Source: a virus (Duplodnaviria; Heunggongvirae; Uroviricota; Caudoviricetes). Taken from it: a stretch of DNA of 64,000 bases. The position numbers were made by a program, and so were the translations under genes. The number at the start of each line of letters is the position of its first letter. Position 1 is the first letter of the stretch. Where the stretch lies: positions 12,305 through 76,304 of IMG/VR virus record IMGVR_UViG_3300032315_001309; one strand, 5' to 3'. This document shows, in pieces, positions 1 through 64,000 of this stretch. The notes beneath the pieces are model-generated. The model ran no database searches and was not told where the DNA came from. It was given only the letters and a program-made list of their open reading frames with translations.

Positions 1-231
1 TGATAATGCGAGTGTTGGAATATACTATTGGTCAAGGGGATCTGATTATGTCAAATATGCCCAACAAATGATCAGTAAAGGTATCACCACAAAAAATGAA
101 TATTATGTATGTCCGGTTTTTAATGAGGCTATCGCAGATGGTAAAAAAATCAGAATGAAGGAAATTCAAAAAATGTGGGGACTCGGAACTCCAGAAGATC
201 TTGACTACTTTTTGGAGCATTATAACGCATG
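1..231 (+). CDS. 3' end of an upstream gene (C-terminal fragment; possibly a sugar-nucleotidyltransferase-like protein of the glycan island)
   Basis: Open frame from the window edge to TGA at 229-231, overlapping the next ATG (ATGA). The C-terminal ...GTPEDLDYF motif is reminiscent of nucleotidyltransferases. Too short for a firm call. Confidence 0.3.
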
Positions 232-681
232 AAATTGATAGCACATCGTGGTAATGTTCATGGCCCGAAACCAGATCGGGAAAATAGTATCGCTTATATT
301 GAAGAAGCAATTACTGAAGGATATGATGTTGAAATTGATCTAAGAGTTGAGAACAATAGATGCTATCTTGGGCACGACAATCCTGAATATGTCGTAACTA
401 TGGACTGGTTGAGAAAATACAAAGAGATTCTTTGGATTCATTGTAAGAATCATGAAGCACTTGAAAAAATTTCTAGTTCTTTTGTGGAATTTAATTACTT
501 TTGGCACGAAACGGATAGCTATACTATCACCAGTAAAGGTATAGGATGGGTATATCCAGGCAAACAACCATATTCAAAATCTGTTATAGTTATGCCAGAA
601 AATCTTGGTGGAGACATTAAAATACTTAAGGAGTGTGACTGTTATGGTATTTGTAGTGATTATGTAGGAGAGCTTTTTTAA
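229..681 (+). CDS. glycerophosphodiester phosphodiesterase (GDPD)-like protein, short form
   Basis: ATG start. IAHRGN...EIDLR...GHDNPE motifs are typical of the GDPD fold (HRG, E-x-D, HD). Only 150 aa. Confidence 0.5.
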   Translation: MKLIAHRGNVHGPKPDRENSIAYIEEAITEGYDVEIDLRVENNRCYLGHDNPEYVVTMDWLRKYKEILWIHCKNHEALEKISSSFVEFNYFWHETDSYTITSKGIGWVYPGKQPYSKSVIVMPENLGGDIKILKECDCYGICSDYVGELF

Positions 682-1619
682 TGTATAAAAATAAAAAAAT
701 GATTGCCTGCTCCCCAGTCGGAAGAAAGGAATCCATGAAATGTCTTTTCAATCACATGCTGAGACATAAGCAGGTGATTGATGAATATCATCTTTGGGTG
801 AATACTGTAGTCCAAGAGGATTTGGAGTTCATTCAAGAATTCTATGAATCTAATAAAGATTTTGTTCATCTTAAATATGGATGTGAAGAGCTAGATCCAT
901 TACAAATGGGTAGAGCCAATAACGTTAAACGATTTTATAATTATTGCATTGAACCTGGTACATTTTATTTCAAAATTGACGATGACATCATATTCATTGA
1001 AGATGGGACATTTGAGAAGCTGGCTCAATATAAATTAGATAATCCAGAAACATTTTTAACATATCCAATAATCATTAATAATTATTGGTGTACACATTTT
1101 CTTAGAAAATATGATGCTATCGATGTCCCATCATGTCCAATTTGCGATGGTATTTGGTATGACTTATTCGAACAAAATAGAGAAGCCATAAAAAATACGG
1201 ATCAGACATTGAGTGATAATCTAGAAGAACCTAAACCAAGAGACTTTATACCAGAGCAATACTTTTTCAGTCCTTTGTATTGGAGAGATTCACAATTTTC
1301 ATATTCAATTTTGAATGAAACATACAATTATATAAAAGAAAACAAACTTTCAGATTTGGATATTGAAAACATAGTTCTTGATTATGAGCCAGTTTCCATT
1401 CAATTTATTATGTGGTCTGGTGAAGATTTTGCAAAATTTGATGGTAATGTAAAATCAGTAGGTGATGAACCATGGCTCTCGATGTTTTATCCTATTAAAT
1501 ATGATCTGAAAAATGCAATAGTGGGCAATACGAGAGTTGTTCATTATGCATATTGGCCACAAAGAGATTACCTGAATTCTACGGGTATTCTAGACTTATA
1601 TGAAACCCTTTACTCATAA
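681..1619 (+). CDS. hypothetical protein, possible nucleotide-sugar glycosyltransferase (DxD-like FKIDDDIIFIEDG)
   Basis: 312-aa ORF with ATG start overlapping the previous stop. An acidic DDD patch follows a hydrophobic strand, as in GT-A enzymes. Context is a glycosyltransferase island. Confidence 0.35.
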   Translation: MYKNKKMIACSPVGRKESMKCLFNHMLRHKQVIDEYHLWVNTVVQEDLEFIQEFYESNKDFVHLKYGCEELDPLQMGRANNVKRFYNYCIEPGTFYFKIDDDIIFIEDGTFEKLAQYKLDNPETFLTYPIIINNYWCTHFLRKYDAIDVPSCPICDGIWYDLFEQNREAIKNTDQTLSDNLEEPKPRDFIPEQYFFSPLYWRDSQFSYSILNETYNYIKENKLSDLDIENIVLDYEPVSIQFIMWSGEDFAKFDGNVKSVGDEPWLSMFYPIKYDLKNAIVGNTRVVHYAYWPQRDYLNSTGILDLYETLYS

Positions 1620-1628
1620 TTTAATCTT

Positions 1629-2399
1629 ATGAAAATAGCCTTATGTTTTTCTGGTCAGCCCAGATTTGTAAATGAAGTATATAATTATATTCAACAAAAT
1701 GTATGTGATGGATATGATGTTGATGTGTTTATGCATCTTTGGTTTGATGAAGAGCTACAGACTAAACCATACAAATATGGTGGAAATGGTAACTGGGTAG
1801 ATCAAAGAATTTCACCTGATGCAATAAAATATGCCGAAGCATTATATTCACCTAAAAAATTAAAAGTTGAGAAAAGTAGAATATTTAGAGACTCTAATAT
1901 TGTAACTGATTATTGTTATGACTTAAACGGTAATCTTATTGATTGGACAAAACATTGGAAGGAAAGTCAGGAGCCGGATTACAGAAACAGAATGGTCAAT
2001 AATTGGCTGTCTTCATTCTATAGTTTAAATCAAGTTAATATTCTGAAGAAAGAATATGAATATGAGAATGATTTCAAATATGATTTTGTGGTTAGATGCA
2101 GAACCGATTCTGTTGTACATACAAAAATTGTATATGAACAATACGACCCTCGCGTTGTGTATTACACTAATATATTAAATCAACCTGATGGTATGATTGC
2201 TGATTATTTAAATCTTGGTGGTTCAAAGGTGATGGATTGCTTTATGAGTACCTTCAATTATATTGACCGTATATTTGACATATGCAATCAAGATCTTGGA
2301 GGAGCCTGGAGTAATGAAATGCTACATAGAAAGACACTTGATTTTTTTGGAATTCCACATGAATCACGATCAATTGTTATTACTTTACCTAGGTTTTAA
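1629..2399 (+). CDS. hypothetical protein (glycan-island member)
   Basis: 256-aa ORF with ATG start and tight spacing to neighbours. No motif I can name confidently. Confidence 0.4.
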   Translation: MKIALCFSGQPRFVNEVYNYIQQNVCDGYDVDVFMHLWFDEELQTKPYKYGGNGNWVDQRISPDAIKYAEALYSPKKLKVEKSRIFRDSNIVTDYCYDLNGNLIDWTKHWKESQEPDYRNRMVNNWLSSFYSLNQVNILKKEYEYENDFKYDFVVRCRTDSVVHTKIVYEQYDPRVVYYTNILNQPDGMIADYLNLGGSKVMDCFMSTFNYIDRIFDICNQDLGGAWSNEMLHRKTLDFFGIPHESRSIVITLPRF

Positions 2400-2475
2400 T
2401 TGTGGAAAATTCTATCTTTGAAGATATATATTGTCGAATCTGTATTATTTTATTGTATATTGATATAAAAACTTT

Positions 2476-3483
2476 ATGAAACCTAAAATTATTATCTGGG
2501 GATTCCCTTTAGATACTCATACACACTCTTATATACATGCTGCTTGGTATAAGACTTTCAAATTTCTTGGATATGAGACCTATTGGTTTCATGATGGAAA
2601 TTACCCAGAAAATTTTGATTATAAAAATTGCCTTTTTATATCAGAAGAATATGCTGCTAGTAAAATTCCCATCGAGGCTTCTTCGACTTATTTCATACAC
2701 AACGCAATCAATCCATCAAAATATTTGGATAAAGGGGCTCGGTTAATTGATATACGTTTTAATGTATATGGAATTAATGATGTTAATTACAAGCTGAAGG
2801 TAAATAAGGCGGAATTAGTTAAGCTTGATGATGTAACTTTTTACAACCCTAAAGCAGATGATAGCGTCTTAGCTGACCAATGGGAGAAGGGAATCTCTGG
2901 TTATGAAGCAATACATCTAACTTGGGCAACTGATTTACTACCACATGAATTTTATTATGATGATGCATTGATGAAAAGGCATCAAGAATACTATCATGTT
3001 GGATCTATTATTGGTAGTAACATCAAAGAAATGCAGAAGGTGGTTTCGGCATTACAAAGTTTAAATATTCCATTTGTACATATTGACCCATGGAGAAATC
3101 CAGTTTCTTTTGAGGATGGTAAAAGATATATGCAATTGTCTAGGCTTTCACTTGATGTACGAGGAACCGAAACCAAGGAAATCGTAAATGGTAAACCTGG
3201 AAATGGTGGTGATCACAAAAATATCGGATATATTCCATGTAGGACTTTTAAGGCAATTAGTTATGGTAGAATAACCGGAACTAACTCAAAAGCCGTAAAG
3301 GATGTTTTCGGTGATTACGTAATTTATAATGATGATGAATATCAATTGGTTTATGATATGAACGAAGCAGAAAAAAGAGACAAGGTTCAATTAGTTATCG
3401 AATCCATGAGATGGGTACAGGAAAATCATACCTATATTAATAGAGTTAATTGTCTTATGCAAGTATATAATCAGGAGATTTGA
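2476..3483 (+). CDS. hypothetical protein, possible glycosyltransferase
   Basis: 335-aa ORF with ATG start. The N-terminal Rossmann-like beta strand is MKPKIIIWGFP. Confidence 0.4.
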   Translation: MKPKIIIWGFPLDTHTHSYIHAAWYKTFKFLGYETYWFHDGNYPENFDYKNCLFISEEYAASKIPIEASSTYFIHNAINPSKYLDKGARLIDIRFNVYGINDVNYKLKVNKAELVKLDDVTFYNPKADDSVLADQWEKGISGYEAIHLTWATDLLPHEFYYDDALMKRHQEYYHVGSIIGSNIKEMQKVVSALQSLNIPFVHIDPWRNPVSFEDGKRYMQLSRLSLDVRGTETKEIVNGKPGNGGDHKNIGYIPCRTFKAISYGRITGTNSKAVKDVFGDYVIYNDDEYQLVYDMNEAEKRDKVQLVIESMRWVQENHTYINRVNCLMQVYNQEI

Positions 3484-3484
3484 T

Positions 3485-4291
3485 ATGTCAGATATTACGT
3501 TAGTTACTGCCCTTTACGATATTAATCGAGATATATATGGTGATGGCCGAACATTTGAAGAATACCTTGTATGGTTCAGTAAAACACTAAAAATTACGAC
3601 ACCAATGGTAATTTATGTGGATGAATCATTAGTAGATTTTGTAAAAAAAGAAAGAGGGTCTTTACCCACTAAGATTATTACACAATCTCTAGATGAGGTC
3701 CCGTATTATTCATTAAATGAATCTATTAATAATATTTTAATGTCTGATAATTACAGGCTAAAAATAGATGCGCCCGATAGAATTGAGTGTAAAATGAGTA
3801 TGTACAATGTAATTATTTACTCTAAATTCAAATGGGTAGAATTAGCCGTTAAGAATAATTATTTTGACTCACAGTATTTTATGTGGGTGGATGCTGGATT
3901 GTCCAGATTTTTTGGTGGAATCGATAACAATTATCCATCAAAGAATGCGACAGAAACTTTAATTGGGTGTGCGGACCATATTTTAATTCAAACCTCAATG
4001 TCGTATTATCCTGATTTAGTGGAGGCCGAGGGTTGTTCTGAAGAATACTTTTGGGATTCTCGTAGTTGGGTAATGGCTGGACTATGGGGTGGTGGTAATA
4101 AAATTATGCTAGAATTCTGTAATGAAATTGAAAATATTTTAACACAGAAAATGATCAAAAATAATGTCGTGAACAATGAGCAAATTGCAATGGCGTATTT
4201 GTATAAAAATAAACCAAATATGTTCATAGAATTTGAAAATTATGCACATATGCATCGACAATATGAATTAATACAGGAGTTAGGTAAATGA
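3485..4291 (+). CDS. HtrL/YibB-like protein (LPS-core-associated putative glycosyltransferase family)
   Basis: The N-terminal ITLVTALYDINRD motif resembles the HtrL family start (TxVTAxFDIGR). A later WVDAG motif is also present. Overlaps the next gene (ATGA). Confidence 0.4.
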   Translation: MSDITLVTALYDINRDIYGDGRTFEEYLVWFSKTLKITTPMVIYVDESLVDFVKKERGSLPTKIITQSLDEVPYYSLNESINNILMSDNYRLKIDAPDRIECKMSMYNVIIYSKFKWVELAVKNNYFDSQYFMWVDAGLSRFFGGIDNNYPSKNATETLIGCADHILIQTSMSYYPDLVEAEGCSEEYFWDSRSWVMAGLWGGGNKIMLEFCNEIENILTQKMIKNNVVNNEQIAMAYLYKNKPNMFIEFENYAHMHRQYELIQELGK

Positions 4292-5238
4292 AACTTACAT
4301 TAGTTGGACCCGGAATTATGCCGATTCCCCCAAGTGGGTGGGGTGCTGTGGAGATTCTTATTTGGGATACCAAATGTGCACTGGAAAAATTAGGACATGA
4401 AGTACAGATAATCAACACCAAAGATTGTCAACAAATTATCAATGATATTAATGAATTTTCGCCTGATTTTGTTCATGTACATTATGATGAATTCATCTCT
4501 ATAGTTCCATATATTCAATACCCAAATGCAATCACAAGTCATTTTGGGTACCTGGAACGACCAGAAATGTTCAATGGTTATGCTAATATTGCAAATGAAT
4601 TCGCAAGAATTAAACCAAATATATTTTGTCTTTCTGATGGAATCGAGAAAGTATATAATTTGATGTTTGATATACCCAAAGAAAATACTTATGTTACTCC
4701 TAATGGAGTAAATACAGCTAGCTTTAAATATAAAGAGATTCCTGAATATCTTGATAGGAGCATTTATCTTGCAAAAATTGATTATCGTAAAAGGCAACAT
4801 CTTTTTCAGTCTATTGATAGTCTTTGGTTTGCAGGTAATCTGGCTGATAATAGATTTGACGTAAATAAAAATTATCTTGGGGAATGGAGTAAACCTGATC
4901 TGTATGAGAAACTTACTGATTATGGTAACTTAGTTCTCTTATCCGATGGTGAAGCGCATCCTTTGGTGTGTATGGAGGCTCTTGCGGCAGGTTTAGGTGT
5001 AGTTGTATGTGAATGGGGTAAATCAAATTTAGATGTTGATAAAGATTTCATCACGATCATACCCGAAAAAAGAATTGATGACATTGATTATGTAGAAAAA
5101 CAAATTATCGAAAATAGAAAATATTCCGTCAATCACCGTGATGAAATTGTTGAATATTCAAAGCAATTCGACTGGAATAAAATTATAGAAACATACTATA
5201 TACCCAATGTTAAAAAAATAATTGAACGCCATGTATGA
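4288..5238 (+). CDS. glycosyltransferase family 1 (GT-B, GT4-like)
   Basis: C-terminal E-x7-E-like region GEAHPLVCMEALAAGLGVVVCEWG is typical of GT1 enzymes. 316 aa. Confidence 0.55.
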   Translation: MKLTLVGPGIMPIPPSGWGAVEILIWDTKCALEKLGHEVQIINTKDCQQIINDINEFSPDFVHVHYDEFISIVPYIQYPNAITSHFGYLERPEMFNGYANIANEFARIKPNIFCLSDGIEKVYNLMFDIPKENTYVTPNGVNTASFKYKEIPEYLDRSIYLAKIDYRKRQHLFQSIDSLWFAGNLADNRFDVNKNYLGEWSKPDLYEKLTDYGNLVLLSDGEAHPLVCMEALAAGLGVVVCEWGKSNLDVDKDFITIIPEKRIDDIDYVEKQIIENRKYSVNHRDEIVEYSKQFDWNKIIETYYIPNVKKIIERHV

Positions 5239-6028
5239 TACTATTTTAGAAAAAAATAAATCCATATATAAACTTGACAAGTTTGGTCCAATTTATTATA
5301 TAAATTTGGATGATCAACCCGAAAGGCGGGAGTATATGGAATCTCAATTTAAGTATTGGGGAATCGATAATTACACTAGAATTTCTGCTTATGATGGTCG
5401 AAATGATGATTTGAGTGACATTATAAAGGGCAAATACCCCGAGAATATTTCAGCTTCTGAATTGGGTTGTTTGACTAGTCATCTAAAATCAATCAAACAT
5501 TGGTATGATACTAGTGAAACACCATATGCCATCTTCATGGAGGATGATTGCATTATTAATAATGCAAAATATTGGAATTTTACTTGGCAGGAATTTATAT
5601 GTCGAGTTCCCTATAATTGGGATTGCTTACAGTTGGCCGTCATAGTTACTGGCGATATACACTTACAAATACACAAACATTATAGTAATGAATTCTCGAC
5701 TGCTTGTTATGTTATAACAAGGCGATATGCAAAAAAATTAATCGATCTTCATGTGAAAGATGGTAAATATAGATTAGATCAAGATATTCGACCCAGGGCA
5801 GTTGCTGATGATGTATTATATAATACGGGAGTTACCTACACAGTACCCCTATTTTTATATGAACTTAAATTAGGATCAACTATACACCCAGATCATATTG
5901 ACACATTTCATAAAAATTCTTATGAAAGTTTGAGCCAATTTTGGCAAAATAAAGGATCAGAATTGACGGTAGATGCTATTACTGATTATAATCCTTATTT
6001 TAATAGTATCGTTGGATCTACACAATAA
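5231..6028 (+). CDS. glycosyltransferase family 25 (LPS beta-1,4-galactosyltransferase-like)
   Basis: YYINLDDQPERREYMESQF matches the GT25 N-terminal signature. The ORF track start at 5222 is a TTG; the first ATG is at 5231. Confidence 0.6.
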   Translation: MYDTILEKNKSIYKLDKFGPIYYINLDDQPERREYMESQFKYWGIDNYTRISAYDGRNDDLSDIIKGKYPENISASELGCLTSHLKSIKHWYDTSETPYAIFMEDDCIINNAKYWNFTWQEFICRVPYNWDCLQLAVIVTGDIHLQIHKHYSNEFSTACYVITRRYAKKLIDLHVKDGKYRLDQDIRPRAVADDVLYNTGVTYTVPLFLYELKLGSTIHPDHIDTFHKNSYESLSQFWQNKGSELTVDAITDYNPYFNSIVGSTQ

Positions 6029-6041
6029 ACGCAGCCAGGGG

Positions 6042-6070
6042 TTGACAGATCCTAAATAATCACTTATTAT
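6042..6070 (+). promoter_or_regulatory. sigma70-type promoter: TTGACA, 17-bp spacer, TATTAT
   Basis: Consensus -35 at 6042-6047, exactly 17 bp of spacer, then TATTAT at 6065-6070. A relatively GC-rich leader follows, upstream of the RlpA-like and hli genes. Confidence 0.4.
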
Positions 6071-6179
6071 GCAGGGGCCTCGAAATTGAGGCTTGGTGAA
6101 ACGAGAGCTAGGGGTGCTACTCTTTTTAAGAGGAGTTGCGATAGCACCAAAGCCTAGATGTAGAATTCTATTATTTTTA

Positions 6180-6659
6180 ATGCTTTTTAACAACAAAATT
6201 TTAACCTCTATTGTTTGTGGGACTATTGGGGCCACTGTACTGAGCCCTATTCCAACACAAGCTATTTCTGTGACCTCATCTATCGAATCTATGACCGTTC
6301 CTGCGAGAAGTCAAGATTGGTATTTAAAACTCGAAAAAGTGCTTCCAAATTACAAAGCACCTACAGCAAGTGCCCAATATGGTAATGCTAGTTGGTATGG
6401 TCCTGGATTTTATGGAAACCGAACCGCAAATGGTGAAGTTTACCGACCAGGTTCAATGACAGCAGCACACAAATATTTACCTTTTGGTACTAGGGTTCTG
6501 GTCACAAATCTTAACAATGGACGATCTGCTGTTCTTCGAATTAATGATCGTGGTCCATTTTATGGAGGTAGAATTATTGATCTATCCGAAACAGCGGCTG
6601 GTGTCTTGGGGCTTAAAAGTCCTGGAGTCGGTCCAGTTAAAGTAAAGGTTCTAAATTAA
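6180..6659 (+). CDS. RlpA-like double-psi beta-barrel protein with N-terminal signal peptide
   Basis: ASWYGPGFYGNRTANGEVY...MTAAHKYLPFGTRVLVTNLNNGRSAVLRINDRGP is the classic RlpA/DPBB signature. A hydrophobic N-terminus starts at the first ATG (6180). The track ORF at 6093 begins with TTG. GC content is higher than in the surroundings. Confidence 0.6.
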   Translation: MLFNNKILTSIVCGTIGATVLSPIPTQAISVTSSIESMTVPARSQDWYLKLEKVLPNYKAPTASAQYGNASWYGPGFYGNRTANGEVYRPGSMTAAHKYLPFGTRVLVTNLNNGRSAVLRINDRGPFYGGRIIDLSETAAGVLGLKSPGVGPVKVKVLN

Positions 6660-6675
6660 TTTTATAAATATTATA

Positions 6676-6870
6676 ATGACTGTAACAACTAATGAACATG
6701 GACAACAAAACATGTTTGCCAAGGAACCAGAAATGTATTATGAAGATTATGGTACGGAAACTCCGAACCAAATTAAAGAGAAATACAATGGTCGTTGGGC
6801 AATGTGTGGAATTGTCTCTGGACTTATTTCATATACTTTAACCGGTAAACTTTTCTTTGGTATTTTCTGA
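6676..6870 (+). CDS. hli: high-light-inducible protein (HLIP/Scp family)
   Basis: C-terminal NGRWAMCGIVSGLISYTLTGKLFFG resembles the chlorophyll a/b-binding one-helix motif (NGRxAMxGF...). Confidence 0.55.
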   Translation: MTVTTNEHGQQNMFAKEPEMYYEDYGTETPNQIKEKYNGRWAMCGIVSGLISYTLTGKLFFGIF

Positions 6871-6964
6871 TAACCCAAGTACTTTTACCGTGACAAGTAT
6901 TGCCTTTATTGTGCCTTTGGCACATTTTATTAACCTACTTTTTGAAACTTATTGAGGAAAAACA

Positions 6965-7087
6965 ATGAAAAACTTTGGATGGACTGAACAGGCGGAATTA
7001 GCAAACGGAAGACTAGCTATGTGCGCCTTTGTTATTGCTGTCGGCACTTATTTGACTACTGGACAATTAATTCCCGGTATTCTTTGA
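6965..7087 (+). CDS. hli: high-light-inducible protein (HLIP), 40 aa
   Basis: MKNFGWTEQAELANGRLAMCAFVIAVGTYLTTGQLIPGIL carries the canonical FGWTxxAExxNGRLAM motif. A GAGGA ribosome-binding site sits 6 nt upstream. Absent from the ORF track because it is under 60 aa. Confidence 0.7.
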   Translation: MKNFGWTEQAELANGRLAMCAFVIAVGTYLTTGQLIPGIL

Positions 7088-7095
7088 TTTCACCT

Positions 7096-7117
7096 GGGGG
7101 CTATAGCCCCCATTTTA
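7096..7117 (+). terminator. rho-independent terminator (GGGGGC-TATA-GCCCCC + ATTTTAATT)
   Basis: Perfect 6-bp GC stem with a 4-nt loop, followed by an A/T run, directly after the second hli gene. Confidence 0.5.
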
Positions 7118-7128
7118 ATTAATCAATA

Positions 7129-7464
7129 ATGGAAAAAAAATGCATCAGATGTAACAATATCAAATCTATTAATAATTTTTCTACGAGTAAGAGAGGAACT
7201 CGTAATGTTTGTAAAGAATGTATAAATTTAAGCAGTAGAATCGTCAATAATTTAAAAAAAACCGCACCACCAAAGCCAGTACCTGAGGTGTGTCAGTGCT
7301 GCAGAAAAAAAAGTAAATTAGTATTAGATCATTGCCATGAAACCAGCAAATTCCGAGGCTGGATTTGTCACCAATGTAACATGGCTATAGGTAATTTGGG
7401 TGATAATATAGCCGGGCTTATGAATGCTGTACTGTATCTTGCGGAATGTCACGAAACTAAATAG
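7129..7464 (+). CDS. recombination endonuclease VII (T4 gp49-like)
   Basis: LVLDHCHETSKFRGWICHQCNMAIGNLGDN matches the EndoVII motif (DHxH...G.RG.LC..CN...G). N-terminal Cys pairs form a zinc ribbon. Confidence 0.65.
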   Translation: MEKKCIRCNNIKSINNFSTSKRGTRNVCKECINLSSRIVNNLKKTAPPKPVPEVCQCCRKKSKLVLDHCHETSKFRGWICHQCNMAIGNLGDNIAGLMNAVLYLAECHETK

Positions 7465-7484
7465 CTTAAATTGTAATATGTTTG

Positions 7485-7685
7485 ATGATAGGATTCATAA
7501 CTGATGATGGTGAATACGGGGTATTTCCGTATAATAAAAAATGGATGGTGATATACCACAATCAACAATTGGAGGTGTTTAATACACCAACTCAATGTAA
7601 AAAATATATCAAAACCCATTCAGCCAGTTTGAAAAATGGCCTAGCAGACCCCACATCAGAAAAAAAACCGACTATGGTAAGATAG
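7485..7685 (+). CDS. hypothetical protein
   Basis: Small ORF. The track start at 7482 is a TTG; the first ATG is at 7485. Confidence 0.3.
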   Translation: MIGFITDDGEYGVFPYNKKWMVIYHNQQLEVFNTPTQCKKYIKTHSASLKNGLADPTSEKKPTMVR

Positions 7686-7717
7686 ACTTCGAATAAACAA
7701 ATCGTAAATAAGAAATA

Positions 7718-8029
7718 ATGATTTCAACTAAAATTCGTCTACAACTTGAAGAAATTTGTGAAAGAATTGAAAATAGAAAAAAAGTCACCTTGGCCGAAAT
7801 GGTTTTAATTGAAAAGTATGCAAAGGCAAATCGAATTGTATTCGACATGCTACAGAGAGCCCGTCGAAGGGCCACACAGGGGCCAATCCCAGAAGGAGGA
7901 CCAGATGAGTTCTTAGATCAAATGAATCTCGGAAACCCGGACCCAACGACTCATATTACGGGTGCTAGTAATATTGATGATATTGTGAATTTTTTTACAA
8001 ATGATACTGATCACATGAGGAGAGATTGA
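7718..8029 (+). CDS. hypothetical protein
   Basis: 103-aa ORF with ATG start. Confidence 0.35.
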   Translation: MISTKIRLQLEEICERIENRKKVTLAEMVLIEKYAKANRIVFDMLQRARRRATQGPIPEGGPDEFLDQMNLGNPDPTTHITGASNIDDIVNFFTNDTDHMRRD

Positions 8030-8277
8030 TGTTCACTAATGGTTATTATTTAAGTTTATTTTTTATTTTTTGTTTATTGTGCTATGCCATTGTGGTAGAT
8101 AAAAATGTAGGTGAATATATTGTTCTGTCTCTACAACTAATGAAAATTACATTCACAAGATATGTTATGCTAATCAAACTACATCCACATAATCCAATTA
8201 CAAATTATATGGCTAGGGTGAGATACTCAAAAATAGCAAAAGACCTACACGCCGAATTAAACAAAAAAACCCCTTGA
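8029..8277 (+). CDS. hypothetical small membrane protein
   Basis: Hydrophobic N-terminal helix. The ATG at 8029 overlaps the previous stop. Confidence 0.3.
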   Translation: MFTNGYYLSLFFIFCLLCYAIVVDKNVGEYIVLSLQLMKITFTRYVMLIKLHPHNPITNYMARVRYSKIAKDLHAELNKKTP

Positions 8278-8318
8278 CCAATCTGGGGTCATGTGCTATG
8301 ATATGGAGAACTTAAAAA

Positions 8319-8921
8319 ATGACCATGGCTGAAGACTCAATCAATTTAAAGTTTCTGCAATCGCGGATTAATGACATCAAACAAGAAGGTCAAGAATCTG
8401 TCGATTTTACAATCGAATATCTTCAATGTCTTATGGCTCGACATGATCTAATGGAATCTATTCCTGATGATTTTGAGCTTGATGATGTTCCTGATAGTAT
8501 TTTGGATACTCTTCGTAAAGGAGAAATTCCAACAAAAGACGAGATCATTCTCATGGATACGGAGATTCAAAATTATTTTCTATTTGAACTGATTTGGTTG
8601 TGTGGTATGACTGCTATTGCATATTATACTTCAGACGAATCGGACAATGAACAACAAAACAATCCGAATACATTTGACGTTATTGTGAGTATGTTAGAAG
8701 TATCACCTGGACATGCGACAGGTTGTTATCTGATTGCAGTTTTTACTCTTCTTATGAGTCAGCTTCCAACAGAAGCAATGATTTCTAATATTACTAATAA
8801 TTTCTCAGATGATTTTGATCAATGTCAAAAAAATATGGATTATTTTGTAGAACTAGCTTCTTCAATCTTGACTAGACACAAAGAAGATAAATTATATATG
8901 AGTGGAATCGATCTTGCCTGA
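8319..8921 (+). CDS. hypothetical protein
   Basis: 200-aa acidic ORF with ATG start. Confidence 0.4.
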   Translation: MTMAEDSINLKFLQSRINDIKQEGQESVDFTIEYLQCLMARHDLMESIPDDFELDDVPDSILDTLRKGEIPTKDEIILMDTEIQNYFLFELIWLCGMTAIAYYTSDESDNEQQNNPNTFDVIVSMLEVSPGHATGCYLIAVFTLLMSQLPTEAMISNITNNFSDDFDQCQKNMDYFVELASSILTRHKEDKLYMSGIDLA

Positions 8922-9043
8922 CTTTGACGTAACATCCCCATGGTTTGAATTCAATAGCTATTGCTTTTGTTGTGAATCATTGGGTGTGGTTCCCACCATA
9001 ACAAAATTTTTACGTTATAATAAATTTTATAAAAATAACTTTA

Positions 9044-9286
9044 ATGAAAAAACGCAAAGGTTTGACGACCAAAATTAAACCACTAGCGAATACAATTTCA
9101 CCACGAAATTGTACGACCCCATTTCATGAAGCCTTCCCAATTAAATTGACACATATAGATAATAAAGTAGAAAAAAATTGTTACTTTGTCTGTAAGGAAC
9201 ATCTACAATCTTACATAACTAGATATAATATAAAAAAAGACGAAGCTAAAATAGAAAAAACATTACCACAAACTGGAGTAAATTAA
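9044..9286 (+). CDS. hypothetical protein
   Basis: 80-aa ORF. Confidence 0.3.
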   Translation: MKKRKGLTTKIKPLANTISPRNCTTPFHEAFPIKLTHIDNKVEKNCYFVCKEHLQSYITRYNIKKDEAKIEKTLPQTGVN

Positions 9287-9287
9287 A

Positions 9288-9518
9288 ATGGCATTGAGTG
9301 ATAAAGTAGAAGATAAACTAAAAGAAGCAGAAGGTGTTTTGCGAGACGCAATTTACTGGGCAGCCAAGAATGAAAATCCTGTCGTAATTAGTTCAATTTC
9401 TAAAATTATTTGTGAAATTGACATGCTAATGAAAATTGATAGATTTCAGGACAAACTTGAAGAGTTAATGAAAAAACAAAACGGCAATGATTCTGGATTT
9501 CTTGGTGGATTTTTTTGA
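9288..9518 (+). CDS. hypothetical protein
   Basis: 76-aa ORF, adjacent to the previous one. Confidence 0.3.
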   Translation: MALSDKVEDKLKEAEGVLRDAIYWAAKNENPVVISSISKIICEIDMLMKIDRFQDKLEELMKKQNGNDSGFLGGFF

Positions 9519-9536
9519 TAATTATAGGATAATATA

Positions 9537-9737
9537 ATGGATTTTATAGCTGGCCTAATTCTTGGTGCTTTTGTTGTTGGTGGTATGGCTCAACTATACT
9601 CAATGCAGGACTCAAATAATGGATGGATACAGTGTAAATTGCAACCTAAAATATGTGAAGCAAGATTCACACAATACAAAGCCGAAATAAAACTTGAAAA
9701 ATTAAGAGAAAAAAATCAAAAAGAATTTGGTTTTTAG
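9537..9737 (+). CDS. hypothetical small membrane protein
   Basis: Hydrophobic N-terminus, 66 aa. Confidence 0.3.
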   Translation: MDFIAGLILGAFVVGGMAQLYSMQDSNNGWIQCKLQPKICEARFTQYKAEIKLEKLREKNQKEFGF

Positions 9738-9781
9738 TTAAAAATTATTTTAGTCGTATGTCAAAACAGTGAGGAATAAAT

Positions 9782-10291
9782 TTGAATATTTTTGTCACAT
9801 CACAATTTCCTGCAGAAAGTGCTATTGTACTTCCCGATAAACATATAACAAAAATGCCACTTGAATCATGTCAAATGCTTTCAATCGTTGCATCGAAGTG
9901 GTATCATGATTATGGTAATTTAATGAAATCTGATGGAACACCATACAAGACGGAAAAGGGAGCTTTTCGAAATCATCCATGCACTAAGTGGGCAGCCGAA
10001 TCAATTCATAATGCTTATTGGTTAATCAAGCATGGTATGAATCTATGTGATGAATTTCAACTACGTTATGGGAAGCCACACGCATGTTACAATACCTTAG
10101 TCGATGCGTATTACTTATTCCCTAAAGGTAAAATTACTGAAGTATCTTCTTTTGTGCGAGCGATGCCGGATGAATTTAAACTTGACGAAACCATTGACAC
10201 TTTTACTGCTTACAAGATGTACATTGGGTCCAAACCTTGGGTTGCATCTAATTATCTTCGTATGCCAAGCCGAAAGCCTGAATGGGTCTAA
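9782..10291 (+). CDS. conserved hypothetical protein (TTG start)
   Basis: 169-aa ORF whose only upstream in-frame start is TTG. A GTGAGGA ribosome-binding site lies 9 nt before it. No family assigned; a weak resemblance to EndoV-type glycosylase N-termini was not accepted. Confidence 0.4.
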   Translation: MNIFVTSQFPAESAIVLPDKHITKMPLESCQMLSIVASKWYHDYGNLMKSDGTPYKTEKGAFRNHPCTKWAAESIHNAYWLIKHGMNLCDEFQLRYGKPHACYNTLVDAYYLFPKGKITEVSSFVRAMPDEFKLDETIDTFTAYKMYIGSKPWVASNYLRMPSRKPEWV

Positions 10292-10389
10292 ATATTTTTA
10301 AAGACATTTATTACATAAAAATTATACAAAAATTTGTATAGTACAATTTAAAGCAAAATCCAAACCTTACAACAATAGATAAATTAAAA

Positions 10390-10644
10390 ATGAAATTTTT
10401 CATTTATTCCAAGAACAATTGCCCATACTGTGAAAAGATTAAAACTGTTATGGCGACGTATAATTTTGAACATGTAGTATATACTTTAGATGAGGATTTT
10501 ACTCGACAACAATTTATTGAGAAACATGGTATTGGTTCAACTTTCCCCCAAGTGATTATGCAAGAGGATCTTGGTTTGGAACGAATTAAATTGGGTGGCT
10601 GTGTGGATACGGTAAAATACCTAAGAGAAAATGGTTTTATATAA
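10390..10644 (+). CDS. nrdC: glutaredoxin (NrdC-like)
   Basis: CPYC active-site motif at residues 11-14 (SKNNCPYCEKIK). Thioredoxin-fold size of 84 aa. Confidence 0.7.
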   Translation: MKFFIYSKNNCPYCEKIKTVMATYNFEHVVYTLDEDFTRQQFIEKHGIGSTFPQVIMQEDLGLERIKLGGCVDTVKYLRENGFI

Positions 10645-10994
10645 TGGAAGAAGCATTTTATGATATAGAGAAAGCAATAGATTATGCTTTCACTGAAAGA
10701 AAATTCGTTATGAATTTCTACTCTTATTTAAAAGTGAAGAATGCAAGAAGAATCGATGCTCAGTCATTTAAAGAAAGCTTAACCGCTAGGAACATACGGA
10801 ATCTAGCCGAGGAATTACATCTTTATATTGATGGTGGACAGACAAATAATGCAAAAATGCTAAGAGAAGCATATGGGCATATTTCAAAACCCGAGGCCAG
10901 GAAAATCGAAAATTACCTTCTTAAGTTCATATCTGATTGCGATCAATATATTAAAGATAAAAATGCCAAAAAGGGAAGAAAGCAAGCTAAATAA
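10644..10994 (+). CDS. hypothetical protein
   Basis: 116-aa ORF. A possible overlapping small gene continues to 11139. Confidence 0.4.
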   Translation: MEEAFYDIEKAIDYAFTERKFVMNFYSYLKVKNARRIDAQSFKESLTARNIRNLAEELHLYIDGGQTNNAKMLREAYGHISKPEARKIENYLLKFISDCDQYIKDKNAKKGRKQAK

Positions 10995-11159
10995 TACAGG
11001 AAATCGAGGATTTGAATGGATGCTCGATTCGGAAAGTAATAATAAACAAAAGGAGGAATCTGTTTTTAGTTATAGATTTAAGAAATTTATTTCTTTTCTT
11101 TATGAGAGAATCAAATTCTTAAGAAATTATCCAAGATAAAAACTATTCGGAGAATATAA

Positions 11160-11417
11160 ATGTATACAATTGCTGTTTTTATGAGCGTTGTTTTAACATT
11201 ATTACTTTTTATTGTAGGGGGCATTGTTGGTTGGATCGCAACACTGTATTTGAATACTTTAGGTACGCAACAGCCTTTTATTCATCCAGAATTTTTTGAT
11301 AGTAACGGTAACATTATACCAGACGAGATCATTGCAGTAAGAATTACACCTAAATTAAACATTGAAGAAGACTATTATGACACAGACAGCAACGAGGAAG
11401 CCGAGGACTACAGCTAG
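11160..11417 (+). CDS. hypothetical membrane protein
   Basis: N-terminal transmembrane helix and acidic C-terminus. Confidence 0.3.
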   Translation: MYTIAVFMSVVLTLLLFIVGGIVGWIATLYLNTLGTQQPFIHPEFFDSNGNIIPDEIIAVRITPKLNIEEDYYDTDSNEEAEDYS

Positions 11418-11952
11418 TGCGGCAAAAAAGGTAAGTTTGGATTTACCAGCAAATCCTTTTCAACATGAAATACTAGAACTAGCATGTAAACAGAAAACAA
11501 AGGCTAAAAAAATTGAAGTTCTACAAAAATATGCTAACGACGCACTAACTAGTCTCATAATTTGGAATTATGATGATACAGTTATTACGCTATTACCTTT
11601 TGGGGATGTTCCATATTCAAAAGTCGCTGATATCTTACCTGGAAACTCGACTCTGACTGAATCGATCACTCATCAAATCGATGATAAAATGGTTGATGCC
11701 GTTGGTGGAAATCAAAGAACCACCCTAAGGACGGAATATACAAAATTCCATAATTTTATTCAGGGTGGAAATGATACTCTCAGCACCATTCGAAGAGAGA
11801 CTATTTTTATTCAACTTTTAGAGGGCCTACATCCCAAAGAAGCAGAAATCGTATGTTTGGTCAAGGATAAGAAATTGGCAACTAAGTATAATTTATCCTT
11901 TGATCTTATTAAGGAAGCCTACCCCCATATTGTCTGGGGTGGTAGATCCTAA
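11377..11952 (+). CDS. hypothetical protein
   Basis: The track start at 11362 is a TTG; the first ATG is at 11377. 191 aa. Confidence 0.4.
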   Translation: MTQTATRKPRTTASAAKKVSLDLPANPFQHEILELACKQKTKAKKIEVLQKYANDALTSLIIWNYDDTVITLLPFGDVPYSKVADILPGNSTLTESITHQIDDKMVDAVGGNQRTTLRTEYTKFHNFIQGGNDTLSTIRRETIFIQLLEGLHPKEAEIVCLVKDKKLATKYNLSFDLIKEAYPHIVWGGRS

Positions 11953-11985
11953 TTTATAAATTATAAAACAACAGAGAGAATACCA

Positions 11986-12177
11986 ATGTCAAATGGGTTC
12001 AGTAATTCTATTAAGGTCTCTTTACGTAAAGATGGCATTAATGAATTACTTAAAAAATATAAAAATGCTAAAAAAATAATGAAATCTAATTTATACCAAG
12101 TCCAGGTTATGGATGGCACTGAAAAATATATTTCATCATTGATTTGTGAAGCCAATGAGAACCCCCCTGACCTCTGA
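11986..12177 (+). CDS. hypothetical protein
   Basis: 63-aa ORF. The overlapping minus-strand ORF is judged spurious. Confidence 0.3.
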   Translation: MSNGFSNSIKVSLRKDGINELLKKYKNAKKIMKSNLYQVQVMDGTEKYISSLICEANENPPDL

Positions 12178-12503
12178 TGGGAAAACATTACTTACTAGAC
12201 CTATATGGTTGCGAATTTGAAGTATTAGATAATCTAGAATTTCTACTACAACTTCTAGTAGATTCGGCTCTTCTTTGTGGTGCAACTATTTTGAATAAGT
12301 GCTATCATAAATTTGAGCCACAAGGGGTTACAATTATTCTCTTATTGGCCGAGTCACATATTTCAATACATACTGTACCTGAGAAGGGAGAAGCATATGT
12401 TGATGTGTATACTTGTAGTATAGTAGATCCAGAAATTTCATGTCTTAAAATTATTGATGAAATAAAACCATCACGACATAATTTAAGATTATTTGATAGG
12501 TAG
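12177..12503 (+). CDS. speD: S-adenosylmethionine decarboxylase proenzyme (small prokaryotic class)
   Basis: HYLLDLYGC...LAESHISIHTVPE...YVDVYTC is the AdoMetDC signature, including the ES|S self-processing site (ESHIS). Confidence 0.75.
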   Translation: MGKHYLLDLYGCEFEVLDNLEFLLQLLVDSALLCGATILNKCYHKFEPQGVTIILLLAESHISIHTVPEKGEAYVDVYTCSIVDPEISCLKIIDEIKPSRHNLRLFDR

Positions 12504-12573
12504 GTGATTTGGAAAGTATCTAATCTTCCCTTTTTGGGTAAAATAATATAAACTTTAAGATATAGTGGTGTAT

Positions 12574-12813
12574 ATGCGAGACGAAAGAATTAAACTAATT
12601 ATTAAAAACATGGATCTTCTTCTTAGACAATTAAAGTTGGAATTTGAGGAAGATGTTGAACCGGAATTAACTGAAGAAAAATCTAACAAATCTAATTTGA
12701 TTAGTATTCGGGATTTACTTATGCCAGAGGATTATGAGGAACCTCCGTATTACGAAGAACCCGAAAAAGATTTACCCAATATTTCTGTAAGATGGAGAAA
12801 AGAAAATGTATGA
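12574..12813 (+). CDS. hypothetical acidic protein
   Basis: The track start at 12565 is a GTG; the ATG is at 12574. Confidence 0.3.
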   Translation: MRDERIKLIIKNMDLLLRQLKLEFEEDVEPELTEEKSNKSNLISIRDLLMPEDYEEPPYYEEPEKDLPNISVRWRKENV

Positions 12814-12969
12814 TTTAACTGACTTTGAAAAAGAACTGGGAAAATTTTCCGATAGAATTGAAATCATTGTTGCCCTTGAAATTGGGGGTAAGATTTCGGC
12901 AGATGATGCATATGCAATGGTTAAGGAAGAATATAAAAAATTAAAAAAAATGCATAAATCGAATTAATT

Positions 12970-13722
12970 ATGAAACCAATAAAAGCAAATGATCTTCTTG
13001 AATTAGATCAAAGATTACAGACTGTGCTTCTGCAGTGCTATCCAATTCCAGAGCAGGTCATTTATCAAGCAGGTAAGAATGATTATTCGGAAATTCCTAT
13101 TCATGAACAAGTAATACCGAACCCAAAAGAATGTGGTGAGTGGATTGTAAATGAACTTCTGAGTAATGATAAAGGCCATTATGGGCCACTGGAACATCCA
13201 GGTATTACTTTTTCTGTCTCTGGTTATGTACATAATGTAATGGTGCAAGGAAGAACTCATCGAATTGGAACATCGTGGGATGTTCAGTCACAGCGTTATA
13301 CTGGAAAGCGTGTGACCAAAGTTGCTACAGGCGAACTTGCAGTTGATGATGTTTTCTATATCCGTCCTCCTGGTTTTTATACAAACAGAAAAGGTAAAAA
13401 GTATGATTGGACGCAGGATGACTATAATGATGAATTGGAGTTTATTCTGCTGGGCTGTAAGCGATATGCACAAAAATATGAAAAGGGAATGTGTGAGGAA
13501 CATATTCGGGACTATCTAGTGCAAGCAATTCGTCAAAATTTTGTGGTTTCATTTAATCTCCGGTCTGTTCTACACTTTTTGGACCTGAGAGCCAAAATGG
13601 ATGCACAATTAGAAATTCAGGCCCTTTGTGCTCAACTTGCCCCACTACTTGAAAGATGGGCACCTAATGTTTGGAAGTATTATGAGCTAAAGCGATTACA
13701 TCGAGCTAAACTAAGTCCATAA
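12970..13722 (+). CDS. thyX: flavin-dependent thymidylate synthase ThyX
   Basis: RTHRIGTSWDVQSQRYTG matches the ThyX motif (RHRxxSxxxxSxRY). 250 aa. Confidence 0.75.
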   Translation: MKPIKANDLLELDQRLQTVLLQCYPIPEQVIYQAGKNDYSEIPIHEQVIPNPKECGEWIVNELLSNDKGHYGPLEHPGITFSVSGYVHNVMVQGRTHRIGTSWDVQSQRYTGKRVTKVATGELAVDDVFYIRPPGFYTNRKGKKYDWTQDDYNDELEFILLGCKRYAQKYEKGMCEEHIRDYLVQAIRQNFVVSFNLRSVLHFLDLRAKMDAQLEIQALCAQLAPLLERWAPNVWKYYELKRLHRAKLSP

Positions 13723-13938
13723 ATAAATCGCCAGATAAGTGGAATTATGAGAAATTGGTGCGTAAAAGTCGTCAAAACTGGCGACATATTTAAGGTATTT
13801 TTAACTGAAAATGAATTTAGAGAGTTTCTTGCTGAGAATCCAGAAATAGGAGAGTGTATCGAGTGCGTCGATTGTGACGATGCGCCATCACTATTAATCG
13901 AATAAATAGAACACATTCATATAATTGAGGTTCAGTAC

Positions 13939-14187
13939 TTGGCCATTTATCCGATATATAATCCGGTAACGGGAGAAAAAAGAGTTGTTGAAATGAGCGT
14001 ACATGAAATTACACAATGGTATAAAGATAATCCCCCCTGGTCTAGGGATTGGGGTGAAGGTTGCGCTTCTATTGGGTCTGAAGGTGAATGGAAGGATAAA
14101 TTAAATAAATCTCACCCATCATGGAATGAGATTCTAAAAAATGCAAAAAAAACTGGTGGTATGAATTCAAGAGTGGAGACTTTATGA
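13939..14187 (+). CDS. hypothetical protein (TTG start, or ATG further downstream)
   Basis: 82-aa ORF. A GAGG ribosome-binding site precedes the TTG. Confidence 0.3.
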   Translation: MAIYPIYNPVTGEKRVVEMSVHEITQWYKDNPPWSRDWGEGCASIGSEGEWKDKLNKSHPSWNEILKNAKKTGGMNSRVETL

Positions 14188-14951
14188 CAAGAGCACGGCG
14201 TAAAACACGGCAACAAGCAAACATTCCATTAAACAAGAAAAAGACTCAAAATCCTTTAGTAACATTAGATCATTTAATTGAGTTACAGCCACTCACTGAA
14301 AATCAAGAAAAACTATTTGCTGCTTACGATAAAGGAAAAAATATCGTCGCTCATGGGTATCCTGGTACAGGAAAGAGCCTATGCTTGCTCTACAAGGCCC
14401 TAGAAGACGTTCTAGACCCCAAGACGCCCTACAAGAAGGTCATCATGGTAAGATCCACTGTAGCCACCAGAGACATTGGATTTCTGAAGGGCAGTGTGGA
14501 AGAAAAAATTGGTGAGTATGAAAAGCCATATAAGTACATGATCAAAAATCTTTTTGATTTTAACTCAGATGAGCAGTATGAACTTCTTTATGGGAATTTA
14601 AAGGCACAGAAATCATTCTATTTCATGTCAACTAGTTTTGTTCGTGGAATGACCTTTGATGAATGTGTTTTGATTGTTGATGAATTTTCTAATATGTCTT
14701 TTCATGAATTGGATTCTTTGATTACTCGTGTTGGTATGGATTGTAAGATTCATTTCAGCGGTGATTTAGAGCAAACCGACCTCATCAAGACAGCTGAAAA
14801 AAATGGTGCCCCATCATTTCTTCGAATTCTTAGGGAAATGAATTCATTTGAGAGAATTGATTTTGAAGTAGATGATATTATTCGTTCTGGTACCGTCAAA
14901 GAATATATTATGGCTAAAAATAAGCTTGGCTTGTTCTCAAATCCCAGTTGA
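14184..14951 (+). CDS. phoH: PhoH-like ATPase
   Basis: Walker A GYPGTGKS plus the PhoH-type downstream motifs (VRSTVATRDIGFLKGS, Walker B VLIVDEFSNM). Confidence 0.75.
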   Translation: MTRARRKTRQQANIPLNKKKTQNPLVTLDHLIELQPLTENQEKLFAAYDKGKNIVAHGYPGTGKSLCLLYKALEDVLDPKTPYKKVIMVRSTVATRDIGFLKGSVEEKIGEYEKPYKYMIKNLFDFNSDEQYELLYGNLKAQKSFYFMSTSFVRGMTFDECVLIVDEFSNMSFHELDSLITRVGMDCKIHFSGDLEQTDLIKTAEKNGAPSFLRILREMNSFERIDFEVDDIIRSGTVKEYIMAKNKLGLFSNPS

Positions 14952-14966
14952 CAAACTGGCCTTTTT

Positions 14967-15671
14967 GTGCTAAGATTTGAGCATGTACAAAAAGGCCAAA
15001 TGCAATTTACACATAATATTCTGGATGTTCCTAAATTAAAGAGATTTCATCTCGACGGTAAGAGATTCTATCAAAATCCCAATTCCGATACGATAAAAAA
15101 TTATATTTCGATCACGACTATTACTTCACATTACAATAAAGAGAAGTTTAAGGCGTGGAGAGAAAGAGTCGGAGAAGAAGAAGCCAATAGGATTACGAAT
15201 GCCGCGACTAGTCGTGGTACACAAATGCATACTTTGGTGGAGCACTATATTGGAAACGAACCACTTCCAAAAGCTGCCCCACTACCAAGAATGTTGTTTG
15301 ACGTAGCAAGGCCAGAGTTAAATAAGATAAATAATATATTAGGTATCGAAATTCCACTCTTTTCAGAGTATTTCGGTATAGCCGGTACTTGCGATACTAT
15401 TGCCGAATATAATAATATTCTAAGCATTATTGACTACAAGTCTTCCGAAAAACCAAAACCGAGAGAATGGATTGATTCATATTTCGTTCAAGCATTGGCT
15501 TATAGTATAATGCTTTATGAAATGACCGGAATTAAGGCAAAACAACTTGTCATTATTATGGCATGTGAAAATGGAGAGGTTGAAGTTTATATCGAAACCG
15601 ATTTCAAAAAATACCTCAAAATGCTTGTCGAATACATCAAAAAATTTAAACAGGATCATGACAGCAACTAA
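14967..15671 (+). CDS. PD-(D/E)XK nuclease superfamily protein (Cas4/RecB-like exonuclease fold)
   Basis: GTCDT...IIDYKS (D...D-x-K) followed by QALAY (QxxxY) gives the RecB-family motif order. Start is GTG at 14967 or the downstream ATG. Confidence 0.45.
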   Translation: MLRFEHVQKGQMQFTHNILDVPKLKRFHLDGKRFYQNPNSDTIKNYISITTITSHYNKEKFKAWRERVGEEEANRITNAATSRGTQMHTLVEHYIGNEPLPKAAPLPRMLFDVARPELNKINNILGIEIPLFSEYFGIAGTCDTIAEYNNILSIIDYKSSEKPKPREWIDSYFVQALAYSIMLYEMTGIKAKQLVIIMACENGEVEVYIETDFKKYLKMLVEYIKKFKQDHDSN

Positions 15672-15930
15672 TTATAAACAAGAATTACAAGAAGAACTAG
15701 AGAAGAAGTTTCACTCACCTGAAAAATTTGCACAGGGAGTCGAACTAATACTAAAGACAAATGCAGAACATAATTACATTACTGCGATTGTGGAATATTG
15801 TGAACTAAATCAAATAGACATTGAACTTGTACCCAAGCTCATGACAAAGCCACTAAAAGAAAAACTTAAGTGGACTGCAATGGAACTAAACTTTCTGAAA
15901 AAAACTTCTCTCGGTAAATTGCCAATCTGA
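15658..15930 (+). CDS. hypothetical protein (position upstream of gp59, as dsbA is in T4)
   Basis: The track ORF at 15547 overlaps the previous gene. The first ATG clear of the overlap is at 15658. Confidence 0.35.
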   Translation: MTATNYKQELQEELEKKFHSPEKFAQGVELILKTNAEHNYITAIVEYCELNQIDIELVPKLMTKPLKEKLKWTAMELNFLKKTSLGKLPI

Positions 15931-15940
15931 ACAATTACTT

Positions 15941-16543
15941 ATGTTGACCCCATATGATGTTTATGTGCTTTATTTGGCCTTGAAGTTACACTTCACTAGT
16001 CCCAGTTATAATTATTTCAAATATGGTGGAAAAATTAAGGCAAACGTACAATCCTTTAATAAACGGAAAGATCGATATTTCTTTGAGCACTTATCTAGAA
16101 AAAAACAAAAAACGGATTTGATCAATTATTTTGTATCTAACTTTATTGTATCTTCCGACCTATCAAAAATGTGGGTTGGTGAACTTAGAGAAAAGGGTGA
16201 TGATAACTACATTAAATGGAAAAGCAGAATACAATCTTTGCGTTATCTATTTGCACAAGATATTAATACTTTAATTAGAGAAGATCATATATACGAGACT
16301 TTGGTAGCCAAACCAAATACGCATCCTAAAGCCGTTAAATATTATTTGTCTGGTAAAATTTCATTAGAGACTCTAGTTATATTAAACGATATTACGTCTT
16401 TTGCTGATAAATTAGAGTCATCTTTGAGTCACGATCCGATATTTCATATCGTGTTAAATAAGATAAGAAAGTATAAATCATTTTTTGTTTATGACAAGCC
16501 GTCATATGTAGAAGAATTTAAGGCCAAAATTTTTATTAAGTAA
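15941..16543 (+). CDS. 59: gp59 helicase-loading protein
   Basis: YDVYVLYLALKLHF and KRKDRYFFEHLSRK resemble T4 gp59 (SVYKLYLMIKQH, KRRDKYFFQKLSEK). It lies immediately upstream of gene 32, as in T4. Confidence 0.65.
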   Translation: MLTPYDVYVLYLALKLHFTSPSYNYFKYGGKIKANVQSFNKRKDRYFFEHLSRKKQKTDLINYFVSNFIVSSDLSKMWVGELREKGDDNYIKWKSRIQSLRYLFAQDINTLIREDHIYETLVAKPNTHPKAVKYYLSGKISLETLVILNDITSFADKLESSLSHDPIFHIVLNKIRKYKSFFVYDKPSYVEEFKAKIFIK

Positions 16544-16602
16544 TTTTCGGGTTGGTAAACCCAGTAAAAAAGTTTCCAATGTACCGTTATTTAAAAATTA
16601 AA

Positions 16603-17553
16603 ATGGATTTCAAACAACTAAAAAAAGCATCTTCCCTTGGTAGTCTTACCGAAAAACTTCTACAGGAAGCGGAAAAAATGGGAGGTGGTGCATCCATGAA
16701 GGATGATCGCATCTTCTCTGTTGAGCGTGATAAGGCTGGTCTAGGCTTTGCTGTCGTTCGCTTTATGCCTGCTCCACCAAATGAGGATCATACATTCGTA
16801 AAACTTTATAATCATGGATTTAAGGTGAATGGTAAGTGGCTAATTGAAAACTGCCCGACTACTATTGGCGATCAGTGCCCAATTTGCACCTCAAACACTG
16901 CACTATATGATACAGGTATTGACGCAAATAAGAAAATTGGCTCTCAGCGTAAACGTAAACTAAGCTTCTATAGTAATGTTTATATCGTAAAGAACCCTTC
17001 AAATCCTTCTCTAGAAGGAACAGTAATGCTGTATCGCTTCGGTCAGAAAATCTTTGACAAGATTAAGTCTGCAATGAAACCCGAATTTGAAGATGATACC
17101 GCAATCAATCCTTTTGATCTGTGGGAAGGTGCAAATTTCAAAATCAAAGTGAAGACCGTGAAGGAATCTTCTGGTCAATCATATCCAAACTACGATGATA
17201 GTGTTTTTGAATCACCTGCGCCCTTTTTGGGTGGTGATGATGAAGAGCTAGAAAAAGTATGGAGGCAGTGTTATTCACTTGCAGATCTTGTCTCTTCAGA
17301 TAAGTTCAAGACTTATGATGATCTTGAAAAGCGCCTTAACATCGTTCTTGGTACCAAGGCTACTGCGAGTTCCACTCAGCGGCAGGAAGAAGAACTAGAA
17401 GAAACATTTAGTTCGCCTTCTACAGATTCCAAGGAAGATATTATGCAGGAACTGGAAAAATCATACAATAAATCAAAGTCTGATGAGGGCGAAGATCAGG
17501 ATGATGATGATTTCGATGACTCTCTTGCTCGGTTCAAAGAACTAGCCAATTGA
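16603..17553 (+). CDS. 32: gp32 single-stranded DNA-binding protein
   Basis: VVRFMPAPPNEDHTFVKLYNHGFKVNGKWLIENCPTTIGDQCPIC aligns with T4 gp32 (IRFLPS...VNHGFKKNGKWYIETCSS). Acidic C-terminal tail. Start chosen at the ATG giving MDFKQLKKAS (like the T4 MFKRKST); the track start at 16552 is a TTG. Confidence 0.8.
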   Translation: MDFKQLKKASSLGSLTEKLLQEAEKMGGGASMKDDRIFSVERDKAGLGFAVVRFMPAPPNEDHTFVKLYNHGFKVNGKWLIENCPTTIGDQCPICTSNTALYDTGIDANKKIGSQRKRKLSFYSNVYIVKNPSNPSLEGTVMLYRFGQKIFDKIKSAMKPEFEDDTAINPFDLWEGANFKIKVKTVKESSGQSYPNYDDSVFESPAPFLGGDDEELEKVWRQCYSLADLVSSDKFKTYDDLEKRLNIVLGTKATASSTQRQEEELEETFSSPSTDSKEDIMQELEKSYNKSKSDEGEDQDDDDFDDSLARFKELAN

Positions 17554-17566
17554 CCTTGAATATTCT

Positions 17567-17590
17567 GGCTCCCATTTGGGGGCCTTTTTT
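17567..17590. terminator. bidirectional rho-independent terminator between convergent gene 32 and gene 53
   Basis: GGCTCCC-ATTT-GGGGGCC stem-loop followed by TTTTTT. Confidence 0.5.
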
Positions 17591-18317
17591 ATTGGTTAAA
17601 AATTTTAGTATTTTCTCCCCTTTTCAATTTTCTGTCTACGTATTGAGTACCACCTTCCTTATATGTCATAATATCTTCAAGATTTTCAAATAATATATTT
17701 AAATATTGCGCCTTCAATAAAAATATTTCTCTTTTTCTTTCTTCTTTATTGATCTCATAATCATAATTAGTAACTACTTTTATTAGCTCTGTGGATGGTA
17801 CTGATACGGTAACTTCTAGATCACTATCATAATACTCATAAGAATAAGCACTTTCAGATTCCCCTACCAACTCGATAAAATTACCGTTTGTTTTCCATGT
17901 CGAATTTACCTGAGTTCCTTCAGGTAAAAGAATTCTTTCTCTAGAATCTTTAACCTCAATTGTCTCGTAGTGATGAATTCCCTGATAGAGTGCTTCATAT
18001 GATCCGTATTTTTGAATCATGACTTTATCAAAAGAATCTTGAGATAGTGGCCATTCATCTTGAACACTTAGGTAATTATTTGAGAGGAAAATAACCCAAT
18101 CTAGAGTTGAATCGCCATAAATTTTCTGTGCCACATTATATGGTTTCTCATCACCTTCGATATTATACTTTTCAAAGAAAGATAGTTCATTGAAAATTTC
18201 TTCAAATATTTTACCTTTTCTGAAGAAGTTTTTTATCTGTATATAATCGTTTATTTTAGCATTTGGTAGTCTGCTAACATAATTAAAATTAGGAACGCTT
18301 CTAAAATAGTGTGCCAT
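17589..18317 (-). CDS. 53: baseplate wedge protein gp53
   Basis: IYGDSTLDWVIFLSNNY resembles T4 gp53 (IYGNPQLYWVLLMCNDNY). 242 aa. Confidence 0.55.
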   Translation of the reverse strand: MAHYFRSVPNFNYVSRLPNAKINDYIQIKNFFRKGKIFEEIFNELSFFEKYNIEGDEKPYNVAQKIYGDSTLDWVIFLSNNYLSVQDEWPLSQDSFDKVMIQKYGSYEALYQGIHHYETIEVKDSRERILLPEGTQVNSTWKTNGNFIELVGESESAYSYEYYDSDLEVTVSVPSTELIKVVTNYDYEINKEERKREIFLLKAQYLNILFENLEDIMTYKEGGTQYVDRKLKRGENTKIFNQ

Positions 18318-19681
18318 TAGTATCCGATTGAGTGCTCATTGTCATAATCATTATCGTATATAGGAGTTAACTCCTTAAATTGCAAACCTAAGTTATACAT
18401 AAACATCGTTTTATCTTCATCGTCAAATGTCATATAGCTTCCCATTGGAGTATAATCGACTGCACATGATTGTAGAGCACATAATTTAATCTTATTTAAT
18501 GATCGATGTTCTTTTGTACCTGACAGATATTCTACCTTAAACACATATGGTGATTGTAGAAATACTTTACTTTCAGTATTTCTTACTGCCATATTTTTTT
18601 TGAAAAATTTGATGATTTGTTTTATTTTCTTTGCCTCTAGTTCAGCTTTAGGAATCATGCTGAAATTAAATACAAATGATCTTAATTGTGGTCCTCTGAA
18701 TAATAGCTCTAAGTTTGGATTGAATATCGCCCCTGTGGCTCTTGTCAATAATCCACCAACCCCAACAGCTTGTCCTGCAAGACTTAATCGTACCATATTT
18801 GCAAATTCTGGAGTTTTAGTAGCATAATCTAGAAGCGCATCGGTTTGATCTATAGCTTTCTGGCCCTCATTGACCATAAGATTTAATGATATTTCAGCCA
18901 ACCGCCTTTGTAGGGGATTCATTAAATCCTCGTTCCAATCAACGGTATTAGAATCTGATATTTTCGTTATTGGTAAATAAACAACAGAAGAATCTGGCAC
19001 TAGTTCATAATTGTCATATTCACTAGCTGTTAATTGAGATTTATATATATCAGCTAAATTTAAATTATCCCCAACGGTTGTTACATTTGGGCTGGTTATA
19101 TTTCTAGTTTTATTCTTCCACACAGAAAACTTTATCCTATCTTGACCATCTTTCATGTCACTTGGATACACTAATAATGGCGAAACTTTTCTGCCAATGT
19201 TGCCGGTCCCAACTACAGGTGTTGCTAATACTGAGGCATTTCCAATTGTTTCTGTTATTTTTGCAGTTCCTGGGCTTATATTACTTTTATTTTCTAATTT
19301 ATATTCTTCAATCGTTTCGTTTGCTTGGCCTTTTATTATTGTTCCCCATTTAGCTGGATCTTGCTTTATTTCTGGTGATGTTATTGTAGTTGTGGCTAAC
19401 TTATTTCCATTTAGTATAGCATTAACTCCCAAATATAAAACTTCACCATTATCTAGATTATATGTTGTTACTAGTTTATCATCTCCTCTTTGTCTTATTT
19501 TGTTGTAATCCTGTTGATTTATTCTTTTATATAAAACAACAACAGAGGAAGTTCTACCGTCAGCCGGTAAAAAATCATTACCAACTGTTCTTCCTTCTAC
19601 TCCAACATAATATCGATCCTTTGTATTTGGACCTAAGAATGGCTTTATTGAAATTAATTCTTCTACTATCGGTACGGCCAT
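18317..19681 (-). CDS. baseplate structural protein, gp48-like (tail-tube cap / tube-related)
   Basis: 454 aa on the minus strand, placed between gp53 and gp4 as gp48 is in T4-like cyanophages. The assignment rests on position and size only. Confidence 0.4.
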   Translation of the reverse strand: MAVPIVEELISIKPFLGPNTKDRYYVGVEGRTVGNDFLPADGRTSSVVVLYKRINQQDYNKIRQRGDDKLVTTYNLDNGEVLYLGVNAILNGNKLATTTITSPEIKQDPAKWGTIIKGQANETIEEYKLENKSNISPGTAKITETIGNASVLATPVVGTGNIGRKVSPLLVYPSDMKDGQDRIKFSVWKNKTRNITSPNVTTVGDNLNLADIYKSQLTASEYDNYELVPDSSVVYLPITKISDSNTVDWNEDLMNPLQRRLAEISLNLMVNEGQKAIDQTDALLDYATKTPEFANMVRLSLAGQAVGVGGLLTRATGAIFNPNLELLFRGPQLRSFVFNFSMIPKAELEAKKIKQIIKFFKKNMAVRNTESKVFLQSPYVFKVEYLSGTKEHRSLNKIKLCALQSCAVDYTPMGSYMTFDDEDKTMFMYNLGLQFKELTPIYDNDYDNEHSIGY

Positions 19682-19692
19682 CTATTTTTTAG

Positions 19693-20271
19693 CTATTTAG
19701 GTATTTTGATTGGATAAAATGTTGGAATTTTCAATACATATTCAAGTTCATCCGGCATAATTTTATAAAATTTTGATTGTACTCTATCGAATCTATACTT
19801 TCTAAATGGTGATTCAACATAAGATGGGGCGTCTCTCCAGTGAAAGTTGACTCCTTCAAAATGCGATCCACTGATATTAGTTACAATAATAACAGGATTT
19901 AAATCATACCATTCGGGCGTTTTTGCTATGTACTTAAAAGTATAAATTTGATTTAATTGAAATGATTCAGCCGTTCTATTCATAGAAGAAAGAACAGATG
20001 TTAACGCAGTAAAATAATAATTTGGATTATATCCTCTTGGGATATTTTCATATAATTTTTTTAACTTATTTATTTTTTCCTCTTCCTTTTCAATAATTTC
20101 ATATTCAGGAAAGGATTGTGGTAGTCTATTCTGCTTTAAAGAAAGATCTATAATTCTTTCTTTATCTCGTTTAATTTTTCTTCTTCTTGCATCCGATAAT
20201 TTACCAAAAAGAGAAATAATTTTCCCTACGGTATTCCATGCGCTAGCGGCTAGATTAGAAAATATTGACAT
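19693..20271 (-). CDS. virion structural protein (possibly gp2-like DNA end protector)
   Basis: 192 aa. Synteny guess only. Confidence 0.3.
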   Translation of the reverse strand: MSIFSNLAASAWNTVGKIISLFGKLSDARRRKIKRDKERIIDLSLKQNRLPQSFPEYEIIEKEEEKINKLKKLYENIPRGYNPNYYFTALTSVLSSMNRTAESFQLNQIYTFKYIAKTPEWYDLNPVIIVTNISGSHFEGVNFHWRDAPSYVESPFRKYRFDRVQSKFYKIMPDELEYVLKIPTFYPIKIPK

Positions 20272-20711
20272 TATATACCTAATTCCTTTTCGGTGAGCAG
20301 TTTAAATATCATATTATTTGACTCGCAAAACTTTTCAGCCTGAGTCCATTTAGAAATGTTCTTTTGATATGTTGCTATTTCATTTAAATATGTTTTCGTT
20401 TTCTTTTTTCTTTGCTGGGGTGGTTTTGTTTGTTTCTCTGGTTTTATTTCTATAAGGTATTTTTTTATCTCATTATTTTTGTCTTTTACTTTTAGAAATA
20501 AATCTGGAAAGTATCTTCTGAATTTATTAGTTGACTCATCAAAATATCTTATAGGGAATGGTTCAGATGACCATTCAATAATATTTTCGTTATTATCGGC
20601 CCACTTGAATGCTCTCAATTCCCATGAAGACCTATAGATAATTTGGTTAATATCGCCAATATATTTTAATGGATGATTTGGTTTATATAAACCTTGAATA
20701 TAGTTAGCCAA
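20271..20711 (-). CDS. 4: head completion protein gp4
   Basis: KYIGDINQIIYRSSWE, IKPEKQTKPP and FKLLTEKELGI match the T4 gp4 pattern (YRSSWE...IEIKP..QT.PP...F..VTE.ELGI). 146 aa. Confidence 0.6.
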   Translation of the reverse strand: MANYIQGLYKPNHPLKYIGDINQIIYRSSWELRAFKWADNNENIIEWSSEPFPIRYFDESTNKFRRYFPDLFLKVKDKNNEIKKYLIEIKPEKQTKPPQQRKKKTKTYLNEIATYQKNISKWTQAEKFCESNNMIFKLLTEKELGI

Positions 20712-20713
20712 GC

Positions 20714-20721
20714 TATAAATA
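20714..20721 (+). promoter_or_regulatory. T4-type late promoter TATAAATA
   Basis: Exact TATAAATA 28 nt upstream of the ATG at 20749, in the divergent intergenic region. Confidence 0.35.
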
Positions 20722-20748
20722 ACTAATGAAGTAATAAGTATTTATGGT

Positions 20749-21471
20749 ATGGCACCTCGGATAAGAACAATGAATGATCTTAAGAATAAGATCTTGAGAC
20801 CTGCCACAACAAGTCACTTTGAATGTAATTTCAAGCCTCCTGAAAAAGTAGTCGCATGGATGAAACAGAAGGGGAGATCTGGTGCAGGAGTTAATCTAGA
20901 TTCTGCAGTGATGGATAAAATTAATATTAGTTGCTTTGAGGCATCTTTACCTGGATCTTCATTACAAACCACTAATTTGAATGATACTTATACTGGAGTT
21001 ACTGAAACCTACGCATATCGAAGGGCCTACGATAATCGATCTGATTTTACTTTTTATGTGGATCATTTGGATAATGGTAATAACAATTCTCAAAGCTATA
21101 CTGTAATTTTGTTTTTTGAGAATTGGTTATCTTACATTTCAGGTGAAAATTATGCCGATGGCCTGAGAGATCCAAATTATTTCTATCGAATAAATTTCTT
21201 TGATAATTATGTTGCTCCAAAAATAGAAATTGATAAATTTGAAAAAGACGTGGTCGGAGATTACTTACATTATGAATTCATTAATGCATATCCAATCTCA
21301 ATCGCATCGATGCCTGTTTCATATGAGGGGTCACAATTGTTAAGATGCACCGTTTCATTTACATATCAGAGATATTTAATTCAAAATAAACCAGCATCTG
21401 GTATTGGTAGGCCACCCATTGAGCCAAGAAGAGTCGTCGCCCCAACAACGCCTACACCACCAACCCTTTGA
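20749..21471 (+). CDS. hypothetical virion/baseplate protein
   Basis: 240-aa ORF preceded by a late-type promoter. Confidence 0.35.
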   Translation: MAPRIRTMNDLKNKILRPATTSHFECNFKPPEKVVAWMKQKGRSGAGVNLDSAVMDKINISCFEASLPGSSLQTTNLNDTYTGVTETYAYRRAYDNRSDFTFYVDHLDNGNNNSQSYTVILFFENWLSYISGENYADGLRDPNYFYRINFFDNYVAPKIEIDKFEKDVVGDYLHYEFINAYPISIASMPVSYEGSQLLRCTVSFTYQRYLIQNKPASGIGRPPIEPRRVVAPTTPTPPTL

Positions 21472-21501
21472 TTTTGACCAACTAAATAATAAGATAATTA
21501 T

Positions 21502-22242
21502 GTGTTATATTTGCTAATCATGGCTCTTCCTATTATTAATAATCCTGAGTATTTTGTTGAACTTCCTTCCACCGGTAAGAAAGTAAAATACCGTCCCTTT
21601 GTTGTAAGAGAGGAGAAGCTTCTTCTCTTGGCTTTAGAGAGTGAAGATCTTTCTGAAATGTCCAACGCAGTTAAGAATGTTCTTTCCAATTGCGTGAAGG
21701 GAGACAATCTAGATATTGAGACTTTACCTACTTTTGATATTGAATATCTATTTTTGAATATTAGGGGTAAGGCTGTTGGTGAGGATATTCAAGTAAACAT
21801 TCTTTGTCCTGATGACGAAGAAACTTACGTGAATGTAAAGATTTTTATTGATGATATCAAAGTAGTTAAAAACCCAGAACACAATAATCAAATCAAGATT
21901 AATGAAACCATAATGATGGAAATGAAATATCCATCACTTGAACAATTTATTAAAACGAATTTTGATTTCCAAAACAAGAAAAATCAGTTAGATCAATCAT
22001 TAGATTTAATTGCATCTTGTGTGCGTAAAATTTATAATGAAGATGAAGTTTGGACATCTTCCGATGTAACCGAAAAAGAAATTATTGAGTTCCTTGAGAG
22101 CATGAATTCTACTCAGTTCAAAAAAATAGAAAATTTCTTTGAGACAATGCCAAAATTGGAGCATAAAGTTAAGATCAAAAATCCCAACACAAAAGTTGAA
22201 AGTGAAGTTACATTGATGGGCCTGGCTGATTTTTTCGGTTAG
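21502..22242 (+). CDS. hypothetical structural protein (baseplate hub-assembly position)
   Basis: 246-aa ORF. CTAAATAATA upstream is NATAAATA-like. Confidence 0.35.
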   Translation: MLYLLIMALPIINNPEYFVELPSTGKKVKYRPFVVREEKLLLLALESEDLSEMSNAVKNVLSNCVKGDNLDIETLPTFDIEYLFLNIRGKAVGEDIQVNILCPDDEETYVNVKIFIDDIKVVKNPEHNNQIKINETIMMEMKYPSLEQFIKTNFDFQNKKNQLDQSLDLIASCVRKIYNEDEVWTSSDVTEKEIIEFLESMNSTQFKKIENFFETMPKLEHKVKIKNPNTKVESEVTLMGLADFFG

Positions 22243-22421
22243 GGATGAGCCATATGGATTTGATGTCTTACTATAAAGTAGTTTTTAGTTTGACTCAATT
22301 TCATAAATGGTCCATCACTGAGATTGAAAATCTAATGCCATGGGAAAGAGATATTTTCGTTTCGATGTTGATCAAACATATTGAAGAAGAAGAAAACAAA
22401 CAACCCAAATCAGAATAGTAA

Positions 22422-25238
22422 ATGTCAATTCCGCAGCAATTAAATAATCTCAAGAAAACATATGGCACAGGAAACTTTGCTGCTGCGGAAGTATTCGTAA
22501 AACTTTTACGTTTCAAAAAAACGGATAGATTATATGCAGCCGCAGTAGAGTGGGCTGCAATGAGAATTGGATCAAATACTGATCTATTATCTTCTAGAGA
22601 CGCAAAACAGTTTGCAAAAGATAATCGGGATAAAAAATTAGGAGTAATACACAAGAAAATAATAAAGGAGATTGGTCAACTCTATAAGATCAATGAGGTG
22701 ATGAAAGGTATTGTATTACCTCCAAAATCTCAATTATTGGAACCTGCGGCCACACAATCTTTTACCAATTTAATTAAACAAAAAATACCAAAACCAGAAG
22801 TAAAACTGGAGTCCAGTAATACAATCGTAGAATCCGGGGGATCGACTGTATTATATTGGACTGCAAAAAACGCAACAAAAATAAAAAGAAGTAATATACC
22901 TGGAGTAACAACCAAGACTCCAGTAAATGGTTCTGCTGAAGTTTTTGATATAAAAAGAAGACGACAATTTTATATCGTTGTTCAGAACTATGAAGGAGTA
23001 ACTGCAGAATCCAGATTACCAATTATAGTAGAGACTCAAGATTACAAAAAACAACAAAAGAATGCTCCTGTACCAAGACAAACAACTAGTCAAACTAGTA
23101 CTCCACGAGCTAGTGTTTCTAGGTTACTGAGTCCATCGACAACTGTTTCGACTGAAGAAAAATCACAAACACAAGACAAGAAATCTTTTTCTGCGATTAC
23201 TTCACTGGATAATGGTATTCTTTTGAGTATTGACAAATCTCTCACAAATATATTAAAACTACTTAGAGGTCAATTAAAATTAAATCAAAATATTTTCAAC
23301 AAGGATAGAATATCCTCTGAAGCTGAAAGAAGAGCCAGAAGAGAAAAAACAATGGAAGGATATCAAAATGATTCTGGTATGTCGAAGATAGCCAGAGGTG
23401 CAGAAGATATGTTGTCTCCCTTTAAAGTTATTATTGATAAAATAGTAAATTTTATTTATTATACTTTTCTGGGTAAAGCATTTACTGATATTCTCAAATG
23501 GATGAATGATCCAGCAAATAAAGGTAAAGTCGATTCTTTTGGGAAATTTCTTAAAGATTTCTGGCCGATTATTGCAGGAGCCGCTTTATATTTTCTAACT
23601 CCTCTGGGTGGATTTATTAATGGGACCGTAAACGTATTGCGTGGGTTCACTAAATTAATGCTTAATTTGACTCCAAAATTACTAAAAGTATCTAAAGTAT
23701 TACTTTCAAATCCATATTTTGCTACTGCTGCTGCCGGTGTTATTGGATCTATTGCAAGAATAAAAGAAAAAGAAAGATTAAAGCCACTAATAAAAGAAAA
23801 ACAAAAACAAATAGATAAAGAGTTAGCTGATGAAAAAACTCCATGGTATAAAAAATTAGGATTATATTTTGCTAAGCAGGAGGCTTCATTTTCTAAATCC
23901 CAAGAAACATTACCCACATACTCACCGGGATCAATGTTTGCGAATGGGGGTACAATATTTTCAGGACAAGTAACTTCCAATGATGGGAAAAAAGTATCAG
24001 GTGCCGGAAAGGATACACAATTATTTTCAGTTATGGGTGGGGGTATGGCCGTTTTACAAAAAGGAGAAACTGTTTTACAACCAGGAGTTAGAGAAAAAAT
24101 AATTTCAGATAAAGGAATAGATGTTCTCGCATATAATAAAGGACCAAATGCAAATAAACCAAATACATTAGCCGGAAATATCACCCCAATGAATACTGGT
24201 GGTGTTGTTGGTTCCAAGGGATTGAGCCCGGATCAATTAATGTTCATTCAAAGAGCTATCGCTAGAGGAATTACAAATCCAAAAGAAATTAGTGCATTTA
24301 TGGCACAGGTTCATGTTGAACAGGGTGGGGATTTTTCAAAACCAAGAAGAGAGCTTTATAATCCTAGTTCAAGTGATCCTAAAGGTAAACCTGGGTATAA
24401 TTATTTTGCTCCGTATGCTAATCCTAAATTAGGTTTGGGTAATAGAAATACTGATGATGCTTATAATTATAGTGGTAGAGGATATTTGCAACTTACCGGA
24501 AGAGCAAATTACCAAGATATTGGAAAAAGAATAGGTGTAGATTTGTTGCAAGATCCGAATAGCCTGGTTAAAAATAAGGAAATCTCCATGGATGCTTCTA
24601 TAGAATATTGGAAGACCAGAGTAAGACCTAAAATTAAAAATTGGGACGATGTATTTAATGTATCTCGATTAGTGAATAATCCAAGTGCCAGGAGTCCAAG
24701 AGGAATCAATCACTTTAAACAAAGGGATGATCAATATAGATTTTATTCTGGATTACCGGGATCTGTTTACAAACCAAAACAGAAACCGAAACCGAAACCA
24801 AGACAAAAACCCAATCTATTACAATCTGTTTTTGAATTTATGGGTATGACTCCACGGAAAAAATATGGTGGACTAGTAGAGCCAGATTCCGGTGAAAGAT
24901 TATCTCATGCACAGGATAATATCCTTATGAGAGCCGAAAGGGGGGAATATGTAATTCCAACTATAGCTGCTAGGAAAATTGGAATAGATGTATTGGATAA
25001 AATTTCATCATTAGATCCTAATTTTAAAATTACAAGAGCGGATATTCCAATTCCCACACCGAAGCCATTTAACCCATCAGCTAAACGTAATACCGTTACT
25101 TTACCTCCAATTGGCGATCTAGGCAATTCGAGTGGAAGTTCTTCTGGTTCTGGTACTGAAATTCCTAGTTTTTCAGCCACTCCTGCTAGTGGAATTCAAG
25201 TTAGATTGGCTATGGCAAATATCTATGGGATTAACTAA
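22422..25238 (+). CDS. tape-measure-like tail protein with embedded GH19-like (chitinase/lysozyme-like) domain
   Basis: 938 aa. Central hydrophobic/TM segments (FWPIIAGAALYFLTPLGG..., NPYFATAAAGVIGSIA). NYSGRGYLQLTGRANYQDIG matches the GH19 GRG(P/Y)(I/L)QLT motif. C-terminal RKKYGGLV motif is shared with the next protein. Confidence 0.5.
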   Translation: MSIPQQLNNLKKTYGTGNFAAAEVFVKLLRFKKTDRLYAAAVEWAAMRIGSNTDLLSSRDAKQFAKDNRDKKLGVIHKKIIKEIGQLYKINEVMKGIVLPPKSQLLEPAATQSFTNLIKQKIPKPEVKLESSNTIVESGGSTVLYWTAKNATKIKRSNIPGVTTKTPVNGSAEVFDIKRRRQFYIVVQNYEGVTAESRLPIIVETQDYKKQQKNAPVPRQTTSQTSTPRASVSRLLSPSTTVSTEEKSQTQDKKSFSAITSLDNGILLSIDKSLTNILKLLRGQLKLNQNIFNKDRISSEAERRARREKTMEGYQNDSGMSKIARGAEDMLSPFKVIIDKIVNFIYYTFLGKAFTDILKWMNDPANKGKVDSFGKFLKDFWPIIAGAALYFLTPLGGFINGTVNVLRGFTKLMLNLTPKLLKVSKVLLSNPYFATAAAGVIGSIARIKEKERLKPLIKEKQKQIDKELADEKTPWYKKLGLYFAKQEASFSKSQETLPTYSPGSMFANGGTIFSGQVTSNDGKKVSGAGKDTQLFSVMGGGMAVLQKGETVLQPGVREKIISDKGIDVLAYNKGPNANKPNTLAGNITPMNTGGVVGSKGLSPDQLMFIQRAIARGITNPKEISAFMAQVHVEQGGDFSKPRRELYNPSSSDPKGKPGYNYFAPYANPKLGLGNRNTDDAYNYSGRGYLQLTGRANYQDIGKRIGVDLLQDPNSLVKNKEISMDASIEYWKTRVRPKIKNWDDVFNVSRLVNNPSARSPRGINHFKQRDDQYRFYSGLPGSVYKPKQKPKPKPRQKPNLLQSVFEFMGMTPRKKYGGLVEPDSGERLSHAQDNILMRAERGEYVIPTIAARKIGIDVLDKISSLDPNFKITRADIPIPTPKPFNPSAKRNTVTLPPIGDLGNSSGSSSGSGTEIPSFSATPASGIQVRLAMANIYGIN

Positions 25239-27940
25239 TGAACGCTTCCGCTTTTTTAGGTAGACAATCAACAGTAAGAAATCCTTCAACTCCATATAAA
25301 AGTGCTAGGATGGTAGATTCTTCTGCTAACTATTCTAATCGTATTGAAAGAAAAGTACAAAGAACTCCCACAACAAAATCTTTACTTACAATCAGACGAA
25401 AGGTATTTGATGTAGAAAATACTTTAAAGTCTTTGTTTAATTTGAATGTGAAATCTTCAACTATGAAGAAAAGAATCAAATTAATTCAAGGACAAGAAGA
25501 TAGAGACGGTAAAAAAAATACAAAAACAACTTCGAATTTGGGTGGAATCACACAAAAAACTCAAGTGGGGTCAATGGGCTTTATTTCAAATTTCTTAACT
25601 TTTACTTTTCTTGGGTGGTTGTTTAGTGTTTTTCAGCCTCTGATCGGAAAATTGGAAGGAATGGTACCTCTTTTAACTGGGACATTTGGCTTCTTTGGCG
25701 GGGTCCTTACTTCTTTGCTTGATGGGTTTGCTTCCTTTGTTAAATTTGGGAACGATACTCAGGATAAAATTAAAGGTGCGGAAAATCAAATAAAGAATCA
25801 AGCATCAAATATAAAGAAAACTTTTGATGATGCCACAAGCGCATTGGTGGGTTTACTTAATAGTACCACTCAAGTAGCAACTTCATTTTTGGATATATTT
25901 AATGAAACTTATGATAAACAATCTCTATCTTCAAGCAATACCACTCAAGAAAATGTTGTAAGCTTTTCTAGTCTTGCTAGCTCGGCAACTCCTCGCGTAA
26001 GAACATATGCTGAAGGTGGTCACGTAGATAATGGAAGAATTGATCCCCGGACTCCAATTAAAAGAGGTGGTAAAGAAAGAAGAACGCCGACACAAAAACA
26101 AAAGCCTATTATTCAACAACTAGTCACACAACCAGGAAAAGATGTTGGTGGTATTGATAAAATACAAGAATTATATGATCAAAGATCTAGTGATTCGGGT
26201 TTCAATATTTTTTCTACTTTTGATAGAACACATAAAAGTGGTTATGTTGCTCTTACCAAAACATCAGAAGAATTTAAAAGAGTCCATTCCAGTGATTTTC
26301 TCGGTATTGGTAATTTAATGAGCATCTCAGTCGATGCTTCTTTAGGACAAAAACCAGAAAAGAGATCATATACTCAATTTGCCGAAGGTATTAGTTATTT
26401 GGTTAATTTTGGATTGACGCAATCCGAAGAGTTTAAGAAACTCAATATAGAAAAAATGATAGAGAATATTGTTCAATCGAAAGTAGATTCTGCCATTAAT
26501 AAGGTAAGAGAAGAAATAAACAAAAGGAGTAAAGTAGAAGAAGGTGGTCCAGGTGGGGGTGCTGGTGAAATCGCTGGGGGTGAATATGGTGCATATGCCC
26601 CATCTGGAATAGAAAAACAAATTTATGATTATTTGATTAATGAGAAAAAAATGAATGATTTTCAGGCTTTGGGTTTGATGGCTAATATCCATCGGGAAAG
26701 TAGCTTTATTCCAAATAATAGAGAACCTAATGGAACTGGTGTTGGTTTATTTCAATGGTCACATGGTAGAGTAGCGCCGTTTATGCGAGCAGTTCCTAAT
26801 TGGGAAACTGATTGGAAAGGTCAGATTGATTATGCTTTATCTGAGCCGGAAAATTTATCTTTAGTTAAACCTGGGGCTTATCAATCGCAACAGTTTAAAT
26901 CTGCACAACAAGCGGCTGATTGGTGGATGAAAGAATGGGAAAGACCCAGAGATACTTTTACGGGTAGTAAAAAACATACAGAGTATTTAAATTCGGTTCC
27001 AAAAGGTCCAAGTGGATCTGCAAAATTTAGAGAAGGTTCCTCACTTGAAAATCTATCAGTCGAAGGTGGAATATTACCTAGTACTAGATTCATTTCTAGT
27101 TATAGGGGATGGAGATGGGGACAAATGCACAGAGGTGTGGATTATGCTGGGGCCGGTGTTGATGATAAACCCATATCAATAATAAAAGCAGGTAAGGTGG
27201 TGACAGCAGGTTACGATCCCGGCGGTGGTGGTTATATTGTAGTAATACAGCACAATGATGGAACCCTGTCCAAATATTTTCACCTAAAAGAAGGATCTAT
27301 AAAAGTTAAAGCTGGCCAAGCTGTATCACCCGGAAGAGTAATAGGTATTGTTGGAAATACGGGAAGAAGTACTGGTACACATTTACATTTTGAGGTGTGG
27401 AAAGGAAACAAAGATTTAGATAATCCCCATTTGTTGGCAAATAATTATTTTAGATTTGGTGGGAATGTTAAACCAACTCAAGTTAAGCCAGTTAAAACAA
27501 AACCTACACCTGGCCAATCTCCAATACCGGAGAATCAAGCACCAAAAGGCGAGGCATTCATGATTAACGGAAAAATGTATTATGTTGACCCCAAAGGCCA
27601 GGGAAAAGTTACCACTGAAAGTGGCGCAGAGATTGATTTCTCTGGTGGCAAAAATATTTCTCTATTGAAAGAAATATCAAAACTCAGAGAAATGAGAAAT
27701 ATTAAAGGTGCGCCAAAGAAAAAATATGGCGGATTGGTTTATTCAAGAGGTTCCAACCCATTACTGCCTCCAGATAAGTACGCATCATATAACGACCCAT
27801 CAATGACTTCGACTATTTTAATTCAACCTATAATTAAATCTAAGATAGTTCCAATCGACTCTGAAACAAATGGTACAATTATGTTCGCTGCTCCTAATGT
27901 AAATAGTTCATCAAGTAGTTTTGAATTAATGAGAAGTTAA
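25238..27940 (+). CDS. tail/baseplate protein with SLT-type lytic transglycosylase and M23 peptidase domains
   Basis: 900 aa. ANIHRESSFIPNN...GTGVGLFQWS matches the SLT E-S...GxGLMQ pattern. MHRGVDYAG...GNTGRSTGTHLHFEV matches M23/LytM (HxxxD...HxH). Hydrophobic N-terminal region. KKKYGGLV motif near the C-terminus. Confidence 0.6.
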   Translation: MNASAFLGRQSTVRNPSTPYKSARMVDSSANYSNRIERKVQRTPTTKSLLTIRRKVFDVENTLKSLFNLNVKSSTMKKRIKLIQGQEDRDGKKNTKTTSNLGGITQKTQVGSMGFISNFLTFTFLGWLFSVFQPLIGKLEGMVPLLTGTFGFFGGVLTSLLDGFASFVKFGNDTQDKIKGAENQIKNQASNIKKTFDDATSALVGLLNSTTQVATSFLDIFNETYDKQSLSSSNTTQENVVSFSSLASSATPRVRTYAEGGHVDNGRIDPRTPIKRGGKERRTPTQKQKPIIQQLVTQPGKDVGGIDKIQELYDQRSSDSGFNIFSTFDRTHKSGYVALTKTSEEFKRVHSSDFLGIGNLMSISVDASLGQKPEKRSYTQFAEGISYLVNFGLTQSEEFKKLNIEKMIENIVQSKVDSAINKVREEINKRSKVEEGGPGGGAGEIAGGEYGAYAPSGIEKQIYDYLINEKKMNDFQALGLMANIHRESSFIPNNREPNGTGVGLFQWSHGRVAPFMRAVPNWETDWKGQIDYALSEPENLSLVKPGAYQSQQFKSAQQAADWWMKEWERPRDTFTGSKKHTEYLNSVPKGPSGSAKFREGSSLENLSVEGGILPSTRFISSYRGWRWGQMHRGVDYAGAGVDDKPISIIKAGKVVTAGYDPGGGGYIVVIQHNDGTLSKYFHLKEGSIKVKAGQAVSPGRVIGIVGNTGRSTGTHLHFEVWKGNKDLDNPHLLANNYFRFGGNVKPTQVKPVKTKPTPGQSPIPENQAPKGEAFMINGKMYYVDPKGQGKVTTESGAEIDFSGGKNISLLKEISKLREMRNIKGAPKKKYGGLVYSRGSNPLLPPDKYASYNDPSMTSTILIQPIIKSKIVPIDSETNGTIMFAAPNVNSSSSSFELMRS

Positions 27941-29269
27941 ATGTCGAATTTTTCCGCTGCCCCAGGTGAAGGCCAAATACAAGAACTAACAATATTTTCG
28001 AATTACTTTAAGGACTTGAATCTGGCTGGTAATTCATTTATTGAATTAATTTTATATGAAAGTATTCTCGATTACTCTGTGAGAGCTTCTTTTTCGTTTG
28101 TGGATACAGGTTATAGGAGTTCAGGTAATTCAGTGGCGATAACCGAGGCCGATGGTATAAATTTAGTTTCTGGTGAAAAGGTATTTTTGAAAGTAACTGA
28201 TGGGTATGGTCAAGTTATATCATGTAAAAATGATTATCAATTAAGAGTAAATTCTCTGAAGAGTGCTGACGAAACAGTGAACAAAACTATAATATCTTTA
28301 GATTTTTATTCTAAGGAGTGTATTGACAATGAATTGGTGGAAAATCGAGTAACCAAAAGATACGAAGGAAAAATTTCAGATTCAGTTGAATCTATATTAA
28401 AAAATGTTCTGAAGACACCCAAAAACTTAGATATTGATCCTGGGTTAAATGATTTTAACTTTTTGGGTCATGTGGAAAAACCTTTTTATAAGATCGCATG
28501 GTTAGCAAAAAGAACAGTACCTGACATGCCAGATTCAAAGGGTAAGTTGGCTGGGTATTTTTTCTTTGAAACTTTAGATGATGGTGTTGGATCTGGGGGT
28601 TACAAATTCAAATCAATTGATATGATGTGGTCACAAACACCAAAAAGAAAATTAATTTATAATGATCTAGTTGCAACTCCACCTGGATACAATGCCAAAA
28701 TTCTTTCGTATTCTTTTAACAACTCAACAAGTATTGATAAATTATTAAAATCGGGTGCTTTTTCTTCACCTACGCTTAAGAGATTTGACCCATACACTAA
28801 CGAGTATGTTGAAAATCAATTTTCTGATACTGGGAGACTAAAGCCAAAAAATATGGGTGGATTAGAGCCGCCCAAGATAGCTAGTGATCTTGATTTATGG
28901 AATAAGTCTAGTAGAATTAGTTACCGATTTGATGACAAGGGCGTACTTCCAACCGGCACAACACTGAAAAATCAGTTGGAGTTTTCAAAGGATATTAACT
29001 TCAGTACCGAAGAGATTATTCGACAATCTTACACTAGATATAATAATCTCTTTACTATTAAACTGTCTGTCACAATCGTTGGGGATTTTGGAATACATGC
29101 AGGTGATTTGATTAGGTGTGATTTTCCTGAAATAAGTGGAAAAGAAAATACCATAGTCAGTAGTAAAAAAAGTGGACTATATATTGTGGTGGATGTTGCA
29201 CATCGAATACACCAAACAGGATATTATACGACACTGCACTTAGCCAGAGAGAGTATCTATAAAAAATAA
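27941..29269 (+). CDS. baseplate hub protein, gp27-like (by position upstream of gp5)
   Basis: 442 aa, immediately upstream of the gp5-like spike. No motif confirmation. Confidence 0.3.
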   Translation: MSNFSAAPGEGQIQELTIFSNYFKDLNLAGNSFIELILYESILDYSVRASFSFVDTGYRSSGNSVAITEADGINLVSGEKVFLKVTDGYGQVISCKNDYQLRVNSLKSADETVNKTIISLDFYSKECIDNELVENRVTKRYEGKISDSVESILKNVLKTPKNLDIDPGLNDFNFLGHVEKPFYKIAWLAKRTVPDMPDSKGKLAGYFFFETLDDGVGSGGYKFKSIDMMWSQTPKRKLIYNDLVATPPGYNAKILSYSFNNSTSIDKLLKSGAFSSPTLKRFDPYTNEYVENQFSDTGRLKPKNMGGLEPPKIASDLDLWNKSSRISYRFDDKGVLPTGTTLKNQLEFSKDINFSTEEIIRQSYTRYNNLFTIKLSVTIVGDFGIHAGDLIRCDFPEISGKENTIVSSKKSGLYIVVDVAHRIHQTGYYTTLHLARESIYKK

Positions 29270-29293
29270 CTTCACGGAACACATTAAAACACA

Positions 29294-31594
29294 ATGAGTG
29301 ATTTATTTAATTCAGAAAAGGGGGGAATTGAAAATCTCTATGGTTGGATGGGACAAGTTGTTGATGAATCTTGTTGGGTATATAACCATTCAAATTCTGA
29401 TTTTAAACATAAATTACATAGCTCAAAAGATATTGCTGGTTATGGATACCGCTATAAGGTAAGAATTTTCGGTAGAGATGTATCAACAAAAGATATACCA
29501 GATGATCAACTAGAAATGGCGGAAGTTCTTCTTCCTGTTACTTCTGGTTCTGGTCATGGTGGATCAGTACAGACACCGAACATACGACAGGGAATGTATG
29601 TTTGGGGGTTTTATAAAGATGGTATGGATGCAACCGAACCCATTATTGTGGGGGTGCTTCCAAATAATTCACAAACTACTCTTTTTGGTGGAGACCCAGA
29701 TCAAAATTTTATACCTAGATCAGGGTATATTGGACTAGAAAGAACATTACCAGTATCCACTAAGAATATAAAATTAGAGGGACCTTCATCACTCTCCACA
29801 AATGAAGGTATAAATGCAACAGTTACGACTGTTGCGCATGAGGATCAAAAGTTAGACGGTAAAAGAAGATTCTATGTCCCCAAAACCATTAATTGTGATG
29901 GTTCAGATGGTGAAATAAAAGGATTACAGAAAATAATTAAACAATTATTAAAAGATATTCAGAGAATAAAAAGATTCTCTCAGAGTTTTTCGGGGGCAGT
30001 TTCTGATCTGGCGTCAAATATCACTAGTTTAATTAATGATGTTACGGTAATTGCGGCCTCTATTGTCAAGTCATTAATGATGAGAGTTAGGGGCTATGTA
30101 GTGAATTCACTAAACAAAAAAATATCTCAGATAATTGAAAAACTTCCACCGAATCGAAGGCCGAATTTAGTTGAAAGCGTAAGAAAGTCTACTGATACTA
30201 TACAATGCACTTTTAATAAAATAGTATCAAGATTATCTGGATTGGTGGAAGGTTTATTAAATGATATAGTAGAAAAATACGTTAACGCACCTTTATGTGC
30301 AGCCGAAGCATTTGTGGGGAATTTTATTTCTAGTATTTTAGGTGACTTAACTTCTGGAATCACAAGCGCATTGAGTTTTATATCTGAAGTGACCTCAGGT
30401 GTTACAGATTCAATTTTTTCTGGTCTTGATGTTTTAACCGGTGTTCTCAAATTCCTTTCGTGTGAAGAGGAATTGAATTGTCAAATTTTAGATGAATGGT
30501 CGTTTTGGGATGGATCCCAATTGACTGTTGATAATATTTTAGGTGAAAAAGTAAGTGAAAAAATAAGAGGAGTTGTAAATCAAACAGCCCCAGGATGCAG
30601 TTATTCCCAGTTACCTTGTGGGCCACCAAAGTTACAGTTATATGGTAATGGTAGTGGCGTATCTGGAAATGTTGTCGTAAGCCCATCTGGATATATTATG
30701 GGTATTGATATATTATCCGGTGGACAGTATATTTCTGAACCGATTGTTAAAATTGTAGACGATTGTGGAAGTGGAAATGATGCTGTGGTTGTTCCAATAT
30801 TAGCAACAATACCAAGTTTCGAGTTGGATGATGTCCCACAATTTACTATAGATAATTTTATAGTTATTGATCCTGGGTTTGGTTATTTGAATTATCCTGA
30901 CGGGTCAACCGGTGGGGGTGGTGGTAAATTTTCCGGTCCATGTGATACAATAGTAGGAGTAAGCGTCTATACACCTGGTCAAAATGTTGTAGTCAAAGCT
31001 GGTGATATTGTTTATCTTCCATACAAAACCACTATTGATATTTTTGATTCACAAAACGAAATAGTTCAAATCATAAATGGTCTAGGTCAATTAACTCCAC
31101 TTATAGTTGAATTCAATGGGACGTTTGTTACTCCCGAATGCGCTTCCGATAGCTTAATCGGCGTTGGGGGATCTAGTGGTAACATTGAGACTGTAACAGG
31201 CCCTACAGGGGCAGCAACAGCCCCCTCTGGTGGTTCTCCGGTTTCAATAGGTAGTAGCTCAACATACCCAGTTGTTGTCTCTATTTGTGATTTGGCCGTT
31301 TTGAATGGGGGAATTAATTATTCACCATCCGACACAATACAAGTGATTCCAAATAATGGAATCAACGTTAAACCCATATTTGATTCTTTTGGTAAATTAT
31401 TAGATGTGGAAGTTTCTTCGTGTGGAGTCGGTTATGAGGATATACCCGAGATACGAGTTATCTCAGAAACTGGATATAATGCCGTTTTGGTTCCGGTCTT
31501 TAAATTTGACAGAATCAAGAATCAGGAAGACCTTCTAAATATTACACCTGGAGTTCCTTTAATAAACGTAGTGGATTGTGTTGGTAAATTATGA
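29294..31594 (+). CDS. 5: baseplate central spike gp5-like (OB-fold N-terminus, no lysozyme domain)
   Basis: The N-terminal GWMGQVVDES...YRYKVRIFGRD...LLPVTSGSG...GMYVWGFYKDGMDATEPIIVGVLPN matches the gp5/VgrG OB-fold pattern. The C-terminal half is Gly/Ser/Val-rich and beta-helix-like. Confidence 0.55.
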   Translation: MSDLFNSEKGGIENLYGWMGQVVDESCWVYNHSNSDFKHKLHSSKDIAGYGYRYKVRIFGRDVSTKDIPDDQLEMAEVLLPVTSGSGHGGSVQTPNIRQGMYVWGFYKDGMDATEPIIVGVLPNNSQTTLFGGDPDQNFIPRSGYIGLERTLPVSTKNIKLEGPSSLSTNEGINATVTTVAHEDQKLDGKRRFYVPKTINCDGSDGEIKGLQKIIKQLLKDIQRIKRFSQSFSGAVSDLASNITSLINDVTVIAASIVKSLMMRVRGYVVNSLNKKISQIIEKLPPNRRPNLVESVRKSTDTIQCTFNKIVSRLSGLVEGLLNDIVEKYVNAPLCAAEAFVGNFISSILGDLTSGITSALSFISEVTSGVTDSIFSGLDVLTGVLKFLSCEEELNCQILDEWSFWDGSQLTVDNILGEKVSEKIRGVVNQTAPGCSYSQLPCGPPKLQLYGNGSGVSGNVVVSPSGYIMGIDILSGGQYISEPIVKIVDDCGSGNDAVVVPILATIPSFELDDVPQFTIDNFIVIDPGFGYLNYPDGSTGGGGGKFSGPCDTIVGVSVYTPGQNVVVKAGDIVYLPYKTTIDIFDSQNEIVQIINGLGQLTPLIVEFNGTFVTPECASDSLIGVGGSSGNIETVTGPTGAATAPSGGSPVSIGSSSTYPVVVSICDLAVLNGGINYSPSDTIQVIPNNGINVKPIFDSFGKLLDVEVSSCGVGYEDIPEIRVISETGYNAVLVPVFKFDRIKNQEDLLNITPGVPLINVVDCVGKL

Positions 31595-32229
31595 ATTTAA
31601 CGCATTTAAATGCCAGAGATGAAGGTAAAGAAAAAACAAATTCGGAATGGGTCAAATATGGAACCAAGGACGGGCAAATAGAATTTGGTCATCTACATTT
31701 ATCCAACGATGATCAAGGTTCAGGTGTAACATCTGGAGTTTATCTACAAGCATATGACTCTAGACACTATATGACAATGGATATTGATGGAAAACGAAAG
31801 GGTTGGACCTTGAATCGCTGTCCTGGGAGTTATGAAATTTTATGTGGAACTGAGACAAAGGAAAGTGACGCTGGATTTTTTCTTCTCACTGAAAATGGAG
31901 ACATTATAATTCGGGCACCAAAAGGAAGAATTCGACTTTCCGCACTTGACATAGATATAAGAGCGACCGGAAAAGATAACACCAGGGGCTCTATAAACAT
32001 TGATTCAAACCAAAGCGTTAATATAAAAACAGGAACTTTTGATGTCAATGCAAATGTTGGAATTAAATTATTTACCGCATCAACTTTAGATTTGATTGCG
32101 AATACTTCAATGACAATAACAAGTAATTTTATAAATGGATTAACTGCTGCGTCTAAAGCATATCCGAACAAGAGTGCAACTACGCAACAATCAACTGGTA
32201 AATTTAACACTAATTCAAGTTATAATTAA
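31591..32229 (+). CDS. hypothetical baseplate/spike-associated protein (beta-helix-like repeats)
   Basis: 212 aa with repetitive N/T/I-rich strands. Overlaps the gp5-like stop. Confidence 0.35.
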   Translation: MNLTHLNARDEGKEKTNSEWVKYGTKDGQIEFGHLHLSNDDQGSGVTSGVYLQAYDSRHYMTMDIDGKRKGWTLNRCPGSYEILCGTETKESDAGFFLLTENGDIIIRAPKGRIRLSALDIDIRATGKDNTRGSINIDSNQSVNIKTGTFDVNANVGIKLFTASTLDLIANTSMTITSNFINGLTAASKAYPNKSATTQQSTGKFNTNSSYN

Positions 32230-32230
32230 A

Positions 32231-33016
32231 ATGGCATTTCAGGCAGATGATATATCAGTATCTCACCAATTAGTTGTTGGTGATGGATTTCCAATACAGG
32301 TACTGGGAGTTGGGTTAGGTAAAATTAGAGGATCGTCCTATATAGAAGGCCCCGCAATATTCGGCAGAGCCACGTCTTTCCCGAATGTCTGGGCCACAGT
32401 AATGATTGGTCCAAACTCTAATGTGGATTCGAAACCACCAATCATACCGGGAGCGTTATGTACTGGAGTCAATAATCCGTATTCTTTGGGTGTTCGCGGA
32501 CCTTCGGCTTTTATGGATGTAATTGATGCTGCTGAAAATATTAATGTGGGTGGTAACTTAATAGCTCAAGGCGAGGTAATATCTAGATGCGGAAAACATA
32601 TTCTATCTGCGAAAAAGAATTTCGATATCCCACACCCAACAAAAGAGAATTGGAGACTGAGGCATACTTGCCCCGAAGGCCCAACAAATGATGTCTATGT
32701 TCGGGGAAAATTAAAGAATAGTAATGTGATCAAACTACCCGAATATTGGAAAAAATTAATAGACCCCACCACAATTACAGTAAGTTTGACACCAATAGGA
32801 TACCACCAAAATATAATAGTAAAAACAATTACCATAGAAAAAATTGATATTCAATCAAATAGTCCGGTACCTATTCATTGTTTTTATCATATTTTTGCCG
32901 AAAGAGCCGATGGTGAAAAATTAATAGCAGAATATCCAGGCAATAGTCCAATTGATTATCCTGGGAACAATGATGAATACTCTATTTGCGGTTACCATTA
33001 TGATATTAAGGAGTGA
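32231..33016 (+). CDS. structural protein, paralog A of a tandem pair
   Basis: HPTKENWRLRHTCPEGPTNDVYVRGKLKNSNVIKLPEYWKKLIDPTTITVSLTPIGY is about 60% identical to the next ORF. The first ATG after the previous stop is at 32231; the track ORF starts earlier with an overlap. Confidence 0.4.
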   Translation: MAFQADDISVSHQLVVGDGFPIQVLGVGLGKIRGSSYIEGPAIFGRATSFPNVWATVMIGPNSNVDSKPPIIPGALCTGVNNPYSLGVRGPSAFMDVIDAAENINVGGNLIAQGEVISRCGKHILSAKKNFDIPHPTKENWRLRHTCPEGPTNDVYVRGKLKNSNVIKLPEYWKKLIDPTTITVSLTPIGYHQNIIVKTITIEKIDIQSNSPVPIHCFYHIFAERADGEKLIAEYPGNSPIDYPGNNDEYSICGYHYDIKE

Positions 33017-33021
33017 TTTAA

Positions 33022-33678
33022 ATGGCTGAAAAGTTTATACCAAGAAATAATGGAATAAGAGATTGTTCTGATCAACAAACATGGGGACAAAAATCTTTTA
33101 GATATGATTATATTGTAAAATCGACATCGGGCGATGAGGAATATCCAATCGACGCATGTAGGCCCTGGGTTCATGCGAATTTTCAGGTCGATAATATTCA
33201 GATAAATGGAACAGCTACTGGTGATTTTGAAGGAACTTTTAATGGAATAATTAACGTCCAATCCTGGAAAGGATTTGATATTAAACACCCCACTAAAAAG
33301 AATCATAGATTGAGGCACATTTGTTTAGAAGGCCCTGAAGGTGGTATTTATTTTCGTGGCCGATTGACTAATTCCAATATAATTGAAATACCCGAATATT
33401 GGAATAATTTGGTTGATCCTGAGAGTATTACTGTGAGCCTCACACAAATAGGATATTCGCAAGACTTAATTATAGAAAAAATTGAATGGGGTAGGCGGGT
33501 GATTATAAAATCTGGAACAGGGTCCAATATTGATTGTTACTATCTAATACATGGATCCCGTATAGATGGAGAGCCTTTAATTGTCGAATATGCGGGAGAC
33601 ACCCCAACCGATTACCCAGGTAATGACACTCAATATTCGATTTCTGGTTACAATTATGATAATAGGAGCAATTCATGA
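33022..33678 (+). CDS. structural protein, paralog B of a tandem pair
   Basis: HPTKKNHRLRHICLEGPEGGIYFRGRLTNSNIIEIPEYWNNLVDPESITVSLTQIGY is clearly homologous to the previous ORF. Confidence 0.4.
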   Translation: MAEKFIPRNNGIRDCSDQQTWGQKSFRYDYIVKSTSGDEEYPIDACRPWVHANFQVDNIQINGTATGDFEGTFNGIINVQSWKGFDIKHPTKKNHRLRHICLEGPEGGIYFRGRLTNSNIIEIPEYWNNLVDPESITVSLTQIGYSQDLIIEKIEWGRRVIIKSGTGSNIDCYYLIHGSRIDGEPLIVEYAGDTPTDYPGNDTQYSISGYNYDNRSNS

Positions 33679-34280
33679 AAATTACAACTGAGACACATCA
33701 AGAGCTATTTGAATTACAAGAGGACATGGCAAGTCATTTTACAACCGAACATTTTCCCATAAGCGGTGAAGCCTATTGGGCGGTGGTCGAATGTATTGCC
33801 ATTGCGAAATTAGCCGAGCTTCGAGGGCAGTTGGACAGTTCACATACTGTCCATTGATCTGGTTTCCTGATCTGTTTTGGATGTATTATTAACAAGTCCA
33901 ACACAATTCAAAACTATGCAAGGATATATTAACAAAGAAGACATTCTTCAATCATATCGGAATAAATCGGATCTCGATAAATTTGAGGCAATCACCGCAG
34001 TGATTAATGAAGTTTTACCGGAATATCATTTAGATGTGATGGCCCTTGAAGATTATTATCATACAATCTTTACTGTATGGAATATCATTGAGAGTAATGA
34101 GACCCGAAACTAAAGAGGCTTTGTGGGATGTATATTATAGTAGAAAAAATATACCCAATGCGGCCCAATCTTGTGGGCTGACAAACAAAGAAATGAAGAT
34201 CATTTTTAGTGAATTTTGTAGATTACATGAACCAGATTATAATCATGAAATAAATACAAAAGATTGACTGAAGGTGACTA

Positions 34281-34577
34281 ATGGGATTCAAAATCACAAG
34301 TTCCTACCATTGGTATTTGATTCCAAAAGAGCCACCTGCTCTTATAAAGGCATACTTCATCGAAGGAATTCCCTTTGATTTTGATTACTTGGAGAATATA
34401 GAAACTGTACAAAAAACTAGTCCAGAAGTATTGTCCGAGGCTGAGAGAAATAAGGGAATTCATGCTGATGATATGTTTAGAAAATCAGATTATCTTATTG
34501 CGGAAATGATGCACCCGCTTCTTTTTGATTTGGAAATAGATAATCCAGAAGAATTACCACAGGAAAATATCAACTAA
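34281..34577 (+). CDS. hypothetical protein
   Basis: 98-aa ORF upstream of the giant fibre gene. Several small ORFs (33675-34267) precede it. Confidence 0.3.
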   Translation: MGFKITSSYHWYLIPKEPPALIKAYFIEGIPFDFDYLENIETVQKTSPEVLSEAERNKGIHADDMFRKSDYLIAEMMHPLLFDLEIDNPEELPQENIN

Positions 34578-34607
34578 ATAAACATAAGGAATTATGTAAC
34601 AATAATA

Positions 34608-37600
34608 ATGGCGTTAAACCGTTTAGAGAATTTTCTGAAGTCTTCTAGAGGAAAAGTTCTTCATGTAAATCCAGAAAATCTGGATTCAACTGATGCAATT
34701 TCAAATGATGGTTCCTCACCATTTACTCCGTTTAAGACCATCAACAGAGCCCTCATGGAGGCTTCAAGATATTCTTATCAAATTGGTTTGGGTAATGATA
34801 GATTCAATTTCTGCACCATTCTATTATACTCAGGTGAACATCTTGTAGATAATAGACCAGGTGCAGTAATAAGTGATGATGGAATAGTAAGAGTAAGAAG
34901 CGGTTCTACTACAACAATCAACCAGTTTGATATAAACACTATTCTTGATATCACAAATTCCAATAATAAATTATACCTCTTAAACTCTGTTCATGGTGGA
35001 GTGATAGTTCCAAGAGGAACATCTATTATTGCACAAGATTTAAGGAAAACAGTAGTTAGACCATTATATGTTCCAGATCCTATAAGTAGCGATACTATCG
35101 ATGAAAACATAGAAAGATCCGCCATTTTTAGAATTACTGGGGCTTCTTTTTTCTTTGGTTTTAGTATTTTAGATGCAAGTCCAAATGGATTCTGTTATAA
35201 AAATTATAATACTTCTAAATTTACTCCAAATTATTCACACCACAAATTAACCGCATTTGAATATGCTGATGGGGTGAATCCAGTAAAAATAAGAGATGCT
35301 TTTATTAATCTAGATACTACTAGAACTGACCTAGATCAATATTACGAAAAGATTTCTCTGGTTTATGGTGTTAGTTCCGGTAGAACTATAACTGATGTAA
35401 ATTATGTTGGTGGAGTATCCGTTGATATTCAACCAATTATTGATGAATATCGAATTGTTGGACCTAGAGGAGAAGTTGTAGGTATTTCAAGTATTATTTC
35501 GGGTGATGGTGTAACGCCATCAAAAGTAATCACCGTAACTCTAGATGGACCAGCAACTGGTATTTCAGTAGACACTTCTATTCAAGTTTCTGACGTTAAT
35601 GAAATAGGATATGATGGACAATATGTTGTTGCCTCTATTCCAACAACTAATCAGGTTCAGTACATAACACCGAATATTCCAACTGATCCAAATCCACCAT
35701 TATTTGGTGCTACGTTAAACATCATATCTGATACTATATCATCAGCGTCACCATATGTTTTTAACGTATCATTAAGATCCGTTTATGGCATGTGTGGCCT
35801 ACATGCAGACGGTAGTAAAGTTACTGGATTTAAGAGTGTAGTTGTTGCACAATTTACTGCTGTTTGTTTACAGAAAGACGATAATGCATTTGTAATTTAT
35901 GATGAAGATAGCGGTAATTATGTTGATTCATCAGTAATACCAGATCTCTATAAAAATACCAGATCAAGATATAAGCCAGAGTTCGAAAACTACCACATTA
36001 AGGTATCTAATGACTCTTTTGCACAGCTAGTTTCTGTTTTCTCTATTGGATATGCTACTCAAATTGTTGCGGAAAGCGGTGGTGATTATTCAATCACTAA
36101 CTCAAACTCCAACTTTGGTGCAAAGACCTTCATTTCTTCTGGTTATAAAAAGGACTCATTTGATCAAGATGATCACGGATACATTATAGGTGTAATTCCA
36201 CCCGAAGAAGTAAATGTAGATCCAGTTACAGTTGAATTCGCTCAGATTGATATTGGTCTGACTAAATCTGTTTCTGCGGGAATCGGCACCACAAATAGAT
36301 TGTATTTGTATAATAAAACTGATATAAATTCTCCACCTAATGTAATTATGGATGGATTTACTGTTGGTGCTAAAATAAATGATACGATAAACATTGAACT
36401 ACCAACAAGAGCATCATCTAAAATTGTTATACCGAATACTGAAAGTTCATATGCAAAATCTTTTAATGTTCAAAGACAAAATAATGATTTTGAAAATGCC
36501 ATTACCGGTGGAGTTTTAACTCTAACACAATCACACACATTTGAGTCTGGTGAAAAAGTAAGGGTATTGTCTGAAAATGGACATCTACCAGACGGTCTTG
36601 ATGATAGAGTTTATTATATTATAGAATCGAGTATCGATAATACTCTTTTAAATACTCAAGTAAAACTAGCCACCACATTTAATAACTCTATCAACAATAT
36701 ATCCATACTACCAAATAGGAAGGGTGGAGTTCTTTCAATTGTAAGTAGAGTACACGACAAGATAGCGAATGATCCAGGACACCCTATTCAGTGGGATTCG
36801 GTTAATAATAATTGGTATATTACTGTAAGTGAAACAGACAATGGAATATATTCTGTTATTAGTCCTCTTAGTATTGATAGCACTGGAAGAACTTTCGTCA
36901 TCAGGACCCCCGATAGAAGAACAGAGCAGAATAAATTATATAAATTAATTTATAGTATTCCAAAGAATACAGCAACCGCTGCAAGGCCGCCAATTAACGG
37001 ATATATCATACAGGAAAGTAATAATAGTTCTCTTACTAATGAAGAACTTTCAAGATATTTTGGAAGCAGTAGCTTAACTGTAGACAATGAAATTAGAAAT
37101 CCTAGATTTATTTCTGATATACGGTGGGTCAGTGGTGAGATTATAGTAACTACAGAATTGCCCCATAAGTTAAACGTAGGGGACTTTACTGAAATTGTAA
37201 ATGTTCTCCCTGTTGGATATAATGGAACATATCAAGTATTAAGAACACCTAGTTCTAGAAGTTTCGTTTATACTTCAACAAATAATCCTGGTATCTTCTC
37301 AAACGATACCAGAAATAGAAATATTGATCTCCCATATATTAAAAGAAAAGAAATCCGGGATGTTTTTCAAATCTATAAATCTGAAGAAGTTCAGAAATTT
37401 ATTAGAGATAAACAAGATGGTATATATGAATTAACAGTTATTCATAATTCTGTAGCGCCAACAGTAGCGCCGTTTACTGAATTTAAGTTTTCCCAACCAT
37501 TAACAAATCTCTATCCAAGATTGGATAGAGATAATTTGAATATAGATCCAAATCCAACAGTTTGTTTTGCTCATTCTAATCTAATTGGTAGTGTATTAGT

Positions 37601-40600
37601 TAATAATCCAGAAAACTCAGTCACGAAAGAATCTTTTAACAAATTTAATTCTGATTTAGTAGTCGGTTTTGGTGTCACTGGTATAGTATCCAACCAAACT
37701 GGTACTTCACATACGATTTATACTAGTGTTGATCATGGATTGGCTGGTATTACTAGTGTTTCTATCGTTAGTACTGGAGCATCTTATATAAGTGGAACTT
37801 ACTATGGTGTGGGTGTAGGTACTACTTCTGGTGGGGCATCAGCGTCCTTTAAAGTTGTTGTTGACGGCACCCAAAGAGTTTCATCTGTCAGCCTCATGAA
37901 TGGAGGTAGCAATTATTCAGTCGGAAACCGAATTTCTATTATATCAGGAATCGGAACTACTACTGGATTTATTCCTGCTGTTTTAAATGTAACTTCAATT
38001 GCTGATAGTATTGATAACTCAGTTTCCGTTTCTGGTTTCGGTGAGAAATATTTAAATTATAATGACGCATATAGAATAACCGAGATTAAAAATTCAAATC
38101 AAGTAATAGTTTCTTCAGCATCTACAATAATTGGCTTTTCGACTTCAATAGTTCCTATTATCGGTGCAGGTATAATTAATGGTAAAATTATACCAATATT
38201 ATCGTTAACATATAATAATATCACGGGTATTTCAACTGTTACTTTAGGTCGATCATCTGGTATAAAATTAAATTCTAAAATTAGAATTACTGGATTTAAT
38301 TCTAACTTATATAATCAAGACGTTGTAGTAACTAAAGTAAACTCTCTGACACAAGTTGAAGTCAAAACTGGTATTTCTACTACAACACCACCAACTAGTG
38401 GTTCTGGTATTGTAATTCCATTGGGTATTTCGCCTATTGTTGGAAAAAATAGAAATAGTTATTACTACTCTGGAATTTCAACAACCACTGGAGCCGCACT
38501 TAACTCTAATGCTTCTGATAGCACACCACTTAACATAAGAAATGCCACTGTAACTGGGTTAAAGCAGGGTGATTTTATTGAAGTGAATAGTGAAATCATG
38601 AGAATTAAATCACCTATAACTTCAAATTTAGTTCCGGTTTATCGTGGAGTTTTTGGTACTGAAAGAACGACACACCCAATCAATTCTTTAGTTAAAAAAG
38701 TACAGATCATTCCAGTTGAATTAAGAAGAAATTCCATCATTAGAGCGTCTGGTCATACATTTGAATACGTTGGTTATGGTCCAGGTAATTATTCAACTGC
38801 GTTACCTGAAAATCAAGACCGAGAGATTTCAACCAAGGAAAGATTACTATCGCAGGCTACTAAAATAGGTGGTGGAACAATCTATTATAGTGGAATGGAT
38901 GAAAATGGTGACTTCTATTCTGGAAATAGGAAGTTGTCATCTTCCACTGGACAAGAGGAAGTTTATGATCTTCCAATCCCAACAGTTGTAGGCGAATATT
39001 CTACCCCGAATATTGCGGAATCTGATAAATTAATTGTTTCGAGTTCCATTACGGTTAATGGTGGTGAGAATAATAATGCGGTATCTGAATTCAATGGACC
39101 CATTATTTTAAATAAAAAATTAACATCATATTCACCTGACGGAATAGAAACCACCTCGTTATTTTTACAAGGTGATCAAGAAATTTCAAGAAGACATTCT
39201 ATTTCTGAAGATACTCCAATTATTGTAGGTAATTATGGTGATATTCTTTACCGTGCTACTCCAAATGAGGGTGAAAATATTGGATGGGTTTATACCACAA
39301 ACGATAGATGGAAAACCTGGGGATACGTTGGCGATCTAGGAACATTAGTTTACTTATATTCTGGAACAGAATCGACATCCACTTTAGAAGGTATCGTTGA
39401 TTCACTTAAAATTGTTGGTGATCCTAATGGATTTGGTATAGATGTTGATATACAAATAGATCCAGTGGTTGGATTTGGTACAATTGTATTACGAAATCCA
39501 ATTAGTATTATAAATTTTGGAACAGAGTTAAGTAGAAATAATCCGACTTTTACAAATAGAAGTGGCGGATCTCGATTAGTTTATTATAATAATTTAAATA
39601 CAACTAATGTAGATTATGCAACTGGTGTAAGCGCCAACTCTCTATGGAATTCAATTCCAATTAATGATCCCTCAGTTAACTTTAAGTGGTTTGCTGGTGA
39701 AACTGAAATTGCATCTTTAAATGGTGTTGGTAATCTTACCATAGCTGGAACACTTAACGTAAGTGGTGGAATTACTGGTACCATAACCGGTAATGTGACT
39801 GGTAATTTGACTGGCACTGCGACAAGTTCAATAACATCTGCAAACTTAACTCGATCAGTCGTTGCTGGTGATGGATTAGCTGGTGGCGGATCTTTAAATG
39901 GCCAGAATGTAACTTTAAATATAGGTACTGTGGTAAATGGTGGTATTCAAGTTGATGGCGATAGCATTCAAGTCGATTCCACTGTAGTAAGAACTTCTGG
40001 AACTCAGAGTATTTCTGGTGCCAAGACTTTTAATGATGGTGTTTCTGTTACCGGAAATACTAGTTCAACTACATTTACTGGTAATGGTATTACCCCAATT
40101 GGTGGTATTATTATGTGGAATGGTACTTTTGCTGAAGCTGCCACATTACAGCCAGGTTGGGCAATATGTGATGGTAGGACAGTAAATGGGAGAACTACTC
40201 CAGACTTAAGAAATAGATTCATTGTTGGATCTGCCGGTGATTCCGGTGGAATATCTGTTGCCACAATAACCGGTGGAGTCACTAAAACTGGTGGTAATAA
40301 AGACTCAATTGTTGTTTCACACTCACATACAGGGTCTACTACTGGTGCTGGTGGTCACGGTCACAGTGTTTCAGATCCTGGCCACTCTCATGATGTGACT
40401 GCCGCAGTAACTGGTGTTGCGTTCCCATCACTTACTTCTACTGGTGGTTTTGGTCTTGTCGTGACCAATACAACAATTGGTACCACTGGTTCTGGAACTG
40501 GAATTAGTATCTCTGCTGTTGGTGATCACGCTCATGGATTATCGATTGATGCTACGGGCGGTTCAGGAACAGATGCTAATCTCCCACCATATTATGCACT

Positions 40601-40625
40601 TGCATTCATTATGAGAACTGCTTGA
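34608..40625 (+). CDS. giant tail-fibre/structural protein (2005 aa) with C-terminal phage tail-collar domain and His-rich terminus
   Basis: The C-terminal IMWNGTFAEAATLQPGWAICDGRTVNGRTTPDLRNRFIVGSAG matches the tail-collar pattern. The His/Gly tail is SHSHTGSTTGAGGHGHSVSDPGHSHD...GDHAHG. Long S/T/G/N-rich repetitive body. CTAAATAAACA upstream is late-promoter-like. Confidence 0.7.
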   Translation: MALNRLENFLKSSRGKVLHVNPENLDSTDAISNDGSSPFTPFKTINRALMEASRYSYQIGLGNDRFNFCTILLYSGEHLVDNRPGAVISDDGIVRVRSGSTTTINQFDINTILDITNSNNKLYLLNSVHGGVIVPRGTSIIAQDLRKTVVRPLYVPDPISSDTIDENIERSAIFRITGASFFFGFSILDASPNGFCYKNYNTSKFTPNYSHHKLTAFEYADGVNPVKIRDAFINLDTTRTDLDQYYEKISLVYGVSSGRTITDVNYVGGVSVDIQPIIDEYRIVGPRGEVVGISSIISGDGVTPSKVITVTLDGPATGISVDTSIQVSDVNEIGYDGQYVVASIPTTNQVQYITPNIPTDPNPPLFGATLNIISDTISSASPYVFNVSLRSVYGMCGLHADGSKVTGFKSVVVAQFTAVCLQKDDNAFVIYDEDSGNYVDSSVIPDLYKNTRSRYKPEFENYHIKVSNDSFAQLVSVFSIGYATQIVAESGGDYSITNSNSNFGAKTFISSGYKKDSFDQDDHGYIIGVIPPEEVNVDPVTVEFAQIDIGLTKSVSAGIGTTNRLYLYNKTDINSPPNVIMDGFTVGAKINDTINIELPTRASSKIVIPNTESSYAKSFNVQRQNNDFENAITGGVLTLTQSHTFESGEKVRVLSENGHLPDGLDDRVYYIIESSIDNTLLNTQVKLATTFNNSINNISILPNRKGGVLSIVSRVHDKIANDPGHPIQWDSVNNNWYITVSETDNGIYSVISPLSIDSTGRTFVIRTPDRRTEQNKLYKLIYSIPKNTATAARPPINGYIIQESNNSSLTNEELSRYFGSSSLTVDNEIRNPRFISDIRWVSGEIIVTTELPHKLNVGDFTEIVNVLPVGYNGTYQVLRTPSSRSFVYTSTNNPGIFSNDTRNRNIDLPYIKRKEIRDVFQIYKSEEVQKFIRDKQDGIYELTVIHNSVAPTVAPFTEFKFSQPLTNLYPRLDRDNLNIDPNPTVCFAHSNLIGSVLVNNPENSVTKESFNKFNSDLVVGFGVTGIVSNQTGTSHTIYTSVDHGLAGITSVSIVSTGASYISGTYYGVGVGTTSGGASASFKVVVDGTQRVSSVSLMNGGSNYSVGNRISIISGIGTTTGFIPAVLNVTSIADSIDNSVSVSGFGEKYLNYNDAYRITEIKNSNQVIVSSASTIIGFSTSIVPIIGAGIINGKIIPILSLTYNNITGISTVTLGRSSGIKLNSKIRITGFNSNLYNQDVVVTKVNSLTQVEVKTGISTTTPPTSGSGIVIPLGISPIVGKNRNSYYYSGISTTTGAALNSNASDSTPLNIRNATVTGLKQGDFIEVNSEIMRIKSPITSNLVPVYRGVFGTERTTHPINSLVKKVQIIPVELRRNSIIRASGHTFEYVGYGPGNYSTALPENQDREISTKERLLSQATKIGGGTIYYSGMDENGDFYSGNRKLSSSTGQEEVYDLPIPTVVGEYSTPNIAESDKLIVSSSITVNGGENNNAVSEFNGPIILNKKLTSYSPDGIETTSLFLQGDQEISRRHSISEDTPIIVGNYGDILYRATPNEGENIGWVYTTNDRWKTWGYVGDLGTLVYLYSGTESTSTLEGIVDSLKIVGDPNGFGIDVDIQIDPVVGFGTIVLRNPISIINFGTELSRNNPTFTNRSGGSRLVYYNNLNTTNVDYATGVSANSLWNSIPINDPSVNFKWFAGETEIASLNGVGNLTIAGTLNVSGGITGTITGNVTGNLTGTATSSITSANLTRSVVAGDGLAGGGSLNGQNVTLNIGTVVNGGIQVDGDSIQVDSTVVRTSGTQSISGAKTFNDGVSVTGNTSSTTFTGNGITPIGGIIMWNGTFAEAATLQPGWAICDGRTVNGRTTPDLRNRFIVGSAGDSGGISVATITGGVTKTGGNKDSIVVSHSHTGSTTGAGGHGHSVSDPGHSHDVTAAVTGVAFPSLTSTGGFGLVVTNTTIGTTGSGTGISISAVGDHAHGLSIDATGGSGTDANLPPYYALAFIMRTA

Positions 40626-40698
40626 TTAATGCAATATGTTTGAATTTATCATAAATAATTAAACTATAATAAGGTAGGCGCTCTCCTCCTTCATATAA

Positions 40699-42189
40699 AT
40701 GGCAATAGAAAGAAATTTTATAATAAAAAATGGACTTGAGGTTGCAGATAATTTATTAGTCACAAATAATGATAAGATTGGTATTGGTACAACTCAACCA
40801 AATTACGTTTTAGATATAGTTGGTGATGTTGCTTCATCGGGAAAATTATTATTTCCACCCGAAAATCAACCAAATTCAACAACTGGAACATTTAGTTCCC
40901 CGACTCCTTTTTTAGTTACAGGAATTAATACTTCCCTTTTCCGTGTATATGATTCATTAGATGACACTGGGAGTATATTAACTCCTGGTACTAAAGTTGT
41001 AAATATTGGAATATCTAGTATTAGTATTTTTCCTGGACATAATTTAGCTGTAGGTTCGGCCCAAACTACTATTTCTATCATTAGAAATGTAACTGCGGGG
41101 GAAGCAGAACAATTTTTAGTATCTAGGGGTCCAAGTCTACCTCCCGTTTGGAAAACAATTAGTGGCTTTGGTACCGTTAGTCCTGCCGGTATAGGTTCAA
41201 CTGGTCCTGCTGGTCCTGCTGGTCCTGCCGGTATAGGTTCAACTGGTCCTGCTGGTCCTGCCGGTATAGGTTCAACTGGTCCTGCTGGTCCTGCTGGTCC
41301 TGCCGGTATAGGTTCAACTGGTCCTGCTGGTCCTGCCGAATTCAGAAATGTTCTAATCAATGGAGATTTTCAGGTCAAGCAACAATACGGGACGACGGTA
41401 ACGCCTGGATTCACCACAAGTCTGTATGTAACCGATAGATGGGCAGCACAAGCTTTCGGTTCTGGACTAACCGCACAAACTGTTGTCACTGACCAGAGGG
41501 CCAGGCTGCAAATCAATGGTGCCGCAGGCAACTTTGGTTGCAACGTACTGCAGCGCATTGAGTCGGTCAATGTACTACACATGCGCAACAGTAGCGTTAC
41601 TCTTTCTGTCGATCTTGCAAATACGCTGTTAACGTCAGTCACCTGGGCTGCATATTATCCCAACACAATCGATACTTTTACGTCACTCACCCTGATTGCG
41701 TCAGGTACGTTTAACGTAACATCAACACTAGGGCGTTATAGTGCTACATTCAACATAGGCGACTTCGCTTGGAGAGGTGTCGAAATCCGCTTTTCTGTCG
41801 GCGCTCAGAGTTCAGGTACTTTTACCTTGCGTGACGCTATGTTAGAGCTAGGCACTGCGGCAACTCCCATGGAAAGAAGATCCTATGGCGCAGAGCTACA
41901 GCTTTGCCAACGCTATTTCCGCTGGGTTTCGTGTAACTCTACTCTCCGTGCTGTCATCAGTACCCAAACCCAAGAGACAGGAATAAACTGGCCCGAGATG
42001 AGGGTAACTCCAACAGCGGGAACTCCGGCCCCAGATCCAAACACACCTGGATTCTCTGAAACCACTAACGTCGCTTTCTTCTTTCTTGGGCGTATGACAC
42101 CATATGGCGGCTCTCTTATACTGACTAGCAATACCTCTGGTGTCTCATATACTCTCGGTTACCGAGCCTCTCTCTCTGCTGAACTATGA
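40699..42189 (+). CDS. collagen-repeat tail-fibre protein with GC-rich C-terminal domain
   Basis: GPAGIGSTGPAGPAGPAG... Gly-X-Y repeats lie in the middle. The N-terminus resembles phage fibre starts. The C-terminal 280 aa are encoded by about 50% GC DNA, against about 35% elsewhere. Confidence 0.65.
   Translation: MAIERNFIIKNGLEVADNLLVTNNDKIGIGTTQPNYVLDIVGDVASSGKLLFPPENQPNSTTGTFSSPTPFLVTGINTSLFRVYDSLDDTGSILTPGTKVVNIGISSISIFPGHNLAVGSAQTTISIIRNVTAGEAEQFLVSRGPSLPPVWKTISGFGTVSPAGIGSTGPAGPAGPAGIGSTGPAGPAGIGSTGPAGPAGPAGIGSTGPAGPAEFRNVLINGDFQVKQQYGTTVTPGFTTSLYVTDRWAAQAFGSGLTAQTVVTDQRARLQINGAAGNFGCNVLQRIESVNVLHMRNSSVTLSVDLANTLLTSVTWAAYYPNTIDTFTSLTLIASGTFNVTSTLGRYSATFNIGDFAWRGVEIRFSVGAQSSGTFTLRDAMLELGTAATPMERRSYGAELQLCQRYFRWVSCNSTLRAVISTQTQETGINWPEMRVTPTAGTPAPDPNTPGFSETTNVAFFFLGRMTPYGGSLILTSNTSGVSYTLGYRASLSAEL
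41178..41336 (+). repeat. tandem DNA repeat (33-nt unit ggtataggttcaactggtcctgctggtcctgcc plus 9-nt ggtcctgct sub-repeats) encoding collagen-like GPA triplets
   Basis: About four near-perfect copies read directly. The minus-strand ORF 40866-41360 mirrors them and is an artefact. Confidence 0.7.
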
Positions 42190-42623
42190 CCTACCAACTT
42201 ACTCGTTTTGGCACCATTATCCGCCTTTCTGATGGATTCACTATTCCCTTTGATTTGCGCAACATTGATTACCAAGAATATCTGAAATGGGTGGCGGAAG
42301 GCAATACCCCATTACCTGCACCTGAAGACATTCCCACCCCCAACTTCCGGGGATTTCTAGATGCCGTAATTGCCAGCCCCCTTTATCAGAAGGTAGGTGA
42401 ACAGTCCGTAACCACTCCAGCGGTCAACGTGGCATTTACCACCACGATGGGTGCCCTGATACTGGCCTCAACGGGCCAACCCAACCTGACAGCATTGCAA
42501 TCTGGGTTCAGTAATTTACTGGCGGCGATGACGGTCGATCAGAATGATCTGGACTCACTGCAAGCTTTACTTGTGGGTACCGGCCTGGATACCTTGATAA
42601 CCATAAGTGTTACCCCTAGTTAA
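42186..42623 (+). CDS. hypothetical protein (fibre-associated, within GC-rich module; possible tail-fibre chaperone)
   Basis: 145 aa, overlapping start (ATGA). Its composition is GC-rich and Ala/Thr/Leu-rich, unlike the rest of the proteome. Confidence 0.35.
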   Translation: MTYQLTRFGTIIRLSDGFTIPFDLRNIDYQEYLKWVAEGNTPLPAPEDIPTPNFRGFLDAVIASPLYQKVGEQSVTTPAVNVAFTTTMGALILASTGQPNLTALQSGFSNLLAAMTVDQNDLDSLQALLVGTGLDTLITISVTPS

Positions 42624-42763
42624 GTTTAAAAACACTAACACACACAACAGAATGTGTCAAGTGCATTGTGACAGTTATTGAATCGTCACATTTAGAATTG
42701 ACATTTTGATATATTGTGTCTAGAGTGTGTTTGTCGCTTTTGAAGTGTTTCTGTATATATTAT

Positions 42764-42799
42764 TAATTAGTGGACGGTTCGATAGCTGTCCACTAATTA
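42764..42799. promoter_or_regulatory. perfect 12-bp inverted repeat TAATTAGTGGAC-N12-GTCCACTAATTA
   Basis: Read directly. Lies in the 228-bp non-coding gap upstream of the helicase gene. A TTGACA-N17-TAGAGT promoter-like element sits around 42690-42720. Confidence 0.4.
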
Positions 42800-42851
42800 G
42801 CTGGTTCTAAAATAAATCGGTTATTATTATTTCATACTGATTCAATAATCA

Positions 42852-44084
42852 ATGACTTCTATCCTTCTTCGCCCACACCAAGGATCCGCTCTGGATTTGA
42901 TGGATATGTACGAAACTGGAAAGATTATTCTCCCAACCGGTTCCGGTAAGAGTATCGTTTTTATTCAGAATACTATTAATCAATTTGAACAGGAAACACC
43001 ACAGATTGTTTGTGTTGTTGCTCCTAGGTTGCTTCTTGCGTGTCAATTGTCTGCTGATTATGAACAGTATATCACTAACGCCAAATATCTACACGTTCAT
43101 TCTGGAAGTAAGCTAAAGCATTATCGCACCACCAATACTGCAGATATCGAAGAATGGTGTCGAATTCATAAAGATGAACATAGGCTAATTTTTACATCTT
43201 ATAATTCTCTACATAAGATTACTAATTCTTCTATCGACGTGAATACTTATCACTTTGATGAATGTCATAATTCTGTGAAGAAAAATTTCTTTCCACATAT
43301 TGAAACCGCAACAAAAAAGGCGAATAAAAAATATTTCTTCACTGCGACACCTAAAAACTCTAAAATTCCTACCAAAAAGCCTGGTATGAATATTCAAGAG
43401 GTTTATGGTCACACTATTTGTGATATTCCGATGACACAAATGGTCAAGAGTGGATATGTTCTACCTCCACTTGTGATTAAAAAGAAAGTCCATAATCTGA
43501 TGAATGACGATGAGCGCAATTGTGATCTGATTATCACAACTCTCGATGAACAAGCCCCATCTAAGGTTCTCATTGCAGCAAAATCCACTAAATCCATTAT
43601 CTCTTTGATTTCGGACACTGATTTTGTTACGCAACTACGTGATCGAGATTATCATATTTTACATATCACGGCTGCTCATGGTGCTTATATTGACGGTAAG
43701 CAAGTCAAGCGGGATGCATTCTTCCGTATATTGAATGAGTGGGGTCTAGATGATTCTAAAAAGTTTGTTCTTTTAAATTACTCGATTCTCTCTGAGGGTA
43801 TCAATTGCACTGGACTTGATTCTGTGATCTTTCTTCGCAATATGAATGTTATCGCTATGTGCCAAACTATTGGTCGCATCATTCGTCTACACAAGAAAGA
43901 TTCCGATAAGCTTGCTACTAATCAACTCGAAGTGGGTGATTATGACAACTACAAAAAGCCTTATGGTGTAGTTGTTCTTCCTGTTTATGATACTTACTCT
44001 GAGTCTATTGCTGATGCTGTAGAATCAGTGATTCATAAGTCGTTTGTTATGGGACAGACGGTCTCAGATGAAATCGAGAAGTGA
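42852..44084 (+). CDS. uvsW: UvsW-like DNA helicase (SF2)
   Basis: LRPHQ...ILPTGSGKS (motif I), FDECHN (DECH box) and TIGRIIRL (motif VI) parallel T4 UvsW (LNLPTSAGKS, DECH, TIGRVLR). 410 aa. Confidence 0.6.
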   Translation: MTSILLRPHQGSALDLMDMYETGKIILPTGSGKSIVFIQNTINQFEQETPQIVCVVAPRLLLACQLSADYEQYITNAKYLHVHSGSKLKHYRTTNTADIEEWCRIHKDEHRLIFTSYNSLHKITNSSIDVNTYHFDECHNSVKKNFFPHIETATKKANKKYFFTATPKNSKIPTKKPGMNIQEVYGHTICDIPMTQMVKSGYVLPPLVIKKKVHNLMNDDERNCDLIITTLDEQAPSKVLIAAKSTKSIISLISDTDFVTQLRDRDYHILHITAAHGAYIDGKQVKRDAFFRILNEWGLDDSKKFVLLNYSILSEGINCTGLDSVIFLRNMNVIAMCQTIGRIIRLHKKDSDKLATNQLEVGDYDNYKKPYGVVVLPVYDTYSESIADAVESVIHKSFVMGQTVSDEIEK

Positions 44085-44161
44085 CACTTCATTAACTGTC
44101 CACTATATTCACTAGGTTGCCACTGCTTGTGGTAGCCTATCTATATTATCAAGAAATCAAC

Positions 44162-45487
44162 ATGTTTAAAATCTCGGAAAATTCAAATCCAAATTATCTT
44201 GCTCAGATTGTAAGCCTGAAAAATATTCGACCACACCCAAATGCGGATCGACTTCAGCTATGTACAATTCAGGGAAATAATATTATTGTATCTCTAGATG
44301 CAAGTGAAGGGGATGTTTATATTTATTTTCCTCTAGAGTGTGCTATTAATAAAGAATATCTTTCTTGGTCGAATTCCTTTTCAGATAAAACTTTAAATCA
44401 AGACCAAGAAGAAGTTGGCTTTTTTAGTCATAAAGGTCGAGTTCGTGCTGTAAAACTCAGGGGAACCCCATCAGAAGGATATGCGATTCCCGCAGATAAA
44501 CTTCTACAATGGCTAAGTGAAAAGCTAGGTAAAAATATTACGTTAAATGAAAAGTGGATCAATCAGGAATTTGATACTTTTGATGGAATTCTTCTTTGTG
44601 AGAAGTATGTAAACCAAGTTCAACTTCGGTCACAGAAGAATCTGGAGAATAAAAAGAAAGGGAAGAAAGCTGTTGAATCGAAACTGCTTGCTGGGCAGTT
44701 CCACTTTCACATTGACACACCTCAACTTAAAAAACTGGTTTCACATATTTCACCTTCCGATTATATTTCTATTACTAAGAAGTATCACGGTACCAGTGCA
44801 GTTGTATCCAATATTCTTTGTTTCCGAAAACTCAATTGGTTTGAGAAACTTCTTAAGCGATTTGGCGTTAAAATTCAAGAATATGAATATGATCTTGTGT
44901 ACTCCAGCCGTAAAGTAATTAAAAATGGAAATCGACAAGACGATATTCAACATTATTATTCTTCAGATATTTGGGGTATTGCAGCTAAGTATGTTCAACC
45001 TAGCCTGGAACCTGGAATTACTCTATACATGGAAATTGTAGGTTTCGTGAATGGAGGTGGATATATTCAACGTGACTATGATTATGGTTGCGAACCAGGC
45101 AAGTATGATATCTACGTGTATCGAATCACACATACTGATCCAACTGGTCGAATTTTTGAATATTCCCCGGCACAAGTGGAAGAATACTGTAACCGAAAGG
45201 GTATCAAAGCAGTAGAAACATATTATTATGGTAAGGCTGGGGATCTATTTGATGTAGATGTAGAAAATCATTGGCATCAAAACTTCCTTCAAAAAATGTG
45301 TGAAACCTATCTAGAAAAAGATTGCAGTCTTTGTGCAAACAAAGTCCCTGATGAAGGAATTGTGCTTCGTCGGGATGTTCCGAATGATATTGATGTTTAC
45401 AAACTGAAATCATTCAAGTTTCTTATGAAAGAAACAGCACAACTCGATGACGAGAACTTTGTTGATATGGAATCAGCCGATATTTGA
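44162..45487 (+). CDS. RNA-ligase-like nucleotidyltransferase (Rnl2-type KxHGT motif)
   Basis: ITKKYHGTSAVV resembles ligase motif I of the Rnl2 family (KIHGTN in T4 Rnl2). There is an N-terminal extension of about 200 aa. The start could be ATG 44117 or ATG 44162 (MFKISEN...). Confidence 0.4.
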   Translation: MFKISENSNPNYLAQIVSLKNIRPHPNADRLQLCTIQGNNIIVSLDASEGDVYIYFPLECAINKEYLSWSNSFSDKTLNQDQEEVGFFSHKGRVRAVKLRGTPSEGYAIPADKLLQWLSEKLGKNITLNEKWINQEFDTFDGILLCEKYVNQVQLRSQKNLENKKKGKKAVESKLLAGQFHFHIDTPQLKKLVSHISPSDYISITKKYHGTSAVVSNILCFRKLNWFEKLLKRFGVKIQEYEYDLVYSSRKVIKNGNRQDDIQHYYSSDIWGIAAKYVQPSLEPGITLYMEIVGFVNGGGYIQRDYDYGCEPGKYDIYVYRITHTDPTGRIFEYSPAQVEEYCNRKGIKAVETYYYGKAGDLFDVDVENHWHQNFLQKMCETYLEKDCSLCANKVPDEGIVLRRDVPNDIDVYKLKSFKFLMKETAQLDDENFVDMESADI

Positions 45488-45491
45488 ATTT

Positions 45492-45743
45492 ATGAAAGAA
45501 AAGTATTTGACTACTAACCAAGTAGCCAAGATATTGGAAATTGACTCACCCGAAACAATTCACAATTGGTTAGAGGGTGGACAATTTCCAGGATCATTTT
45601 TAAATGATGAGGGATATTGGCAATTTCCTTTATATATTGTTGAATTGGTAAAATCACGTATGAATATTATTAAAAATTTAAACATCATAGGTGATATTTA
45701 TGTATCTGACATAAATGACGATTTTCAGCCACCTCTATCATAG
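45492..45743 (+). CDS. putative HTH DNA-binding protein (excisionase/MerR-like HTH_17)
   Basis: LTTNQVAKILEIDSPETIHNWLEGGQFPG fits the pattern helix, turn, helix, W, then G..P. The ATG at 45492 avoids overlap with the previous gene. Confidence 0.35.
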   Translation: MKEKYLTTNQVAKILEIDSPETIHNWLEGGQFPGSFLNDEGYWQFPLYIVELVKSRMNIIKNLNIIGDIYVSDINDDFQPPLS

Positions 45744-45836
45744 ATGTGCCACATAAAAAACTGTCCACTCGTGACCAAACCGCTTCAAAAATGACCTATT
45801 ATTGGTCTGTTCACCAAACAATACAACATCACACTT

Positions 45837-46184
45837 ATGGAACAAGTTACACCCACCATTCATTCTGCTACTGATTTTGCATACGACGAGTATGAAGAAG
45901 ATCTTTCAGTAATGGCCTATAATCGCGCCACTAAACAATGGGAAATGGCGGAACTATATGAAGTAGAAGATGGTATTTCACCATATACTCGCTTCTTTTT
46001 CGTTGATGAACTTCCCACTCCTAAGGAAGACTCTAAGTTTGATGCCGCCAAGGCCAAACTTGACGAAATGATCAATTGGATCAATCGGTGGTCTGTGAAG
46101 GCCCCTGCGGTAGATGAAGCCCTGAATGGCTTCAGGACTTCAATTCATGAAATCCTAGATCAAATTGAAGAGAGCCAGTCCTGA
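45837..46184 (+). CDS. hypothetical acidic protein
   Basis: 115-aa ORF. Confidence 0.35.
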   Translation: MEQVTPTIHSATDFAYDEYEEDLSVMAYNRATKQWEMAELYEVEDGISPYTRFFFVDELPTPKEDSKFDAAKAKLDEMINWINRWSVKAPAVDEALNGFRTSIHEILDQIEESQS

Positions 46185-46255
46185 AACTGGACTAAGTAAA
46201 CCAGATTCCGTTAATCCCTCTGCTATCCTAAACAGGTTAGTCGAGGGATTTTTCC

Positions 46256-46936
46256 ATGTCGGTATGTTTTATTTCTGATGTCCATTCTCAGTATGATAGA
46301 CTGCAGAAAGCAGTAGATTATGCAGAGAGCCAAAATCTTCAAATCATCTTTTTGGGTGATTTGTTTGACTCGCGGGTGGATTACTCCGACACTTTTGGCA
46401 CATTAAATCTAATGTATCGCTGTATCAAAAGTGGTCATCTTTGTGTAAACTCTAATCACCAAGATAAGCTTATTCGTTATCTGAAAGGAAATAAAGTTGT
46501 ACAGAACAATGGCCTAGAGGTAACCGTTCGCCAACTGGAAGAAAATCAAGTAAACAAAACTGATCTACTGAATTTTCTCTCTTCTTTTGCCTATGGGATT
46601 GTTTGTAAAAACTCTCACGGAAAACAATTTCGGGTAGCTCATGCATACTTTCCAAATTTCCTGAATGTAGCAAAAACTGATGAGGTTCAATTCTTTCATG
46701 GAGAAAATCTGAATCGCAAGGCCAAAAATCTAATGATCTATGGTCCGACTGATCGGGATAATCTCAGGACCTTTTGGTGGAATTCTGAGAACAACAGTCG
46801 TGATTATATTAAAGTTGCTGGACATTATCACACTGTTCATGTTGATGATCACTCTGTGATCATTGATAGTGGTTGTGGTAGTGGTGGTTGTCTTTCTCTC
46901 TATGTTGCGGACACTACTGTTATTAAGGAGTTTTGA
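46256..46936 (+). CDS. calcineurin-like metallophosphoesterase (lambda-PPase / ApaH / Pnkp-phosphatase-type)
   Basis: Motif order ISDVHS (DxH), then FLGDLFDSR (GDxxDR), then VNSNHQD (GNH[DE]-like). Confidence 0.6.
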   Translation: MSVCFISDVHSQYDRLQKAVDYAESQNLQIIFLGDLFDSRVDYSDTFGTLNLMYRCIKSGHLCVNSNHQDKLIRYLKGNKVVQNNGLEVTVRQLEENQVNKTDLLNFLSSFAYGIVCKNSHGKQFRVAHAYFPNFLNVAKTDEVQFFHGENLNRKAKNLMIYGPTDRDNLRTFWWNSENNSRDYIKVAGHYHTVHVDDHSVIIDSGCGSGGCLSLYVADTTVIKEF

Positions 46937-47413
46937 ATGAATTATAAAAAATTGGAACCCTTTAAGGATGTTTTGTTGTTGAATGCGGATTACAATCCAA
47001 TTTCAATCATCAAATGGCGAAGAGCGGTTGTACTTCTCATGAAGAATCGAGTGAAATTCATTTCAAAACGAGTAGTATGTCTTTTTACATATATTAAAAT
47101 CCCACATCATAGACTTCTGAGCGTTAGACCGACAAAAAATCTAATTAAAAAATTTTGTAACTATCAATGTAGTTATTGTGGATCCATCAAAGATCTAACA
47201 ATTGATCACATTATTCCACTATCTCGTGGTGGTCTTCATGCCTTTGAAAACTTGACTTGTGCATGTTTAAAATGCAATGCAGAAAAGGGAAACAGAACGC
47301 CTGAAGAATGGGGAAAGCCACTGTATGTCAAGACATACAAACCTTTCAGTAGATTAGAAATTATTCTCAAAACTTCTAAGGTTGATGAATGGCTTGATTA
47401 TGTCTACAACTGA
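46937..47413 (+). CDS. HNH endonuclease (McrA-like)
   Basis: CNYQCSYCG...LTIDHIIPLSRGGLHAFENLTCACLKCNAEKGN is an HNH motif with flanking Cys pairs. Confidence 0.65.
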   Translation: MNYKKLEPFKDVLLLNADYNPISIIKWRRAVVLLMKNRVKFISKRVVCLFTYIKIPHHRLLSVRPTKNLIKKFCNYQCSYCGSIKDLTIDHIIPLSRGGLHAFENLTCACLKCNAEKGNRTPEEWGKPLYVKTYKPFSRLEIILKTSKVDEWLDYVYN

Positions 47414-48694
47414 CCAGTCCTAAAACTGGCACACCCATTTCGTTTCAGGCCCACCTTAGACTATATAATACTAAAGCAAACAACAGAGGAACAATTGGAT
47501 CAGCAACAGAAATTTCTTTTCGACATTATTTCCCAACTTGAGGACTGTATCCTTGATGCAGAATTCGATCTTGGGTCCGATTCGGTTCTTTACCAAAAAC
47601 TAAAGGATCTTGTGGAAACTGTAGAAACGTATCAAGAAAATCTATGAAATTCAAGGAGATTTAGACATGCCAACAGTTCAGGGAATTCAAAAAATACATA
47701 TCACCGACGTTGAAATTTTTTCGGAAAATGAAAAATATTTTGTTCGCGTTGATTATTCCGATGGGGAATCCGACGAATTCGGCCCTTATCGGTCACATGA
47801 AGAAGCTAAGTCCATCGTCTTTTAAATCAAAAAACAAACCCATCGAAAAGGAGATTTTATGAAAGTACACACCATGGAAACCACCAAAACGGAAGAATTT
47901 CAAAATCTATATGATCTTCTCGATGAAAAAGAAAATGAAAAAGAACAGGAAAGGTATTACCCTGAATTTGACGACCAAACTTGATCACTGTACCAATTTT
48001 AAAACTGTCCACCCATGGCCAAAAAACTCAAAAAAGCTGATATGCTTGATGGATCAGAGCACCCCGTCAAGGAAACTCTGATTGATGACTTACTTGATAC
48101 GGGATTGTTTAAATCTCCAGTTCAAGAAGTCTTTTCTCCAGAACTACAACAGCTTCTGGATGAATTTTAATCAATATCCCATTATTTTTAAGTAAACTAT
48201 GTCTCGTGAAGAAGCTCTTGTTATTATTCGCTCAGGTAAAAATGGCACCCAAATTCTAGATCTTCTAGATAAAGTCGCCACTCTTTGCCCCACTGAATCT
48301 ACTGTTGACTCTGAATTTTCTGACGTAAAATTTAATGATTGATACTCTTTCATTTAACTATGGAAATCTGACTACCATTATTGGATTTGTCGGTATCGTT
48401 TCATCTTTGGTGATCGTTGTTACTGCTTTCACAAAGCATTACAACTCACCGGTCAATAAGTAAGACCACTCTCTGAACTGTCCATTAGCTCCTATCAATT
48501 CGCTTGGTGGGGGCTATACTTTTGAAGTTAACTCATTGAACAATGAAACACTATTCGGCCCACTCACATACAGAATTTTTTGAGACAGATGATCTTGAAG
48601 AAGCCAAAGATATTGCAATGTCTATGTGCGAGCACTTTGGGTCTGGCTATGTAATCGACAACACAAACAATCAAGTAGTTGAGGAATACTGAAC

Positions 48695-50272
48695 ATGATT
48701 TTAAATTTTAAAGTACCAAAGAATATTTACAATAAAATTGATGCGTATGATTTGGTAAAGCCAAAAGAAGAAAGGGCGGCCGCCAAGGCAAAAAAAGTCA
48801 ATACTTTTCCTAAGGCTGGACTTCCCGAACAACTGATTCCAGAATCAGTGATTCCAAAGACGGTGTTGATGGAAGCAATTAACCTTTTGAATATTCGACA
48901 CAATGATACTTATTGGTACGATTCTGGTAGTTTTGCTGGGACTCATGGAAACATTCAATATCTAATTACCAAGAAAGCTAATAAGTATTGGTCCGCTATT
49001 TGGTTTGATACTCAAAATTCTGATATTGTATTTGGATTCTCTCATTCTTTTCGAAATCTAAAATCATACAAGAATTATCGTTATAATTCATTCTTGAATG
49101 AAACTAAACTTGACGAAACAAAATTCACTTCCGTAAAGCACAATAAGAAAGATTACCTTTATTATAGCCAACTGGTTACACCATCCGATCTAATTGATCG
49201 AAAGTTTAATTGTGTAATCCCGGCATATAATCAACGAAACGAAACAGTAGCTTTCACCAACCTATTTAAAGCCCGACTAGGTAAATATACTTTAGTCTGG
49301 AGTAAAAGTAATAATGTTTTTGAAGCATATAATACACCACTATATGATCTTCTGGGTGTACGTGGAATTAAGGATCATAATTGGGTTCCTGATTTCAATT
49401 ATATTCTAAGTAAAGTTCCTGATGTTTTTTCCAAAAAAATCAACATTCCATACTTTCGACGTAAGTTGACTGCGATGTGCGATGATGCAGTGAAACAATA
49501 TCAATCAAGTGATTTTGATCGATATAAACTCAAATTCAGTACACGATCTATTGAGATTCTACAATGGATTGATCAGATTTACGATTGGACTGTACCTGTT
49601 GATTATCTACAGCAGGTATGGGAGGACCTAAAATTTGATGAAAATACTTCACAGTTTCGATATGTAAACACAAGTAATCACAATGTAGGCACTGAATGGC
49701 TTCGCCAGAATGTCCCGATTAAATCCTTTATCAACATGTTTGTTCGGGATTATTCGGTATTCATTGATACTATCTCGATGTTACGTGATATTCTGGGGCG
49801 GAATCCAGATCTTAAGTATAATGGTAGGTGGCGGGTACAGGAACTACACGACTGGGCCATGGCTGAGCAATGGAAACAAAGTAACAAAAATCAAAACCTA
49901 CCTCAGGATCTATTTCCGGCTCCATTGAAAGTCGATAATATGACTTTCATTCAACCAATCAACACTCACCAACTTGCTCAATGGGGTCGAGCAGCCCGAA
50001 ATTGTGTGGGATCCTCTTCATACTATAATGGAATCATTAAGCATAATCATTTCATTATTCTGGCTCTCTCTAAAAATGAACCATACCTAACTATTCAGGC
50101 TAGGTTGGAAGGTGAGGAACTAAAGGTGACTCAGATCAAGAAAACATGCAACGAAAGTCTGAGTTATACGGAAGAAGATGAATACCGAAAAGTATTCCAA
50201 AAAGCTCTTATTATTCGTAGTGCTCAACTAGCAGAGGAACCACAAGAAGTTGAACCAGTAGTGGAATCATGA
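48695..50272 (+). CDS. hypothetical protein with PcfJ-like C-terminal region
   Basis: 525 aa. The C-terminal QWGRAARNCVGSSSYYNGIIKHNHFIILALSKNEPYLTIQARL resembles the PcfJ-family core (WG..NCV.S..Y...). Confidence 0.35.
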   Translation: MILNFKVPKNIYNKIDAYDLVKPKEERAAAKAKKVNTFPKAGLPEQLIPESVIPKTVLMEAINLLNIRHNDTYWYDSGSFAGTHGNIQYLITKKANKYWSAIWFDTQNSDIVFGFSHSFRNLKSYKNYRYNSFLNETKLDETKFTSVKHNKKDYLYYSQLVTPSDLIDRKFNCVIPAYNQRNETVAFTNLFKARLGKYTLVWSKSNNVFEAYNTPLYDLLGVRGIKDHNWVPDFNYILSKVPDVFSKKINIPYFRRKLTAMCDDAVKQYQSSDFDRYKLKFSTRSIEILQWIDQIYDWTVPVDYLQQVWEDLKFDENTSQFRYVNTSNHNVGTEWLRQNVPIKSFINMFVRDYSVFIDTISMLRDILGRNPDLKYNGRWRVQELHDWAMAEQWKQSNKNQNLPQDLFPAPLKVDNMTFIQPINTHQLAQWGRAARNCVGSSSYYNGIIKHNHFIILALSKNEPYLTIQARLEGEELKVTQIKKTCNESLSYTEEDEYRKVFQKALIIRSAQLAEEPQEVEPVVES

Positions 50273-50661
50273 CATTTGAAAAGAATCTAGAGTACATTGA
50301 TGATAGAGTCAATGTACTGATTCGAGAAATTTGTGATGGGAATTGTGAGGTTATTGATGAATATCATCGACTAGTAAATCTTTATGCACATACGTGCCTA
50401 GAAGAAGAATCAAAATTTTTGATTCCTTCGTCTATCAATGGTATTAAACCAACTCTCACTAAAGATGCGATTAGATTAGATGAAGACGGAAACACAGTAA
50501 ATGTTCCACATAGTTTACGGTCTAAAGCATTTACATACAAGAAAACTACTGCAATGAAAATGATTACTGCCTGGTTAAAAAAACATGAGACAACTGAAAA
50601 TTGTCCAAATTCTTATCAGGACACTCTAAACATTCCATTTCAGCAAATCAAGCCAGTATAA
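50269..50661 (+). CDS. hypothetical protein
   Basis: 130-aa ORF overlapping the previous stop. Confidence 0.35.
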   Translation: MTFEKNLEYIDDRVNVLIREICDGNCEVIDEYHRLVNLYAHTCLEEESKFLIPSSINGIKPTLTKDAIRLDEDGNTVNVPHSLRSKAFTYKKTTAMKMITAWLKKHETTENCPNSYQDTLNIPFQQIKPV

Positions 50662-50730
50662 AAACTGGCACTTTGACAACCAGATTTCATTTGTCACACC
50701 TCTATAATAGGTACACTAAACCAATTTATT

Positions 50731-51009
50731 ATGATTTCCCTACCCAATCTAGATACCGATACAGATATTGTTCTTGACACTGAACTTGATGCTGAATATG
50801 GTGGTGATATCACTGTCACTTTGACGTATGTAGAGCATGATGTTCTAAATGATATTATCAATAGTGCTCTTGATGCTATTCAACTTATTGCACCTTATGG
50901 TAGTGGTCTAACACATCTACCACTAGATAATGAGATTATTCAACGTATCTCTACTATTGATAATCTTAAGGAACGATTTGACGCTCTATGGGCCAGTCGC
51001 TTTCTTTGA
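50731..51009 (+). CDS. hypothetical acidic protein
   Basis: 92-aa ORF. Confidence 0.3.
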   Translation: MISLPNLDTDTDIVLDTELDAEYGGDITVTLTYVEHDVLNDIINSALDAIQLIAPYGSGLTHLPLDNEIIQRISTIDNLKERFDALWASRFL

Positions 51010-51055
51010 GGTGAGTCCAATAAACAAGTTTAATATCATTTAATGTATAAAATAA

Positions 51056-51331
51056 ATGAAATTCACTGAACTCAAATTCGCCCCACATCCACATATTCCT
51101 GGTGATGAAGCTATTTTAGCTGTTCATATTTTTCCTAATTCTTACGGGGTATGTGTTGTGCGTTTTCCAGGGAGTTATGGTTACATGCAAGGACTATATG
51201 AATTATACATCATTAAAGGAACTTTAGATAATTATCAGGCATGTTATAATACACATATCACTAATGATATTTTGGGTCATCTTGATGAGATTAGAGTGGA
51301 AGATATTATGTGTGAAGTTGAAAACCTATAA
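51056..51331 (+). CDS. hypothetical protein
   Basis: 91-aa ORF. Confidence 0.3.
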   Translation: MKFTELKFAPHPHIPGDEAILAVHIFPNSYGVCVVRFPGSYGYMQGLYELYIIKGTLDNYQACYNTHITNDILGHLDEIRVEDIMCEVENL

Positions 51332-51355
51332 CCTGGACGAAATGTCCTATAAAAA

Positions 51356-51961
51356 ATGAGAGACCAAAATTATCTAGCACTAGATCTTGAAATCAATACT
51401 GATGGTAATGGCTGGGTCGGTGACATTATTCAGGTTGGAATTTCTGTTGGCAATCCCACAGTCGGAATTTATTTCGATGAAGATTTTCTGATCAAACCAT
51501 ATGAAAAAACCAATGGTGGACTGTTGACTCCATTTATCACACAATTAACCGGAATCACACAAGAAGAATTTGATCTGGACGGGGTCACACTTGCAGACTG
51601 TGCAGATAGACTAAAGCAAGTAATTAAGGAATATAACACCTTTGTGAATCCAGTACAATGGGGACTTGGTGATGCCGATGAACTGATGGATGCATTTAAA
51701 TATAAAACAATTGATTTTCCTAATTTTGGGCGGCGAGTAATTGATGTAAAACACCTTTTCTTGTACCTGGAGGCAGCCAACGGCAGAGCCCTCTCAGGCG
51801 GCCTAAGGAGCGCCATGGGCAAGTACAAGCTCCCTTTTGAGGGGAAGCCACACGATGCGGCCAGGGATGCCTACAACACGCTCAGATTCTTTTTTCACCT
51901 ACTGGAGCGTCAGAAGAAATTAGAAGACTGTGCTAGGTTGATGAAAACTATTGCGTATTGA
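51356..51961 (+). CDS. DEDD-family 3'-5' exonuclease (DnaQ/oligoribonuclease-like)
   Basis: LALDLE (Exo I D-x-E) and HDAARDAYNT (Exo III H-x4-D) are in the correct order. 201 aa. Confidence 0.55.
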   Translation: MRDQNYLALDLEINTDGNGWVGDIIQVGISVGNPTVGIYFDEDFLIKPYEKTNGGLLTPFITQLTGITQEEFDLDGVTLADCADRLKQVIKEYNTFVNPVQWGLGDADELMDAFKYKTIDFPNFGRRVIDVKHLFLYLEAANGRALSGGLRSAMGKYKLPFEGKPHDAARDAYNTLRFFFHLLERQKKLEDCARLMKTIAY

Positions 51962-52233
51962 AATCAATGAAAAAAATACTTGAGGGGTTACGAAACTGCC
52001 GAAGTAATTTCCAACAATGGAAATACCTTATTTCTTATAAAAATTATAATGATTATGAGCATTGGATATTTTTTAACTATATCAACGGGACCGAAAATAT
52101 TGAGCCATACAGAATTGTATTGTCTTCTGAAAATTATGATGCTTTAATTGAAATGTTAAATACCCCACCTGATCTTGCGGTGGTTGATAATTTAAAAGAA
52201 TTTATGAGCCGACCTTCACCGTGGGACACTTGA
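51958..52233 (+). CDS. hypothetical protein
   Basis: 91-aa ORF. Confidence 0.3.
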   Translation: MKSMKKILEGLRNCRSNFQQWKYLISYKNYNDYEHWIFFNYINGTENIEPYRIVLSSENYDALIEMLNTPPDLAVVDNLKEFMSRPSPWDT

Positions 52234-52291
52234 AAAACTGGCACACAAATTCTAAAACACCCTCCATATACCCTATACTACTTTTGTACAA

Positions 52292-52474
52292 TTGAAAGCC
52301 TACATGAAATTAACAACCAAAAAAGAGTTTAATTTATCCCTATCTGAATATGAAGCTACACAATTAAGAAACTTTATACGTGATTGTAAAGTTTGGGATA
52401 ATACTGAAATGAAAGGAAAAGAGTATTACATCACGGTTATTGAATTGTGGAATTCTTTAAAGGCTGAAGAGTAA
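52292..52474 (+). CDS. hypothetical protein
   Basis: 60-aa ORF. Confidence 0.3.
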   Translation: MKAYMKLTTKKEFNLSLSEYEATQLRNFIRDCKVWDNTEMKGKEYYITVIELWNSLKAEE

Positions 52475-52920
52475 TGAAAACATTCTATCTAGATACAGAA
52501 TTCAATAGTTTCGGTGGTGACTTAATTTCACTTGCCCTGGTTTCGCAGGATCTTGAAGTTCAATTTTATGAGGTTTTACCTTGGGCTCATTTGAATCTTC
52601 ATCCATGGGTGGAGACAAATGTAATTCCGGTTCTTTTTAAAAATCCACGTGGGTCTAAACTTGATGCTCAACGAAAACTAGCCAAGTTCTTAACAGAGAA
52701 CGCAGTTGATAACGAAATCACAATCGTGGCAGACTGGCCAGAGGACATTAAGCACCTATGCGATTTTCTGCTCACTGGGCCTGGGACTTGTCTATCTATT
52801 CCTAACATTATTATGATTGTTGATAGGGTGAATCTCCCAAGTACAACAGAATATTCATTAACTCCACATAATGCACTAGAAGATGCAAAAGCTCTTGCTA
52901 TGTGGACGCAAAAACCATAA
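52474..52920 (+). CDS. second DEDD-type exonuclease-like protein (RNase H-like fold)
   Basis: FYLDTEF (D-x-E) near the N-terminus and HNALEDAKALA (H-x4-D) near the C-terminus. 148 aa. Confidence 0.45.
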   Translation: MKTFYLDTEFNSFGGDLISLALVSQDLEVQFYEVLPWAHLNLHPWVETNVIPVLFKNPRGSKLDAQRKLAKFLTENAVDNEITIVADWPEDIKHLCDFLLTGPGTCLSIPNIIMIVDRVNLPSTTEYSLTPHNALEDAKALAMWTQKP

Positions 52921-53144
52921 TGAGGTGATTATTTATGTTAGCTAGAACTCTTTCACTATTAGCCGGACTTGGAATTATATTCACAGTTCTGGTTATTCGA
53001 GGAATTCCTATTCTTCTACTTGCTAAGGGTGCATTTCTCTTAGTTCTTCTACTTGTTGCTGTGGTGCTAATCGCAACCTCATTTTCAAGTGATTCCTGAT
53101 TCAATTATTCAAATTATTCAAACTATTCAATTACTTAAATTATT

Positions 53145-53966
53145 ATGAGCACTACTGGTAAACTAATTCTCGGCGGCGTTGGCGTATTTCTTGCCGTCAC
53201 TCTTGTTGGCGGCAACTTCACCACGATTCAAACTGGTGAAAATGGACTCTATAAGAGTTTCGATGGTAAGATCTCTGAGCAGGTTCTACAGCCTGGTATC
53301 AACTGGGATGGTCTTGGTTCTATTCAGACTTTCAACACCCGTAAGATCACTGTTAATGCAAATGATCTGAAGCCTAAGACAAAAGATAACACCATTATGA
53401 AAGAAATGGATGTTACTGTCACCTACTCTATCTCTCCCACATCCCTGTTCGGTTTCTATACCGGATATGATATCTCTAATCATGGAGTTACTCAAAATGG
53501 GCAGATTCAGTTGATGGCCGCATACATTCAACGTCTAATCACATCTTCCGTTAACCAATCCGTTGATGAATTCCCTGCTCTGGAAGTCAACTCCAAGCTG
53601 GAAAACATTCAGGATGCTATCAAGGCCAACCTGACGGCTGCTCTTGAGAAGAATGGTCTGGCTGGTAAAATCACCATTGATTCTGTAATCGTTGGTAAAG
53701 CCGATCTTCCTGATTCTCTGGTTGCTTCTGTTAACCGAGTTGTTGTTGCTCAGTCTGCATTCAAGGAACAGGAACAACGTACCCTTACTGCTGAAAGTAA
53801 GGCTAAGGAAAATGCGGCTCTTGCTGCTACTGTTACTGAAAAATCTATTGAGTACAAGCGACTTGAAATCATGGAGAAATTTGTTGATAATCCCAACATC
53901 AAGTGGGGTATCATCAATGGCGCCAAGATGGACTTCATGCCTGGTGGTATGGTAGGCGATAAGTGA
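53145..53966 (+). CDS. SPFH/band-7 (stomatin/prohibitin/HflKC-like) domain membrane protein
   Basis: An N-terminal TM helix is followed by IQTGENGLYKSFDGKISEQVLQPGINW, which is typical of the SPFH domain start, then a coiled-coil-like Ala-rich C-terminus. Confidence 0.5.
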   Translation: MSTTGKLILGGVGVFLAVTLVGGNFTTIQTGENGLYKSFDGKISEQVLQPGINWDGLGSIQTFNTRKITVNANDLKPKTKDNTIMKEMDVTVTYSISPTSLFGFYTGYDISNHGVTQNGQIQLMAAYIQRLITSSVNQSVDEFPALEVNSKLENIQDAIKANLTAALEKNGLAGKITIDSVIVGKADLPDSLVASVNRVVVAQSAFKEQEQRTLTAESKAKENAALAATVTEKSIEYKRLEIMEKFVDNPNIKWGIINGAKMDFMPGGMVGDK

Positions 53967-53972
53967 TAATGC

Positions 53973-54016
53973 ACCAGGTGGCAGGCTAAAACTGCCACCT
54001 GGTCTTAATAATTTAT
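53973..54016 (+). terminator. stem-loop terminator candidate (12-bp GC-rich stem ACCAGGTGGCAG/CTGCCACCTGGT)
   Basis: Perfect inverted repeat with a 7-nt loop, directly after the SPFH gene, followed by an A/T-rich stretch. The loop-stem junction carries the AAAACTGCCAC motif. Confidence 0.4.
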
Positions 54017-54020
54017 TACT

Positions 54021-54230
54021 ATGACACCCGAAAGATACCAAGAAATCCAAACATTCCTCAATTATATTCGTTCAAATCCGTTTGGAATTCGTCTAGACCG
54101 ACAGTATAATTATGAATTTAAAAGAGAAAAGCCAACCTGGTCAACTAATGTAGTGTACCGTATGATGACACAACCAGGCCGATATGATTCTGATGTTTTG
54201 AATTACTTACGTGGAGCATTTATAAAATGA
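54021..54230 (+). CDS. hypothetical protein
   Basis: 69-aa ORF. Confidence 0.3.
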   Translation: MTPERYQEIQTFLNYIRSNPFGIRLDRQYNYEFKREKPTWSTNVVYRMMTQPGRYDSDVLNYLRGAFIK

Positions 54231-54384
54231 TTAAAATCTTTGAAAAGAGCTATGACGGAGAATCACTCTACGATCTCCAAAGGGATGCGGGAGAGGCAGT
54301 GAGTGAAGAATATAATGACAAAATGCAACAACTTCCAGTAGATCAGTATGGATTTACTGCTGGTATGTTCAAAGTAACTATCGA

Positions 54385-54837
54385 GTGGACACTATGAAAC
54401 AACTAGTAACTTATGCATCGCATGTAGAAGATCCCACTGCATATGCATTCATGGTCTTTGATTCTATCGAAGACACTGAGAAGTTCTTCCGAACCGCACA
54501 GATCTATTTTGAAATGTATCCTGGTGATACTCTCCAAACTATCTACCTAACTAGTGATAAGTTTGTAGAATATACCAACTACATGAAATTCAGGAATGAT
54601 TTTGAAGTAAAGAATATTTCCAATGAACAGTATCAAACATTGAAGGCTGTATTCACTGGCGAATGTAGCAATCATGGAGCATGTGGAGAATTTGGACATA
54701 CTCAGGTCTTTGATATTATCGAATGTTTCGGTAATCTTCCATACGAAGAGAAACCAGAACTGGTTAAAGAGTTGACTGACTTATATCCCGAATGTGATCT
54801 TGCACTTTCTGGTGAAGATGGCGTCTACATCACATAA
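54385..54837 (+). CDS. hypothetical Cys/His-containing protein
   Basis: 150 aa. Contains GECSNHGACGEFGH, a possible metal site. Confidence 0.35.
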   Translation: MDTMKQLVTYASHVEDPTAYAFMVFDSIEDTEKFFRTAQIYFEMYPGDTLQTIYLTSDKFVEYTNYMKFRNDFEVKNISNEQYQTLKAVFTGECSNHGACGEFGHTQVFDIIECFGNLPYEEKPELVKELTDLYPECDLALSGEDGVYIT

Positions 54838-54907
54838 TTTTTGACTAAATAAACACAAGACCAGAAAATAGATTTCTGGCATATTACACTAAAGGAGCTT
54901 TAGTACC

Positions 54908-55933
54908 ATGATTAAAAAAAAGTTTGACACCATTGTTTTTATTGGTAGATTTCAACCATTACACAATGCACACGTAGCTACAATAAAGAAAGCATATAGT
55001 CTTGCTGATCAAGTATTGATTGTAATTGGTTCCGCAGGAGAACCTAGCACATATAAGAATCCTCTATCAGCGGAACAGCGAGAGGATATTTTGATCTATG
55101 CAATGGCAGATATCGATATTCCAGAACAAGATTATAAGATCATTCACCAGGAAGATTGTCTCTATAGTAATCTTAAATGGTTTACTGAGATTCAAGATAA
55201 AATTACAAAACATACCAAGCCCACTGATAATATTGGAATTATCGGGTATGAGAAGGATAGCAGTAGTTTTTATCTCAAGGGATTTCCACAATGGGAATAC
55301 ATTGAAATGCCATTAGTAGAACATCTGAGTTCTACTGATATTCGGACTCTTTACTTTGTTGAATATCCAAATCTCAAATTCATTAAAGGTGTAATTCCTA
55401 AAGCAACCTTTGAGTTTCTTGAGGATAATTTAAACACCAGTTTCAGGACAAACATCGTAAAAGAACGAAGGTTTGTTGAGAACTATAAAAAACCATATGT
55501 GAATCTCCCATATCCTCCGATTTTCGTAACGACAGATGCCGTAGTTTTCCAATCGGGTCATGTTCTAATGATTCGCAGGAAGGCTTTCCCAGGAAATGGT
55601 CTACTCGCTTTACCTGGAGGATTTGTAAATGCAAATACTGATAAATCTCTTGAAGATGCTATGCTCAGGGAGTTGCGAGAGGAAACTAAGATTAAAGTTC
55701 CGCCCGCAGTTCTTAGAAGTAGTATCACTTCATCCCACGTATTTGATGCTATTGAACGAAGCACTAGAGGAAGAACTATCACTCATGCATTCAATATTGT
55801 TCTGAATGAACCAGAATTACCTAAACTAAGGGCGAGTTCCGATGCATCTGATGCAATGTGGATTCCGATTAGTCAAATCAAAAGAAGTGAGTGTTATGAA
55901 GATCATTATCATATCATTTCCTACTTTATCTAA
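54908..55933 (+). CDS. bifunctional NMN adenylyltransferase / Nudix hydrolase (NadM-Nudix, NatV-like)
   Basis: The N-terminal IVFIGRFQPLHNAH is a nucleotidyltransferase (H/T)xGH motif. The C-terminal GGFVNANTDKSLEDAMLRELREETKIKV is a Nudix box. Confidence 0.75.
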   Translation: MIKKKFDTIVFIGRFQPLHNAHVATIKKAYSLADQVLIVIGSAGEPSTYKNPLSAEQREDILIYAMADIDIPEQDYKIIHQEDCLYSNLKWFTEIQDKITKHTKPTDNIGIIGYEKDSSSFYLKGFPQWEYIEMPLVEHLSSTDIRTLYFVEYPNLKFIKGVIPKATFEFLEDNLNTSFRTNIVKERRFVENYKKPYVNLPYPPIFVTTDAVVFQSGHVLMIRRKAFPGNGLLALPGGFVNANTDKSLEDAMLRELREETKIKVPPAVLRSSITSSHVFDAIERSTRGRTITHAFNIVLNEPELPKLRASSDASDAMWIPISQIKRSECYEDHYHIISYFI

Positions 55934-55945
55934 TTATTATTAAAA

Positions 55946-56476
55946 ATGAAACAATTTACAGAACAAAATTTTCTAGAAAAATATAATCAATATGTATTTT
56001 TCTATGGTGGATTTCTTTCCAATTGGGCAAATACACACTTTTTGGATACTCGCTCAGGAACACCATATAACTGCACGGAACAGTATATGATGGAGAAAAA
56101 GGCGTTGCTCTTTCATGATTATGAAATTGCTAAACGTATTATGACTAAGACTTTTCCTGGTGACCAAAAAGCACTAGGGCGAAAAGTAAAAGGATTTGAC
56201 AAATCTTTGTGGGATCAACACGCCAGGCAAATTGTTTACGAAGGTTGTTATTACAAATTCACTCAAAATGAAGATGCTTATAACTATCTAATGGAAACTA
56301 ACGGATATCTTCTTGTAGAAGCCTCTCCCACTGATACTGTATGGGGAGTTGGAATGGGTGGTTATGAGAAAGAAATTGAAGATCCTAAAAACTGGAAAGG
56401 AACTAATTGGTTGGGTCAAGTTCTTACTCAACTACGAGAAGATATTATAGGTAAACCAGAATTAATAATGTTCTGA
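55946..56476 (+). CDS. NADAR-domain protein (YbiA/DUF1768 family)
   Basis: FFYGGFLSNWANTHF...EQYMMEKKALLFHD...LGRKVKGFDKSLW...LLVEASPTDTVWGVGMG matches the NADAR pattern. Confidence 0.6.
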   Translation: MKQFTEQNFLEKYNQYVFFYGGFLSNWANTHFLDTRSGTPYNCTEQYMMEKKALLFHDYEIAKRIMTKTFPGDQKALGRKVKGFDKSLWDQHARQIVYEGCYYKFTQNEDAYNYLMETNGYLLVEASPTDTVWGVGMGGYEKEIEDPKNWKGTNWLGQVLTQLREDIIGKPELIMF

Positions 56477-56695
56477 TTATGAAAGTTCATACTACAGAAT
56501 TAGTTAAAAAAATTCTAGCTAACCCATCAGCACAAAAACAATTACAATAAGCTCTAACTAACCCAAATCAATGTATAGAACTTGATGGTAAAATATATGA
56601 GCTTGTAAAAGTTTGACAGATGTAAAGTCATTAAAACATGAAGACCTTCGGATAGACTGAAGGCAATTAAAAATCACTAAAGGAGATTTAGTACA

Positions 56696-58084
56696 ATGAA
56701 CAGCAACATTATTCTCAATACTGACTCTTACAAATACAGTCAGTTCAATCAATATCCACCAAATACAGAAATCGTATCTTCCTACATTGAAAGTAGGGGG
56801 GCTAAAGGTGGATTCTATGACAGAACCGTATTCTTCGGTTTGCAGATGTTTCTGAAAGAATATCTTTCCAAACCTATTACTCTAGATCAAATCAACGAAG
56901 CAGAAGAAATCGTTAATGCTCACGGACTTCCATTTAATCGTGCAGGATGGGAATACATCCTCAAACAATATGGTGGATTTCTTCCTCTATGCATTCGTGC
57001 AGTAAAAGAAGGTTCCATTATTCCTACTAAAAATCTTCTGGTTTCTGTAAAAAATACTGATCCAAATTGCGCATGGTTGACTTCTTTTATGGAGACAGCT
57101 ATTCTTCGTGCTGTATGGTATCCTACCACCGTAGCCACATATTCGTGGTACATGAAGCAACTGATTCTACATTCTCTGAAAAGAAATGGTACTCCAGAAT
57201 CTATTGATTTCAAACTACATGACTTCGGATTCCGTGGCGTATCTTCTAAGGAATCTGCTGGTATTGGTGGACTAGCTCACCTAGTCAACTTTCAAGGCAC
57301 TGATACCATGGAGGCCCTACTGTATGGTAGGAGGTACTACAATGCCCCTATGGCAGGTTTTAGCATCCCAGCCACAGAACACAGTACAATCACCTCCTGG
57401 GGGCGTATGGGGGAGGCTGATGCATATGAAAACTTCCTGAATAAGTATGCCCAAGAAGGAAAGATCATCGCATGTGTTAGTGATAGCTACAACATCTATG
57501 ATGCATGTTCTAAGATCTGGGGAGAGCAACTGAAGCAGAAAGTTATTAGTTCTGGTGCTACTCTTGTGATTCGTCCCGATAGTGGATATCCACCAGAAGT
57601 TGTTATGGAATGCCTACACATTCTTGATGCTAAGTTCGGACACACTATCAACAATAAAGGATACAAAGTTCTGAATAATGTTCGTCTTATTCAGGGTGAC
57701 GGAGTTTCTTATGAAATTGTTGGTAACATTCTAAGCAGAATGGATACTGCCGGATTCTCTGCTGATAATATTGCATTCGGTCAAGGCGGCGGACTACTAC
57801 AGGCACATGATAGGGATACACTGAAGTTTGCTATGAAGTGCTCTGCTATCCTTGTGGATGGTGAATGGCGTGATGTGTACAAGCAACCTATCACTGATAT
57901 GGGTAAAGAATCCAAGAAAGGATTGATTGACCTTTACAAAATCGATGGTGAGTATGTCACTAAACGTATTGATGATCATGAAAACCCAGCGAGCGAAACT
58001 CAAATGGTTTTTTATAATGGTATTATGTATAACAGCACCAACTTAGAGACGGTTCGCAAACTGGCACAGTCTATGAGCGTCTGA
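56696..58084 (+). CDS. nadV: nicotinamide phosphoribosyltransferase (NAMPT/NadV)
   Basis: NTDSYKYSQF, HDFGFRGVSS, GTDTMEAL and STIPATEHST are characteristic NAMPT motifs. 462 aa. Confidence 0.8.
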   Translation: MNSNIILNTDSYKYSQFNQYPPNTEIVSSYIESRGAKGGFYDRTVFFGLQMFLKEYLSKPITLDQINEAEEIVNAHGLPFNRAGWEYILKQYGGFLPLCIRAVKEGSIIPTKNLLVSVKNTDPNCAWLTSFMETAILRAVWYPTTVATYSWYMKQLILHSLKRNGTPESIDFKLHDFGFRGVSSKESAGIGGLAHLVNFQGTDTMEALLYGRRYYNAPMAGFSIPATEHSTITSWGRMGEADAYENFLNKYAQEGKIIACVSDSYNIYDACSKIWGEQLKQKVISSGATLVIRPDSGYPPEVVMECLHILDAKFGHTINNKGYKVLNNVRLIQGDGVSYEIVGNILSRMDTAGFSADNIAFGQGGGLLQAHDRDTLKFAMKCSAILVDGEWRDVYKQPITDMGKESKKGLIDLYKIDGEYVTKRIDDHENPASETQMVFYNGIMYNSTNLETVRKLAQSMSV

Positions 58085-58302
58085 CTCTGAGAGTGCTACT
58101 ATATATTAGTAGTTGAGAGATTTTTCTCAAATCACCCAAAAATTTTAAATACTAAATAAATACAGCTAATCAATTAATTATTATGGCCAATTATTACGAC
58201 TGGGATCTCATTCAAAAAAATGATTGGGATTTTATTAAAAAGAATGATTGGGAGATACTTTCTCTGGGAATGTAAGTTATATTTACATAACCAATACCGA
58301 AG

Positions 58303-58336
58303 AGAGTTCAATCCCACAAAGATTGAACTCTTTTTT
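58303..58336 (+). terminator. rho-independent terminator (11-bp stem AGAGTTCAATC/GATTGAACTCT + T6)
   Basis: Perfect inverted repeat with a 7-nt loop and a TTTTTT run, upstream of the tRNA island. Confidence 0.6.
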
Positions 58337-58451
58337 ATGATTAGCTTATGACACTATCTCAACTGTCCATTACTACAACATCCTCTTCAAAAATCGGGTA
58401 TTGTATAGAAGTGATTGAGAAATCAACAGAACCTTGACAATTTAAACTTTT

Positions 58452-58524
58452 GGGTTAGTAGCATAGTGGCTAATGCACCTGGCTTTTAACCAGTATATCG
58501 TGAGTTCGAGTCTCACCTAACCCA
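58452..58524 (+). tRNA. tRNA-Lys (anticodon TTT)
   Basis: Manual fold: 7-bp acceptor GGGTTAG/CTAACCC, D-arm GCAT/ATGC, anticodon loop CTTTTAA, T-arm GTGAG-TTCGAGT-CTCAC. Confidence 0.65.
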
Positions 58525-58555
58525 TTAGGACACTATTATCTAAAATGTCCTATTT

Positions 58556-58626
58556 GTCTGGTTCGTCTAATGGTAAGACTGGAGCTTCCAAACCTTTTGA
58601 CGTGGGTTCGATTCCTACACCAGGCG
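58556..58626 (+). tRNA. tRNA, anticodon unresolved (possibly CCA, Trp)
   Basis: Acceptor GTCTGGT/ACCAGGC, D-arm GTCT/AGAC, T-arm GTGGG-TTCGATT-CCTAC. The anticodon stem could not be folded cleanly by hand. Confidence 0.4.
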
Positions 58627-58653
58627 TTAGGTTAAATATACCTAGATTTATTT

Positions 58654-58740
58654 GGGGAAATGGCAACTATCGGCAAGTGTTGCGGCGCTCTGTAAAAGCG
58701 TTACTTTGAACCGTTGGGGGTTCGACTCCCTCTTTCCTCA
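58654..58740 (+). tRNA. tRNA-Tyr (GTA), type II with long variable arm
   Basis: Acceptor GGGGAAA/TTTCCTC, anticodon arm GCGCT-CTGTAAA-AGCGT, T-arm GGGGG-TTCGACT-CCCTC. 87 nt. Confidence 0.5.
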
Positions 58741-58769
58741 TTAGTCATAAATATGACTAGTATATAATT

Positions 58770-58843
58770 GGTCCTGTAGCATAGTGGCCTAATGCACTAC
58801 CCTGTCACGGTAGATTACGGCGGTTCAAATCCGCTCAGGATCG
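58770..58843 (+). tRNA. tRNA-Asp (GTC)
   Basis: Acceptor GGTCCTG/CAGGATC, perfect anticodon stem CTACC/GGTAG with loop CTGTCAC, T-arm GGCGG-TTCAAAT-CCGCT. Confidence 0.7.
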
Positions 58844-58844
58844 T

Positions 58845-58870
58845 ATCTTGCTTCAATAGCAAGATTTTTA
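58845..58870 (+). terminator. hairpin terminator ATCTTGC-TTCAATA-GCAAGAT + TTTT
   Basis: Perfect 7-bp inverted repeat and a T run, directly after tRNA-Asp. Confidence 0.5.
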
Positions 58871-58897
58871 ACTTTATTATCTGAACACTGGAGAATC

Positions 58898-59155
58898 ATG
58901 GGAACAAATTCTAATTGTTGCTGCTATGAAGGAAAAGCTAATCACCCAGATGATGAAGCAGTAGATCGTTTTGCTACTGCTATGAAAGAAAAACTCGCCA
59001 AGAAACGGGAGCAAGGGTGTAGCGGGTGGCAAACTGCTTCGGCTGATTTGCTAAATCAGTTGCTCCAAGAACACCTAAGCAAAGGTGATCCTGTCGATAT
59101 TGCAAATTTTGCCATGATGCTGCATCAGAATGGCCAATCAATCGTAATAAAATGA
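58898..59155 (+). CDS. hypothetical protein
   Basis: 85-aa ORF with a GGAG ribosome-binding site, between tRNA clusters. GC content is higher than the average. Confidence 0.4.
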   Translation: MGTNSNCCCYEGKANHPDDEAVDRFATAMKEKLAKKREQGCSGWQTASADLLNQLLQEHLSKGDPVDIANFAMMLHQNGQSIVIK

Positions 59156-59355
59156 TTACTTTTGAAAGAAAAATGAGGTTGTATGAGAAACTTCATGTAG
59201 GTTGGTGGTGGATCGGGCAAATCTTTGACGAGTGGCGTTGGACCATGACTCATGATGATGGTGACTTCTTTAACTATCTTCAGTCAGATTATGTTGCTTA
59301 CGAGCAAGATATGTATTATGAAGTGAAAGATGGTAAGAAGATTACCACTAAATAA
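59152..59355 (+). CDS. hypothetical protein
   Basis: 67-aa ORF overlapping the previous stop. Confidence 0.35.
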   Translation: MITFERKMRLYEKLHVGWWWIGQIFDEWRWTMTHDDGDFFNYLQSDYVAYEQDMYYEVKDGKKITTK

Positions 59356-59362
59356 AACACAA

Positions 59363-59414
59363 TGGGATGTAGTTCAGCGGTAGAACGTCCTTCATGACGG
59401 TAAACTGTATTCAA
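59363..59414 (+). pseudogene. degenerate tRNA-like 5' fragment (acceptor + D-arm GTTC-AGCGGTA-GAAC, CAT-containing loop)
   Basis: Clear tRNA-type D-arm and a TTCATGA loop. No matching T-arm or 3' acceptor follows, and it abuts the start of tRNA-Asn. Confidence 0.25.
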
Positions 59415-59487
59415 TCCCCATGACTCAGCAGGCGACGAGGGCTGACTGTTAATCAGTTTTTGCTAGGATCGATACCTAGATGGGGAG
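59415..59487 (+). tRNA. tRNA-Asn (GTT)
   Basis: Acceptor TCCCCAT/ATGGGGA (U1-A72), anticodon arm GCTGA-CTGTTAA-TCAGT, T-arm CTAGG-ATCGATA-CCTAG. Confidence 0.5.
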
Positions 59488-59515
59488 TTGTCTGAATAGA
59501 CATTAAACTATTTGA

Positions 59516-59588
59516 GGGAGCATAGCTCAGCGGCTAGAGCAAACTCTTGATAAGGGTTAGGTCACAGGTTCAAATCCTGTTGTTCCCA
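59516..59588 (+). tRNA. tRNA-Ile (GAT)
   Basis: Acceptor GGGAGCA/TGTTCCC, D-arm GCTC/GAGC, anticodon arm AACTC-TTGATAA-GGGTT, T-arm ACAGG-TTCAAAT-CCTGT. Confidence 0.7.
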
Positions 59589-59610
59589 TTCCGCTGAATA
59601 AGTGGTGTAT

Positions 59611-59687
59611 TGCGGAAAAGTGTATTGGTTGCACACTGGGCTCATAACCCAGAGGTAGTCTCAAACGGTTCGATTCCTACTTCCGCC
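59611..59687 (+). tRNA. tRNA-Met-like (CAT) with atypical T-arm, possibly a pseudogene
   Basis: Acceptor (T)GCGGAA/TTCCGCC, D-arm GTGT/GCAC, perfect anticodon stem CTGGG/CCCAG with loop CTCATAA. The T-stem pairs poorly (AACGG-TTCGATT-CCTAC). Confidence 0.35.
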
Positions 59688-59756
59688 ATTGGGAAGCAAT
59701 TCTAGATTATCCCTTCCGGTGCACCCTACCGGGTCTGAATAGATGAAGTGGGTCCA

Positions 59757-59830
59757 GGGGAATTAGCTCAGATGTGTAGAGCACTTGGTTGAAGCCCAAG
59801 GTGTCGTCGGTTCGATTCCGACATTTCCCA
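59757..59830 (+). tRNA. tRNA-Phe (GAA)
   Basis: Acceptor GGGGAAT/ATTTCCC, anticodon arm CTTGG-TTGAAGC-CCAAG, T-arm GTCGG-TTCGATT-CCGAC. Confidence 0.7.
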
Positions 59831-59868
59831 TACGAGTCACTAAATAATAGTGACTCGATTCCTTTGTT

Positions 59869-60387
59869 ATGAAACATCTTCATCATATTATCCCAAAACA
59901 CGCAGGAGGAACTGACGAACCCTCCAATCTTATTGAACTTACTGTAGAAGAACATGCGAGGGAACATTACCTCTTGTGGAACCAATATGGTAGGTGGCAA
60001 GATAAAGTTGCGTGGAAGGGTTTATACGAAATGATAGATAAACAAGATGTTATTGCTAACATCAGGAATGAAATGTGGCAATCTTCTAGTCATAGAGAAA
60101 TGTTTTCTCACATAATGAAGCAAGTCTGGAAAAGAGAAGATTATCGTCAACGACAGTTGCAAATGTCAAATGTTTCTCAGCCGATTGCTACTTTAGCATC
60201 AACTTCACCCGAATCCAGACAAAAGAGAAAGAAGACTTTACAAGAAATCAATCATCAACAGGGTTCTAAAAACTCACAGTTTGGTAAGATGTGGATCACA
60301 AACGAAACTCATTCTTATAGGATAAATAAGAATGAGTCTATCCCCGAAGGTTACCGAAAGGGTAGAGTCATTAAAAGTAAGACCTAA
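59869..60387 (+). mobile_element. HNH homing endonuclease gene inside the tRNA island
   Basis: The N-terminal HHIIPKHAGGTDEPSNLIELTVEEHAREH is an HNH motif. The C-terminal GSKNSQFGKMWITNETHSYRI...PEGYRKGR is a NUMOD-like DNA-binding motif. A perfect 9-bp hairpin (GAGTCACTA/TAGTGACTC) sits just upstream. Confidence 0.65.
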
Positions 60388-60474
60388 GTGATTTTATAAA
60401 GCATTGGGGTGGAAATAACACACCACATTAAAACCGGGTTAGAAGTTTGTAGGTTTTCATAAACCTACCATTAT

Positions 60475-60548
60475 GGGGTCACATGTACCAAGGCTGGCGA
60501 GACTGCTTTGCAAGCAGACTGTGTAGAGTTCGATTCTCTATGATTCCA
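60475..60548 (+). tRNA. tRNA-Ala (TGC)
   Basis: Acceptor GGGGTCA/TGATTCC with the G3:U70 Ala identity pair, anticodon arm ACTGC-TTTGCAA-GCAGA, T-arm TAGAG-TTCGATT-CTCTA. The D-arm is poorly paired. Confidence 0.5.
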
Positions 60549-60570
60549 TTGATACTTAAAGTATCATTTT

Positions 60571-60641
60571 GGTCCTGTCGTCCCGTGGTTAAGACGCTGC
60601 CCTTTCAAGGCGGAACAAGAGTTCAATTCTCTTCTGGACTA
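60571..60641 (+). tRNA. tRNA-Glu (TTC)
   Basis: Acceptor GGTCCTG/CTGGACT, anticodon arm CTGCC-CTTTCAA-GGCGG, short variable loop, T-arm AAGAG-TTCAATT-CTCTT. Confidence 0.55.
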
Positions 60642-60649
60642 TTTCTCAT

Positions 60650-60750
60650 TTATGAGAAACCTGTTGAATACTCGGGCCAGTTGGACGGGAGTTAATGTTA
60701 AAGTGCTCAATGACTTTAATTCTTCAAGAGTTCGACTCTCTTGTGGTCCA
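60650..60750 (+). ncRNA. tRNA-like element of unresolved structure (T-arm AAGAG-TTCGACT-CTCTT present; possible atypical or pseudo-tRNA)
   Basis: Canonical T-arm and a possible CCA-proximal GTGGTCCA are present. No standard acceptor or anticodon arms could be built. A 6-bp inverted repeat TTAAAG/CTTTAA lies upstream. Confidence 0.2.
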
Positions 60751-60886
60751 TAATTTATAATCATTTGTAATTAAAATGTAACCAAAATGAGGAAAAAACT
60801 TGTTGGTTGGAATTTTGATTTTAGACTGTATGACTCTAGGCATTGGGATAATAAAAACAATTGTTGGCACTCACAGTAGGTAAGCA

Positions 60887-61180
60887 ATGAAAGGCACAGC
60901 ATATACAAAACTTTATAGTTATAATCCCATTCACGAACCCATAAGTGGGTTACCTTGGCATCTAGCCTTTGGTAAAATGCGAAGAGAAGCAATCAAGAAA
61001 GAGTTTTTGAATAATCCACGTCTTCAACAATGGGGCCTCCGTATTGATAGCTCATGGTGTCCACAATTAAAAAATGATCCAGAGTTAAGGCAACTTGTGA
61101 AATCTGGATTTCTGAAACAAGTAAGAAGATTCGATAAATCTTATTTGGTATTGAACGATGAATGTGTATCGACATATTAA
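60887..61180 (+). CDS. hypothetical protein
   Basis: 97-aa ORF. The overlapping minus-strand ORFs are judged spurious. Confidence 0.3.
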   Translation: MKGTAYTKLYSYNPIHEPISGLPWHLAFGKMRREAIKKEFLNNPRLQQWGLRIDSSWCPQLKNDPELRQLVKSGFLKQVRRFDKSYLVLNDECVSTY

Positions 61181-61418
61181 AAACGGTCACCTGTATTGGG
61201 TCTATCGTGATAGATATCATCAAATAAAGGTAGAACCTTTGTATTATGGTACGCCAAAGTTGACTTGTACTCAGAATCCAAGAAAGCTCACTCACTATAG
61301 TGGGCTTGAGAGTTTTACATTAACATATACAGAATAGATTGGTCCAATCTAAAAACTGACACACCAAGCAGGCTCAAGCCTGAATTCCTGATATGATTTT
61401 ATCAAATGAAATTAAATC

Positions 61419-61619
61419 ATGCGTTGGATTTGGCCCCCGAAAGAACATAAAGATTCCGAATTGGATGATCTTGTTAATAATGGGAAACTTAAAGAGTATT
61501 CTTATGTTTCTCTTGAAGATTACGAAAAACTCGTTTTGACTCTTCCATGCGGAACTAAAATTTCTATTGATTCTGAACCTGGAATTGAATGTAGTTCTCT
61601 TTCTGTTCGTGTATCCTAA
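61419..61619 (+). CDS. hypothetical protein
   Basis: 66-aa ORF. Confidence 0.3.
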   Translation: MRWIWPPKEHKDSELDDLVNNGKLKEYSYVSLEDYEKLVLTLPCGTKISIDSEPGIECSSLSVRVS

Positions 61620-61826
61620 ATGGAAAATAAATCAGTTGAAATTGATATGGAATTCATTCGAGAATTCACTGGGCTCTTTCAGGAAGTAAATTGTTCGCTA
61701 TTCAGGAAACCCAATCTACAAGAAAGAGTAGATGAATTTGTCGAAAAGTATTCTCATGTAATTAACAGAGAAGGTTATGAAAATCCCGAACCCAAACAAA
61801 ATCATGCAACTTACTGTCAACTATAA
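61620..61826 (+). CDS. hypothetical protein
   Basis: 68-aa ORF, contiguous with the previous one. Confidence 0.3.
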   Translation: MENKSVEIDMEFIREFTGLFQEVNCSLFRKPNLQERVDEFVEKYSHVINREGYENPEPKQNHATYCQL

Positions 61827-62007
61827 TTCACACACACAAATGTTTGTCTGGACCATATATGATGGCCCAGACGGAATTGATGAGGGTTGCGGCGATGCTC
61901 GTACTCTTGGTGAAGTGTTTGAACAAGTTACTATCTGGAGGCATAACAACGCCAAACAGTATTTCTGATAAATCGGTACTCAATACAAAAACCAACTACA
62001 AAATCTC

Positions 62008-62382
62008 ATGAAAAATAAAAAACTCAAAAGAATCAAAGCCTGGGTAAAAGCTCTCAAGTCTGGTAAGTATAAACAAACCACTGAACAACTATATGATGGA
62101 AAAGGATTCTGTTGTCTTGGTGTGGCCACGGACCTATATCTGAAAGAAAAGGGGAAGGAATGGCAAAAAGAAACTTCACGTTCTTATGGTGTTGATAATG
62201 AGTTTGATGAGATCGAAACCTCTGAACTTACTACAAGAATCGCTTCGTGGTATGGATTGAAATTAAGGTCACCAGAAGTTTCTCACAAAGGTCTCGGCAG
62301 AACATTGATGTATCTTAATGATAGTGAGAAACTTTCTTTCAAAAAGATTGCTAAGTTGATCAAAAAAACTTATCTAAAGTAA
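62008..62382 (+). CDS. hypothetical basic protein
   Basis: 124 aa, Lys-rich at both ends. Confidence 0.35.
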   Translation: MKNKKLKRIKAWVKALKSGKYKQTTEQLYDGKGFCCLGVATDLYLKEKGKEWQKETSRSYGVDNEFDEIETSELTTRIASWYGLKLRSPEVSHKGLGRTLMYLNDSEKLSFKKIAKLIKKTYLK

Positions 62383-62547
62383 AAAACATGAAAGATTATG
62401 ATTTGGAACGATTGATCGAGTCTGGTGATATCACTAAGTATGTGTATGAAGATGATGAGTACACTGAAAATGTCAAGATCACGTTTCCTTCTGGTTTGGT
62501 GTTATCTATTAGTTCTTCTGCAACTACCTATGGTGGTAGCGGTTTGA

Positions 62548-62913
62548 TTGTTGAAGTTGGTGAATGAAATGACTGAAAAAGATCTACTATTGCGACTAGA
62601 ACATATCTGTCAGGTATATCGTGACATTAACGACAAGTATTGGGAAGAAAATGATCTTACTTTAGAAGAAGTGAATCAATGTCTAGTCTACATTTCTGGT
62701 AAACTTCAAAATAATATATTCAATCGAGAAGATCCTGAACAGTGGCAAGAAGTTAAATATATTCTCTATGGACGACTAGAGAAGAAATCGCCCCAGACAA
62801 CGTTTGAACTATCTTTGGGACTTCCTGAGGGTGTTGGTACTGTTGTTCTGGATGAAATAGAATATGGTCGCATGTACCTAGATGAAAATTATCAAATTGG
62901 ATTAAAAAAATGA
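62548..62913 (+). CDS. hypothetical protein
   Basis: 121-aa ORF. Confidence 0.35.
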   Translation: MLKLVNEMTEKDLLLRLEHICQVYRDINDKYWEENDLTLEEVNQCLVYISGKLQNNIFNREDPEQWQEVKYILYGRLEKKSPQTTFELSLGLPEGVGTVVLDEIEYGRMYLDENYQIGLKK

Positions 62914-63110
62914 ACATAAAACAACTTAAAGAACTATTAAATGAACACCCTGATGATATGCGACTAGTTCGACGTGGGTATGAGGGTGGTTATTCTGATA
63001 TAGATGATTTAGTGGTGATTGGTTTGAAACTCAACAAAAATACTGCATGGTTTTACGGCCCACATGAAATTTCTACGGATGAAGACGAATTTGCACTTCT
63101 TATTGATTAA
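62910..63110 (+). CDS. hypothetical protein
   Basis: 66 aa, overlapping start (ATGA). Confidence 0.3.
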   Translation: MNIKQLKELLNEHPDDMRLVRRGYEGGYSDIDDLVVIGLKLNKNTAWFYGPHEISTDEDEFALLID

Positions 63111-63113
63111 AAA

Positions 63114-63446
63114 ATGAGCTACTACATTCTTGTTGTTGATCGTGACGGTGACGGGCTTGAAATGCTTACAGAAAATAAATATATGAATGTGTGTCTGTTT
63201 TTCACTAAAGAAGAACTTGATGCCGGAATCGTTGGTGCAATCAAGTATCTTAAAGATCAATTAGAATTTGGTCAAAATTACTCTGACATTGATTCAATGT
63301 TGAATGTTTTTGAATGTGTGAGTAGTATTGGTGATATCAGTACTGTAAATTACATCAGGAACATTCGGGAATCAATTGATGAGGAAGAAAAACAAAAAGA
63401 CAAACGACGAAAACTTTATTTGGAACTTCAACGGGAATTTGGCTAA
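63114..63446 (+). CDS. hypothetical protein
   Basis: 110-aa ORF. Confidence 0.35.
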   Translation: MSYYILVVDRDGDGLEMLTENKYMNVCLFFTKEELDAGIVGAIKYLKDQLEFGQNYSDIDSMLNVFECVSSIGDISTVNYIRNIRESIDEEEKQKDKRRKLYLELQREFG

Positions 63447-63480
63447 TAACCAAACTTCAAAAATTTCACACTAAATTATT

Positions 63481-63678
63481 ATGCCTAAACTATCTGACGC
63501 CGATAAAATCGGGGCAGTGATTTTCTCCACTGTTGTAACTCTCATTCTTATTATGATCGCCCACCAAAATATCATGAATAAACGACAACATGATTCTTTT
63601 GTTTTGTGCTTGAAATCGGGGGTTCCTAGTGAGTATGCTGATAATTCAATTGCATGTTCTTCTATTCTTCGTAATTAA
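63481..63678 (+). CDS. hypothetical small membrane protein
   Basis: Central TM helix VIFSTVVTLILIMIA. Confidence 0.3.
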   Translation: MPKLSDADKIGAVIFSTVVTLILIMIAHQNIMNKRQHDSFVLCLKSGVPSEYADNSIACSSILRN

Positions 63679-63683
63679 ATATA

Positions 63684-63908
63684 ATGACTCCTACCGAAGC
63701 CTCAGTTAAATTAGTAGAAATCATCGAAAAGCACATTGACTCTAAACCAACTGAATTGTATTTAAAAATTATGGTTCTTATGTGTGAATATGGTGATTCT
63801 TGTTATTTGGTAGCAAAACAAAAATATTATAAAGATGGTTATGGCGATGGACATTTTGATGGTTATCAAGAAGGATATGGTTCAGGCTGTAGTGATTCCG
63901 CGCCATAA
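63684..63908 (+). CDS. hypothetical protein
   Basis: 74-aa ORF. Confidence 0.3.
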   Translation: MTPTEASVKLVEIIEKHIDSKPTELYLKIMVLMCEYGDSCYLVAKQKYYKDGYGDGHFDGYQEGYGSGCSDSAP

Positions 63909-63918
63909 ATAAAATAAA

Positions 63919-63990
63919 GGCAGTATAGCTGAGTGGTAAAGCGCATCATTCATACCGATGTGATCATGAGTTCGATCCTCATTGCTGCCA
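63919..63990 (+). tRNA. tRNA-Met/Ile2 (CAT)
   Basis: Acceptor GGCAGTA/TGCTGCC, anticodon arm CATCA-TTCATAC-CGATG, T-arm ATGAG-TTCGATC-CTCAT. Confidence 0.65.
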
Positions 63991-64000
63991 TGTGGTCGTA

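Follow-up and report, generated by a model that had tools for sequence, protein, structure and literature searches.

Candidate RNA end-healing and end-sealing enzymes of a freshwater cyanophage: an Rnl5-type ligase and a Pnkp-type phosphoesterase

Does a group of 'hypothetical' cyanophage genes encode a system that heals and seals broken RNA? The locus lies in a 64,000-nt stretch of DNA (the window), which shares 97% identity with the T4-like cyanomyovirus Synechococcus phage B3/B23 and belongs to this B3-like lineage of freshwater cyanophages. The initial annotation had placed here an Rnl2-type ligase, a calcineurin-like phosphoesterase and an HNH nuclease, and had read them as a healing-and-sealing system. 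All three ORFs are real and sit on the + strand at the coordinates first proposed; the corresponding genes are annotated as 'hypothetical' in B3/B23. The healing-and-sealing reading is largely supported, in the form of a ligase and a Pnkp-type phosphatase with ties to a kinase through gene neighbourhoods and fusions. From sequence comparisons and predicted structures, we consider it probable, with moderate confidence, that two members of a phage pathway for healing and sealing RNA ends are encoded here, derived from a three-gene cassette comprising a ligase, a 5′ kinase and a 2′,3′ phosphatase.

The ligase was originally delimited as ORF 44117-45487, a maximal ORF that opens at TTG. A terminator-like hairpin (44113-44139) overlaps this TTG, and homologue alignments together with the B3 annotation place the true start at ATG 44162, giving a protein of 441 aa (44162-45487, + strand). 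A match to PHROG 968 'RNA ligase' (E 7e-59) is far beyond chance. The KxHGT motif noted earlier is genuine; it reads K207-Y-H-G-T-S (window 44780-44797), and all 36 homologues compared retain K207, H209, G210, T211 and S212. An N-terminal OB domain (PF21189) covers aa 28-125 of the TTG ORF, equivalent to approximately aa 13-110 from the ATG (44198-44491), and an adenylyltransferase domain (Pfam PF09414, RNA_ligase) occupies approximately aa 200-430. Assigned by pattern rather than by residue-level alignment to the Naegleria RNA ligase NgrRnl, the remaining motifs are III (E291), IIIa (Y320-R321), IV (E398-G399...R403, from 45353) and V (K414-x-K416, 45401-45409); E291, Y320-R321, E398-G399 and K414xK416 are, like K207xHG, invariant in the 36 homologues. 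The protein ends about 25 aa past motif V, with no extra C-terminal domain.

Structure prediction, proposed at the outset as a check on ORF 44117-45487, returned a ligase fold with the lysine motif intact. The AlphaFold model (pLDDT 88.9) has NgrRnl as its top Foldseek match (E 2e-15, TM 0.71-0.73), aligned at full length over approximately 430 columns. The match to T4 Rnl2 (E 7e-8, TM 0.41-0.43) spans the NTase domain only, approximately 275 columns, and a PDB phmmer search gave E 0.71 for Rnl2. By sequence and predicted fold, the protein has the Rnl5 architecture known from DraRnl and NgrRnl, namely an N-terminal OB domain and a C-terminal adenylyltransferase domain, and retains the lysine nucleophile motif. 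The DraRnl family profile TIGR02306 matches the N-terminal domain only (4e-9; 35.7 bits versus a cut-off of 151), and by this comparison the ligase is a distant branch relative to that family, not an equivalog. An Rnl2-type ligase was considered and rejected, as the added domain is an N-terminal OB-fold and the Rnl2-specific C-terminal domain was not matched. The original Rnl2 label holds for motif I (KxHG) only; we take the KxHGT form of this motif to resemble motif I of T4 Rnl2.

The phosphoesterase ORF (46256-46936, + strand) opens 769 bp past the end of the ligase gene, close to the 800 bp first estimated, and encodes a predicted stand-alone binuclear metallophosphoesterase of 226 aa (Pfam Metallophos, 1e-7). 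The top PDB phmmer match is 4j6o, the phosphatase domain of C. thermocellum Pnkp (1.3e-8), and lambda phosphatase is not among the PDB phmmer matches at E<1. The top NCBIfam match is TIGR04075 bacter_Pnkp, over positions 212-398 of 851 (1e-14; 53.6 bits, with a cut-off of 750), ahead of weaker matches to PrpE (4e-7) and ApaH (2e-5). Foldseek, using a model with pLDDT 93.9, also ranks 4j6o first (E 4e-13, TM 0.78; lambda phosphatase 6e-8, TM 0.57). The predicted active-site residues D8, H10, D35, D38, R40, N67, H68, H129, H190 and D204 were mapped using CthPnkp D187, H189, D233, D236, R237, N263, H264, H323, H376 and D392 as counterparts, and are invariant in 35 homologues, save for a nearly invariant R40. 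Nine of these Pnkp residues (all but D236) are essential, and eight of the nine are matched in register, by D8, H10, D35, N67, H68, H129, H190 and D204; R40 is offset by one residue, following the R237 column. Sequence, profile and fold prediction thus all place the protein closest to the bacterial-Pnkp 2′,3′-phosphatase type, as initially suggested, and it is predicted to be an RNA 2′,3′-cyclic phosphodiesterase/3′-phosphatase. Lambda-phosphatase/PPP and ApaH/PrpE enzymes were rejected as nearest relatives, since Pnkp outscores lambda phosphatase by phmmer and Foldseek, and PrpE and ApaH by NCBIfam profile. Clustering with Ser/Thr protein phosphatases had been put forward as a refutation of an RNA repair role; this is not a clean criterion, as phosphodiesterase activity is also reported for lambda phosphatase, an enzyme that was tested on 2′,3′-cyclic nucleotides (PMC2190708).

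The phosphoesterase might instead hydrolyse small nucleotides (Ap4A, ADP-ribose derivatives or cyclic-nucleotide defence signals) or phosphoproteins, its proximity to the ligase being incidental. This would fit a match to PHROG 246 'NinI-like serine-threonine phosphatase' (6e-11), the weak PrpE and ApaH profile matches, and Foldseek E-values of about 1e-7 for lambda phosphatase and for ApaH. In phage S-CBWM1, a 37%-identical homologue adjoins an NMN adenylyltransferase, and in PA5oct a homologue lies amid nucleotide-metabolism genes, both without a ligase; an NAD-salvage/NADAR cluster is also carried in the window. However, three independent comparisons each put Pnkp ahead by 5-7 orders of magnitude, and the gene neighbourhoods and fusions described below link this family to polynucleotide kinases and RNA ligases. 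We regard the small-nucleotide or phosphoprotein role as unlikely.

Comparative genomics describes phage RNA repair sets as RNA ligases and polynucleotide kinases, and rarely calcineurin-like phosphatases (PMC7824862). A P-loop kinase lies no more than 10 kb from the ligase in 24 of 54 ligase lineages, defined as clusters at 80% identity, and within 2.5 kb in 20 of these 24. The phosphoesterase family is found near the ligase in five lineages and is missing from the other 49. Loci L002, L003 and L017 share the order phosphoesterase, 72-aa ORF, ligase, with neither helicase nor HNH gene. When loci are centred on the phosphoesterase, a kinase is present in 24 of 44 and lies directly upstream in 22, and eight loci (L148-151, L154-156 and L163) have the order Rnl1-type ligase, kinase, phosphoesterase. 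A kinase also lies within approximately 2.7 kb at 38 of 51 Rnl1-type loci. An N-terminal extension is present in 27 of the best 150 distant phosphoesterase relatives; scanning nine of these showed each to be a fusion of an AAA_33 kinase with the phosphoesterase, and the fusions include kinase-phosphoesterase-Rnl1-type ligase proteins as well as canonical Pnkp. In Mycobacterium phage 244 and Bacillus phage Kirov, the ligase family is annotated alongside pseT/Pnk. The shared gene order inside the close clade (L004-L011) could be explained by inheritance alone. Neighbourhoods and domain fusions in unrelated lineages tie the ligase family, the phosphoesterase family and a 5′ kinase together.

The neighbourhood data also bear on whether the ligase serves DNA rather than RNA metabolism, sealing nicks with RNA on the 3′ side (primers, R-loops or embedded ribonucleotides) together with a UvsW-like helicase, with an unrelated phosphoesterase alongside. 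Characterised Rnl5 enzymes seal nicks in duplexes, an Mn-dependent reaction on 3′-OH/5′-PO4 ends in which the 3′-OH strand is RNA, and their physiological role is uncharted; the sole Rnl5 knockout slows genome reassembly after irradiation, which points toward DNA repair, although its authors leave the choice between RNA and DNA roles open (PMC5397189). A Superfamily-2, UvsW-like helicase gene (42852-44084, + strand; Pfam ResIII, DEAD and Helicase_C; PHROG 16, 5.5e-50), whose homologues are annotated as UvsW or helicase in other cyanophages, lies directly upstream of the ligase. A gene for a DEDDh (RNase T-like) 3′ exonuclease (51356-51961, + strand; Pfam RNase_T, 5e-8) is found further downstream, and homologues with 50-56% identity immediately precede the ligase in L012-L014, lie about 0.8 kb upstream of it in L015 and are within 2-4 kb of it in L020 and L024. 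The Rnl5 ligase of D. radiodurans similarly shares an operon with a DEDDh-like gene (PMC5397189), and the exonuclease is a possible accessory of the ligase. A DNA ligase is located close to the RNA ligase in some phages, including Kirov. Against a DNA role, the helicase is the ligase's neighbour in L004-L011 and is not adjacent to it in L002 and L017, so this synteny is confined to the close clade, and in the 24 kinase-bearing lineages the nearest recognisable partner is a 5′ kinase or T4-type Pnkp, with a CCA-adding-like enzyme in some cases; such enzymes are RNA end-healing partners. On balance, a function in DNA replication or repair seems improbable.

If the locus does encode RNA repair, then a 5′ kinase would be expected to take part, and the window appears to lack one. 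The initial annotation had seen no P-loop kinase, and our searches confirm this: the 64-kb window yielded no P-loop polynucleotide kinase or RtcB, no P-loop kinase-DxDxT phosphatase fusion and no Rnl1 ligase, and tblastn found no kinase remnant. No methyltransferase such as Hen1 was seen among the window ORFs scanned with Pfam, which lie outside the structural region at 22-42 kb. Sister phages encode a separate P-loop polynucleotide kinase of 159-174 aa between ligase and phosphoesterase, and in L004 and L006-L011 this AAA_33 kinase gene abuts the ligase stop. In both the window and B3/B23, the kinase slot holds an unrelated small helix-turn-helix ORF (B3 gp25; 45492-45743, + strand), which matches Pfam HTH_17 at 1.9e-5, under the gathering score, and gives weak PHROG excisionase/HTH matches; it is probably not a repair enzyme. 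It is followed by a small conserved ORF of the B3 gp26 family (45837-46184, + strand) that in the close clade always lies between the kinase or ligase and the phosphoesterase. In L004 and L006-L011, tblastn detects a counterpart with 36-40% identity in the corresponding place; the ORF has no Pfam, PHROG or NCBIfam match, and its homologues form just 4 clusters among 5.8 billion proteins.

B3 encodes a related kinase, gp131, next to a T4-Rnl1-type ligase (PF09511, 8e-33; TIGR02308, 4e-37), approximately 20 kb beyond the point where the window ends, so that a kinase for the window phage is known via B3 and not from the window sequence itself. The gp131 protein is kinase-only, with no fused phosphatase, and no other recognisable 3′-phosphatase is found near the Rnl1-kinase pair in B3. 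We infer from these gene contents that the cassette kinase was replaced by the small HTH gene, leaving a locus with no kinase of its own and dependent on the second one. It had been suggested that 5′ phosphorylation would require either another enzyme or an RtcB-like chemistry; the former fits the B3 kinase, and the latter is not called for, because sister phages carry a kinase between ligase and phosphoesterase and B3 has a related one elsewhere. The unrelated ORF in the kinase slot would also suit a decaying remnant, in which ligase and phosphoesterase no longer cooperate after kinase loss and are kept by ancestry or for separate reasons. We find this very unlikely: neither gene is disrupted or has lost a catalytic residue, copies with 100% (phosphoesterase) and 99% (ligase) identity are present in metagenomes, and B3 keeps a related kinase elsewhere, with no other recognisable 3′-phosphatase close to its Rnl1-kinase pair.

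The HNH endonuclease ORF (46937-47413, + strand; HNH_5, 2e-14; PHROG 16726, 8e-41; the HNH domain is also matched) begins at the base after the phosphoesterase stop and is preceded by an AAGGAG ribosome-binding site. Its family lies between the Rnl1-type ligase and the kinase in L155, L156, L087-L089 and L123, is absent from sister cassettes and from L148-151 and L090-L095, and in S-CRM01, S-TIM5 and S-CBWM1 is not adjacent to a phosphoesterase. A catalytic motif combined with sporadic presence and shifting positions among syntenic relatives is typical of free-standing homing-type HNH genes. The presence/absence polymorphism and different insertion points fit a mobile nuclease and not a repair enzyme, contrary to the membership of the repair set first proposed; by sequence, the gene is most likely co-transcribed with the phosphoesterase and encodes a mobile or accessory DNA nuclease.

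The proposed link to a tRNA island is also not upheld. The island exists (58451-63990, + strand), spanning 58.4-64.0 kb, but it starts 11 kb downstream of the HNH gene, and no connection with the repair genes emerged beyond a common counter-defence theme. It holds 10 tRNA or tRNA-like genes, not the 11 or more originally counted: Lys-UUU, Trp, Tyr, Asp, one tRNA-like, Ile, one Met-like, Phe, Glu and Met. ARAGORN finds eight, to which two weak Rfam tRNA-like matches were added; Rfam alone gives eight at gathering score, and one more with laxer filters.

In the healing-and-sealing pathway that we favour, a host ribotoxin or other metal-independent RNase would cut RNA to leave 2′,3′-cyclic phosphate and 5′-OH ends. 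The phosphoesterase would open and then strip the cyclic phosphate to give a 3′-OH, and a kinase encoded elsewhere in the genome, the counterpart of B3 gp131, would supply the 5′-phosphate. The ligase would self-adenylylate on K207, transfer AMP to the 5′-phosphate and seal the break, probably in a base-paired context by analogy with other Rnl5 enzymes, and the HNH protein would be an accessory DNA nuclease or a passenger transcribed along with the phosphoesterase. The RNA substrate may be tRNA. PrrC, RloC, Retron-Eco7 and PARIS, the host systems first named as those being countered, are speculative candidates. Weighing against this pathway are the lack of a kinase in the window, the 49 ligase lineages with no nearby phosphoesterase, the ligase-free phosphoesterase homologues and the displaced arginine. 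A more elaborate, doubtful version is a two-locus, mix-and-match RNA repair network, in which one Pnkp-type phosphatase and one second-locus kinase would heal ends for two ligases, the Rnl5-type acting on base-paired RNA breaks and the Rnl1-type on loop breaks, with the HNH protein as a functional partner. If true, opposing host defences that cleave RNA would become a defined function of the Rnl5 clade.

Among known systems, bacterial Pnkp-Hen1 (C. thermocellum Pnkp, PDB 4J6O) provides the nearest relative of the phosphoesterase, with the same metal- and phosphate-binding residues, and sister phages likewise encode an AAA_33-type 5′ kinase, a metallophosphoesterase and an ATP-dependent RNA ligase together. 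Unlike in Pnkp, which is one polypeptide of approximately 850 aa, these activities are on separate small proteins, and the ligase is Rnl5-type (Rnl1-type at the second locus of B3) rather than a Pnkp (Rnl4) ligase domain. The scans showed no Hen1 methyltransferase, and the window locus lacks the kinase. T4, which has Pnkp and Rnl1 for tRNA-Lys repair after PrrC cleavage as well as Rnl2, is comparable in that here too a T4-like phage has RNA ligases and end-healing enzymes, and B3 has a T4-RnlA-family ligase adjoining a kinase. However, T4 heals 3′ ends with a DxDxT (HAD) phosphatase fused to the kinase, where the cyanophage would use a binuclear metallophosphoesterase, and the window ligase differs from T4 Rnl2 in having an N-terminal OB domain and lacking the Rnl2 C-terminal domain. 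With the Rnl5 enzymes DraRnl and NgrRnl (PDB 5COT) it shares the N-terminal OB domain, the C-terminal adenylyltransferase domain and the lack of any C-terminal domain beyond it, and its recurrent neighbours include a DEDDh exonuclease, which parallels the Deinococcus operon. It is nevertheless about 100 residues longer, with 15-17% identity, has KxHG in place of KxDG in motif I, and sits among end-healing genes. In the Mycobacterium phage 244/Cjw1 group and Bacillus phage Kirov, members of the same ligase family (PHROG 968), with full-length identity of 27-31%, lie less than 1 kb from a polynucleotide kinase or kinase-phosphatase. Those phages use a T4-type kinase-HAD phosphatase, whereas the cyanophage clade has a separate kinase and a Pnkp-type metallophosphoesterase.

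The three genes proposed in the initial annotation as an RNA repair set, encoding a ligase, a metallophosphoesterase and an HNH protein, are all present in the window. The surrounding region (42800-47500) shares 97.4% DNA identity with the Synechococcus phages B3 and B23 (MN695334/5, ~244 kb, Kyanoviridae), and T4-like markers (gp32, gp59, gp53, ThyX and PhoH) occur elsewhere in the window. In B3, gp24-gp28 are all labelled 'hypothetical protein', and the B3/B23 genome announcement is silent on them (PMC7171214). The ligase gene had been drawn from a TTG at 44117; this maximal ORF exists, but the true start is almost certainly the ATG at 44162 (44162-45487, + strand, 441 aa, B3 gp24), because homologues begin there, the B3 annotation agrees, and the TTG falls within a terminator-like hairpin (44113-44139). 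That hairpin was the sole notable element in a promoter/terminator scan, which gave counts not above those for shuffled sequence. The reported KxHGT motif corresponds to K207-Y-H-G-T-S, the residues of which are invariant across 36 homologues.

In the ligase, Pfam identifies 'PHA02142 OB-fold' at the N terminus and RNA_ligase at the C terminus. The protein matches PHROG 968 'RNA ligase' end to end (7e-59), and the NCBIfam DraRnl family model matches its N-terminal part only, well under the cut-off. For the confident AlphaFold model (pLDDT 88.9), the best PDB matches are 13 entries for the Naegleria gruberi RNA ligase, which align over the whole chain (E ~2e-15, TM 0.71-0.73), while T4 Rnl2 and the editing ligase align over the nucleotidyltransferase domain only (E ~1e-7, TM ~0.4). 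The Naegleria enzyme is the structural prototype of Rnl5, a family defined by a signature N-terminal OB domain and a C-terminal adenylyltransferase. The earlier label 'Rnl2-type' therefore fits the appearance of motif I, but the architecture, judged from the OB domain and the whole-chain match, is that of Rnl5. With 15-17% identity and ~100 extra residues, the ligase forms a distant branch of this family. We are highly confident of the fold assignments for both this protein and the phosphoesterase.

The phosphoesterase gene (46256-46936, + strand, B3 gp27) begins 769 bp past the ligase stop; an identical phosphoesterase is encoded on a metagenome contig of 204,864 bp. A phmmer search of the PDB gave 4j6o at 1.3e-8 and nothing else notable; this entry is the phosphatase domain of C. 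thermocellum Pnkp (PMC3675462). Among NCBIfam profiles, bacter_Pnkp scores best (1e-14, over positions 212-398 of 851), followed by PrpE (4e-7) and ApaH (2e-5), and the predicted structure (pLDDT 93.9) matches 4j6o with E 4e-13 and TM 0.78, and lambda phosphatase with 6e-8 and TM 0.57. These three independent comparisons agree in placing the predicted protein nearest to the 2',3'-phosphatase module of bacterial Pnkp. The nine essential residues of CthPnkp (D187, H189, D233, R237, N263, H264, H323, H376 and D392; PMC3675462) map to D8, H10, D35, (S39/R40), N67, H68, H129, H190 and D204, and the mapped residues are invariant across 35 homologues, with the exception of the arginine position, which lies one residue out of register with R237. 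Clustering with protein phosphatases had been named as a check on an RNA role; given the Pnkp-nearest matches and the residue mapping, the check favours the RNA reading. It is not a sharp check, because lambda phosphatase, too, shows phosphodiesterase activity, and 2',3'-cyclic nucleotides were among the substrates on which it was assayed (PMC2190708).

To place these genes in context, viral loci were fetched around homologues of the ligase (80 loci), the phosphoesterase (44) and an Rnl1-type ligase of B3 (51). In a close clade (L004 and L006-L011), with ligases 56-71% identical to that of the window, the gene order is helicase, ligase, P-loop kinase, gp26, phosphoesterase, HNH. The kinase (159-174 aa, AAA_33) has a start that abuts or overlaps the ligase stop. 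The window and B3/B23 differ from this clade in one respect, namely an 83-aa HTH gene (45492-45743, + strand, B3 gp25) in the kinase slot. Two further loci (L020 and L024) carry the ligase, a gap, then kinase and phosphoesterase; in another three (L002, L003 and L017), which lack helicase and HNH, the phosphoesterase comes first, followed by a 72-aa ORF and the ligase. Elsewhere the cassette order is Rnl1-type ligase, kinase, phosphoesterase (L148-151, L154-156 and L163). Around phosphoesterase homologues, a kinase is found in 24/44 loci, directly upstream in 22 of them. A profile search of 1.8 billion representatives for distant phosphoesterase relatives revealed an N-terminal extension in 27 of the best 150. 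All nine extended relatives that were scanned are AAA_33 kinase-phosphoesterase fusions, two with an added Rnl1-type ligase domain and one a canonical Pnkp with a PNKP_ligase domain. As the same families occur as separate genes and as two-domain and three-domain fusions, these sequence data are strong evidence that the kinase, phosphoesterase and RNA ligase activities would work together.

Clustering the ligases at 80% identity gave 54 lineages, of which 24 carry either a P-loop kinase or a kinase-HAD Pnkp of the T4 type no more than 10 kb away; in 20 of the 24 the distance is at most 2.5 kb. The phosphoesterase family lies within 10 kb in 5/54 lineages, and its absence near the majority of ligases counts against RNA end healing followed by ligation (heal-and-seal). 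It is possible that the ligase acts on DNA or primers, perhaps together with the UvsW-like helicase encoded next to it: nick sealing in duplexes is what the Rnl5 enzymes characterised to date do, and knockout in Deinococcus gives a DNA repair phenotype (PMC5397189). The phosphoesterase may also act on a small-nucleotide substrate, because some homologues have no accompanying ligase: the S-CBWM1 copy is beside an NMN adenylyltransferase gene, and that of PA5oct lies in a group of genes for nucleotide metabolism. Overall, we regard heal-and-seal as a moderately probable explanation of the locus; a specific role against anticodon nucleases is doubtful.

Across the ligase loci of distant phages (L012-L083), further genes that recur near the ligase encode a nucleotidyltransferase resembling CCA-adding enzymes (18 loci, many of them redundant), an ATP-dependent DNA ligase and, in 7 loci, a metallophosphoesterase of a second family unrelated to the one above. 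The window also encodes a DEDDh (RNase T-like) exonuclease at 51356-51961. Homologues with 50-56% identity to it immediately precede the Rnl5-type ligase in L012-L014; in L015 the homologue is ~0.8 kb away, again on the upstream side, and in L020 and L024 it is also close to the ligase. This arrangement resembles the Deinococcus rnl-DR_B0095 operon (PMC5397189), and the exonuclease may assist the ligase by trimming 3' ends.

The initial annotation had seen no polynucleotide kinase, and we likewise find none in the window. Nine kinase queries for a remnant gave chance matches only (E > 0.9), and Pfam scans of the other sizeable window ORFs found no RtcB or other healing enzymes. In B3/B23, gp131 (150 aa, AAA_33 at 6e-16), at 71.2 kb and ~20 kb past the window end, is 46% identical to the L004 cassette kinase. 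Two genes before it is gp129, which belongs to the T4-RnlA ligase family (PF09511, 8e-33, together with an Rnl1 C-terminal domain; TIGR02308, 4e-37). The Rnl1-kinase pair is a conserved module, found in 38/51 loci, and has the phosphoesterase alongside in 1/51. The toolkit of the B3 lineage thus appears split, with an Rnl5-type ligase and phosphatase at one locus and an Rnl1-type ligase and kinase at the other; from the 97% identity to B3, the same split would hold for the window phage. We considered a relocated kinase and dropped this idea: since the Rnl1-kinase pair is conserved in its own right, it is more likely that B3 lost its cassette kinase and retained the other. Within the second B3 locus (L084, B3 66235-76695), gp129 and gp131 (a T4-Rnl1 family ligase and a polynucleotide kinase) are both unannotated, gp128, encoded on the other strand, has multiple HTH domains and NUMOD1/ANT-like matches, and gp125 has a weak Macro domain match.

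The HNH gene (46937-47413, + strand) begins one base after the phosphoesterase stop, with an AAGGAG site upstream. In the close clade, too, an HNH gene (70-75% identity) follows the phosphoesterase. Members of the family (41-48% identity, full length) also lie between an Rnl1-type ligase and a kinase (L155, L156, L087-L089 and L123). The family is missing from sister cassettes, and its homologues in other cyanophages lie away from any phosphoesterase. Two 'RNA ligase' CDSs of Mycobacterium phage BaboJay flank a gene annotated as an HNH endonuclease. We set aside the proposal that the HNH protein is a repair component, since its position and presence vary between cassettes, a pattern that fits a mobile nuclease. 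A functional tie to repair is possible because HNH-ligase fusions are reported (PMC7824862). For gp26 (45837-46184, + strand), no function can be proposed, since it has no family match in Pfam, PHROG or NCBIfam and only four close homologue clusters among 5.8 billion proteins. The ORF at 48695-50272 encodes 525 aa with a PcfJ-like domain at the C terminus (7.7e-10), and every close relative has a homologue (37-43% identity) 1-4 kb past its HNH gene.

The tRNA genes sit 11 kb downstream of the HNH gene and total 10, where at least 11 had been claimed; ARAGORN finds 8, of which 7 are also detected by Rfam, along with two additional weak matches. At 59757-59830, tRNA-Phe(GAA) takes the place of B3 tRNA-Ala(UGC) (L001 36680-36752), at the same position and with an identical upstream flank, a tRNA gene replacement between phages otherwise ~97% identical. 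A 172-aa ORF within the island (59869-60387) has a weak HNH match (1.9e-4), and the displacement of the next tRNA, Glu-UUC (60570), by ~700 bp relative to B3, from arithmetic on tRNA coordinates, suggests an inserted mobile nuclease gene. Directly upstream of the island, 54908-58084 encodes a bifunctional NMN adenylyltransferase-Nudix protein (54908-55933), a NADAR domain protein (55946-56476, 1.7e-47) and a nicotinamide phosphoribosyltransferase (56696-58084); this looks like a phage NAD+ salvage and ADP-ribose processing set, of the type proposed against NAD-depleting defences. In the tail-fibre region, the ORF at 40699-42189 carries a collagen-like run of GPAGPAG / GIGSTGPAGPAG repeats, and the region differs between the two phages, as the B3 equivalent is part of a far longer 5.7-kb gene (gp21).

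To our knowledge, phage RNA repair is experimentally understood almost solely from T4, with its Pnkp and Rnl1 acting against PrrC. Studies of the bacterial Pnkp-type phosphatase have dealt with it as a part of the fused bacterial enzyme; in this locus and its relatives it is a free-standing phage gene, modular with separate kinases and with Rnl5-type or Rnl1-type ligases. Because B3 and B23 are cultured cyanophages, what Rnl5-type ligases do physiologically could be tested in an isolate, and usable annotation is gained for five of their genes: gp24 and gp27 in the window, gp129 and gp131 outside it, and the HNH gene. Comparative genomics of large phages has described RNA ligases with polynucleotide kinases and phosphoesterases, calcineurin-like 'in a small number', as counter-defence RNA repair sets, with phage tRNAs and NAD-related genes alongside (PMC7824862). 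As such sets are already listed, the locus embodies no new principle. In actinophages and Bacillus phages, the identical ligase family is paired with pseT/Pnk. What distinguishes the present set from known phage repair sets is the combination of a free-standing Pnkp-type phosphatase, a free-standing kinase and a ligase of Rnl5 architecture; in the window phage, a further difference would be that a locus lacking the kinase is complemented by a second locus, as seen in B3.

What the first reader, a model, noticed from the sequence alone, without database searches (positions are those of the whole stretch)
54884..56698. Near-identical hairpin-embedded ribosome-binding site shared by the two NAD-enzyme genes
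The 24 nt before the NMNAT-Nudix ATG (CACTAAAGGAGCTTTAGTACCATG) and before the NAMPT ATG (CACTAAAGGAGATTTAGTACAATG) are 22/24 identical. In both, ACTAAAG pairs with CTTTAGT so that the Shine-Dalgarno GGAG sits in the loop of a 6-7 bp hairpin. The intervening NADAR gene lacks the element. This looks like a dedicated translational control element, either riboregulator-like or a protein operator, that co-regulates the two enzymes of the pathway.
Basis: seen in the sequence. Interest (0 to 1): 0.55.

Follow-up and report, generated by a model that had tools for sequence, protein, structure and literature searches.

The report
Two-hairpin leader RNA of NAD genes
The shared ribosome-binding hairpin is real, and it is the 3' half of a ~55-nt two-hairpin mRNA leader that is conserved through compensatory base changes in front of NAD-synthesis genes (nadM, nadV, also nadA and pnuC) in many phages and a few bacteria, so it looks like an undescribed pathway-specific translational control element whose effector is still unknown.

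Summary
Observation confirmed: CACTAAAGGAGNTTTAGTAC occurs exactly twice in the window (54887-54906, 56675-56694; 0.01 expected), before the NMNAT-Nudix (nadM) and NAMPT (nadV) start codons. It is only half of the element. About 23 nt upstream each copy has a second hairpin with the same AUAGA loop and different, compensating stems (CCAGAAA/UUUCUGG; CCUUCGG/CUGAAGG). This leader recurs before NAMPT and NMNAT homologues (37-67% aa identity) in dozens of uncultured phage contigs, in Synechococcus phages B3/B23, and in a few bacterial contigs (30-68% GC); I collected 96 unique instances. Both helices covary (87-88% paired versus 58-64% shuffled). The 245-kb B3 genome has two copies only. A few copies precede nadA and one precedes pnuC. 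Hairpin 1 is stable (median -8.2 kcal/mol), has an A-N-A-G-A pentaloop and often lies just after a sigma70-like promoter. Hairpin 2 is marginal (-2.7), holds AA-GGAG-N-UU at its apex and ends at the AUG. Loop-to-SD spacing is 23.0 +/- 2.4 nt. Rfam 15 has no match and I found no paper describing it. Best reading: a NAD-pathway translational operator whose loops bind a bivalent factor, protein more likely than metabolite. A third NAD-type riboswitch is not excluded. Regulation itself is inferred.

The parts
54850..54910 (+). Leader copy 1 (nadM): full extent of the covariance-model match, ending at the nadM AUG
   Evidence: cmsearch with R1, filters off: 58.7 bits, E 2.4e-11
54861..54879 (+). 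Hairpin 1 of copy 1: CCAGAAA (54861-54867), loop AUAGA (54868-54872), UUUCUGG (54873-54879)
   Evidence: 7-bp stem found by the loop scan; -6.3 kcal/mol; the homologous helix covaries across the family
54880..54887 (+). Linker of copy 1 (CAUAUUAC), lacking G
   Evidence: Sequence; linkers across the family are 7% G against 23% background
54888..54904 (+). Hairpin 2 of copy 1: ACUAAAG-GAG-CUUUAGU with SD GGAG at 54894-54897; AUG at 54908-54910
   Evidence: Fold -4.4 kcal/mol in the 27-nt context (-3.6 for the bare hairpin); helix 95-98% paired with compensatory changes
54908..55933 (+). nadM: bifunctional NMN adenylyltransferase / Nudix hydrolase, 341 aa
   Evidence: Pfam CTP_transf_like + NUDIX; 98% identical to B3 gp46
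55946..56476 (+). NADAR-domain gene, 176 aa, 12 nt after the nadM stop; no leader and no SD, so probably expressed from the nadM transcript
   Evidence: Pfam NADAR 162 bits; upstream region unstructured; no CM hit
56634..56698 (+). Leader copy 2 (nadV): full extent of the covariance-model match, ending at the nadV AUG
   Evidence: cmsearch with R1, filters off: 53.3 bits, E 4.7e-10
56645..56663 (+). Hairpin 1 of copy 2: CCUUCGG (56645-56651), loop AUAGA (56652-56656), CUGAAGG (56657-56663; one G-U pair)
   Evidence: -7.6 kcal/mol; the inner five pairs differ from copy 1 on both sides
56664..56675 (+). Linker of copy 2 (CAAUUAAAAAUC), lacking G
   Evidence: Sequence
56676..56692 (+). Hairpin 2 of copy 2: ACUAAA-GGAGA-UUUAGU with SD GGAG at 56682-56685; AUG at 56696-56698
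   Evidence: Fold -3.2 kcal/mol in the 27-nt context (-2.4 for the bare hairpin)
56696..58084 (+). nadV: nicotinamide phosphoribosyltransferase (NAMPT), 462 aa
   Evidence: Pfam NAMPT_N + NAPRTase; 98% identical to B3 gp49

Best explanation
The two 24-mers are the 3' modules of two copies of a conserved ~55-nt mRNA leader that acts in cis on translation initiation of NAD-pathway genes. Hairpin 1 is a stable stem of arbitrary sequence capped by an A-N-A-G-A pentaloop, usually closed by G-C. It is the recognition module and, where a promoter is recognisable, sits within a few nt of the 5' end of the mRNA. After a G-poor linker comes hairpin 2, a marginally stable stem (median -2.7 kcal/mol) whose apex is AA-GGAG-N-UU. 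It encloses the SD and the SD-AUG spacer and ends at the AUG, so it is the expression platform. Proposed mechanism: on its own hairpin 2 is too weak to exclude the 30S subunit and the mRNA is translated. A trans-acting factor that engages both purine-rich loops, held 23 +/- 2.4 nt apart, locks hairpin 2 shut and represses nadM and nadV together (and nadA or pnuC where these carry the leader). I think the factor is more likely a bivalent (dimeric) protein than a small molecule. The leading candidates are the only proteins always encoded with the element, NadM (an NMNAT, by analogy with the NMNAT-family regulator NadR) or NadV, probably with a NAD-related metabolite as co-effector. Shown here: the sequence, the structure, its covariation, its gene specificity, its spacing, its energetics and its distribution. 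Inferred: that it regulates, the direction of regulation, and the identity of the effector. My probabilities: cis-acting, NAD-gene-specific translational element about 0.85; effector is a protein about 0.4-0.45; that protein is NadM or NadV about 0.25.
For: - Structure, unbiased set: 29 non-redundant leaders taken only because they lie upstream of NAMPT homologues align so that both helices are 87.8% paired against 63.5% in shuffles (0/500) and 27-45% when partners are slid by 1-3 columns. 12 of 13 pairs change on both sides, and RNAalifold predicts the same two hairpins.
- Structure, independent set: 28 nadM leaders not used for the model give 87.0% against 58.1%, hairpin 2 is 97.9% paired, and GAUAGAC is invariant 28/28.
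- Strand: G-U pairs occur in the stems, so the structure is specific to the sense RNA strand.
- Specificity: two copies in the window and in the whole B3 genome. In 457 kb of phage NAD loci all 55 generalised-scan hits lead nadM, nadV or a short ORF followed directly by nadM; 734 kb of unrelated viral loci give 3 weak hits.
- Regulon: the leader also precedes nadA in L245, L311, L314 and L343, and pnuC in L276.
- Independence from phage factors: it lies between nadM and nadV on a 1.0-Mb, 67%-GC betaproteobacterial contig flanked by LapD-like and adhesin genes, and before both genes in Microbulbifer. Sphingopyxis, which lacks it, has an adjacent NrtR.
- Operator-like anatomy: invariant loop on a free stem; hairpin 1 median -8.2 and hairpin 2 median -2.7 kcal/mol; AUG mostly within 2 nt of the hairpin-2 foot; 92 of 96 full leaders fold into both hairpins.
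- Fixed geometry: loop-to-SD distance 23.0 +/- 2.4 nt, with half the variance expected from its components.
- Bivalent, co-evolving partner: the two loops change in parallel between lineages, AUAGA/GGAGU, AGAGA/AGAGA (L291, RSL1 hairpin 2) and GAGGU/GAGGA (L282, L287, L288).
- Candidate partners: only NAMPT (36 of 38) and NMNAT (35 of 38) are common to motif-bearing loci.
- Own transcript: a sigma70-like promoter matching at least 10 of 12 positions lies just upstream in 31% of instances against 0.6% of controls.
Against: - No experiment or expression data; regulation, its sign and the effector are all inferred.
- Neither NadM nor NadV has a recognisable RNA-binding domain: Pfam shows only CTP_transf_like + NUDIX and NAMPT_N + NAPRTase.
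- A regulon spanning four NAD gene families in phages and bacteria of very different composition is the classic signature of a riboswitch.
- The SD sits in the loop rather than being base-paired, and hairpin 2 is so weak that it might not repress at all.
- The parallel loop variants (GAGGU, CC-AGAGA-GG) were read by eye in a handful of loci.
- The generalised scan presupposes an A-N-A-G-A loop and stems, so the statistics from the 96 instances are partly circular.
- Neither window copy has a recognisable sigma70 promoter, so the claim that hairpin 1 is 5'-terminal is not established for this phage.
Confidence: 0.45

Rival explanations
1. A riboswitch: the leader itself binds a NAD-related small molecule (NAD+, NMN, nicotinamide, ADP-ribose or PRPP). 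The two similar pentaloops would cooperate as in the guanidine-II (mini-ykkC) riboswitch, or the two hairpins would act as tandem domains as in NAD+-I. Ligand binding would stabilise or open hairpin 2 to set translation of salvage, synthesis and transport genes.
For: - The regulon covers four NAD gene families (nadM, nadV, nadA, pnuC), the last two being the genes that gave the two known NAD+ riboswitch classes their names.
- It occurs in phages and in a bacterial chromosome at 30-68% GC with no conserved accessory protein.
- In the one case examined it replaces the NrtR transcription factor: L203 has NrtR and no motif.
- The RBS is embedded in the second hairpin and the geometry is fixed.
- The literature regards the scarcity of NAD+ riboswitches as unexplained and expects further classes (PMC7749635).
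Against: - The conserved core outside the SD is only a pentaloop plus its closing pair, with no junction, bulge or pseudoknot.
- I found no loop-arm or loop-loop complementarity and no GUCUAUC partner.
- Loop position 2 is free, and whole-loop variants exist (GUAGA, GGAGA, GAGGU, and 4-nt AAGA/UAGA), which is hard to reconcile with one fixed ligand pocket.
- No alternative mutually exclusive structure is evident.
- Rfam models of the NAD+-I and NAD+-II classes do not match.
Confidence: 0.22
2. A constitutive expression cassette with no effector. Hairpin 1 at the 5' end protects the mRNA from 5'-end-dependent decay, and hairpin 2 merely presents the SD or sets a fixed translation rate. The cassette travels with the genes by horizontal transfer.
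For: - Hairpin 1 starts a few nt after the predicted transcription start where a promoter is recognisable and is stable.
- Hairpin 2 is too weak to block ribosomes by itself.
- The nadM-nadV block with its leaders has a different upstream neighbour in the window than in B3, with homology starting at window 54827, as expected of a mobile module.
Against: - A protective hairpin needs no particular loop, yet GAUAGAC is invariant in 28 of 28 independent nadM leaders while the stems vary freely.
- The loop-to-SD distance is constrained.
- The element is restricted to NAD genes among hundreds of early genes.
- It is kept in a 67%-GC bacterial chromosome.
Confidence: 0.15
3. A binding site for a global host RNA-binding regulator or small RNA, for example a CsrA/RsmA-type protein (GGA in hairpin loops, two sites per dimer), a PyrR-type protein (the CC-AGAGA-GG hairpins in RSL1 and L291 recall its binding loop), or a pyrimidine-rich sRNA pairing with both purine-rich loops.
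For: - The architecture of an upstream hairpin plus a GGA-in-loop hairpin over the SD about 20 nt away matches, from my own knowledge, the dual-site geometry of CsrA.
- UCCAGAGAGG occurs in both RSL1 leaders and twice in L291.
- Loop 1 contains a UNR sequence, typical of fast RNA-RNA recognition loops (my knowledge).
Against: - Loop 1 has AGA rather than the GGA that CsrA requires.
- Hosts range from cyanobacteria (B3/B23) to beta- and gammaproteobacteria; as far as I know they do not share CsrA.
- The Rfam PyrR model does not match RSL1 or L291 even at E<=10.
- A global regulator would not be expected to hit only NAD genes in a 245-kb genome.
- No complementary GUCUAUC is enriched nearby.
Confidence: 0.1
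4. A DNA-level element: the palindrome ACTAAAG-N3-CTTTAGT is an operator for a dimeric NAD-responsive transcription factor such as host NrtR, and only happens to overlap the RBS.
For: In Synechocystis NrtR regulates nadM-nadV, and NrtR boxes are palindromes (PMC2330246). The window sequence is a 7+7 inverted repeat.
Against: - NrtR boxes are 21-bp palindromes with a conserved GT-N7-AC core; the window has AC-N13-GT.
- Across genomes the arms keep complementarity but not sequence. That is what RNA pairing predicts and is the opposite of what a protein-DNA operator predicts.
- G-U pairs would be A-C mismatches on the other strand.
- The start codon abuts the 3' arm, far downstream of any promoter.
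Confidence: 0.02
5. Nothing special: a generic RBS context of this phage, or a chance or recently duplicated stretch.
For: AU-rich sequence around a strong SD gives short stems by chance (4-5 bp at about a dozen other gene starts). The isolated hairpins are weak. The 15-mer CTAAAGGAGNTTTAG is common in viral contigs.
Against: - Only two matches in the window with up to 3 mismatches and two in the 245-kb relative.
- The other 15- and 17-mer hits lie in coding sequence, for example a collagen-like repeat in L067.
- Conservation with compensatory change across proteins only 37-67% identical excludes a recent duplication as the whole story.
Confidence: 0.02

Closest known systems
NAD+-I riboswitch (nadA motif) and NAD+-II riboswitch (pnuC motif)
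   Same: These are cis-acting 5'-UTR RNAs of NAD biosynthesis or transport genes. In NAD+-I two tandem stem-loop domains are present and the second comprises the RBS (abstract of PMC7708056, listed). In NAD+-II the RBS is part of the fold (PMC7749635). The gene associations overlap, since this leader also precedes nadA and pnuC.
   Different: NAD+-I has bulged stems with an ACANCCCC bulge and is confined to Acidobacteria, with 101 representatives. NAD+-II has P1, P1a and a pseudoknot and is confined to Streptococcus, with about 130 representatives. The present leader has two plain hairpins, an A-N-A-G-A pentaloop and no bulge consensus or pseudoknot. It sits mainly in phages before nadM and nadV, and it matches neither Rfam model. 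Ligand binding has not been tested.
Guanidine-II riboswitch (mini-ykkC)
   Same: Works-like analogy from my own knowledge: two small hairpins of arbitrary stem sequence with similar conserved loops, joined by a variable linker, the second next to the RBS. It shows that so simple an architecture can be a riboswitch.
   Different: Its loops are ACGR tetraloops that kiss through C-G pairs. Here the loops are purine-rich pentaloops (ANAGA and GGAGN) with no mutual complementarity, the genes are unrelated, and there is no Rfam match.
Phage and bacterial translational operators bound by proteins (MS2/R17 coat-protein operator on the replicase RBS; T4 gp43, gp32 and RegA operators; E. coli thrS operator)
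   Same: A hairpin with a sequence-specific loop on a sequence-free stem, placed at or next to the RBS. The RBS structure is marginally stable and becomes repressive only when the protein binds. Regulation is often autogenous, and in thrS a dimer recognises two hairpins. This is my knowledge of those systems; the anatomy here is.
   Different: No binding protein has been identified. The loop sequences are unrelated to any of those operators. B3 does encode a RegA homologue (gp307), but the leader also occurs in a bacterial chromosome and in contigs of very different size and composition, so RegA cannot be the general partner.
NadR / NrtR / NiaR control of NAD genes
   Same: The same physiological niche and overlapping target genes (nadA, pnuC, nadV, nadM). 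NadR is itself an NMNAT-family enzyme fused to a regulator (PMC2330246), which is the precedent for proposing NadM as effector. NrtR-controlled and leader-carrying nadM-nadV loci look like alternatives.
   Different: Those are DNA-binding transcription factors with conserved palindromic operators. Here the conserved feature is RNA secondary structure at the RBS.
DUF2815 RNA (Rfam RF03084), a phage leader motif upstream of an SSB-like gene
   Same: It is a phage 5'-leader ending in an A-rich RBS, and its consensus begins GGGUAGAC, close to the G-AUAGA-C apex here and identical to the GUAGA variant in L241.
   Different: The score is only 13.9 bits against a gathering score of 41.2 (E 2.4 in a 91-nt search). 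In that model GGGUAGAC is unpaired and is followed by a different hairpin, and the associated gene is unrelated (an ssDNA-binding protein). This is a lead and not a match.

Membership tests
NAD+-I riboswitch (nadA motif) | Two tandem bulged stem-loops with the conserved ACANCCCC bulge; match to the Rfam covariance model | tested here: not met
   No Rfam hit at gathering threshold on the window or at E<=10 on 54780-56760 and 56620-56710. No ACANCCCC in either leader. Features taken from the abstract of PMC7297122.
NAD+-II riboswitch (pnuC motif) | P1 / P1a / pseudoknot fold with a highly conserved sequence; Streptococcus pnuC leaders | tested here: not met
   No Rfam hit. No pseudoknot partner for the loop. 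Features from PMC7749635.
Riboswitch in general | Direct, selective binding of a metabolite by the RNA, with a structural change | not testable with these tools
   Needs in-line probing, ITC or reporter assays. Comparative signs point both ways: a NAD-specific regulon in favour, a minimal and variable loop against.
Guanidine-II (mini-ykkC) | Two hairpins each capped by an ACGR tetraloop | tested here: not met
   The loops are A-N-A-G-A and G-G-A-G-N pentaloops; no Rfam hit.
Protein-bound translational operator | Conserved loop on a covarying stem, at or next to the RBS, with the RBS structure marginally stable | tested here: met
   GAUAGAC is invariant 28/28 on stems where 7 of 8 pairs change on both sides. 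Hairpin 2 has median -2.7 kcal/mol and ends at the AUG.
Protein-bound translational operator | An identified protein that binds the RNA and represses translation | not testable with these tools
   Only NadM and NadV co-occur universally, and neither has a known RNA-binding domain.
CsrA/RsmA binding sites | GGA motif in the loop of each of two hairpins, one overlapping the SD | tested here: not met
   Loop 2 has GGA, but loop 1 has AGA in 96 of 96 main-type instances. Whether the hosts have CsrA was not tested.
PyrR binding site (Rfam PyrR family) | Match to the Rfam model; a binding loop that I recall as containing UCCAGAGAGG | tested here: not met
   No hit at E<=10 on RSL1 (L179:2200-4050) or on L291:2880-3020, nor on the window leaders. 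The 10-mer resemblance in RSL1 and L291 rests on memory, because the source paper could not be read.
NrtR operator (DNA) | 21-bp palindrome with a conserved GT-N7-AC core upstream of NAD genes | tested here: not met
   The window palindrome is AC-N13-GT, and its arms are not conserved in sequence between genomes.
DUF2815 RNA (RF03084) | Rfam gathering score of 41.2 bits | tested here: not met
   13.9 bits, E 2.4.
Generic RBS context / dispersed repeat of the phage | The same element upstream of many unrelated genes | tested here: not met
   Two copies in the window and two in the whole B3 genome. Generalised-scan hits in NAD loci all lead NAD genes.
PeSL-type mobile promoter/stem-loop cassettes of T4-like phages | As I recall: a stem-loop plus early promoter module repeated between many genes of hyperplastic regions | not tested
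   I could not retrieve the defining paper. The present element follows the promoter rather than preceding it and is gene-specific rather than dispersed, so membership looks unlikely.

The most novel reading that the evidence does not exclude
The leader is a third, structurally minimal class of NAD-pathway riboswitch, working either through two cooperating pentaloops in the manner of guanidine-II or by sensing nicotinamide or ADP-ribose rather than NAD+ itself. Phages would carry it so that their NAD+-reconstitution genes (NAMPT + NMNAT, the NARP2 pathway) are translated in step with the NAD+ depletion caused by host immune NADases. The alternative reading, in which the NMNAT or NAMPT enzyme itself is a metabolite-controlled RNA-binding repressor of the NAD regulon, would be about as novel.
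Probability: 0.22. Interest if true: 0.9.

Novelty: new variant of a known kind. Interest (0 to 1): 0.72.

Why it matters
NAMPT plus NMNAT is the pathway by which many phages rebuild NAD+ after NAD-depleting bacterial immunity (it is called NARP2 in the abstract of PMC13464706). I found nothing in the searchable literature on how its expression is controlled. A conserved, gene-specific RNA leader gives that question a concrete handle of about 55 nt, with clear mutations to make.

It also bears on a recognised puzzle. NAD+ is among the most ancient and abundant cofactors, yet only two rare and taxonomically narrow riboswitch classes are known for it, and further classes are expected (PMC7749635). 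This element is associated with the same kinds of genes and spans phages and bacteria from 30 to 68% GC. Either outcome is informative:

- If the RNA binds a metabolite, it is a new and unusually small NAD-type riboswitch.
- If it binds NadM or NadV, it is a new case of a metabolic enzyme acting as an RNA-binding regulator, an RNA-level counterpart of NadR.

On the practical side, the leader is a compact marker for annotating NAD-salvage modules in viral metagenomes.

Tried and rejected
- **Generic RBS or dispersed repeat:** rejected. There are two copies per 245-kb genome.
- **15-mer CTAAAGGAGNTTTAG in IMG/VR:** too permissive.
- **Rfam:** nothing but tRNAs at gathering threshold, and nothing relevant at E<=10.
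- **Pseudoknot or kissing partner for loop 1:** GUCUAUC is not enriched on the mRNA strand (18 against about 28 expected). Loop-1 pairing to the 3' arm of hairpin 2 is no better than a shuffled loop in the independent set. The UCUAU arm in one NAMPT subgroup is lineage-specific.
- **NrtR DNA operator:** the core GT-N7-AC is absent and the arms are not conserved.
- **PyrR site:** the Rfam model does not match, and I could not retrieve the consensus from a paper.
- **Intrinsic terminator:** the positions after hairpin 1 are A-rich, with no U-tract. The only terminator-like call is on the minus strand, where there is no gene.
- **Third copy in the window at 40664-40728 (19 bits):** it has no ANAGA hairpin and I dismissed it.
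- **A third conserved protein as effector:** none found. The most frequent extra gene is a macrodomain-like protein in 22 of 38 loci, and it has no leader.
- **Covariance model R1 on GC-rich loci:** it misses true copies such as L191 even with filters off. I replaced it with a composition-independent scan, which in turn misses copies whose stem 1 has internal loops.
- **PnuC relatives in viral contigs:** none found, so the pnuC association rests on one locus.
- **Distant cultured phages** (Vibrio Va3, Aeromonas AS-gz, Tunturi_5, Brevundimonas Domovoi): no element.
- **Literature searches for a prior description:** nothing found.

Full report
**1. The observation**

The 20-mer CACTAAAGGAGNTTTAGTAC occurs at 54887-54906 and 56675-56694 on the + strand and nowhere else in the window, even with three mismatches allowed (expected 0.01). 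Each copy ends one base before the ATG of a long ORF. ORF 54908-55933 (341 aa) carries cytidylyltransferase-like and NUDIX domains, so it is the bifunctional NMNAT-Nudix enzyme NadM. ORF 56696-58084 (462 aa) carries NAMPT_N and NAPRTase domains, so it is NAMPT, or NadV. The ORF between them (55946-56476) is a NADAR protein with neither an SD nor any predicted structure upstream.

ACUAAAG-GAG-CUUUAGU folds at -4.4 kcal/mol and ACUAAA-GGAGA-UUUAGU at -3.2 kcal/mol. Both are weak, with z about -1.8 against shuffles. Among 67 SD+ATG+ORF sites in the window these two have the longest SD-flanking stems, but only by one base pair. On the window alone the structure would therefore be suggestive and no more.

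**2. The genome**

The window is a T4-like cyanophage, 97% identical over this region to Synechococcus phages B3 and B23 (Kyanoviridae). Homology to B3 begins at window position 54827, about 34 nt before the element, and the upstream gene differs between the two phages.

**3. The element is larger than reported**

Aligning the two upstream regions shows that similarity resumes further 5' as AAGACC-stem-ATAGA-stem-GGCA. Copy 1 has CCAGAAA-AUAGA-UUUCUGG at 54861-54879, and copy 2 has CCUUCGG-AUAGA-CUGAAGG at 56645-56663. The loop and the outer two pairs are the same, while the inner five pairs differ on both sides. These are the only 7-bp hairpins with an ATAGA loop in the window.

**4. Comparative evidence**

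I fetched viral contigs encoding NAMPT relatives without reference to the motif (49 loci, mostly 56-67% aa identity). Nearly all of them show the following in front of NAMPT:

- often a sigma70-like promoter;
- a hairpin with a (G)AUAGA(C) apex whose stem differs from contig to contig;
- an A/C/U-rich linker;
- a second hairpin with the SD in its loop and arms that also differ (AAUAGA-GGAGU-UCUAUU, AUAAA-GGAU-UUUAU, GCAAA-GGAGU-UUUGC and so on), followed by the AUG.

A MAFFT alignment of 29 non-redundant leaders kept both hairpins in register. Under the two-hairpin structure 87.8% of cells are paired, against 63.5% in shuffles (0 of 500 reach the observed value) and 27-45% when partners are slid by 1-3 columns. 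12 of 13 pairs show changes on both sides. RNAalifold predicts the same two helices independently.

A covariance model built from this alignment (R1) gave these results:

| Target | Result |
|---|---|
| Window, filters off | Two copies (58.7 and 53.3 bits); next best 19 bits |
| Whole 245-kb B3 genome | Two copies; next best 19 bits |
| Viral NAMPT/NMNAT loci | 91 hits, all on the coding strand; many loci with a second copy |

The second copies precede NMNAT-Nudix homologues that are only 37-55% identical to the window's protein. In four loci they precede a short inserted ORF that is followed directly by nadM. These nadM leaders were not used in training. Aligned on their own, GAUAGAC is invariant in 28 of 28 sequences, 87.0% of cells are paired against 58.1% in shuffles, and hairpin 2 is 97.9% paired with four of its five pairs covarying. 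G-U pairs occur in the stems, which ties the structure to the sense RNA strand.

**5. Breadth**

Cultured phages with more distant NAMPTs (below 48% identity: Vibrio Va3, Aeromonas AS-gz, Tunturi_5, Brevundimonas Domovoi) lack the element. Ralstonia jumbo phage RSL1 has a parallel arrangement before both genes. Its first hairpins are GGGAGCC-AAGA-GGCUCCC and AAACCC-UAGA-GGGUUU. Its RBS hairpins are UAUCC-AGAGA-GGAUA and UUUCC-AGAGA-GGAAA, whose arms differ in a compensatory way.

Bacterial NAMPT loci of comparable similarity (43 loci) mostly lack the element. Sphingopyxis instead has a divergent NrtR next to nadM-nadV. The element is nevertheless present in a few bacterial contigs:

- **L191**, a 1.0-Mb, 67%-GC betaproteobacterial contig. 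The element lies between nadM and nadV (UGCGCGCG-AUAGA-CGCGCGCA ... GCAA-GGAGA-UUGC-cAUG), flanked by LapD-like and adhesin genes, which is chromosomal context.
- **L226**, Microbulbifer okhotskensis, before both genes, with AGAGA loops.
- **L188 and L222**, two MAG contigs.

R1 was trained on AT-rich sequences and misses GC-rich copies, so I wrote a composition-independent scan. It requires a stem of at least 5 bp, an A-N-A-G-A loop, a GGA flanked by at least 4 bp within 4-34 nt, and then a start codon.

| Set scanned | Hits | Control |
|---|---|---|
| Bacterial NAMPT loci | 8 | 0.8 in shuffles |
| 29 of 80 NadM-anchored metagenome loci (34-68% GC, including 404-kb and 1.2-Mb contigs) | 39 | 1.0 in shuffles |
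| 457 kb of phage NAD loci | 55, all leading nadM, nadV or short ORF + nadM | 3 weak hits in 734 kb of unrelated viral loci |

All four nucleotides occur at loop position 2, sometimes differing between the two leaders of one genome.

**6. Regulon**

Two scan hits precede other genes: a quinolinate synthase NadA (L245, Pfam 218 bits) and a PnuC/NMN-transporter protein (L276, 155 bits). The three closest viral NadA relatives (63-68% identity; L311, L314, L343) also carry the element before nadA, although hairpin 1 is degenerate in L343. The same contigs have it before nadM or nadV. No PnuC relatives were found in viral contigs, so the pnuC link rests on one locus. The element thus marks a NAD-specific set of genes.

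**7. Anatomy across 96 unique instances**

| Feature | Value |
|---|---|
| Hairpin 1 | 6-12 bp; median -8.2 kcal/mol; A-N-A-G-A pentaloop closed by G-C in 85% (often C-G with AGAGA) |
| Linker | 3-17 nt; A 43%, C 25%, U 25%, G 7% (background G 23%) |
| Hairpin 2 | 4-10 bp; median -2.7 kcal/mol; conserved apex AA-GGAG-N-UU, even in GC-rich genomes |
| AUG position | Mostly within 2 nt of the 3' foot of hairpin 2 |
| Full-leader MFE | Both hairpins present in 92 of 96 |

The variance of the summed components is about half what randomly recombined stem and linker lengths give (6.1 against 12.4; the minimum of 2000 permutations was 8.6). Part of that compensation could come from how I assign stem boundaries, but the distance itself does not depend on that.

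A sigma70-like promoter matching at least 10 of 12 positions lies just upstream in 31% of 49 unique instances, against 0.6% of control positions. The -10 element typically ends about 9-10 nt before the first paired base. In those genomes hairpin 1 is essentially the 5' end of a dedicated mRNA. Neither window copy has a recognisable sigma70 promoter.

Two caveats apply. The scan presupposes the loop and the stems, so these statistics describe the family and do not prove it; the proof is. The scan also misses copies whose stem 1 has internal loops.

**8. Variants**

Inspecting NadM leaders that the scan missed shows lineages in which both loops differ from the main type in parallel:

| Lineage | Loop 1 | Loop 2 |
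|---|---|---|
| Main type | AUAGA | GGAGU |
| L291 (and hairpin 2 of RSL1) | CC-AGAGA-GG | CC-AGAGA-GG |
| L282, L287, L288 | G-GAGGU-C | GCG-GAGGA-CGC |

In L288, counted by hand, and in RSL1 the spacing of about 23-24 nt is kept; in L291 it is about 27. These were read by eye in a few loci. If they hold up, the two loops are recognised by the same kind of surface, and that surface co-evolves with the RNA.

**9. What it is not**

- **Not a generic RBS or a repeat**.
- **Not a DNA operator.** NrtR boxes are 21-bp palindromes with a GT-N7-AC core (PMC2330246). Here the arms keep complementarity but not sequence.
- **Not an intrinsic terminator.** There is no U-tract after hairpin 1.
- **Not in Rfam 15.** Only tRNAs reach gathering threshold. 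Nothing relevant appears at E<=10, including the NAD+-I, NAD+-II and PyrR models. The best sub-threshold hit is DUF2815 RNA at 13.9 against 41.2 bits.
- **No RNA partner for loop 1.** I found no complementary partner nearby and no consistent loop-arm pseudoknot.
- **No third conserved protein.** Only NAMPT (36 of 38) and NMNAT (35 of 38) are common to motif-bearing loci. A macrodomain-like protein occurs in 22 loci without a leader.
- **No prior description** in the searchable literature. Papers up to 2023 count two NAD+ riboswitch classes, both rare and taxonomically narrow.

**10. Mechanism**

The evidence establishes a cis-acting RNA structure at the ribosome-binding site that is specific to NAD genes. 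It consists of a stable recognition hairpin and a marginal hairpin enclosing the SD through to the AUG, at a fixed distance from each other. That is the anatomy of a translational operator or a translational riboswitch.

I favour a protein effector (about 0.4-0.45) for these reasons:

- the only conserved information outside the SD is a pentaloop on a free stem;
- loop position 2 is free, and whole-loop variants exist;
- the two loops appear to change together between lineages.

All of these fit a co-evolving bivalent protein better than a fixed small-molecule pocket. NadM or NadV are the only candidates always present, and NadR sets a precedent for an NMNAT-family enzyme that doubles as the NAD regulator.

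A riboswitch (about 0.22) remains a serious possibility because of the NAD-specific regulon, the distribution across phages and bacteria of very different composition, and the apparent complementarity with NrtR. Guanidine-II shows that two small hairpins with similar loops can be enough. The other rivals and my estimates are:

- a constitutive stabiliser or presentation cassette, about 0.15;
- a host global regulator or small RNA, about 0.1;
- a DNA operator or a chance match, about 0.02 each.

The direction of regulation, the effector, and even the fact of regulation are all inferred.

**11. Verdict**

The finding is real and considerably more interesting than first described. It is a previously uncatalogued structured leader of phage, and some bacterial, NAD-salvage and NAD-synthesis genes, with strong covariation support and a clear experimental path. 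It is a new family within a known kind of system, the cis-regulatory mRNA leader.

Noticed in passing
L179 (Ralstonia phage RSL1) 2270-2345 and 3905-3982: Both NAD genes of this jumbo phage have an analogous pair of hairpins that R1 does not detect. The first-hairpin loops are AAGA and UAGA. The RBS hairpins are UAUCC-AGAGA-GGAUA and UUUCC-AGAGA-GGAAA, with a compensatory arm change. The 10-mer UCCAGAGAGG recalls the PyrR binding loop as I remember it, but Rfam's PyrR model does not match.
   Followed up: partly
window 55946-56476; L020:2930-3421; L226:5440-6273: The slot between or next to nadM and nadV holds a different ADP-ribose-processing gene in different genomes: NADAR in the window, a macrodomain-like protein in 22 of 38 motif-bearing loci (weak PDB matches to 6lfu and 5m3i, E about 1e-4), and an ADP-ribosylglycohydrolase in Microbulbifer. 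None of them has its own leader.
   Followed up: partly
window 54827 (boundary) and ORF 54385-54837: Homology to phages B3 and B23 starts only at 54827, about 34 nt before hairpin 1. The upstream gene differs: a 150-aa ORF with no Pfam hit here, against B3 gp45, which is annotated (implausibly for 207 aa) as translation initiation factor 2. The nadM-NADAR-nadV block with its leaders may move as a module.
   Followed up: no
window 58452-63990: A cluster of at least 8 tRNA genes lies directly downstream of nadV (Rfam tRNA, 34-70 bits). The B3 relative carries many tRNAs, including tRNA-Arg(TCT) and tRNA-Ile(TAT).
   Followed up: no
window 56649-56698 versus Rfam RF03084: There is a weak sub-threshold resemblance (13.9 bits, E 2.4) to the DUF2815 RNA, a phage leader upstream of an SSB-like gene. 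Its consensus begins GGGUAGAC, like the G-AUAGA-C apex here and the GUAGA loop in L241. This could hint at a wider class of phage leaders sharing this loop.
   Followed up: partly
L017:3818, L028:5556, L173:3799, L174:3096: In four phage contigs a short unrelated ORF (67-125 aa, no known function) sits between the leader and nadM, so the leader heads a two-gene transcript.
   Followed up: partly
L245:333-1022; L311, L314, L343: Viral contigs encode quinolinate synthase NadA next to nadM or nadV, and some of these nadA genes carry the leader. The L245 ORF is only 230 aa against a 295-position Pfam model, so it may be truncated or split.
   Followed up: partly
L067 (IMG/VR contig 3300032311_000326) 2466-4442, minus strand: Six exact copies of CTAAAGGAGATTTAG lie inside a collagen-like Gly-X-Y coding repeat (GGT TCT AAA GGA GAT TTA GGx). 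They are unrelated to ribosome-binding sites.
   Followed up: yes
window 56479-56550: A 23-codon ORF overlaps the NADAR stop (ATG at 56479). B3 annotates a 45-aa gp48 at the corresponding place, so the small gene is either shortened here or not real.
   Followed up: no
L191:2720-2790: On the bacterial chromosome contig the nadM leader has only a short CCCG-ACAGA-CGGG hairpin and no clear SD hairpin, whereas the nadV leader downstream is a textbook copy. The two leaders of one genome can differ in completeness.
   Followed up: no

Follow-up and report, generated by a model that had tools for sequence, protein, structure and literature searches.

The closest described counterpart of the locus considered here is NARP2, a phage pathway for NAD+ reconstitution that consists of Nampt and Nmnat and has phage KVP40 as its prototype (Osterman et al. 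2024, bioRxiv 10.1101/2024.02.11.579819). It has been shown experimentally that NARP2 counters Thoeris, DSR and SIR2-HerA, and that it overproduces NAD+ even when no defence system is present (bioRxiv 10.1101/2024.02.11.579819). NARP2 alone also overcomes aRES, as experiments have shown (10.64898/2026.01.28.702374). NARP1-AP is built as Adps, the macrodomain phosphatase Adpp and Namat, and Adpp is related to Poa1p (Osterman et al. 2026 preprint, 10.64898/2026.01.28.702374). Bacteria possess a nadM-nadV operon, for example the NrtR-regulated slr0787-slr0788 of Synechocystis.

On the basis of gene context, Iyer et al. (2022, PMC9503650) pointed out NADAR proteins in the vicinity of phage NadM/NadV. 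For this superfamily the sole ADP-ribose substrate shown is guanine-N2-ADP-ribose on nucleic acid, and in vitro guanine-ADP-ribose is hydrolysed by every NADAR assayed, among them YbiA types (PMC11125620; PMC11543638). In one study E. coli YbiA and T4 gp30.3 failed to rescue DarT1 toxicity in cells (PMC11125620), thus the in vitro activity is no proof of the physiological target. The subfamilies differ at a diagnostic position, E125 of the P. nicotianae protein (PnNADAR), which is Asp in the BC4488/DarG1 type and His in T4-like phage NADARs (PMC11543638; PMC11825919). On the YbiA side of the superfamily a single phage member was found by Johannesman et al. (PMC11825919).

The stretch of viral DNA analysed, referred to as the window (64,000 nucleotides), comes from a freshwater cyanophage and is a 97% identical relative of Synechococcus phages B3 and B23. 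Three plus-strand ORFs lie exactly where an earlier note on this sequence had placed them, at 54908-58084 (Table 1; ORF coordinates checked). That note had described a NAMPT, an NMNAT-Nudix fusion and a NADAR protein in a cyanophage-type genome, and this description holds: PF04095, PF01467, PF00293 and PF08719 were all matched strongly, the catalytic residues of NAMPT and NADAR are in place, and the NADAR gene lies between the other two. We favor the reading, with a probability of roughly 55%, that the module is a NARP2-type NAD+ reconstitution pathway with an accessory ADP-ribose-releasing enzyme. The NAMPT and NMNAT core is well supported. The accessory ADP-ribosyl N-glycohydrolase step would be an analog of the macrodomain phosphatase step of NARP1-AP, on which it is modelled.

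Table 1. Features of the NAD+ module and its upstream elements (positions in the window).
Feature	Position	Strand	Length	Basis or remark
Candidate sigma-70-like promoter, TTGACT-17 nt-GAAAAT	54841..54869	+		Consensus scan, 9/12 matches, weak evidence
Leader RNA copy 1	54859..54905	+		Covariance model R1, MFE fold, covariation; NMNAT ATG at 54908
NMNAT-Nudix gene	54908..55933	+	341 aa	Pfam and NCBIfam matches, motifs
NADAR gene (YbiA subfamily, predicted)	55946..56476	+	176 aa	PF08719, TIGR02464
23-aa ORF, counterpart of B3 gp48 (45 aa)	56479..56550	+	23 aa	Shortened by CAA->TAA relative to B3
NAMPT-specific upstream element: hairpin GAC-AGATGTAAA-GTC, then TTAAAACA box	56615..56638	+		Conserved in relatives
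Leader RNA copy 2	56643..56693	+		Covariance model R1, MFE fold, covariation; NAMPT ATG at 56696
NAMPT gene (NadV-type, predicted)	56696..58084	+	462 aa	PF18127 and PF04095, PRK09198

The NAMPT ORF is a predicted NadV-type nicotinamide phosphoribosyltransferase of the NadV/KVP40 clade. It matches NAMPT_N (PF18127, 3.9e-27) and NAPRTase (PF04095, 1.5e-56) in Pfam, and PRK09198 in NCBIfam with 617 bits against a cut-off of 405. Its E values are 2e-158 to PDB 7yqo and 1e-121 to human NAMPT. The catalytic residues, whose loss would have spoken against the earlier assignment, are kept: all 16 active-site positions checked are identical to human NAMPT (human numbering D16, Y18, F193, R196, D219, H247, R311, D313, G353, D354, G383, G384, R392, K400, K415 and K423). 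With KVP40 NadV the protein shares 45% identity, in an alignment that covers 72% of the fused query.

The NMNAT-Nudix ORF is predicted to be a fusion of a NadM-type NMN adenylyltransferase (CTP_transf_like, PF01467, 1.4e-10, residues 10-147) and a Nudix hydrolase (NUDIX, PF00293, 1e-15, residues 208-338), and the Nudix domain is presumably an ADP-ribose pyrophosphatase. The closest solved structure is that of Synechocystis slr0787 (2qjo, E = 4e-77), which has the same architecture over the full length, and the window NMNAT is nearer to this cellular NadM than to cultured-phage homologs outside B3/B23 (at most 41% identity). It is 98.8-99.1% identical to gp46 of B3/B23. The motifs expected by the earlier note are only partly present in their canonical form. 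The second nucleotidyltransferase motif (ISSTxxR type), S141-S-T-D-I-R, aligns with SSTAIR of slr0787, and the Nudix core R254-ELREE is whole and invariant within the lineage. However, the HxGH motif has Ala in place of Gly and reads HNAH (GRFQPLH19-N-A-H22), and the GX5E segment of the Nudix box (GX5EX7REUXEEXGU) carries a two-residue insertion (G238...D245). The HNAH variant is under constraint, because it is invariant in eight diverged lineage members and because FQP[FL]HNA is found among viral relatives; it is one of two patterns whose candidates yielded 202 confirmed viral relatives. The best NCBIfam models are those of bifunctional NMNAT/Nudix proteins (PRK05379, 6e-105), but at 351 bits the match stays short of the curated equivalog cut-off (397). 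This score, the HNAH motif and the Nudix insertion count against the NMNAT-Nudix part of the predicted function.

The enzyme families, the NMNAT-Nudix fusion and PHROG 448/395 are shared with the NARP2 of KVP40 (NadV and NatV). In KVP40, nadV lies apart from the NMNAT gene and has no structured leader, whereas in the window nadM and nadV are neighbours with NADAR between them and both have one. According to the preferred reading, NAMPT would convert nicotinamide and PRPP to NMN, and the adenylyltransferase domain would convert NMN and ATP to NAD+, thereby restoring an NAD+ pool drained by TIR-, SIR2-, SEFIR- or RES-type defences or by the infection itself. Based on homology to slr0787, the Nudix domain would split free ADP-ribose into AMP and ribose-5-phosphate, a step that would remove a reactive product and return carbon towards PRPP via host Prs.

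The NADAR ORF matches PF08719 (1.7e-47, 162 bits against a gathering threshold of 35.1), TIGR02464 (9e-43, 146 bits against a cut-off of 73.7) and PDB 8bau (E = 1.3e-17). Eight of the eight ADP-ribose-contact or catalytic positions listed for PnNADAR (PMC11543638) are identical in it: E45, K52, R79, W89, R94, E125, D130 and W133. The diagnostic position, within an LVEAS motif, is therefore the Glu125 of the YbiA-type signature, and the protein is 26% identical to E. coli YbiA (E = 5e-10). We assign it to the YbiA subfamily as a predicted ADP-ribosyl/ribosyl N-glycohydrolase. It shares Glu125 with E. coli YbiA and with the myxobacterial YbiA antitoxin of YarT; the former belongs to a LexA-controlled dinG-ybiB operon and the latter to a toxin-antitoxin pair, whereas the window NADAR is part of an NAD+ salvage module. 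A DarG1 antitoxin NADAR was rejected: the residue is Glu and not Asp, the domain begins around residue 11-22 and leaves no DarG1 N-terminal extension (beta-beta-alpha), and the neighbours are NAD+ salvage enzymes instead of DarT. AdfN, the T4-type anti-DarT1 NADAR, was rejected as well. Like AdfN (T4 gp30.3 and the Bas32 and Bas60 NADARs), the window protein stands alone, lacks the DarG1 extension and keeps its catalytic residues, but it is on the YbiA side of the superfamily, has Glu in place of His and shows no detectable similarity to gp30.3 in BLASTP (E = 14).

The B3 and B23 records carry annotations for both enzymes and call the NADAR protein hypothetical. The module is less new than the earlier note suggested, the pair being known and the NADAR context having been described in 2022 (PMC9503650); what this lineage adds is a NADAR placed immediately between the pair. 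In a set of 50,697 phage records, a NADAR gene in that place or adjoining NAMPT occurs only in B3 and B23, and it lies between them in about six of 80 related uncultivated viral loci. The module had also been called unusual for a cyanophage. This is true of cultured Synechococcus phages, where only B3, B23 and BUCT-ZZ01 have it, but at least 202 viral relatives of the window's NMNAT clade are present in IMG/VR. In the 80 viral relatives the middle slot contains a macrodomain (about 50), NADAR (6) or a nucleoside-deoxyribosyltransferase/SLOG-like gene (about 9), or is empty (14). The macrodomain profile matches the Poa1p ADP-ribose-1''-phosphate phosphatase (E = 7.5e-11), and the slot is an ADP-ribose-processing slot. 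In the window the spacer past NADAR holds the 23-aa ORF, which is probably no functional gene; in relatives it is occupied by a macrodomain gene or by other inserts.

The order NMNAT, NADAR, NAMPT is kept in five or more diverged viral genomes though the gene trees disagree, and it recurs in further metagenomic contigs. Between the window and one such genome (L002) the identity is 91% for NADAR, 55% for NMNAT and 64% for NAMPT. In all three genes synonymous changes exceed nonsynonymous ones relative to phage B3. Of 719 phage records with a NADAR, about 456 also have a NAMPT-family gene, against a base rate of 4%, a comparison uncorrected for phylogeny and genome size. The linkage of NADAR and NAMPT could be a lineage accident in a hyper-variable region, since their direct adjacency is rare.

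Alternatively, NADAR could serve counter-defence on its own, as an orphan antitoxin removing ADP-ribose from phage DNA or RNA (against DarT1-like or other ADP-ribosyltransferase defences), and be merely co-located with NARP2, with no metabolic coupling. Phage NADARs of three clades (T4 AdfN, Bas32 and Bas60) neutralise DarTG1 (PMC11825919), the hydrolysis of guanine-ADP-ribose is superfamily-wide, the catalytic residues of the window protein are all kept, and homologs with 47-67% identity are found in phage contigs without nearby NAD+ salvage genes. However, the dissimilarity to T4 AdfN, the YbiA-type Glu and the missing DNA-binding extension of DarG1 argue against this role, as do the failure of YbiA to protect from DarT1 in vivo, a place between salvage enzymes that is fixed across diverged genomes despite gene replacement, and a slot shared with a small-molecule phosphatase-type macrodomain. 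No ART toxin gene lies beside NADAR in the window. We regard the orphan antitoxin as somewhat unlikely; the anti-DarT function raised in the earlier note is possible but has found no specific support.

In NARP1-AP, as in the window, an accessory ADP-ribose-processing gene lies in the middle of a two-enzyme unit, but there it is a macrodomain phosphatase and here a protein of N-glycohydrolase fold within a NARP2 core. In one locus (L008) the order is PRPS-like gene, NADAR, NAMPT-family gene, which resembles NARP1-AP; a PRPS-like (Adps) partner was not found within the 64-kb window by tblastn with a PRPS-like query. Under the preferred reading NADAR would be translated from the message of NMNAT-Nudix and would cleave an N-glycosidic ADP-ribose linkage, as the family chemistry and the gene position suggest. 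Its substrate could be guanine-N2-ADP-ribose on nucleic acid or, alternatively, a soluble N-linked ADP-ribose derivative. The ADP-ribose released would feed the Nudix domain, and NADAR would stand in for the Poa1p-like macrodomain phosphatase by producing plain ADP-ribose from a non-canonical product of NAD+. Since NARP2 needs no ADP-ribose, the benefit of such a feeder enzyme is less evident here than it is in NARP1.

It is also conceivable, though improbable, that NADAR degrades a soluble N-linked ADP-ribose signal or NADase product (cADPR, N7-cADPR or His-ADPR), which would silence signalling and yield ADP-ribose. Such a role was predicted from context for phage NADARs by Iyer et al. (PMC9503650), macrodomain and SLOG/nucleoside-deoxyribosyltransferase-like genes occur alongside NADAR in two loci (L002 and L007), and Adpp is a precedent for a soluble product as substrate (10.64898/2026.01.28.702374). 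The prediction comes from genomic context, however, and NADARs are not known to act on such molecules. The YbiA-type signature and the TIGR02464 score above its cut-off also fit an N-glycosidase for reactive riboflavin-pathway intermediates, unrelated to NAD+. The identity to E. coli YbiA points the same way, and several phage homologs are labelled 'YbiA' or 'GTP cyclohydrolase II', but neither in the window nor in the inspected loci do the ORFs surrounding the module include riboflavin genes, NADAR is consistently inside NAD+ salvage modules, and E. coli YbiA itself cleaves guanine-ADP-ribose in vitro (PMC11125620). A riboflavin function is most improbable.

It may instead be that the whole is an ordinary auxiliary metabolic module, a captured cellular nadM-nadV that boosts NAD+ for replication, as first proposed for KVP40, with NADAR as a housekeeping 'damage-control' partner and not an anti-defence protein. 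Free-living bacteria have the two genes in the same order and on the same strand in 64 of 80 loci, with the window's RNA leader before both genes in many of them, and in three to four of the 80 (L018, L020, L039) NADAR adjoins nadM-nadV. Since this operon, with the same leader, serves housekeeping salvage in bacteria, the module can be explained without a counter-defence role. The overproduction of NAD+ by NARP2 in the absence of defence is in keeping with this, and the list of AMGs given by the B3/B23 authors is very short and comes with no defence context. On the other hand, KVP40 NARP2 experimentally cancels several NAD+-depleting systems, and the viral slot is filled by Poa1p-like macrodomains, whose NARP1 counterpart exists specifically against aRES (10.64898/2026.01.28.702374). 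We consider a purely metabolic role unlikely, and the metabolic and counter-defence readings are mutually compatible. The module is not a recent host capture, since sampled cellular homologs are 40-44% identical to the window NMNAT and up to 59% identical to the NAMPT.

The NMNAT and NAMPT genes are each preceded by a copy of the same two-hairpin leader. Its consensus consists of a covarying 7-bp stem whose GANAGAC loop is invariant, a G-poor linker of 10-14 nt, and a covarying 3' hairpin that presents the GGAG Shine-Dalgarno right before the ATG. In the first copy the hairpins are CCAGAAA-ATAGA-TTTCTGG (54861-54879) and, after the linker, ACTAAAG-GAG-CTTTAGT (54888-54904), which presents the Shine-Dalgarno (R1, 27.8 bits, E = 2.9e-5 with filters off; MFE fold z = -3.0). 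In the second they are CCTTCGG-ATAGA-CTGAAGG (56645-56663) and, again after a linker, ACTAAA-GGAGA-TTTAGT (56676-56692), both recovered by the MFE fold (R1, 37.5 bits, E = 6.7e-8). The covariation is very strong, and the leader is found before nadM/nadV in many bacteria and viruses. Rfam 15 gave no match at E <= 5 in window positions 54300-58500 except a tRNA and chance-level ones, and none at E <= 1 in five bacterial loci carrying the motif. This leader, common to the phage genes and the bacterial operon, seems to be undescribed so far. The guanidine-II (mini-ykkC) riboswitch has two small hairpins with covarying stems, conserved ACGR loops, a short linker and a 3' hairpin that overlaps the ribosome-binding site. 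The likeness is one of architecture only, as ACGR bears no relation to the leader loops GANAGAC and GGAGN.

The NADAR start is 12 nt past the NMNAT stop and NADAR has no leader of its own, while the NMNAT gene lies 763 nt upstream of NAMPT on the same strand. A single operon, as first supposed, fits only in part; since NMNAT and NAMPT each have a copy, with a promoter-like element ahead of the first, and NADAR has none, the layout is (NMNAT-NADAR) plus (NAMPT), probably co-regulated. The candidate promoter comes from a region that overall was not enriched over shuffles in the consensus scan; in diverged relatives the corresponding spot before NMNAT shows clearer TTGACx-N17-TAnnAT elements. The NAMPT-specific element is kept in relatives whose NAMPT is just about 60-65% identical, with a stem swap between GAC/GTC and AGTC/GACT, and may be promoter-like or part of the leader. 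An NrtR operator was rejected, as no 21-bp site is evident and an element with variable arms and an invariant loop is the opposite of an NrtR site.

The same leader before both enzyme genes probably means joint control of their translation. We suggest tentatively, at less than even odds, that it represents a new class of cis-regulatory RNA dedicated to nadM/nadV, and that the NADAR makes this module a variant, NARP2 with an associated N-glycohydrolase. Through binding of a metabolite (NAD+, NMN, ADP-ribose or PRPP) or, alternatively, of one of the encoded enzymes, the leader would respond to the state of the NAD+ pathway and would so coordinate the translation of both enzymes. If this is true, a phage NARP2, which is costly and consumes PRPP, would be turned on only once NAD+ falls, and the embedded NADAR would widen NAD+ reconstitution to defences that make N-linked ADP-ribose products.

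Three plus-strand ORFs lie exactly where the earlier note had placed a NAD+ salvage module, and each matches its expected family (Pfam for all three, NCBIfam PRK09198 for the third). The first is an NMNAT-Nudix protein of the nadM type. Over its full length it can be aligned with a bifunctional NMN adenylyltransferase/ADP-ribose pyrophosphatase from Synechocystis (2qjo, E = 4e-77) and with the Francisella counterpart (2qjt, E = 9e-65). The second is a NADAR protein. The third is a NAMPT (nadV) that matches human NAMPT (1e-121) and a bacterial homolog (2e-158). In PHROGs the enzyme genes fall into the usual phage families and the NADAR into a family of unknown function. The finding of a NAMPT, an NMNAT-Nudix and a NADAR together is confirmed as real, and its first interpretation was essentially correct.

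Coordinates of the features discussed (positions in the window or in the related locus named)
Feature	Location	Position	Strand	Length	Details
Three-gene module	window	54908-58084	+
NMNAT-Nudix	window		+	341 aa	cytidylyltransferase-like nucleotidyltransferase domain (Pfam 1.4e-10); NUDIX (1e-15)
NADAR	window		+	176 aa	NADAR domain, PF08719 1.7e-47
NAMPT	window		+	462 aa	NadV type; NAMPT_N and NAPRTase; PRK09198 617 bits (cut-off 405)
Leader before NMNAT	window	54859-54905	+
Leader before NAMPT	window	56643-56693	+
Short ORF after NADAR	window	56479-56550	+	23 aa
NAMPT-specific element	window	56615-56638	+		GAC-AGATGTAAA-GTC hairpin; TTAAAACA box
SPFH/Band_7 ORF	window	53145-53966	+		Pfam 1.4e-20
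Stretch 5' of module	window	~54300-54826	+	~500 bp	no megablast match in B3/B23
ORF 5' of module	window	54385-54837	+	150 aa	no Pfam match
Eight tRNA genes	window	58451-63990	+		Lys, Trp, Tyr, Asp, Ile, Phe, Glu, Met
HNH endonuclease ORF	window	59869-60387			among the tRNA genes
NAMPT with insertion	L002	10640-12955
NAMPT with insertion	L006	8554-10905
Group I intron core	L003	9914-10165			RF00028, 73.5 bits, E = 1.9e-18
Intron ORF	L003	10215-10859			NUMOD4/HNH_3 homing endonuclease
NADAR, NAMPT-family gene	L007	8013-10007
SPFH/Band_7 gene	L007	10067-11932			right after NAMPT-family gene
PRPS-like, NADAR, NAMPT-family genes	L008	7125-9958
SPFH gene with leader	L056	9167-10192			3' of nadV

The catalytic residues, whose loss the earlier note had named as refuting, were compared by alignment. 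All 16 NAMPT positions examined, chosen as the important ones in human NAMPT structures, are identical to human NAMPT (human numbering). In the NMNAT-Nudix protein SSTDIR is intact, and the first motif reads HNAH instead of HxGH, a Gly to Ala change that is invariant across eight members of the lineage only about 55% identical overall. The Nudix box keeps RELREE and carries a two-residue insertion in its GX5E part. The NADAR is identical to the P. nicotianae enzyme at 8 of 8 positions that contact ADP-ribose or are catalytic. Synonymous to nonsynonymous codon changes relative to Synechococcus phage B3 are 22:7, 9:6 and 28:9 for the three genes.

Close relatives are Synechococcus phages B3 and B23, which are 97.2-97.3% identical to the window at the module and over the preceding 25 kb. 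They are T4-like Kyanoviridae of about 244 kb from a subarctic lake, and their genome announcement does not discuss gp46, gp47 or gp49 (PMC7171214). In B3 these are annotated as NMNAT, a hypothetical protein corresponding to the NADAR, and NAMPT. The combination of NAMPT and NMNAT is the NARP2 pathway, and the KVP40 genes have been shown to overcome several NAD+-depleting systems and also aRES. Iyer et al. (2022) found phage NADAR domains in neighbourhoods with NadM and NadV. The core reading is therefore right but not new: NARP2 itself has been described, and GenBank already records it for this phage lineage. A NADAR embedded directly in the module is a variant specific to the lineage, though of a known kind, and has a predicted role. 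Recent capture from a cyanobacterial host is unsupported, as the nearest cellular NMNATs found were 40-44% identical and proteobacterial, in a scan whose patterns would miss Synechocystis-type sequences such as slr0787, the best PDB match.

Directly 5' of the module there is a stretch with no megablast match in B3 and B23, which includes a 150-aa ORF; the equivalent place in both phages holds gp45, annotated as "translation initiation factor 2". The left boundary of the module is thus read as a recombination junction. On the other side, a tRNA cluster begins 367 nt 3' of the NAMPT gene. The B3 cluster differs in content and order, with Ala, Ser, His, Thr and Cys there against Tyr and Phe in the window.

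Of 50,697 phage records, 2,019 carry a NAMPT-family gene, 478 an NMNAT-Nudix gene and 719 a homolog of this NADAR, and at least 121 hold an adjacent NMNAT-NAMPT pair. About 456 phage records have both NADAR and NAMPT somewhere in the genome. Within the 50,697, B3 and B23 are the only ones to cover a joined three-protein query fully, or a NADAR plus NAMPT query to at least 80%. The same order was found in five further IMG/VR genomes, reached via the NADAR, and in metagenomic contigs.

The position between the NMNAT and NAMPT genes is a hot spot of ADP-ribose-processing genes and mobile endonucleases. It was surveyed in loci L099-L178, L002-L005 and L014. In 80 viral loci found via the NMNAT, this slot holds a macrodomain-like gene (about 50), nothing (14), a nucleoside-deoxyribosyltransferase/SLOG-like gene (about 9) or a NADAR (6); some viral relatives have a DUF1937 or DUF723 gene there. 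The macrodomain profile matches yeast Poa1p, an ADP-ribose-1''-phosphate phosphatase (6lfu, E = 7.5e-11). A NADAR alone in the slot was seen only in the window's lineage, among the loci seen. The short ORF after the NADAR corresponds to B3 gp48 (45 aa) shortened by a CAA to TAA change, and is more likely a relic of this variable slot than a genuine gene.

The NADAR is up to 91% identical between the window and the related loci L002-L006, against 52-57% for the flanking NMNAT and 60-64% for NAMPT (91%, 55% and 64% for L002). The NADAR tree is incongruent with the NMNAT and NAMPT trees, and the gene order is nevertheless kept. Taken together, these observations point to gene-level recombination inside a mosaic module that keeps its order. 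The NAMPT genes of some relatives are themselves interrupted. In L002 and L006 an in-frame insertion of 312-314 aa lies inside the conserved RPD/SG motif; the two inserts are 69% identical, with Cys first, Asn last and Ser at +1, and from these intein-like boundaries each is predicted to be an intein in the active-site motif. In L003 a group I intron, which carries a homing endonuclease ORF, interrupts the NAMPT gene after HDFGA.

The NADAR is of the YbiA type: it is 26% identical to E. coli YbiA (E = 5e-10) and has at the diagnostic position the Glu that marks this subfamily. All NADARs tested, YbiA included, are reported to strip ADP-ribose off guanine in vitro. By position, the nearest precedent is NARP1-AP, in which a macrodomain phosphatase lies between Adps and Namat and converts ADPR-1''-phosphate to ADP-ribose. 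In L007 and L008 a NADAR that is 55% identical lies directly 5' of a NAMPT-family gene only about 30% identical, and in L008 a PRPS-like gene precedes both. The L008 unit may be NARP1-like or prs-nadV-like, with a NADAR in the middle slot; prs-nadV operons exist, and the PRPS-like gene may encode either Adps or a standard Prs. In bacteria, a NADAR adjoins nadM-nadV in 3-4 of 80 loci. From the NARP1-AP precedent, the L008 context, the bacterial adjacency and the in vitro activity, we favour the inference that the NADAR is an accessory N-glycohydrolase, which would free ADP-ribose from an N-linked conjugate and so feed the Nudix domain of the neighbouring NMNAT-Nudix protein. The main rival is an independent role against ADP-ribosyltransferases, for which the guanine activity is also relevant. 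No sequence relationship was found between this NADAR and the T4 anti-DarT1 factor AdfN (gp30.3), and the N-terminal extension of DarG1 is absent from it. In one study DarT1 toxicity in cells was not rescued by YbiA or gp30.3.

The earlier note had described one operon, which is too simple: the NMNAT and NAMPT genes each lie behind a structured leader, and the two stretches of about 50 nt leading up to their start codons are near-duplicates. The NADAR has no leader and starts 12 nt past the NMNAT stop. In both window copies, hairpin 1 has an ATAGA pentaloop with a G-C or A-U closing pair. Hairpin 2 follows about 20 nt further 3', presents the Shine-Dalgarno GGAG in its loop and ends 2-4 nt before the ATG. 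Across all diverged relatives the two hairpins precede NMNAT and NAMPT, never the NADAR or macrodomain gene. Structure-blind fixed-window alignments gave compensatory changes at 7 of 7 pairs of hairpin 1 (91% paired, compared with 50% after shuffling and 28-50% after sliding) and at 4 of 7 pairs of hairpin 2. These windows and a covariance-model alignment replaced a whole-leader MAFFT alignment, which was discarded because its 3' arms were mis-aligned. Ten sequences from bacteria, archaeal MAGs and viruses that align without gaps formed a seed with 95% pairing and compensatory changes at 13 of 14 pairs. A model-based alignment of 53 distinct sequences, whose pair counts lean towards the structure to which it was fitted, shows a covarying stem of 7 bp capped by a GANAGAC loop, a G-poor linker of 10-14 nt and a GGAG(N) second loop. 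By eye, a tetramer complementary between loop and linker (GAUAG with CUAUC/UUAUC) is present in many linkers, inconsistently. Upstream of the NAMPT leader there is also a small hairpin with an adjoining box, conserved in relatives, where the stem is swapped in compensatory fashion (AGTC...GACT). This element may act as a promoter outside the sigma-70 class or form a third helix of the leader.

The leader covariance model R1, built from the ten-sequence seed, found exactly two significant sites in the 64-kb window (E = 6.7e-8 and 2.9e-5; next best 0.25). On this count, and because loci with only a NADAR have no copy, a gene-start signal of general use in phages and a PeSL-like cassette were both rejected for this window. 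The survey of phages and many bacteria (L001-L006, L012, L014, L017-L096, L099-L181) gave 59 sites in 80 bacterial loci and 137 in 90 viral loci, and all 196 (E <= 0.01) are on the coding strand. They stand immediately 5' of nadM, of nadV and, in some bacteria, of an SPFH/Band_7 gene. The leader is present in B3, Xanthomonas phage LucasX and cyanophage BUCT-ZZ01; it was not found at KVP40 nadV. An NrtR operator is a 21-bp palindrome whose arms are conserved around a GT-N7-AC core. The leader has the opposite pattern, with arms that vary yet stay complementary, an invariant loop, G·U pairs on the coding strand only and all 196 sites on that strand, so an NrtR operator was rejected. An intrinsic terminator was also rejected, as no U-run follows either hairpin.

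A Band_7 gene also lies about 950 bp upstream of the module. Several bacteria have a different SPFH gene 3' of nadV with the same leader. Band_7 is a weak candidate for a third module member, since the window copy is leaderless and has no detectable similarity to the leader-controlled bacterial Band_7; the link may be coincidental. Rfam 15 gave no match to the leader, and a literature search that covered few subscription journals found no link of nadV or nadM to a riboswitch and no occurrence of the loop sequence. The shared leader lies outside the original claim, could not be placed in anything known and deserves follow-up.

NAD+ depletion and ADP-ribosylation rank among the main chemistries on which bacterial immunity draws, and the reconstitution of NAD+ by phages is an active field (NARP1, 2, 3 and NARP1-AP). 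To our knowledge, NAD+-centred conflicts have not been studied in T4-like freshwater cyanophages. This locus extends NARP2 to that group, in which B3 and B23 are the only two other isolates that have it. The slot series (empty, Poa1p-like macrodomain, NADAR, SLOG-like) is a guide to the non-canonical NAD+ breakdown products that phages have to recycle, and the module provides a physiological setting in which YbiA-type NADARs can be tested. If confirmed, the leader would count as a novel NAD+-salvage regulatory RNA present across Proteobacteria and viruses, and might account for how phages keep the known toxicity of NARP2 in check.
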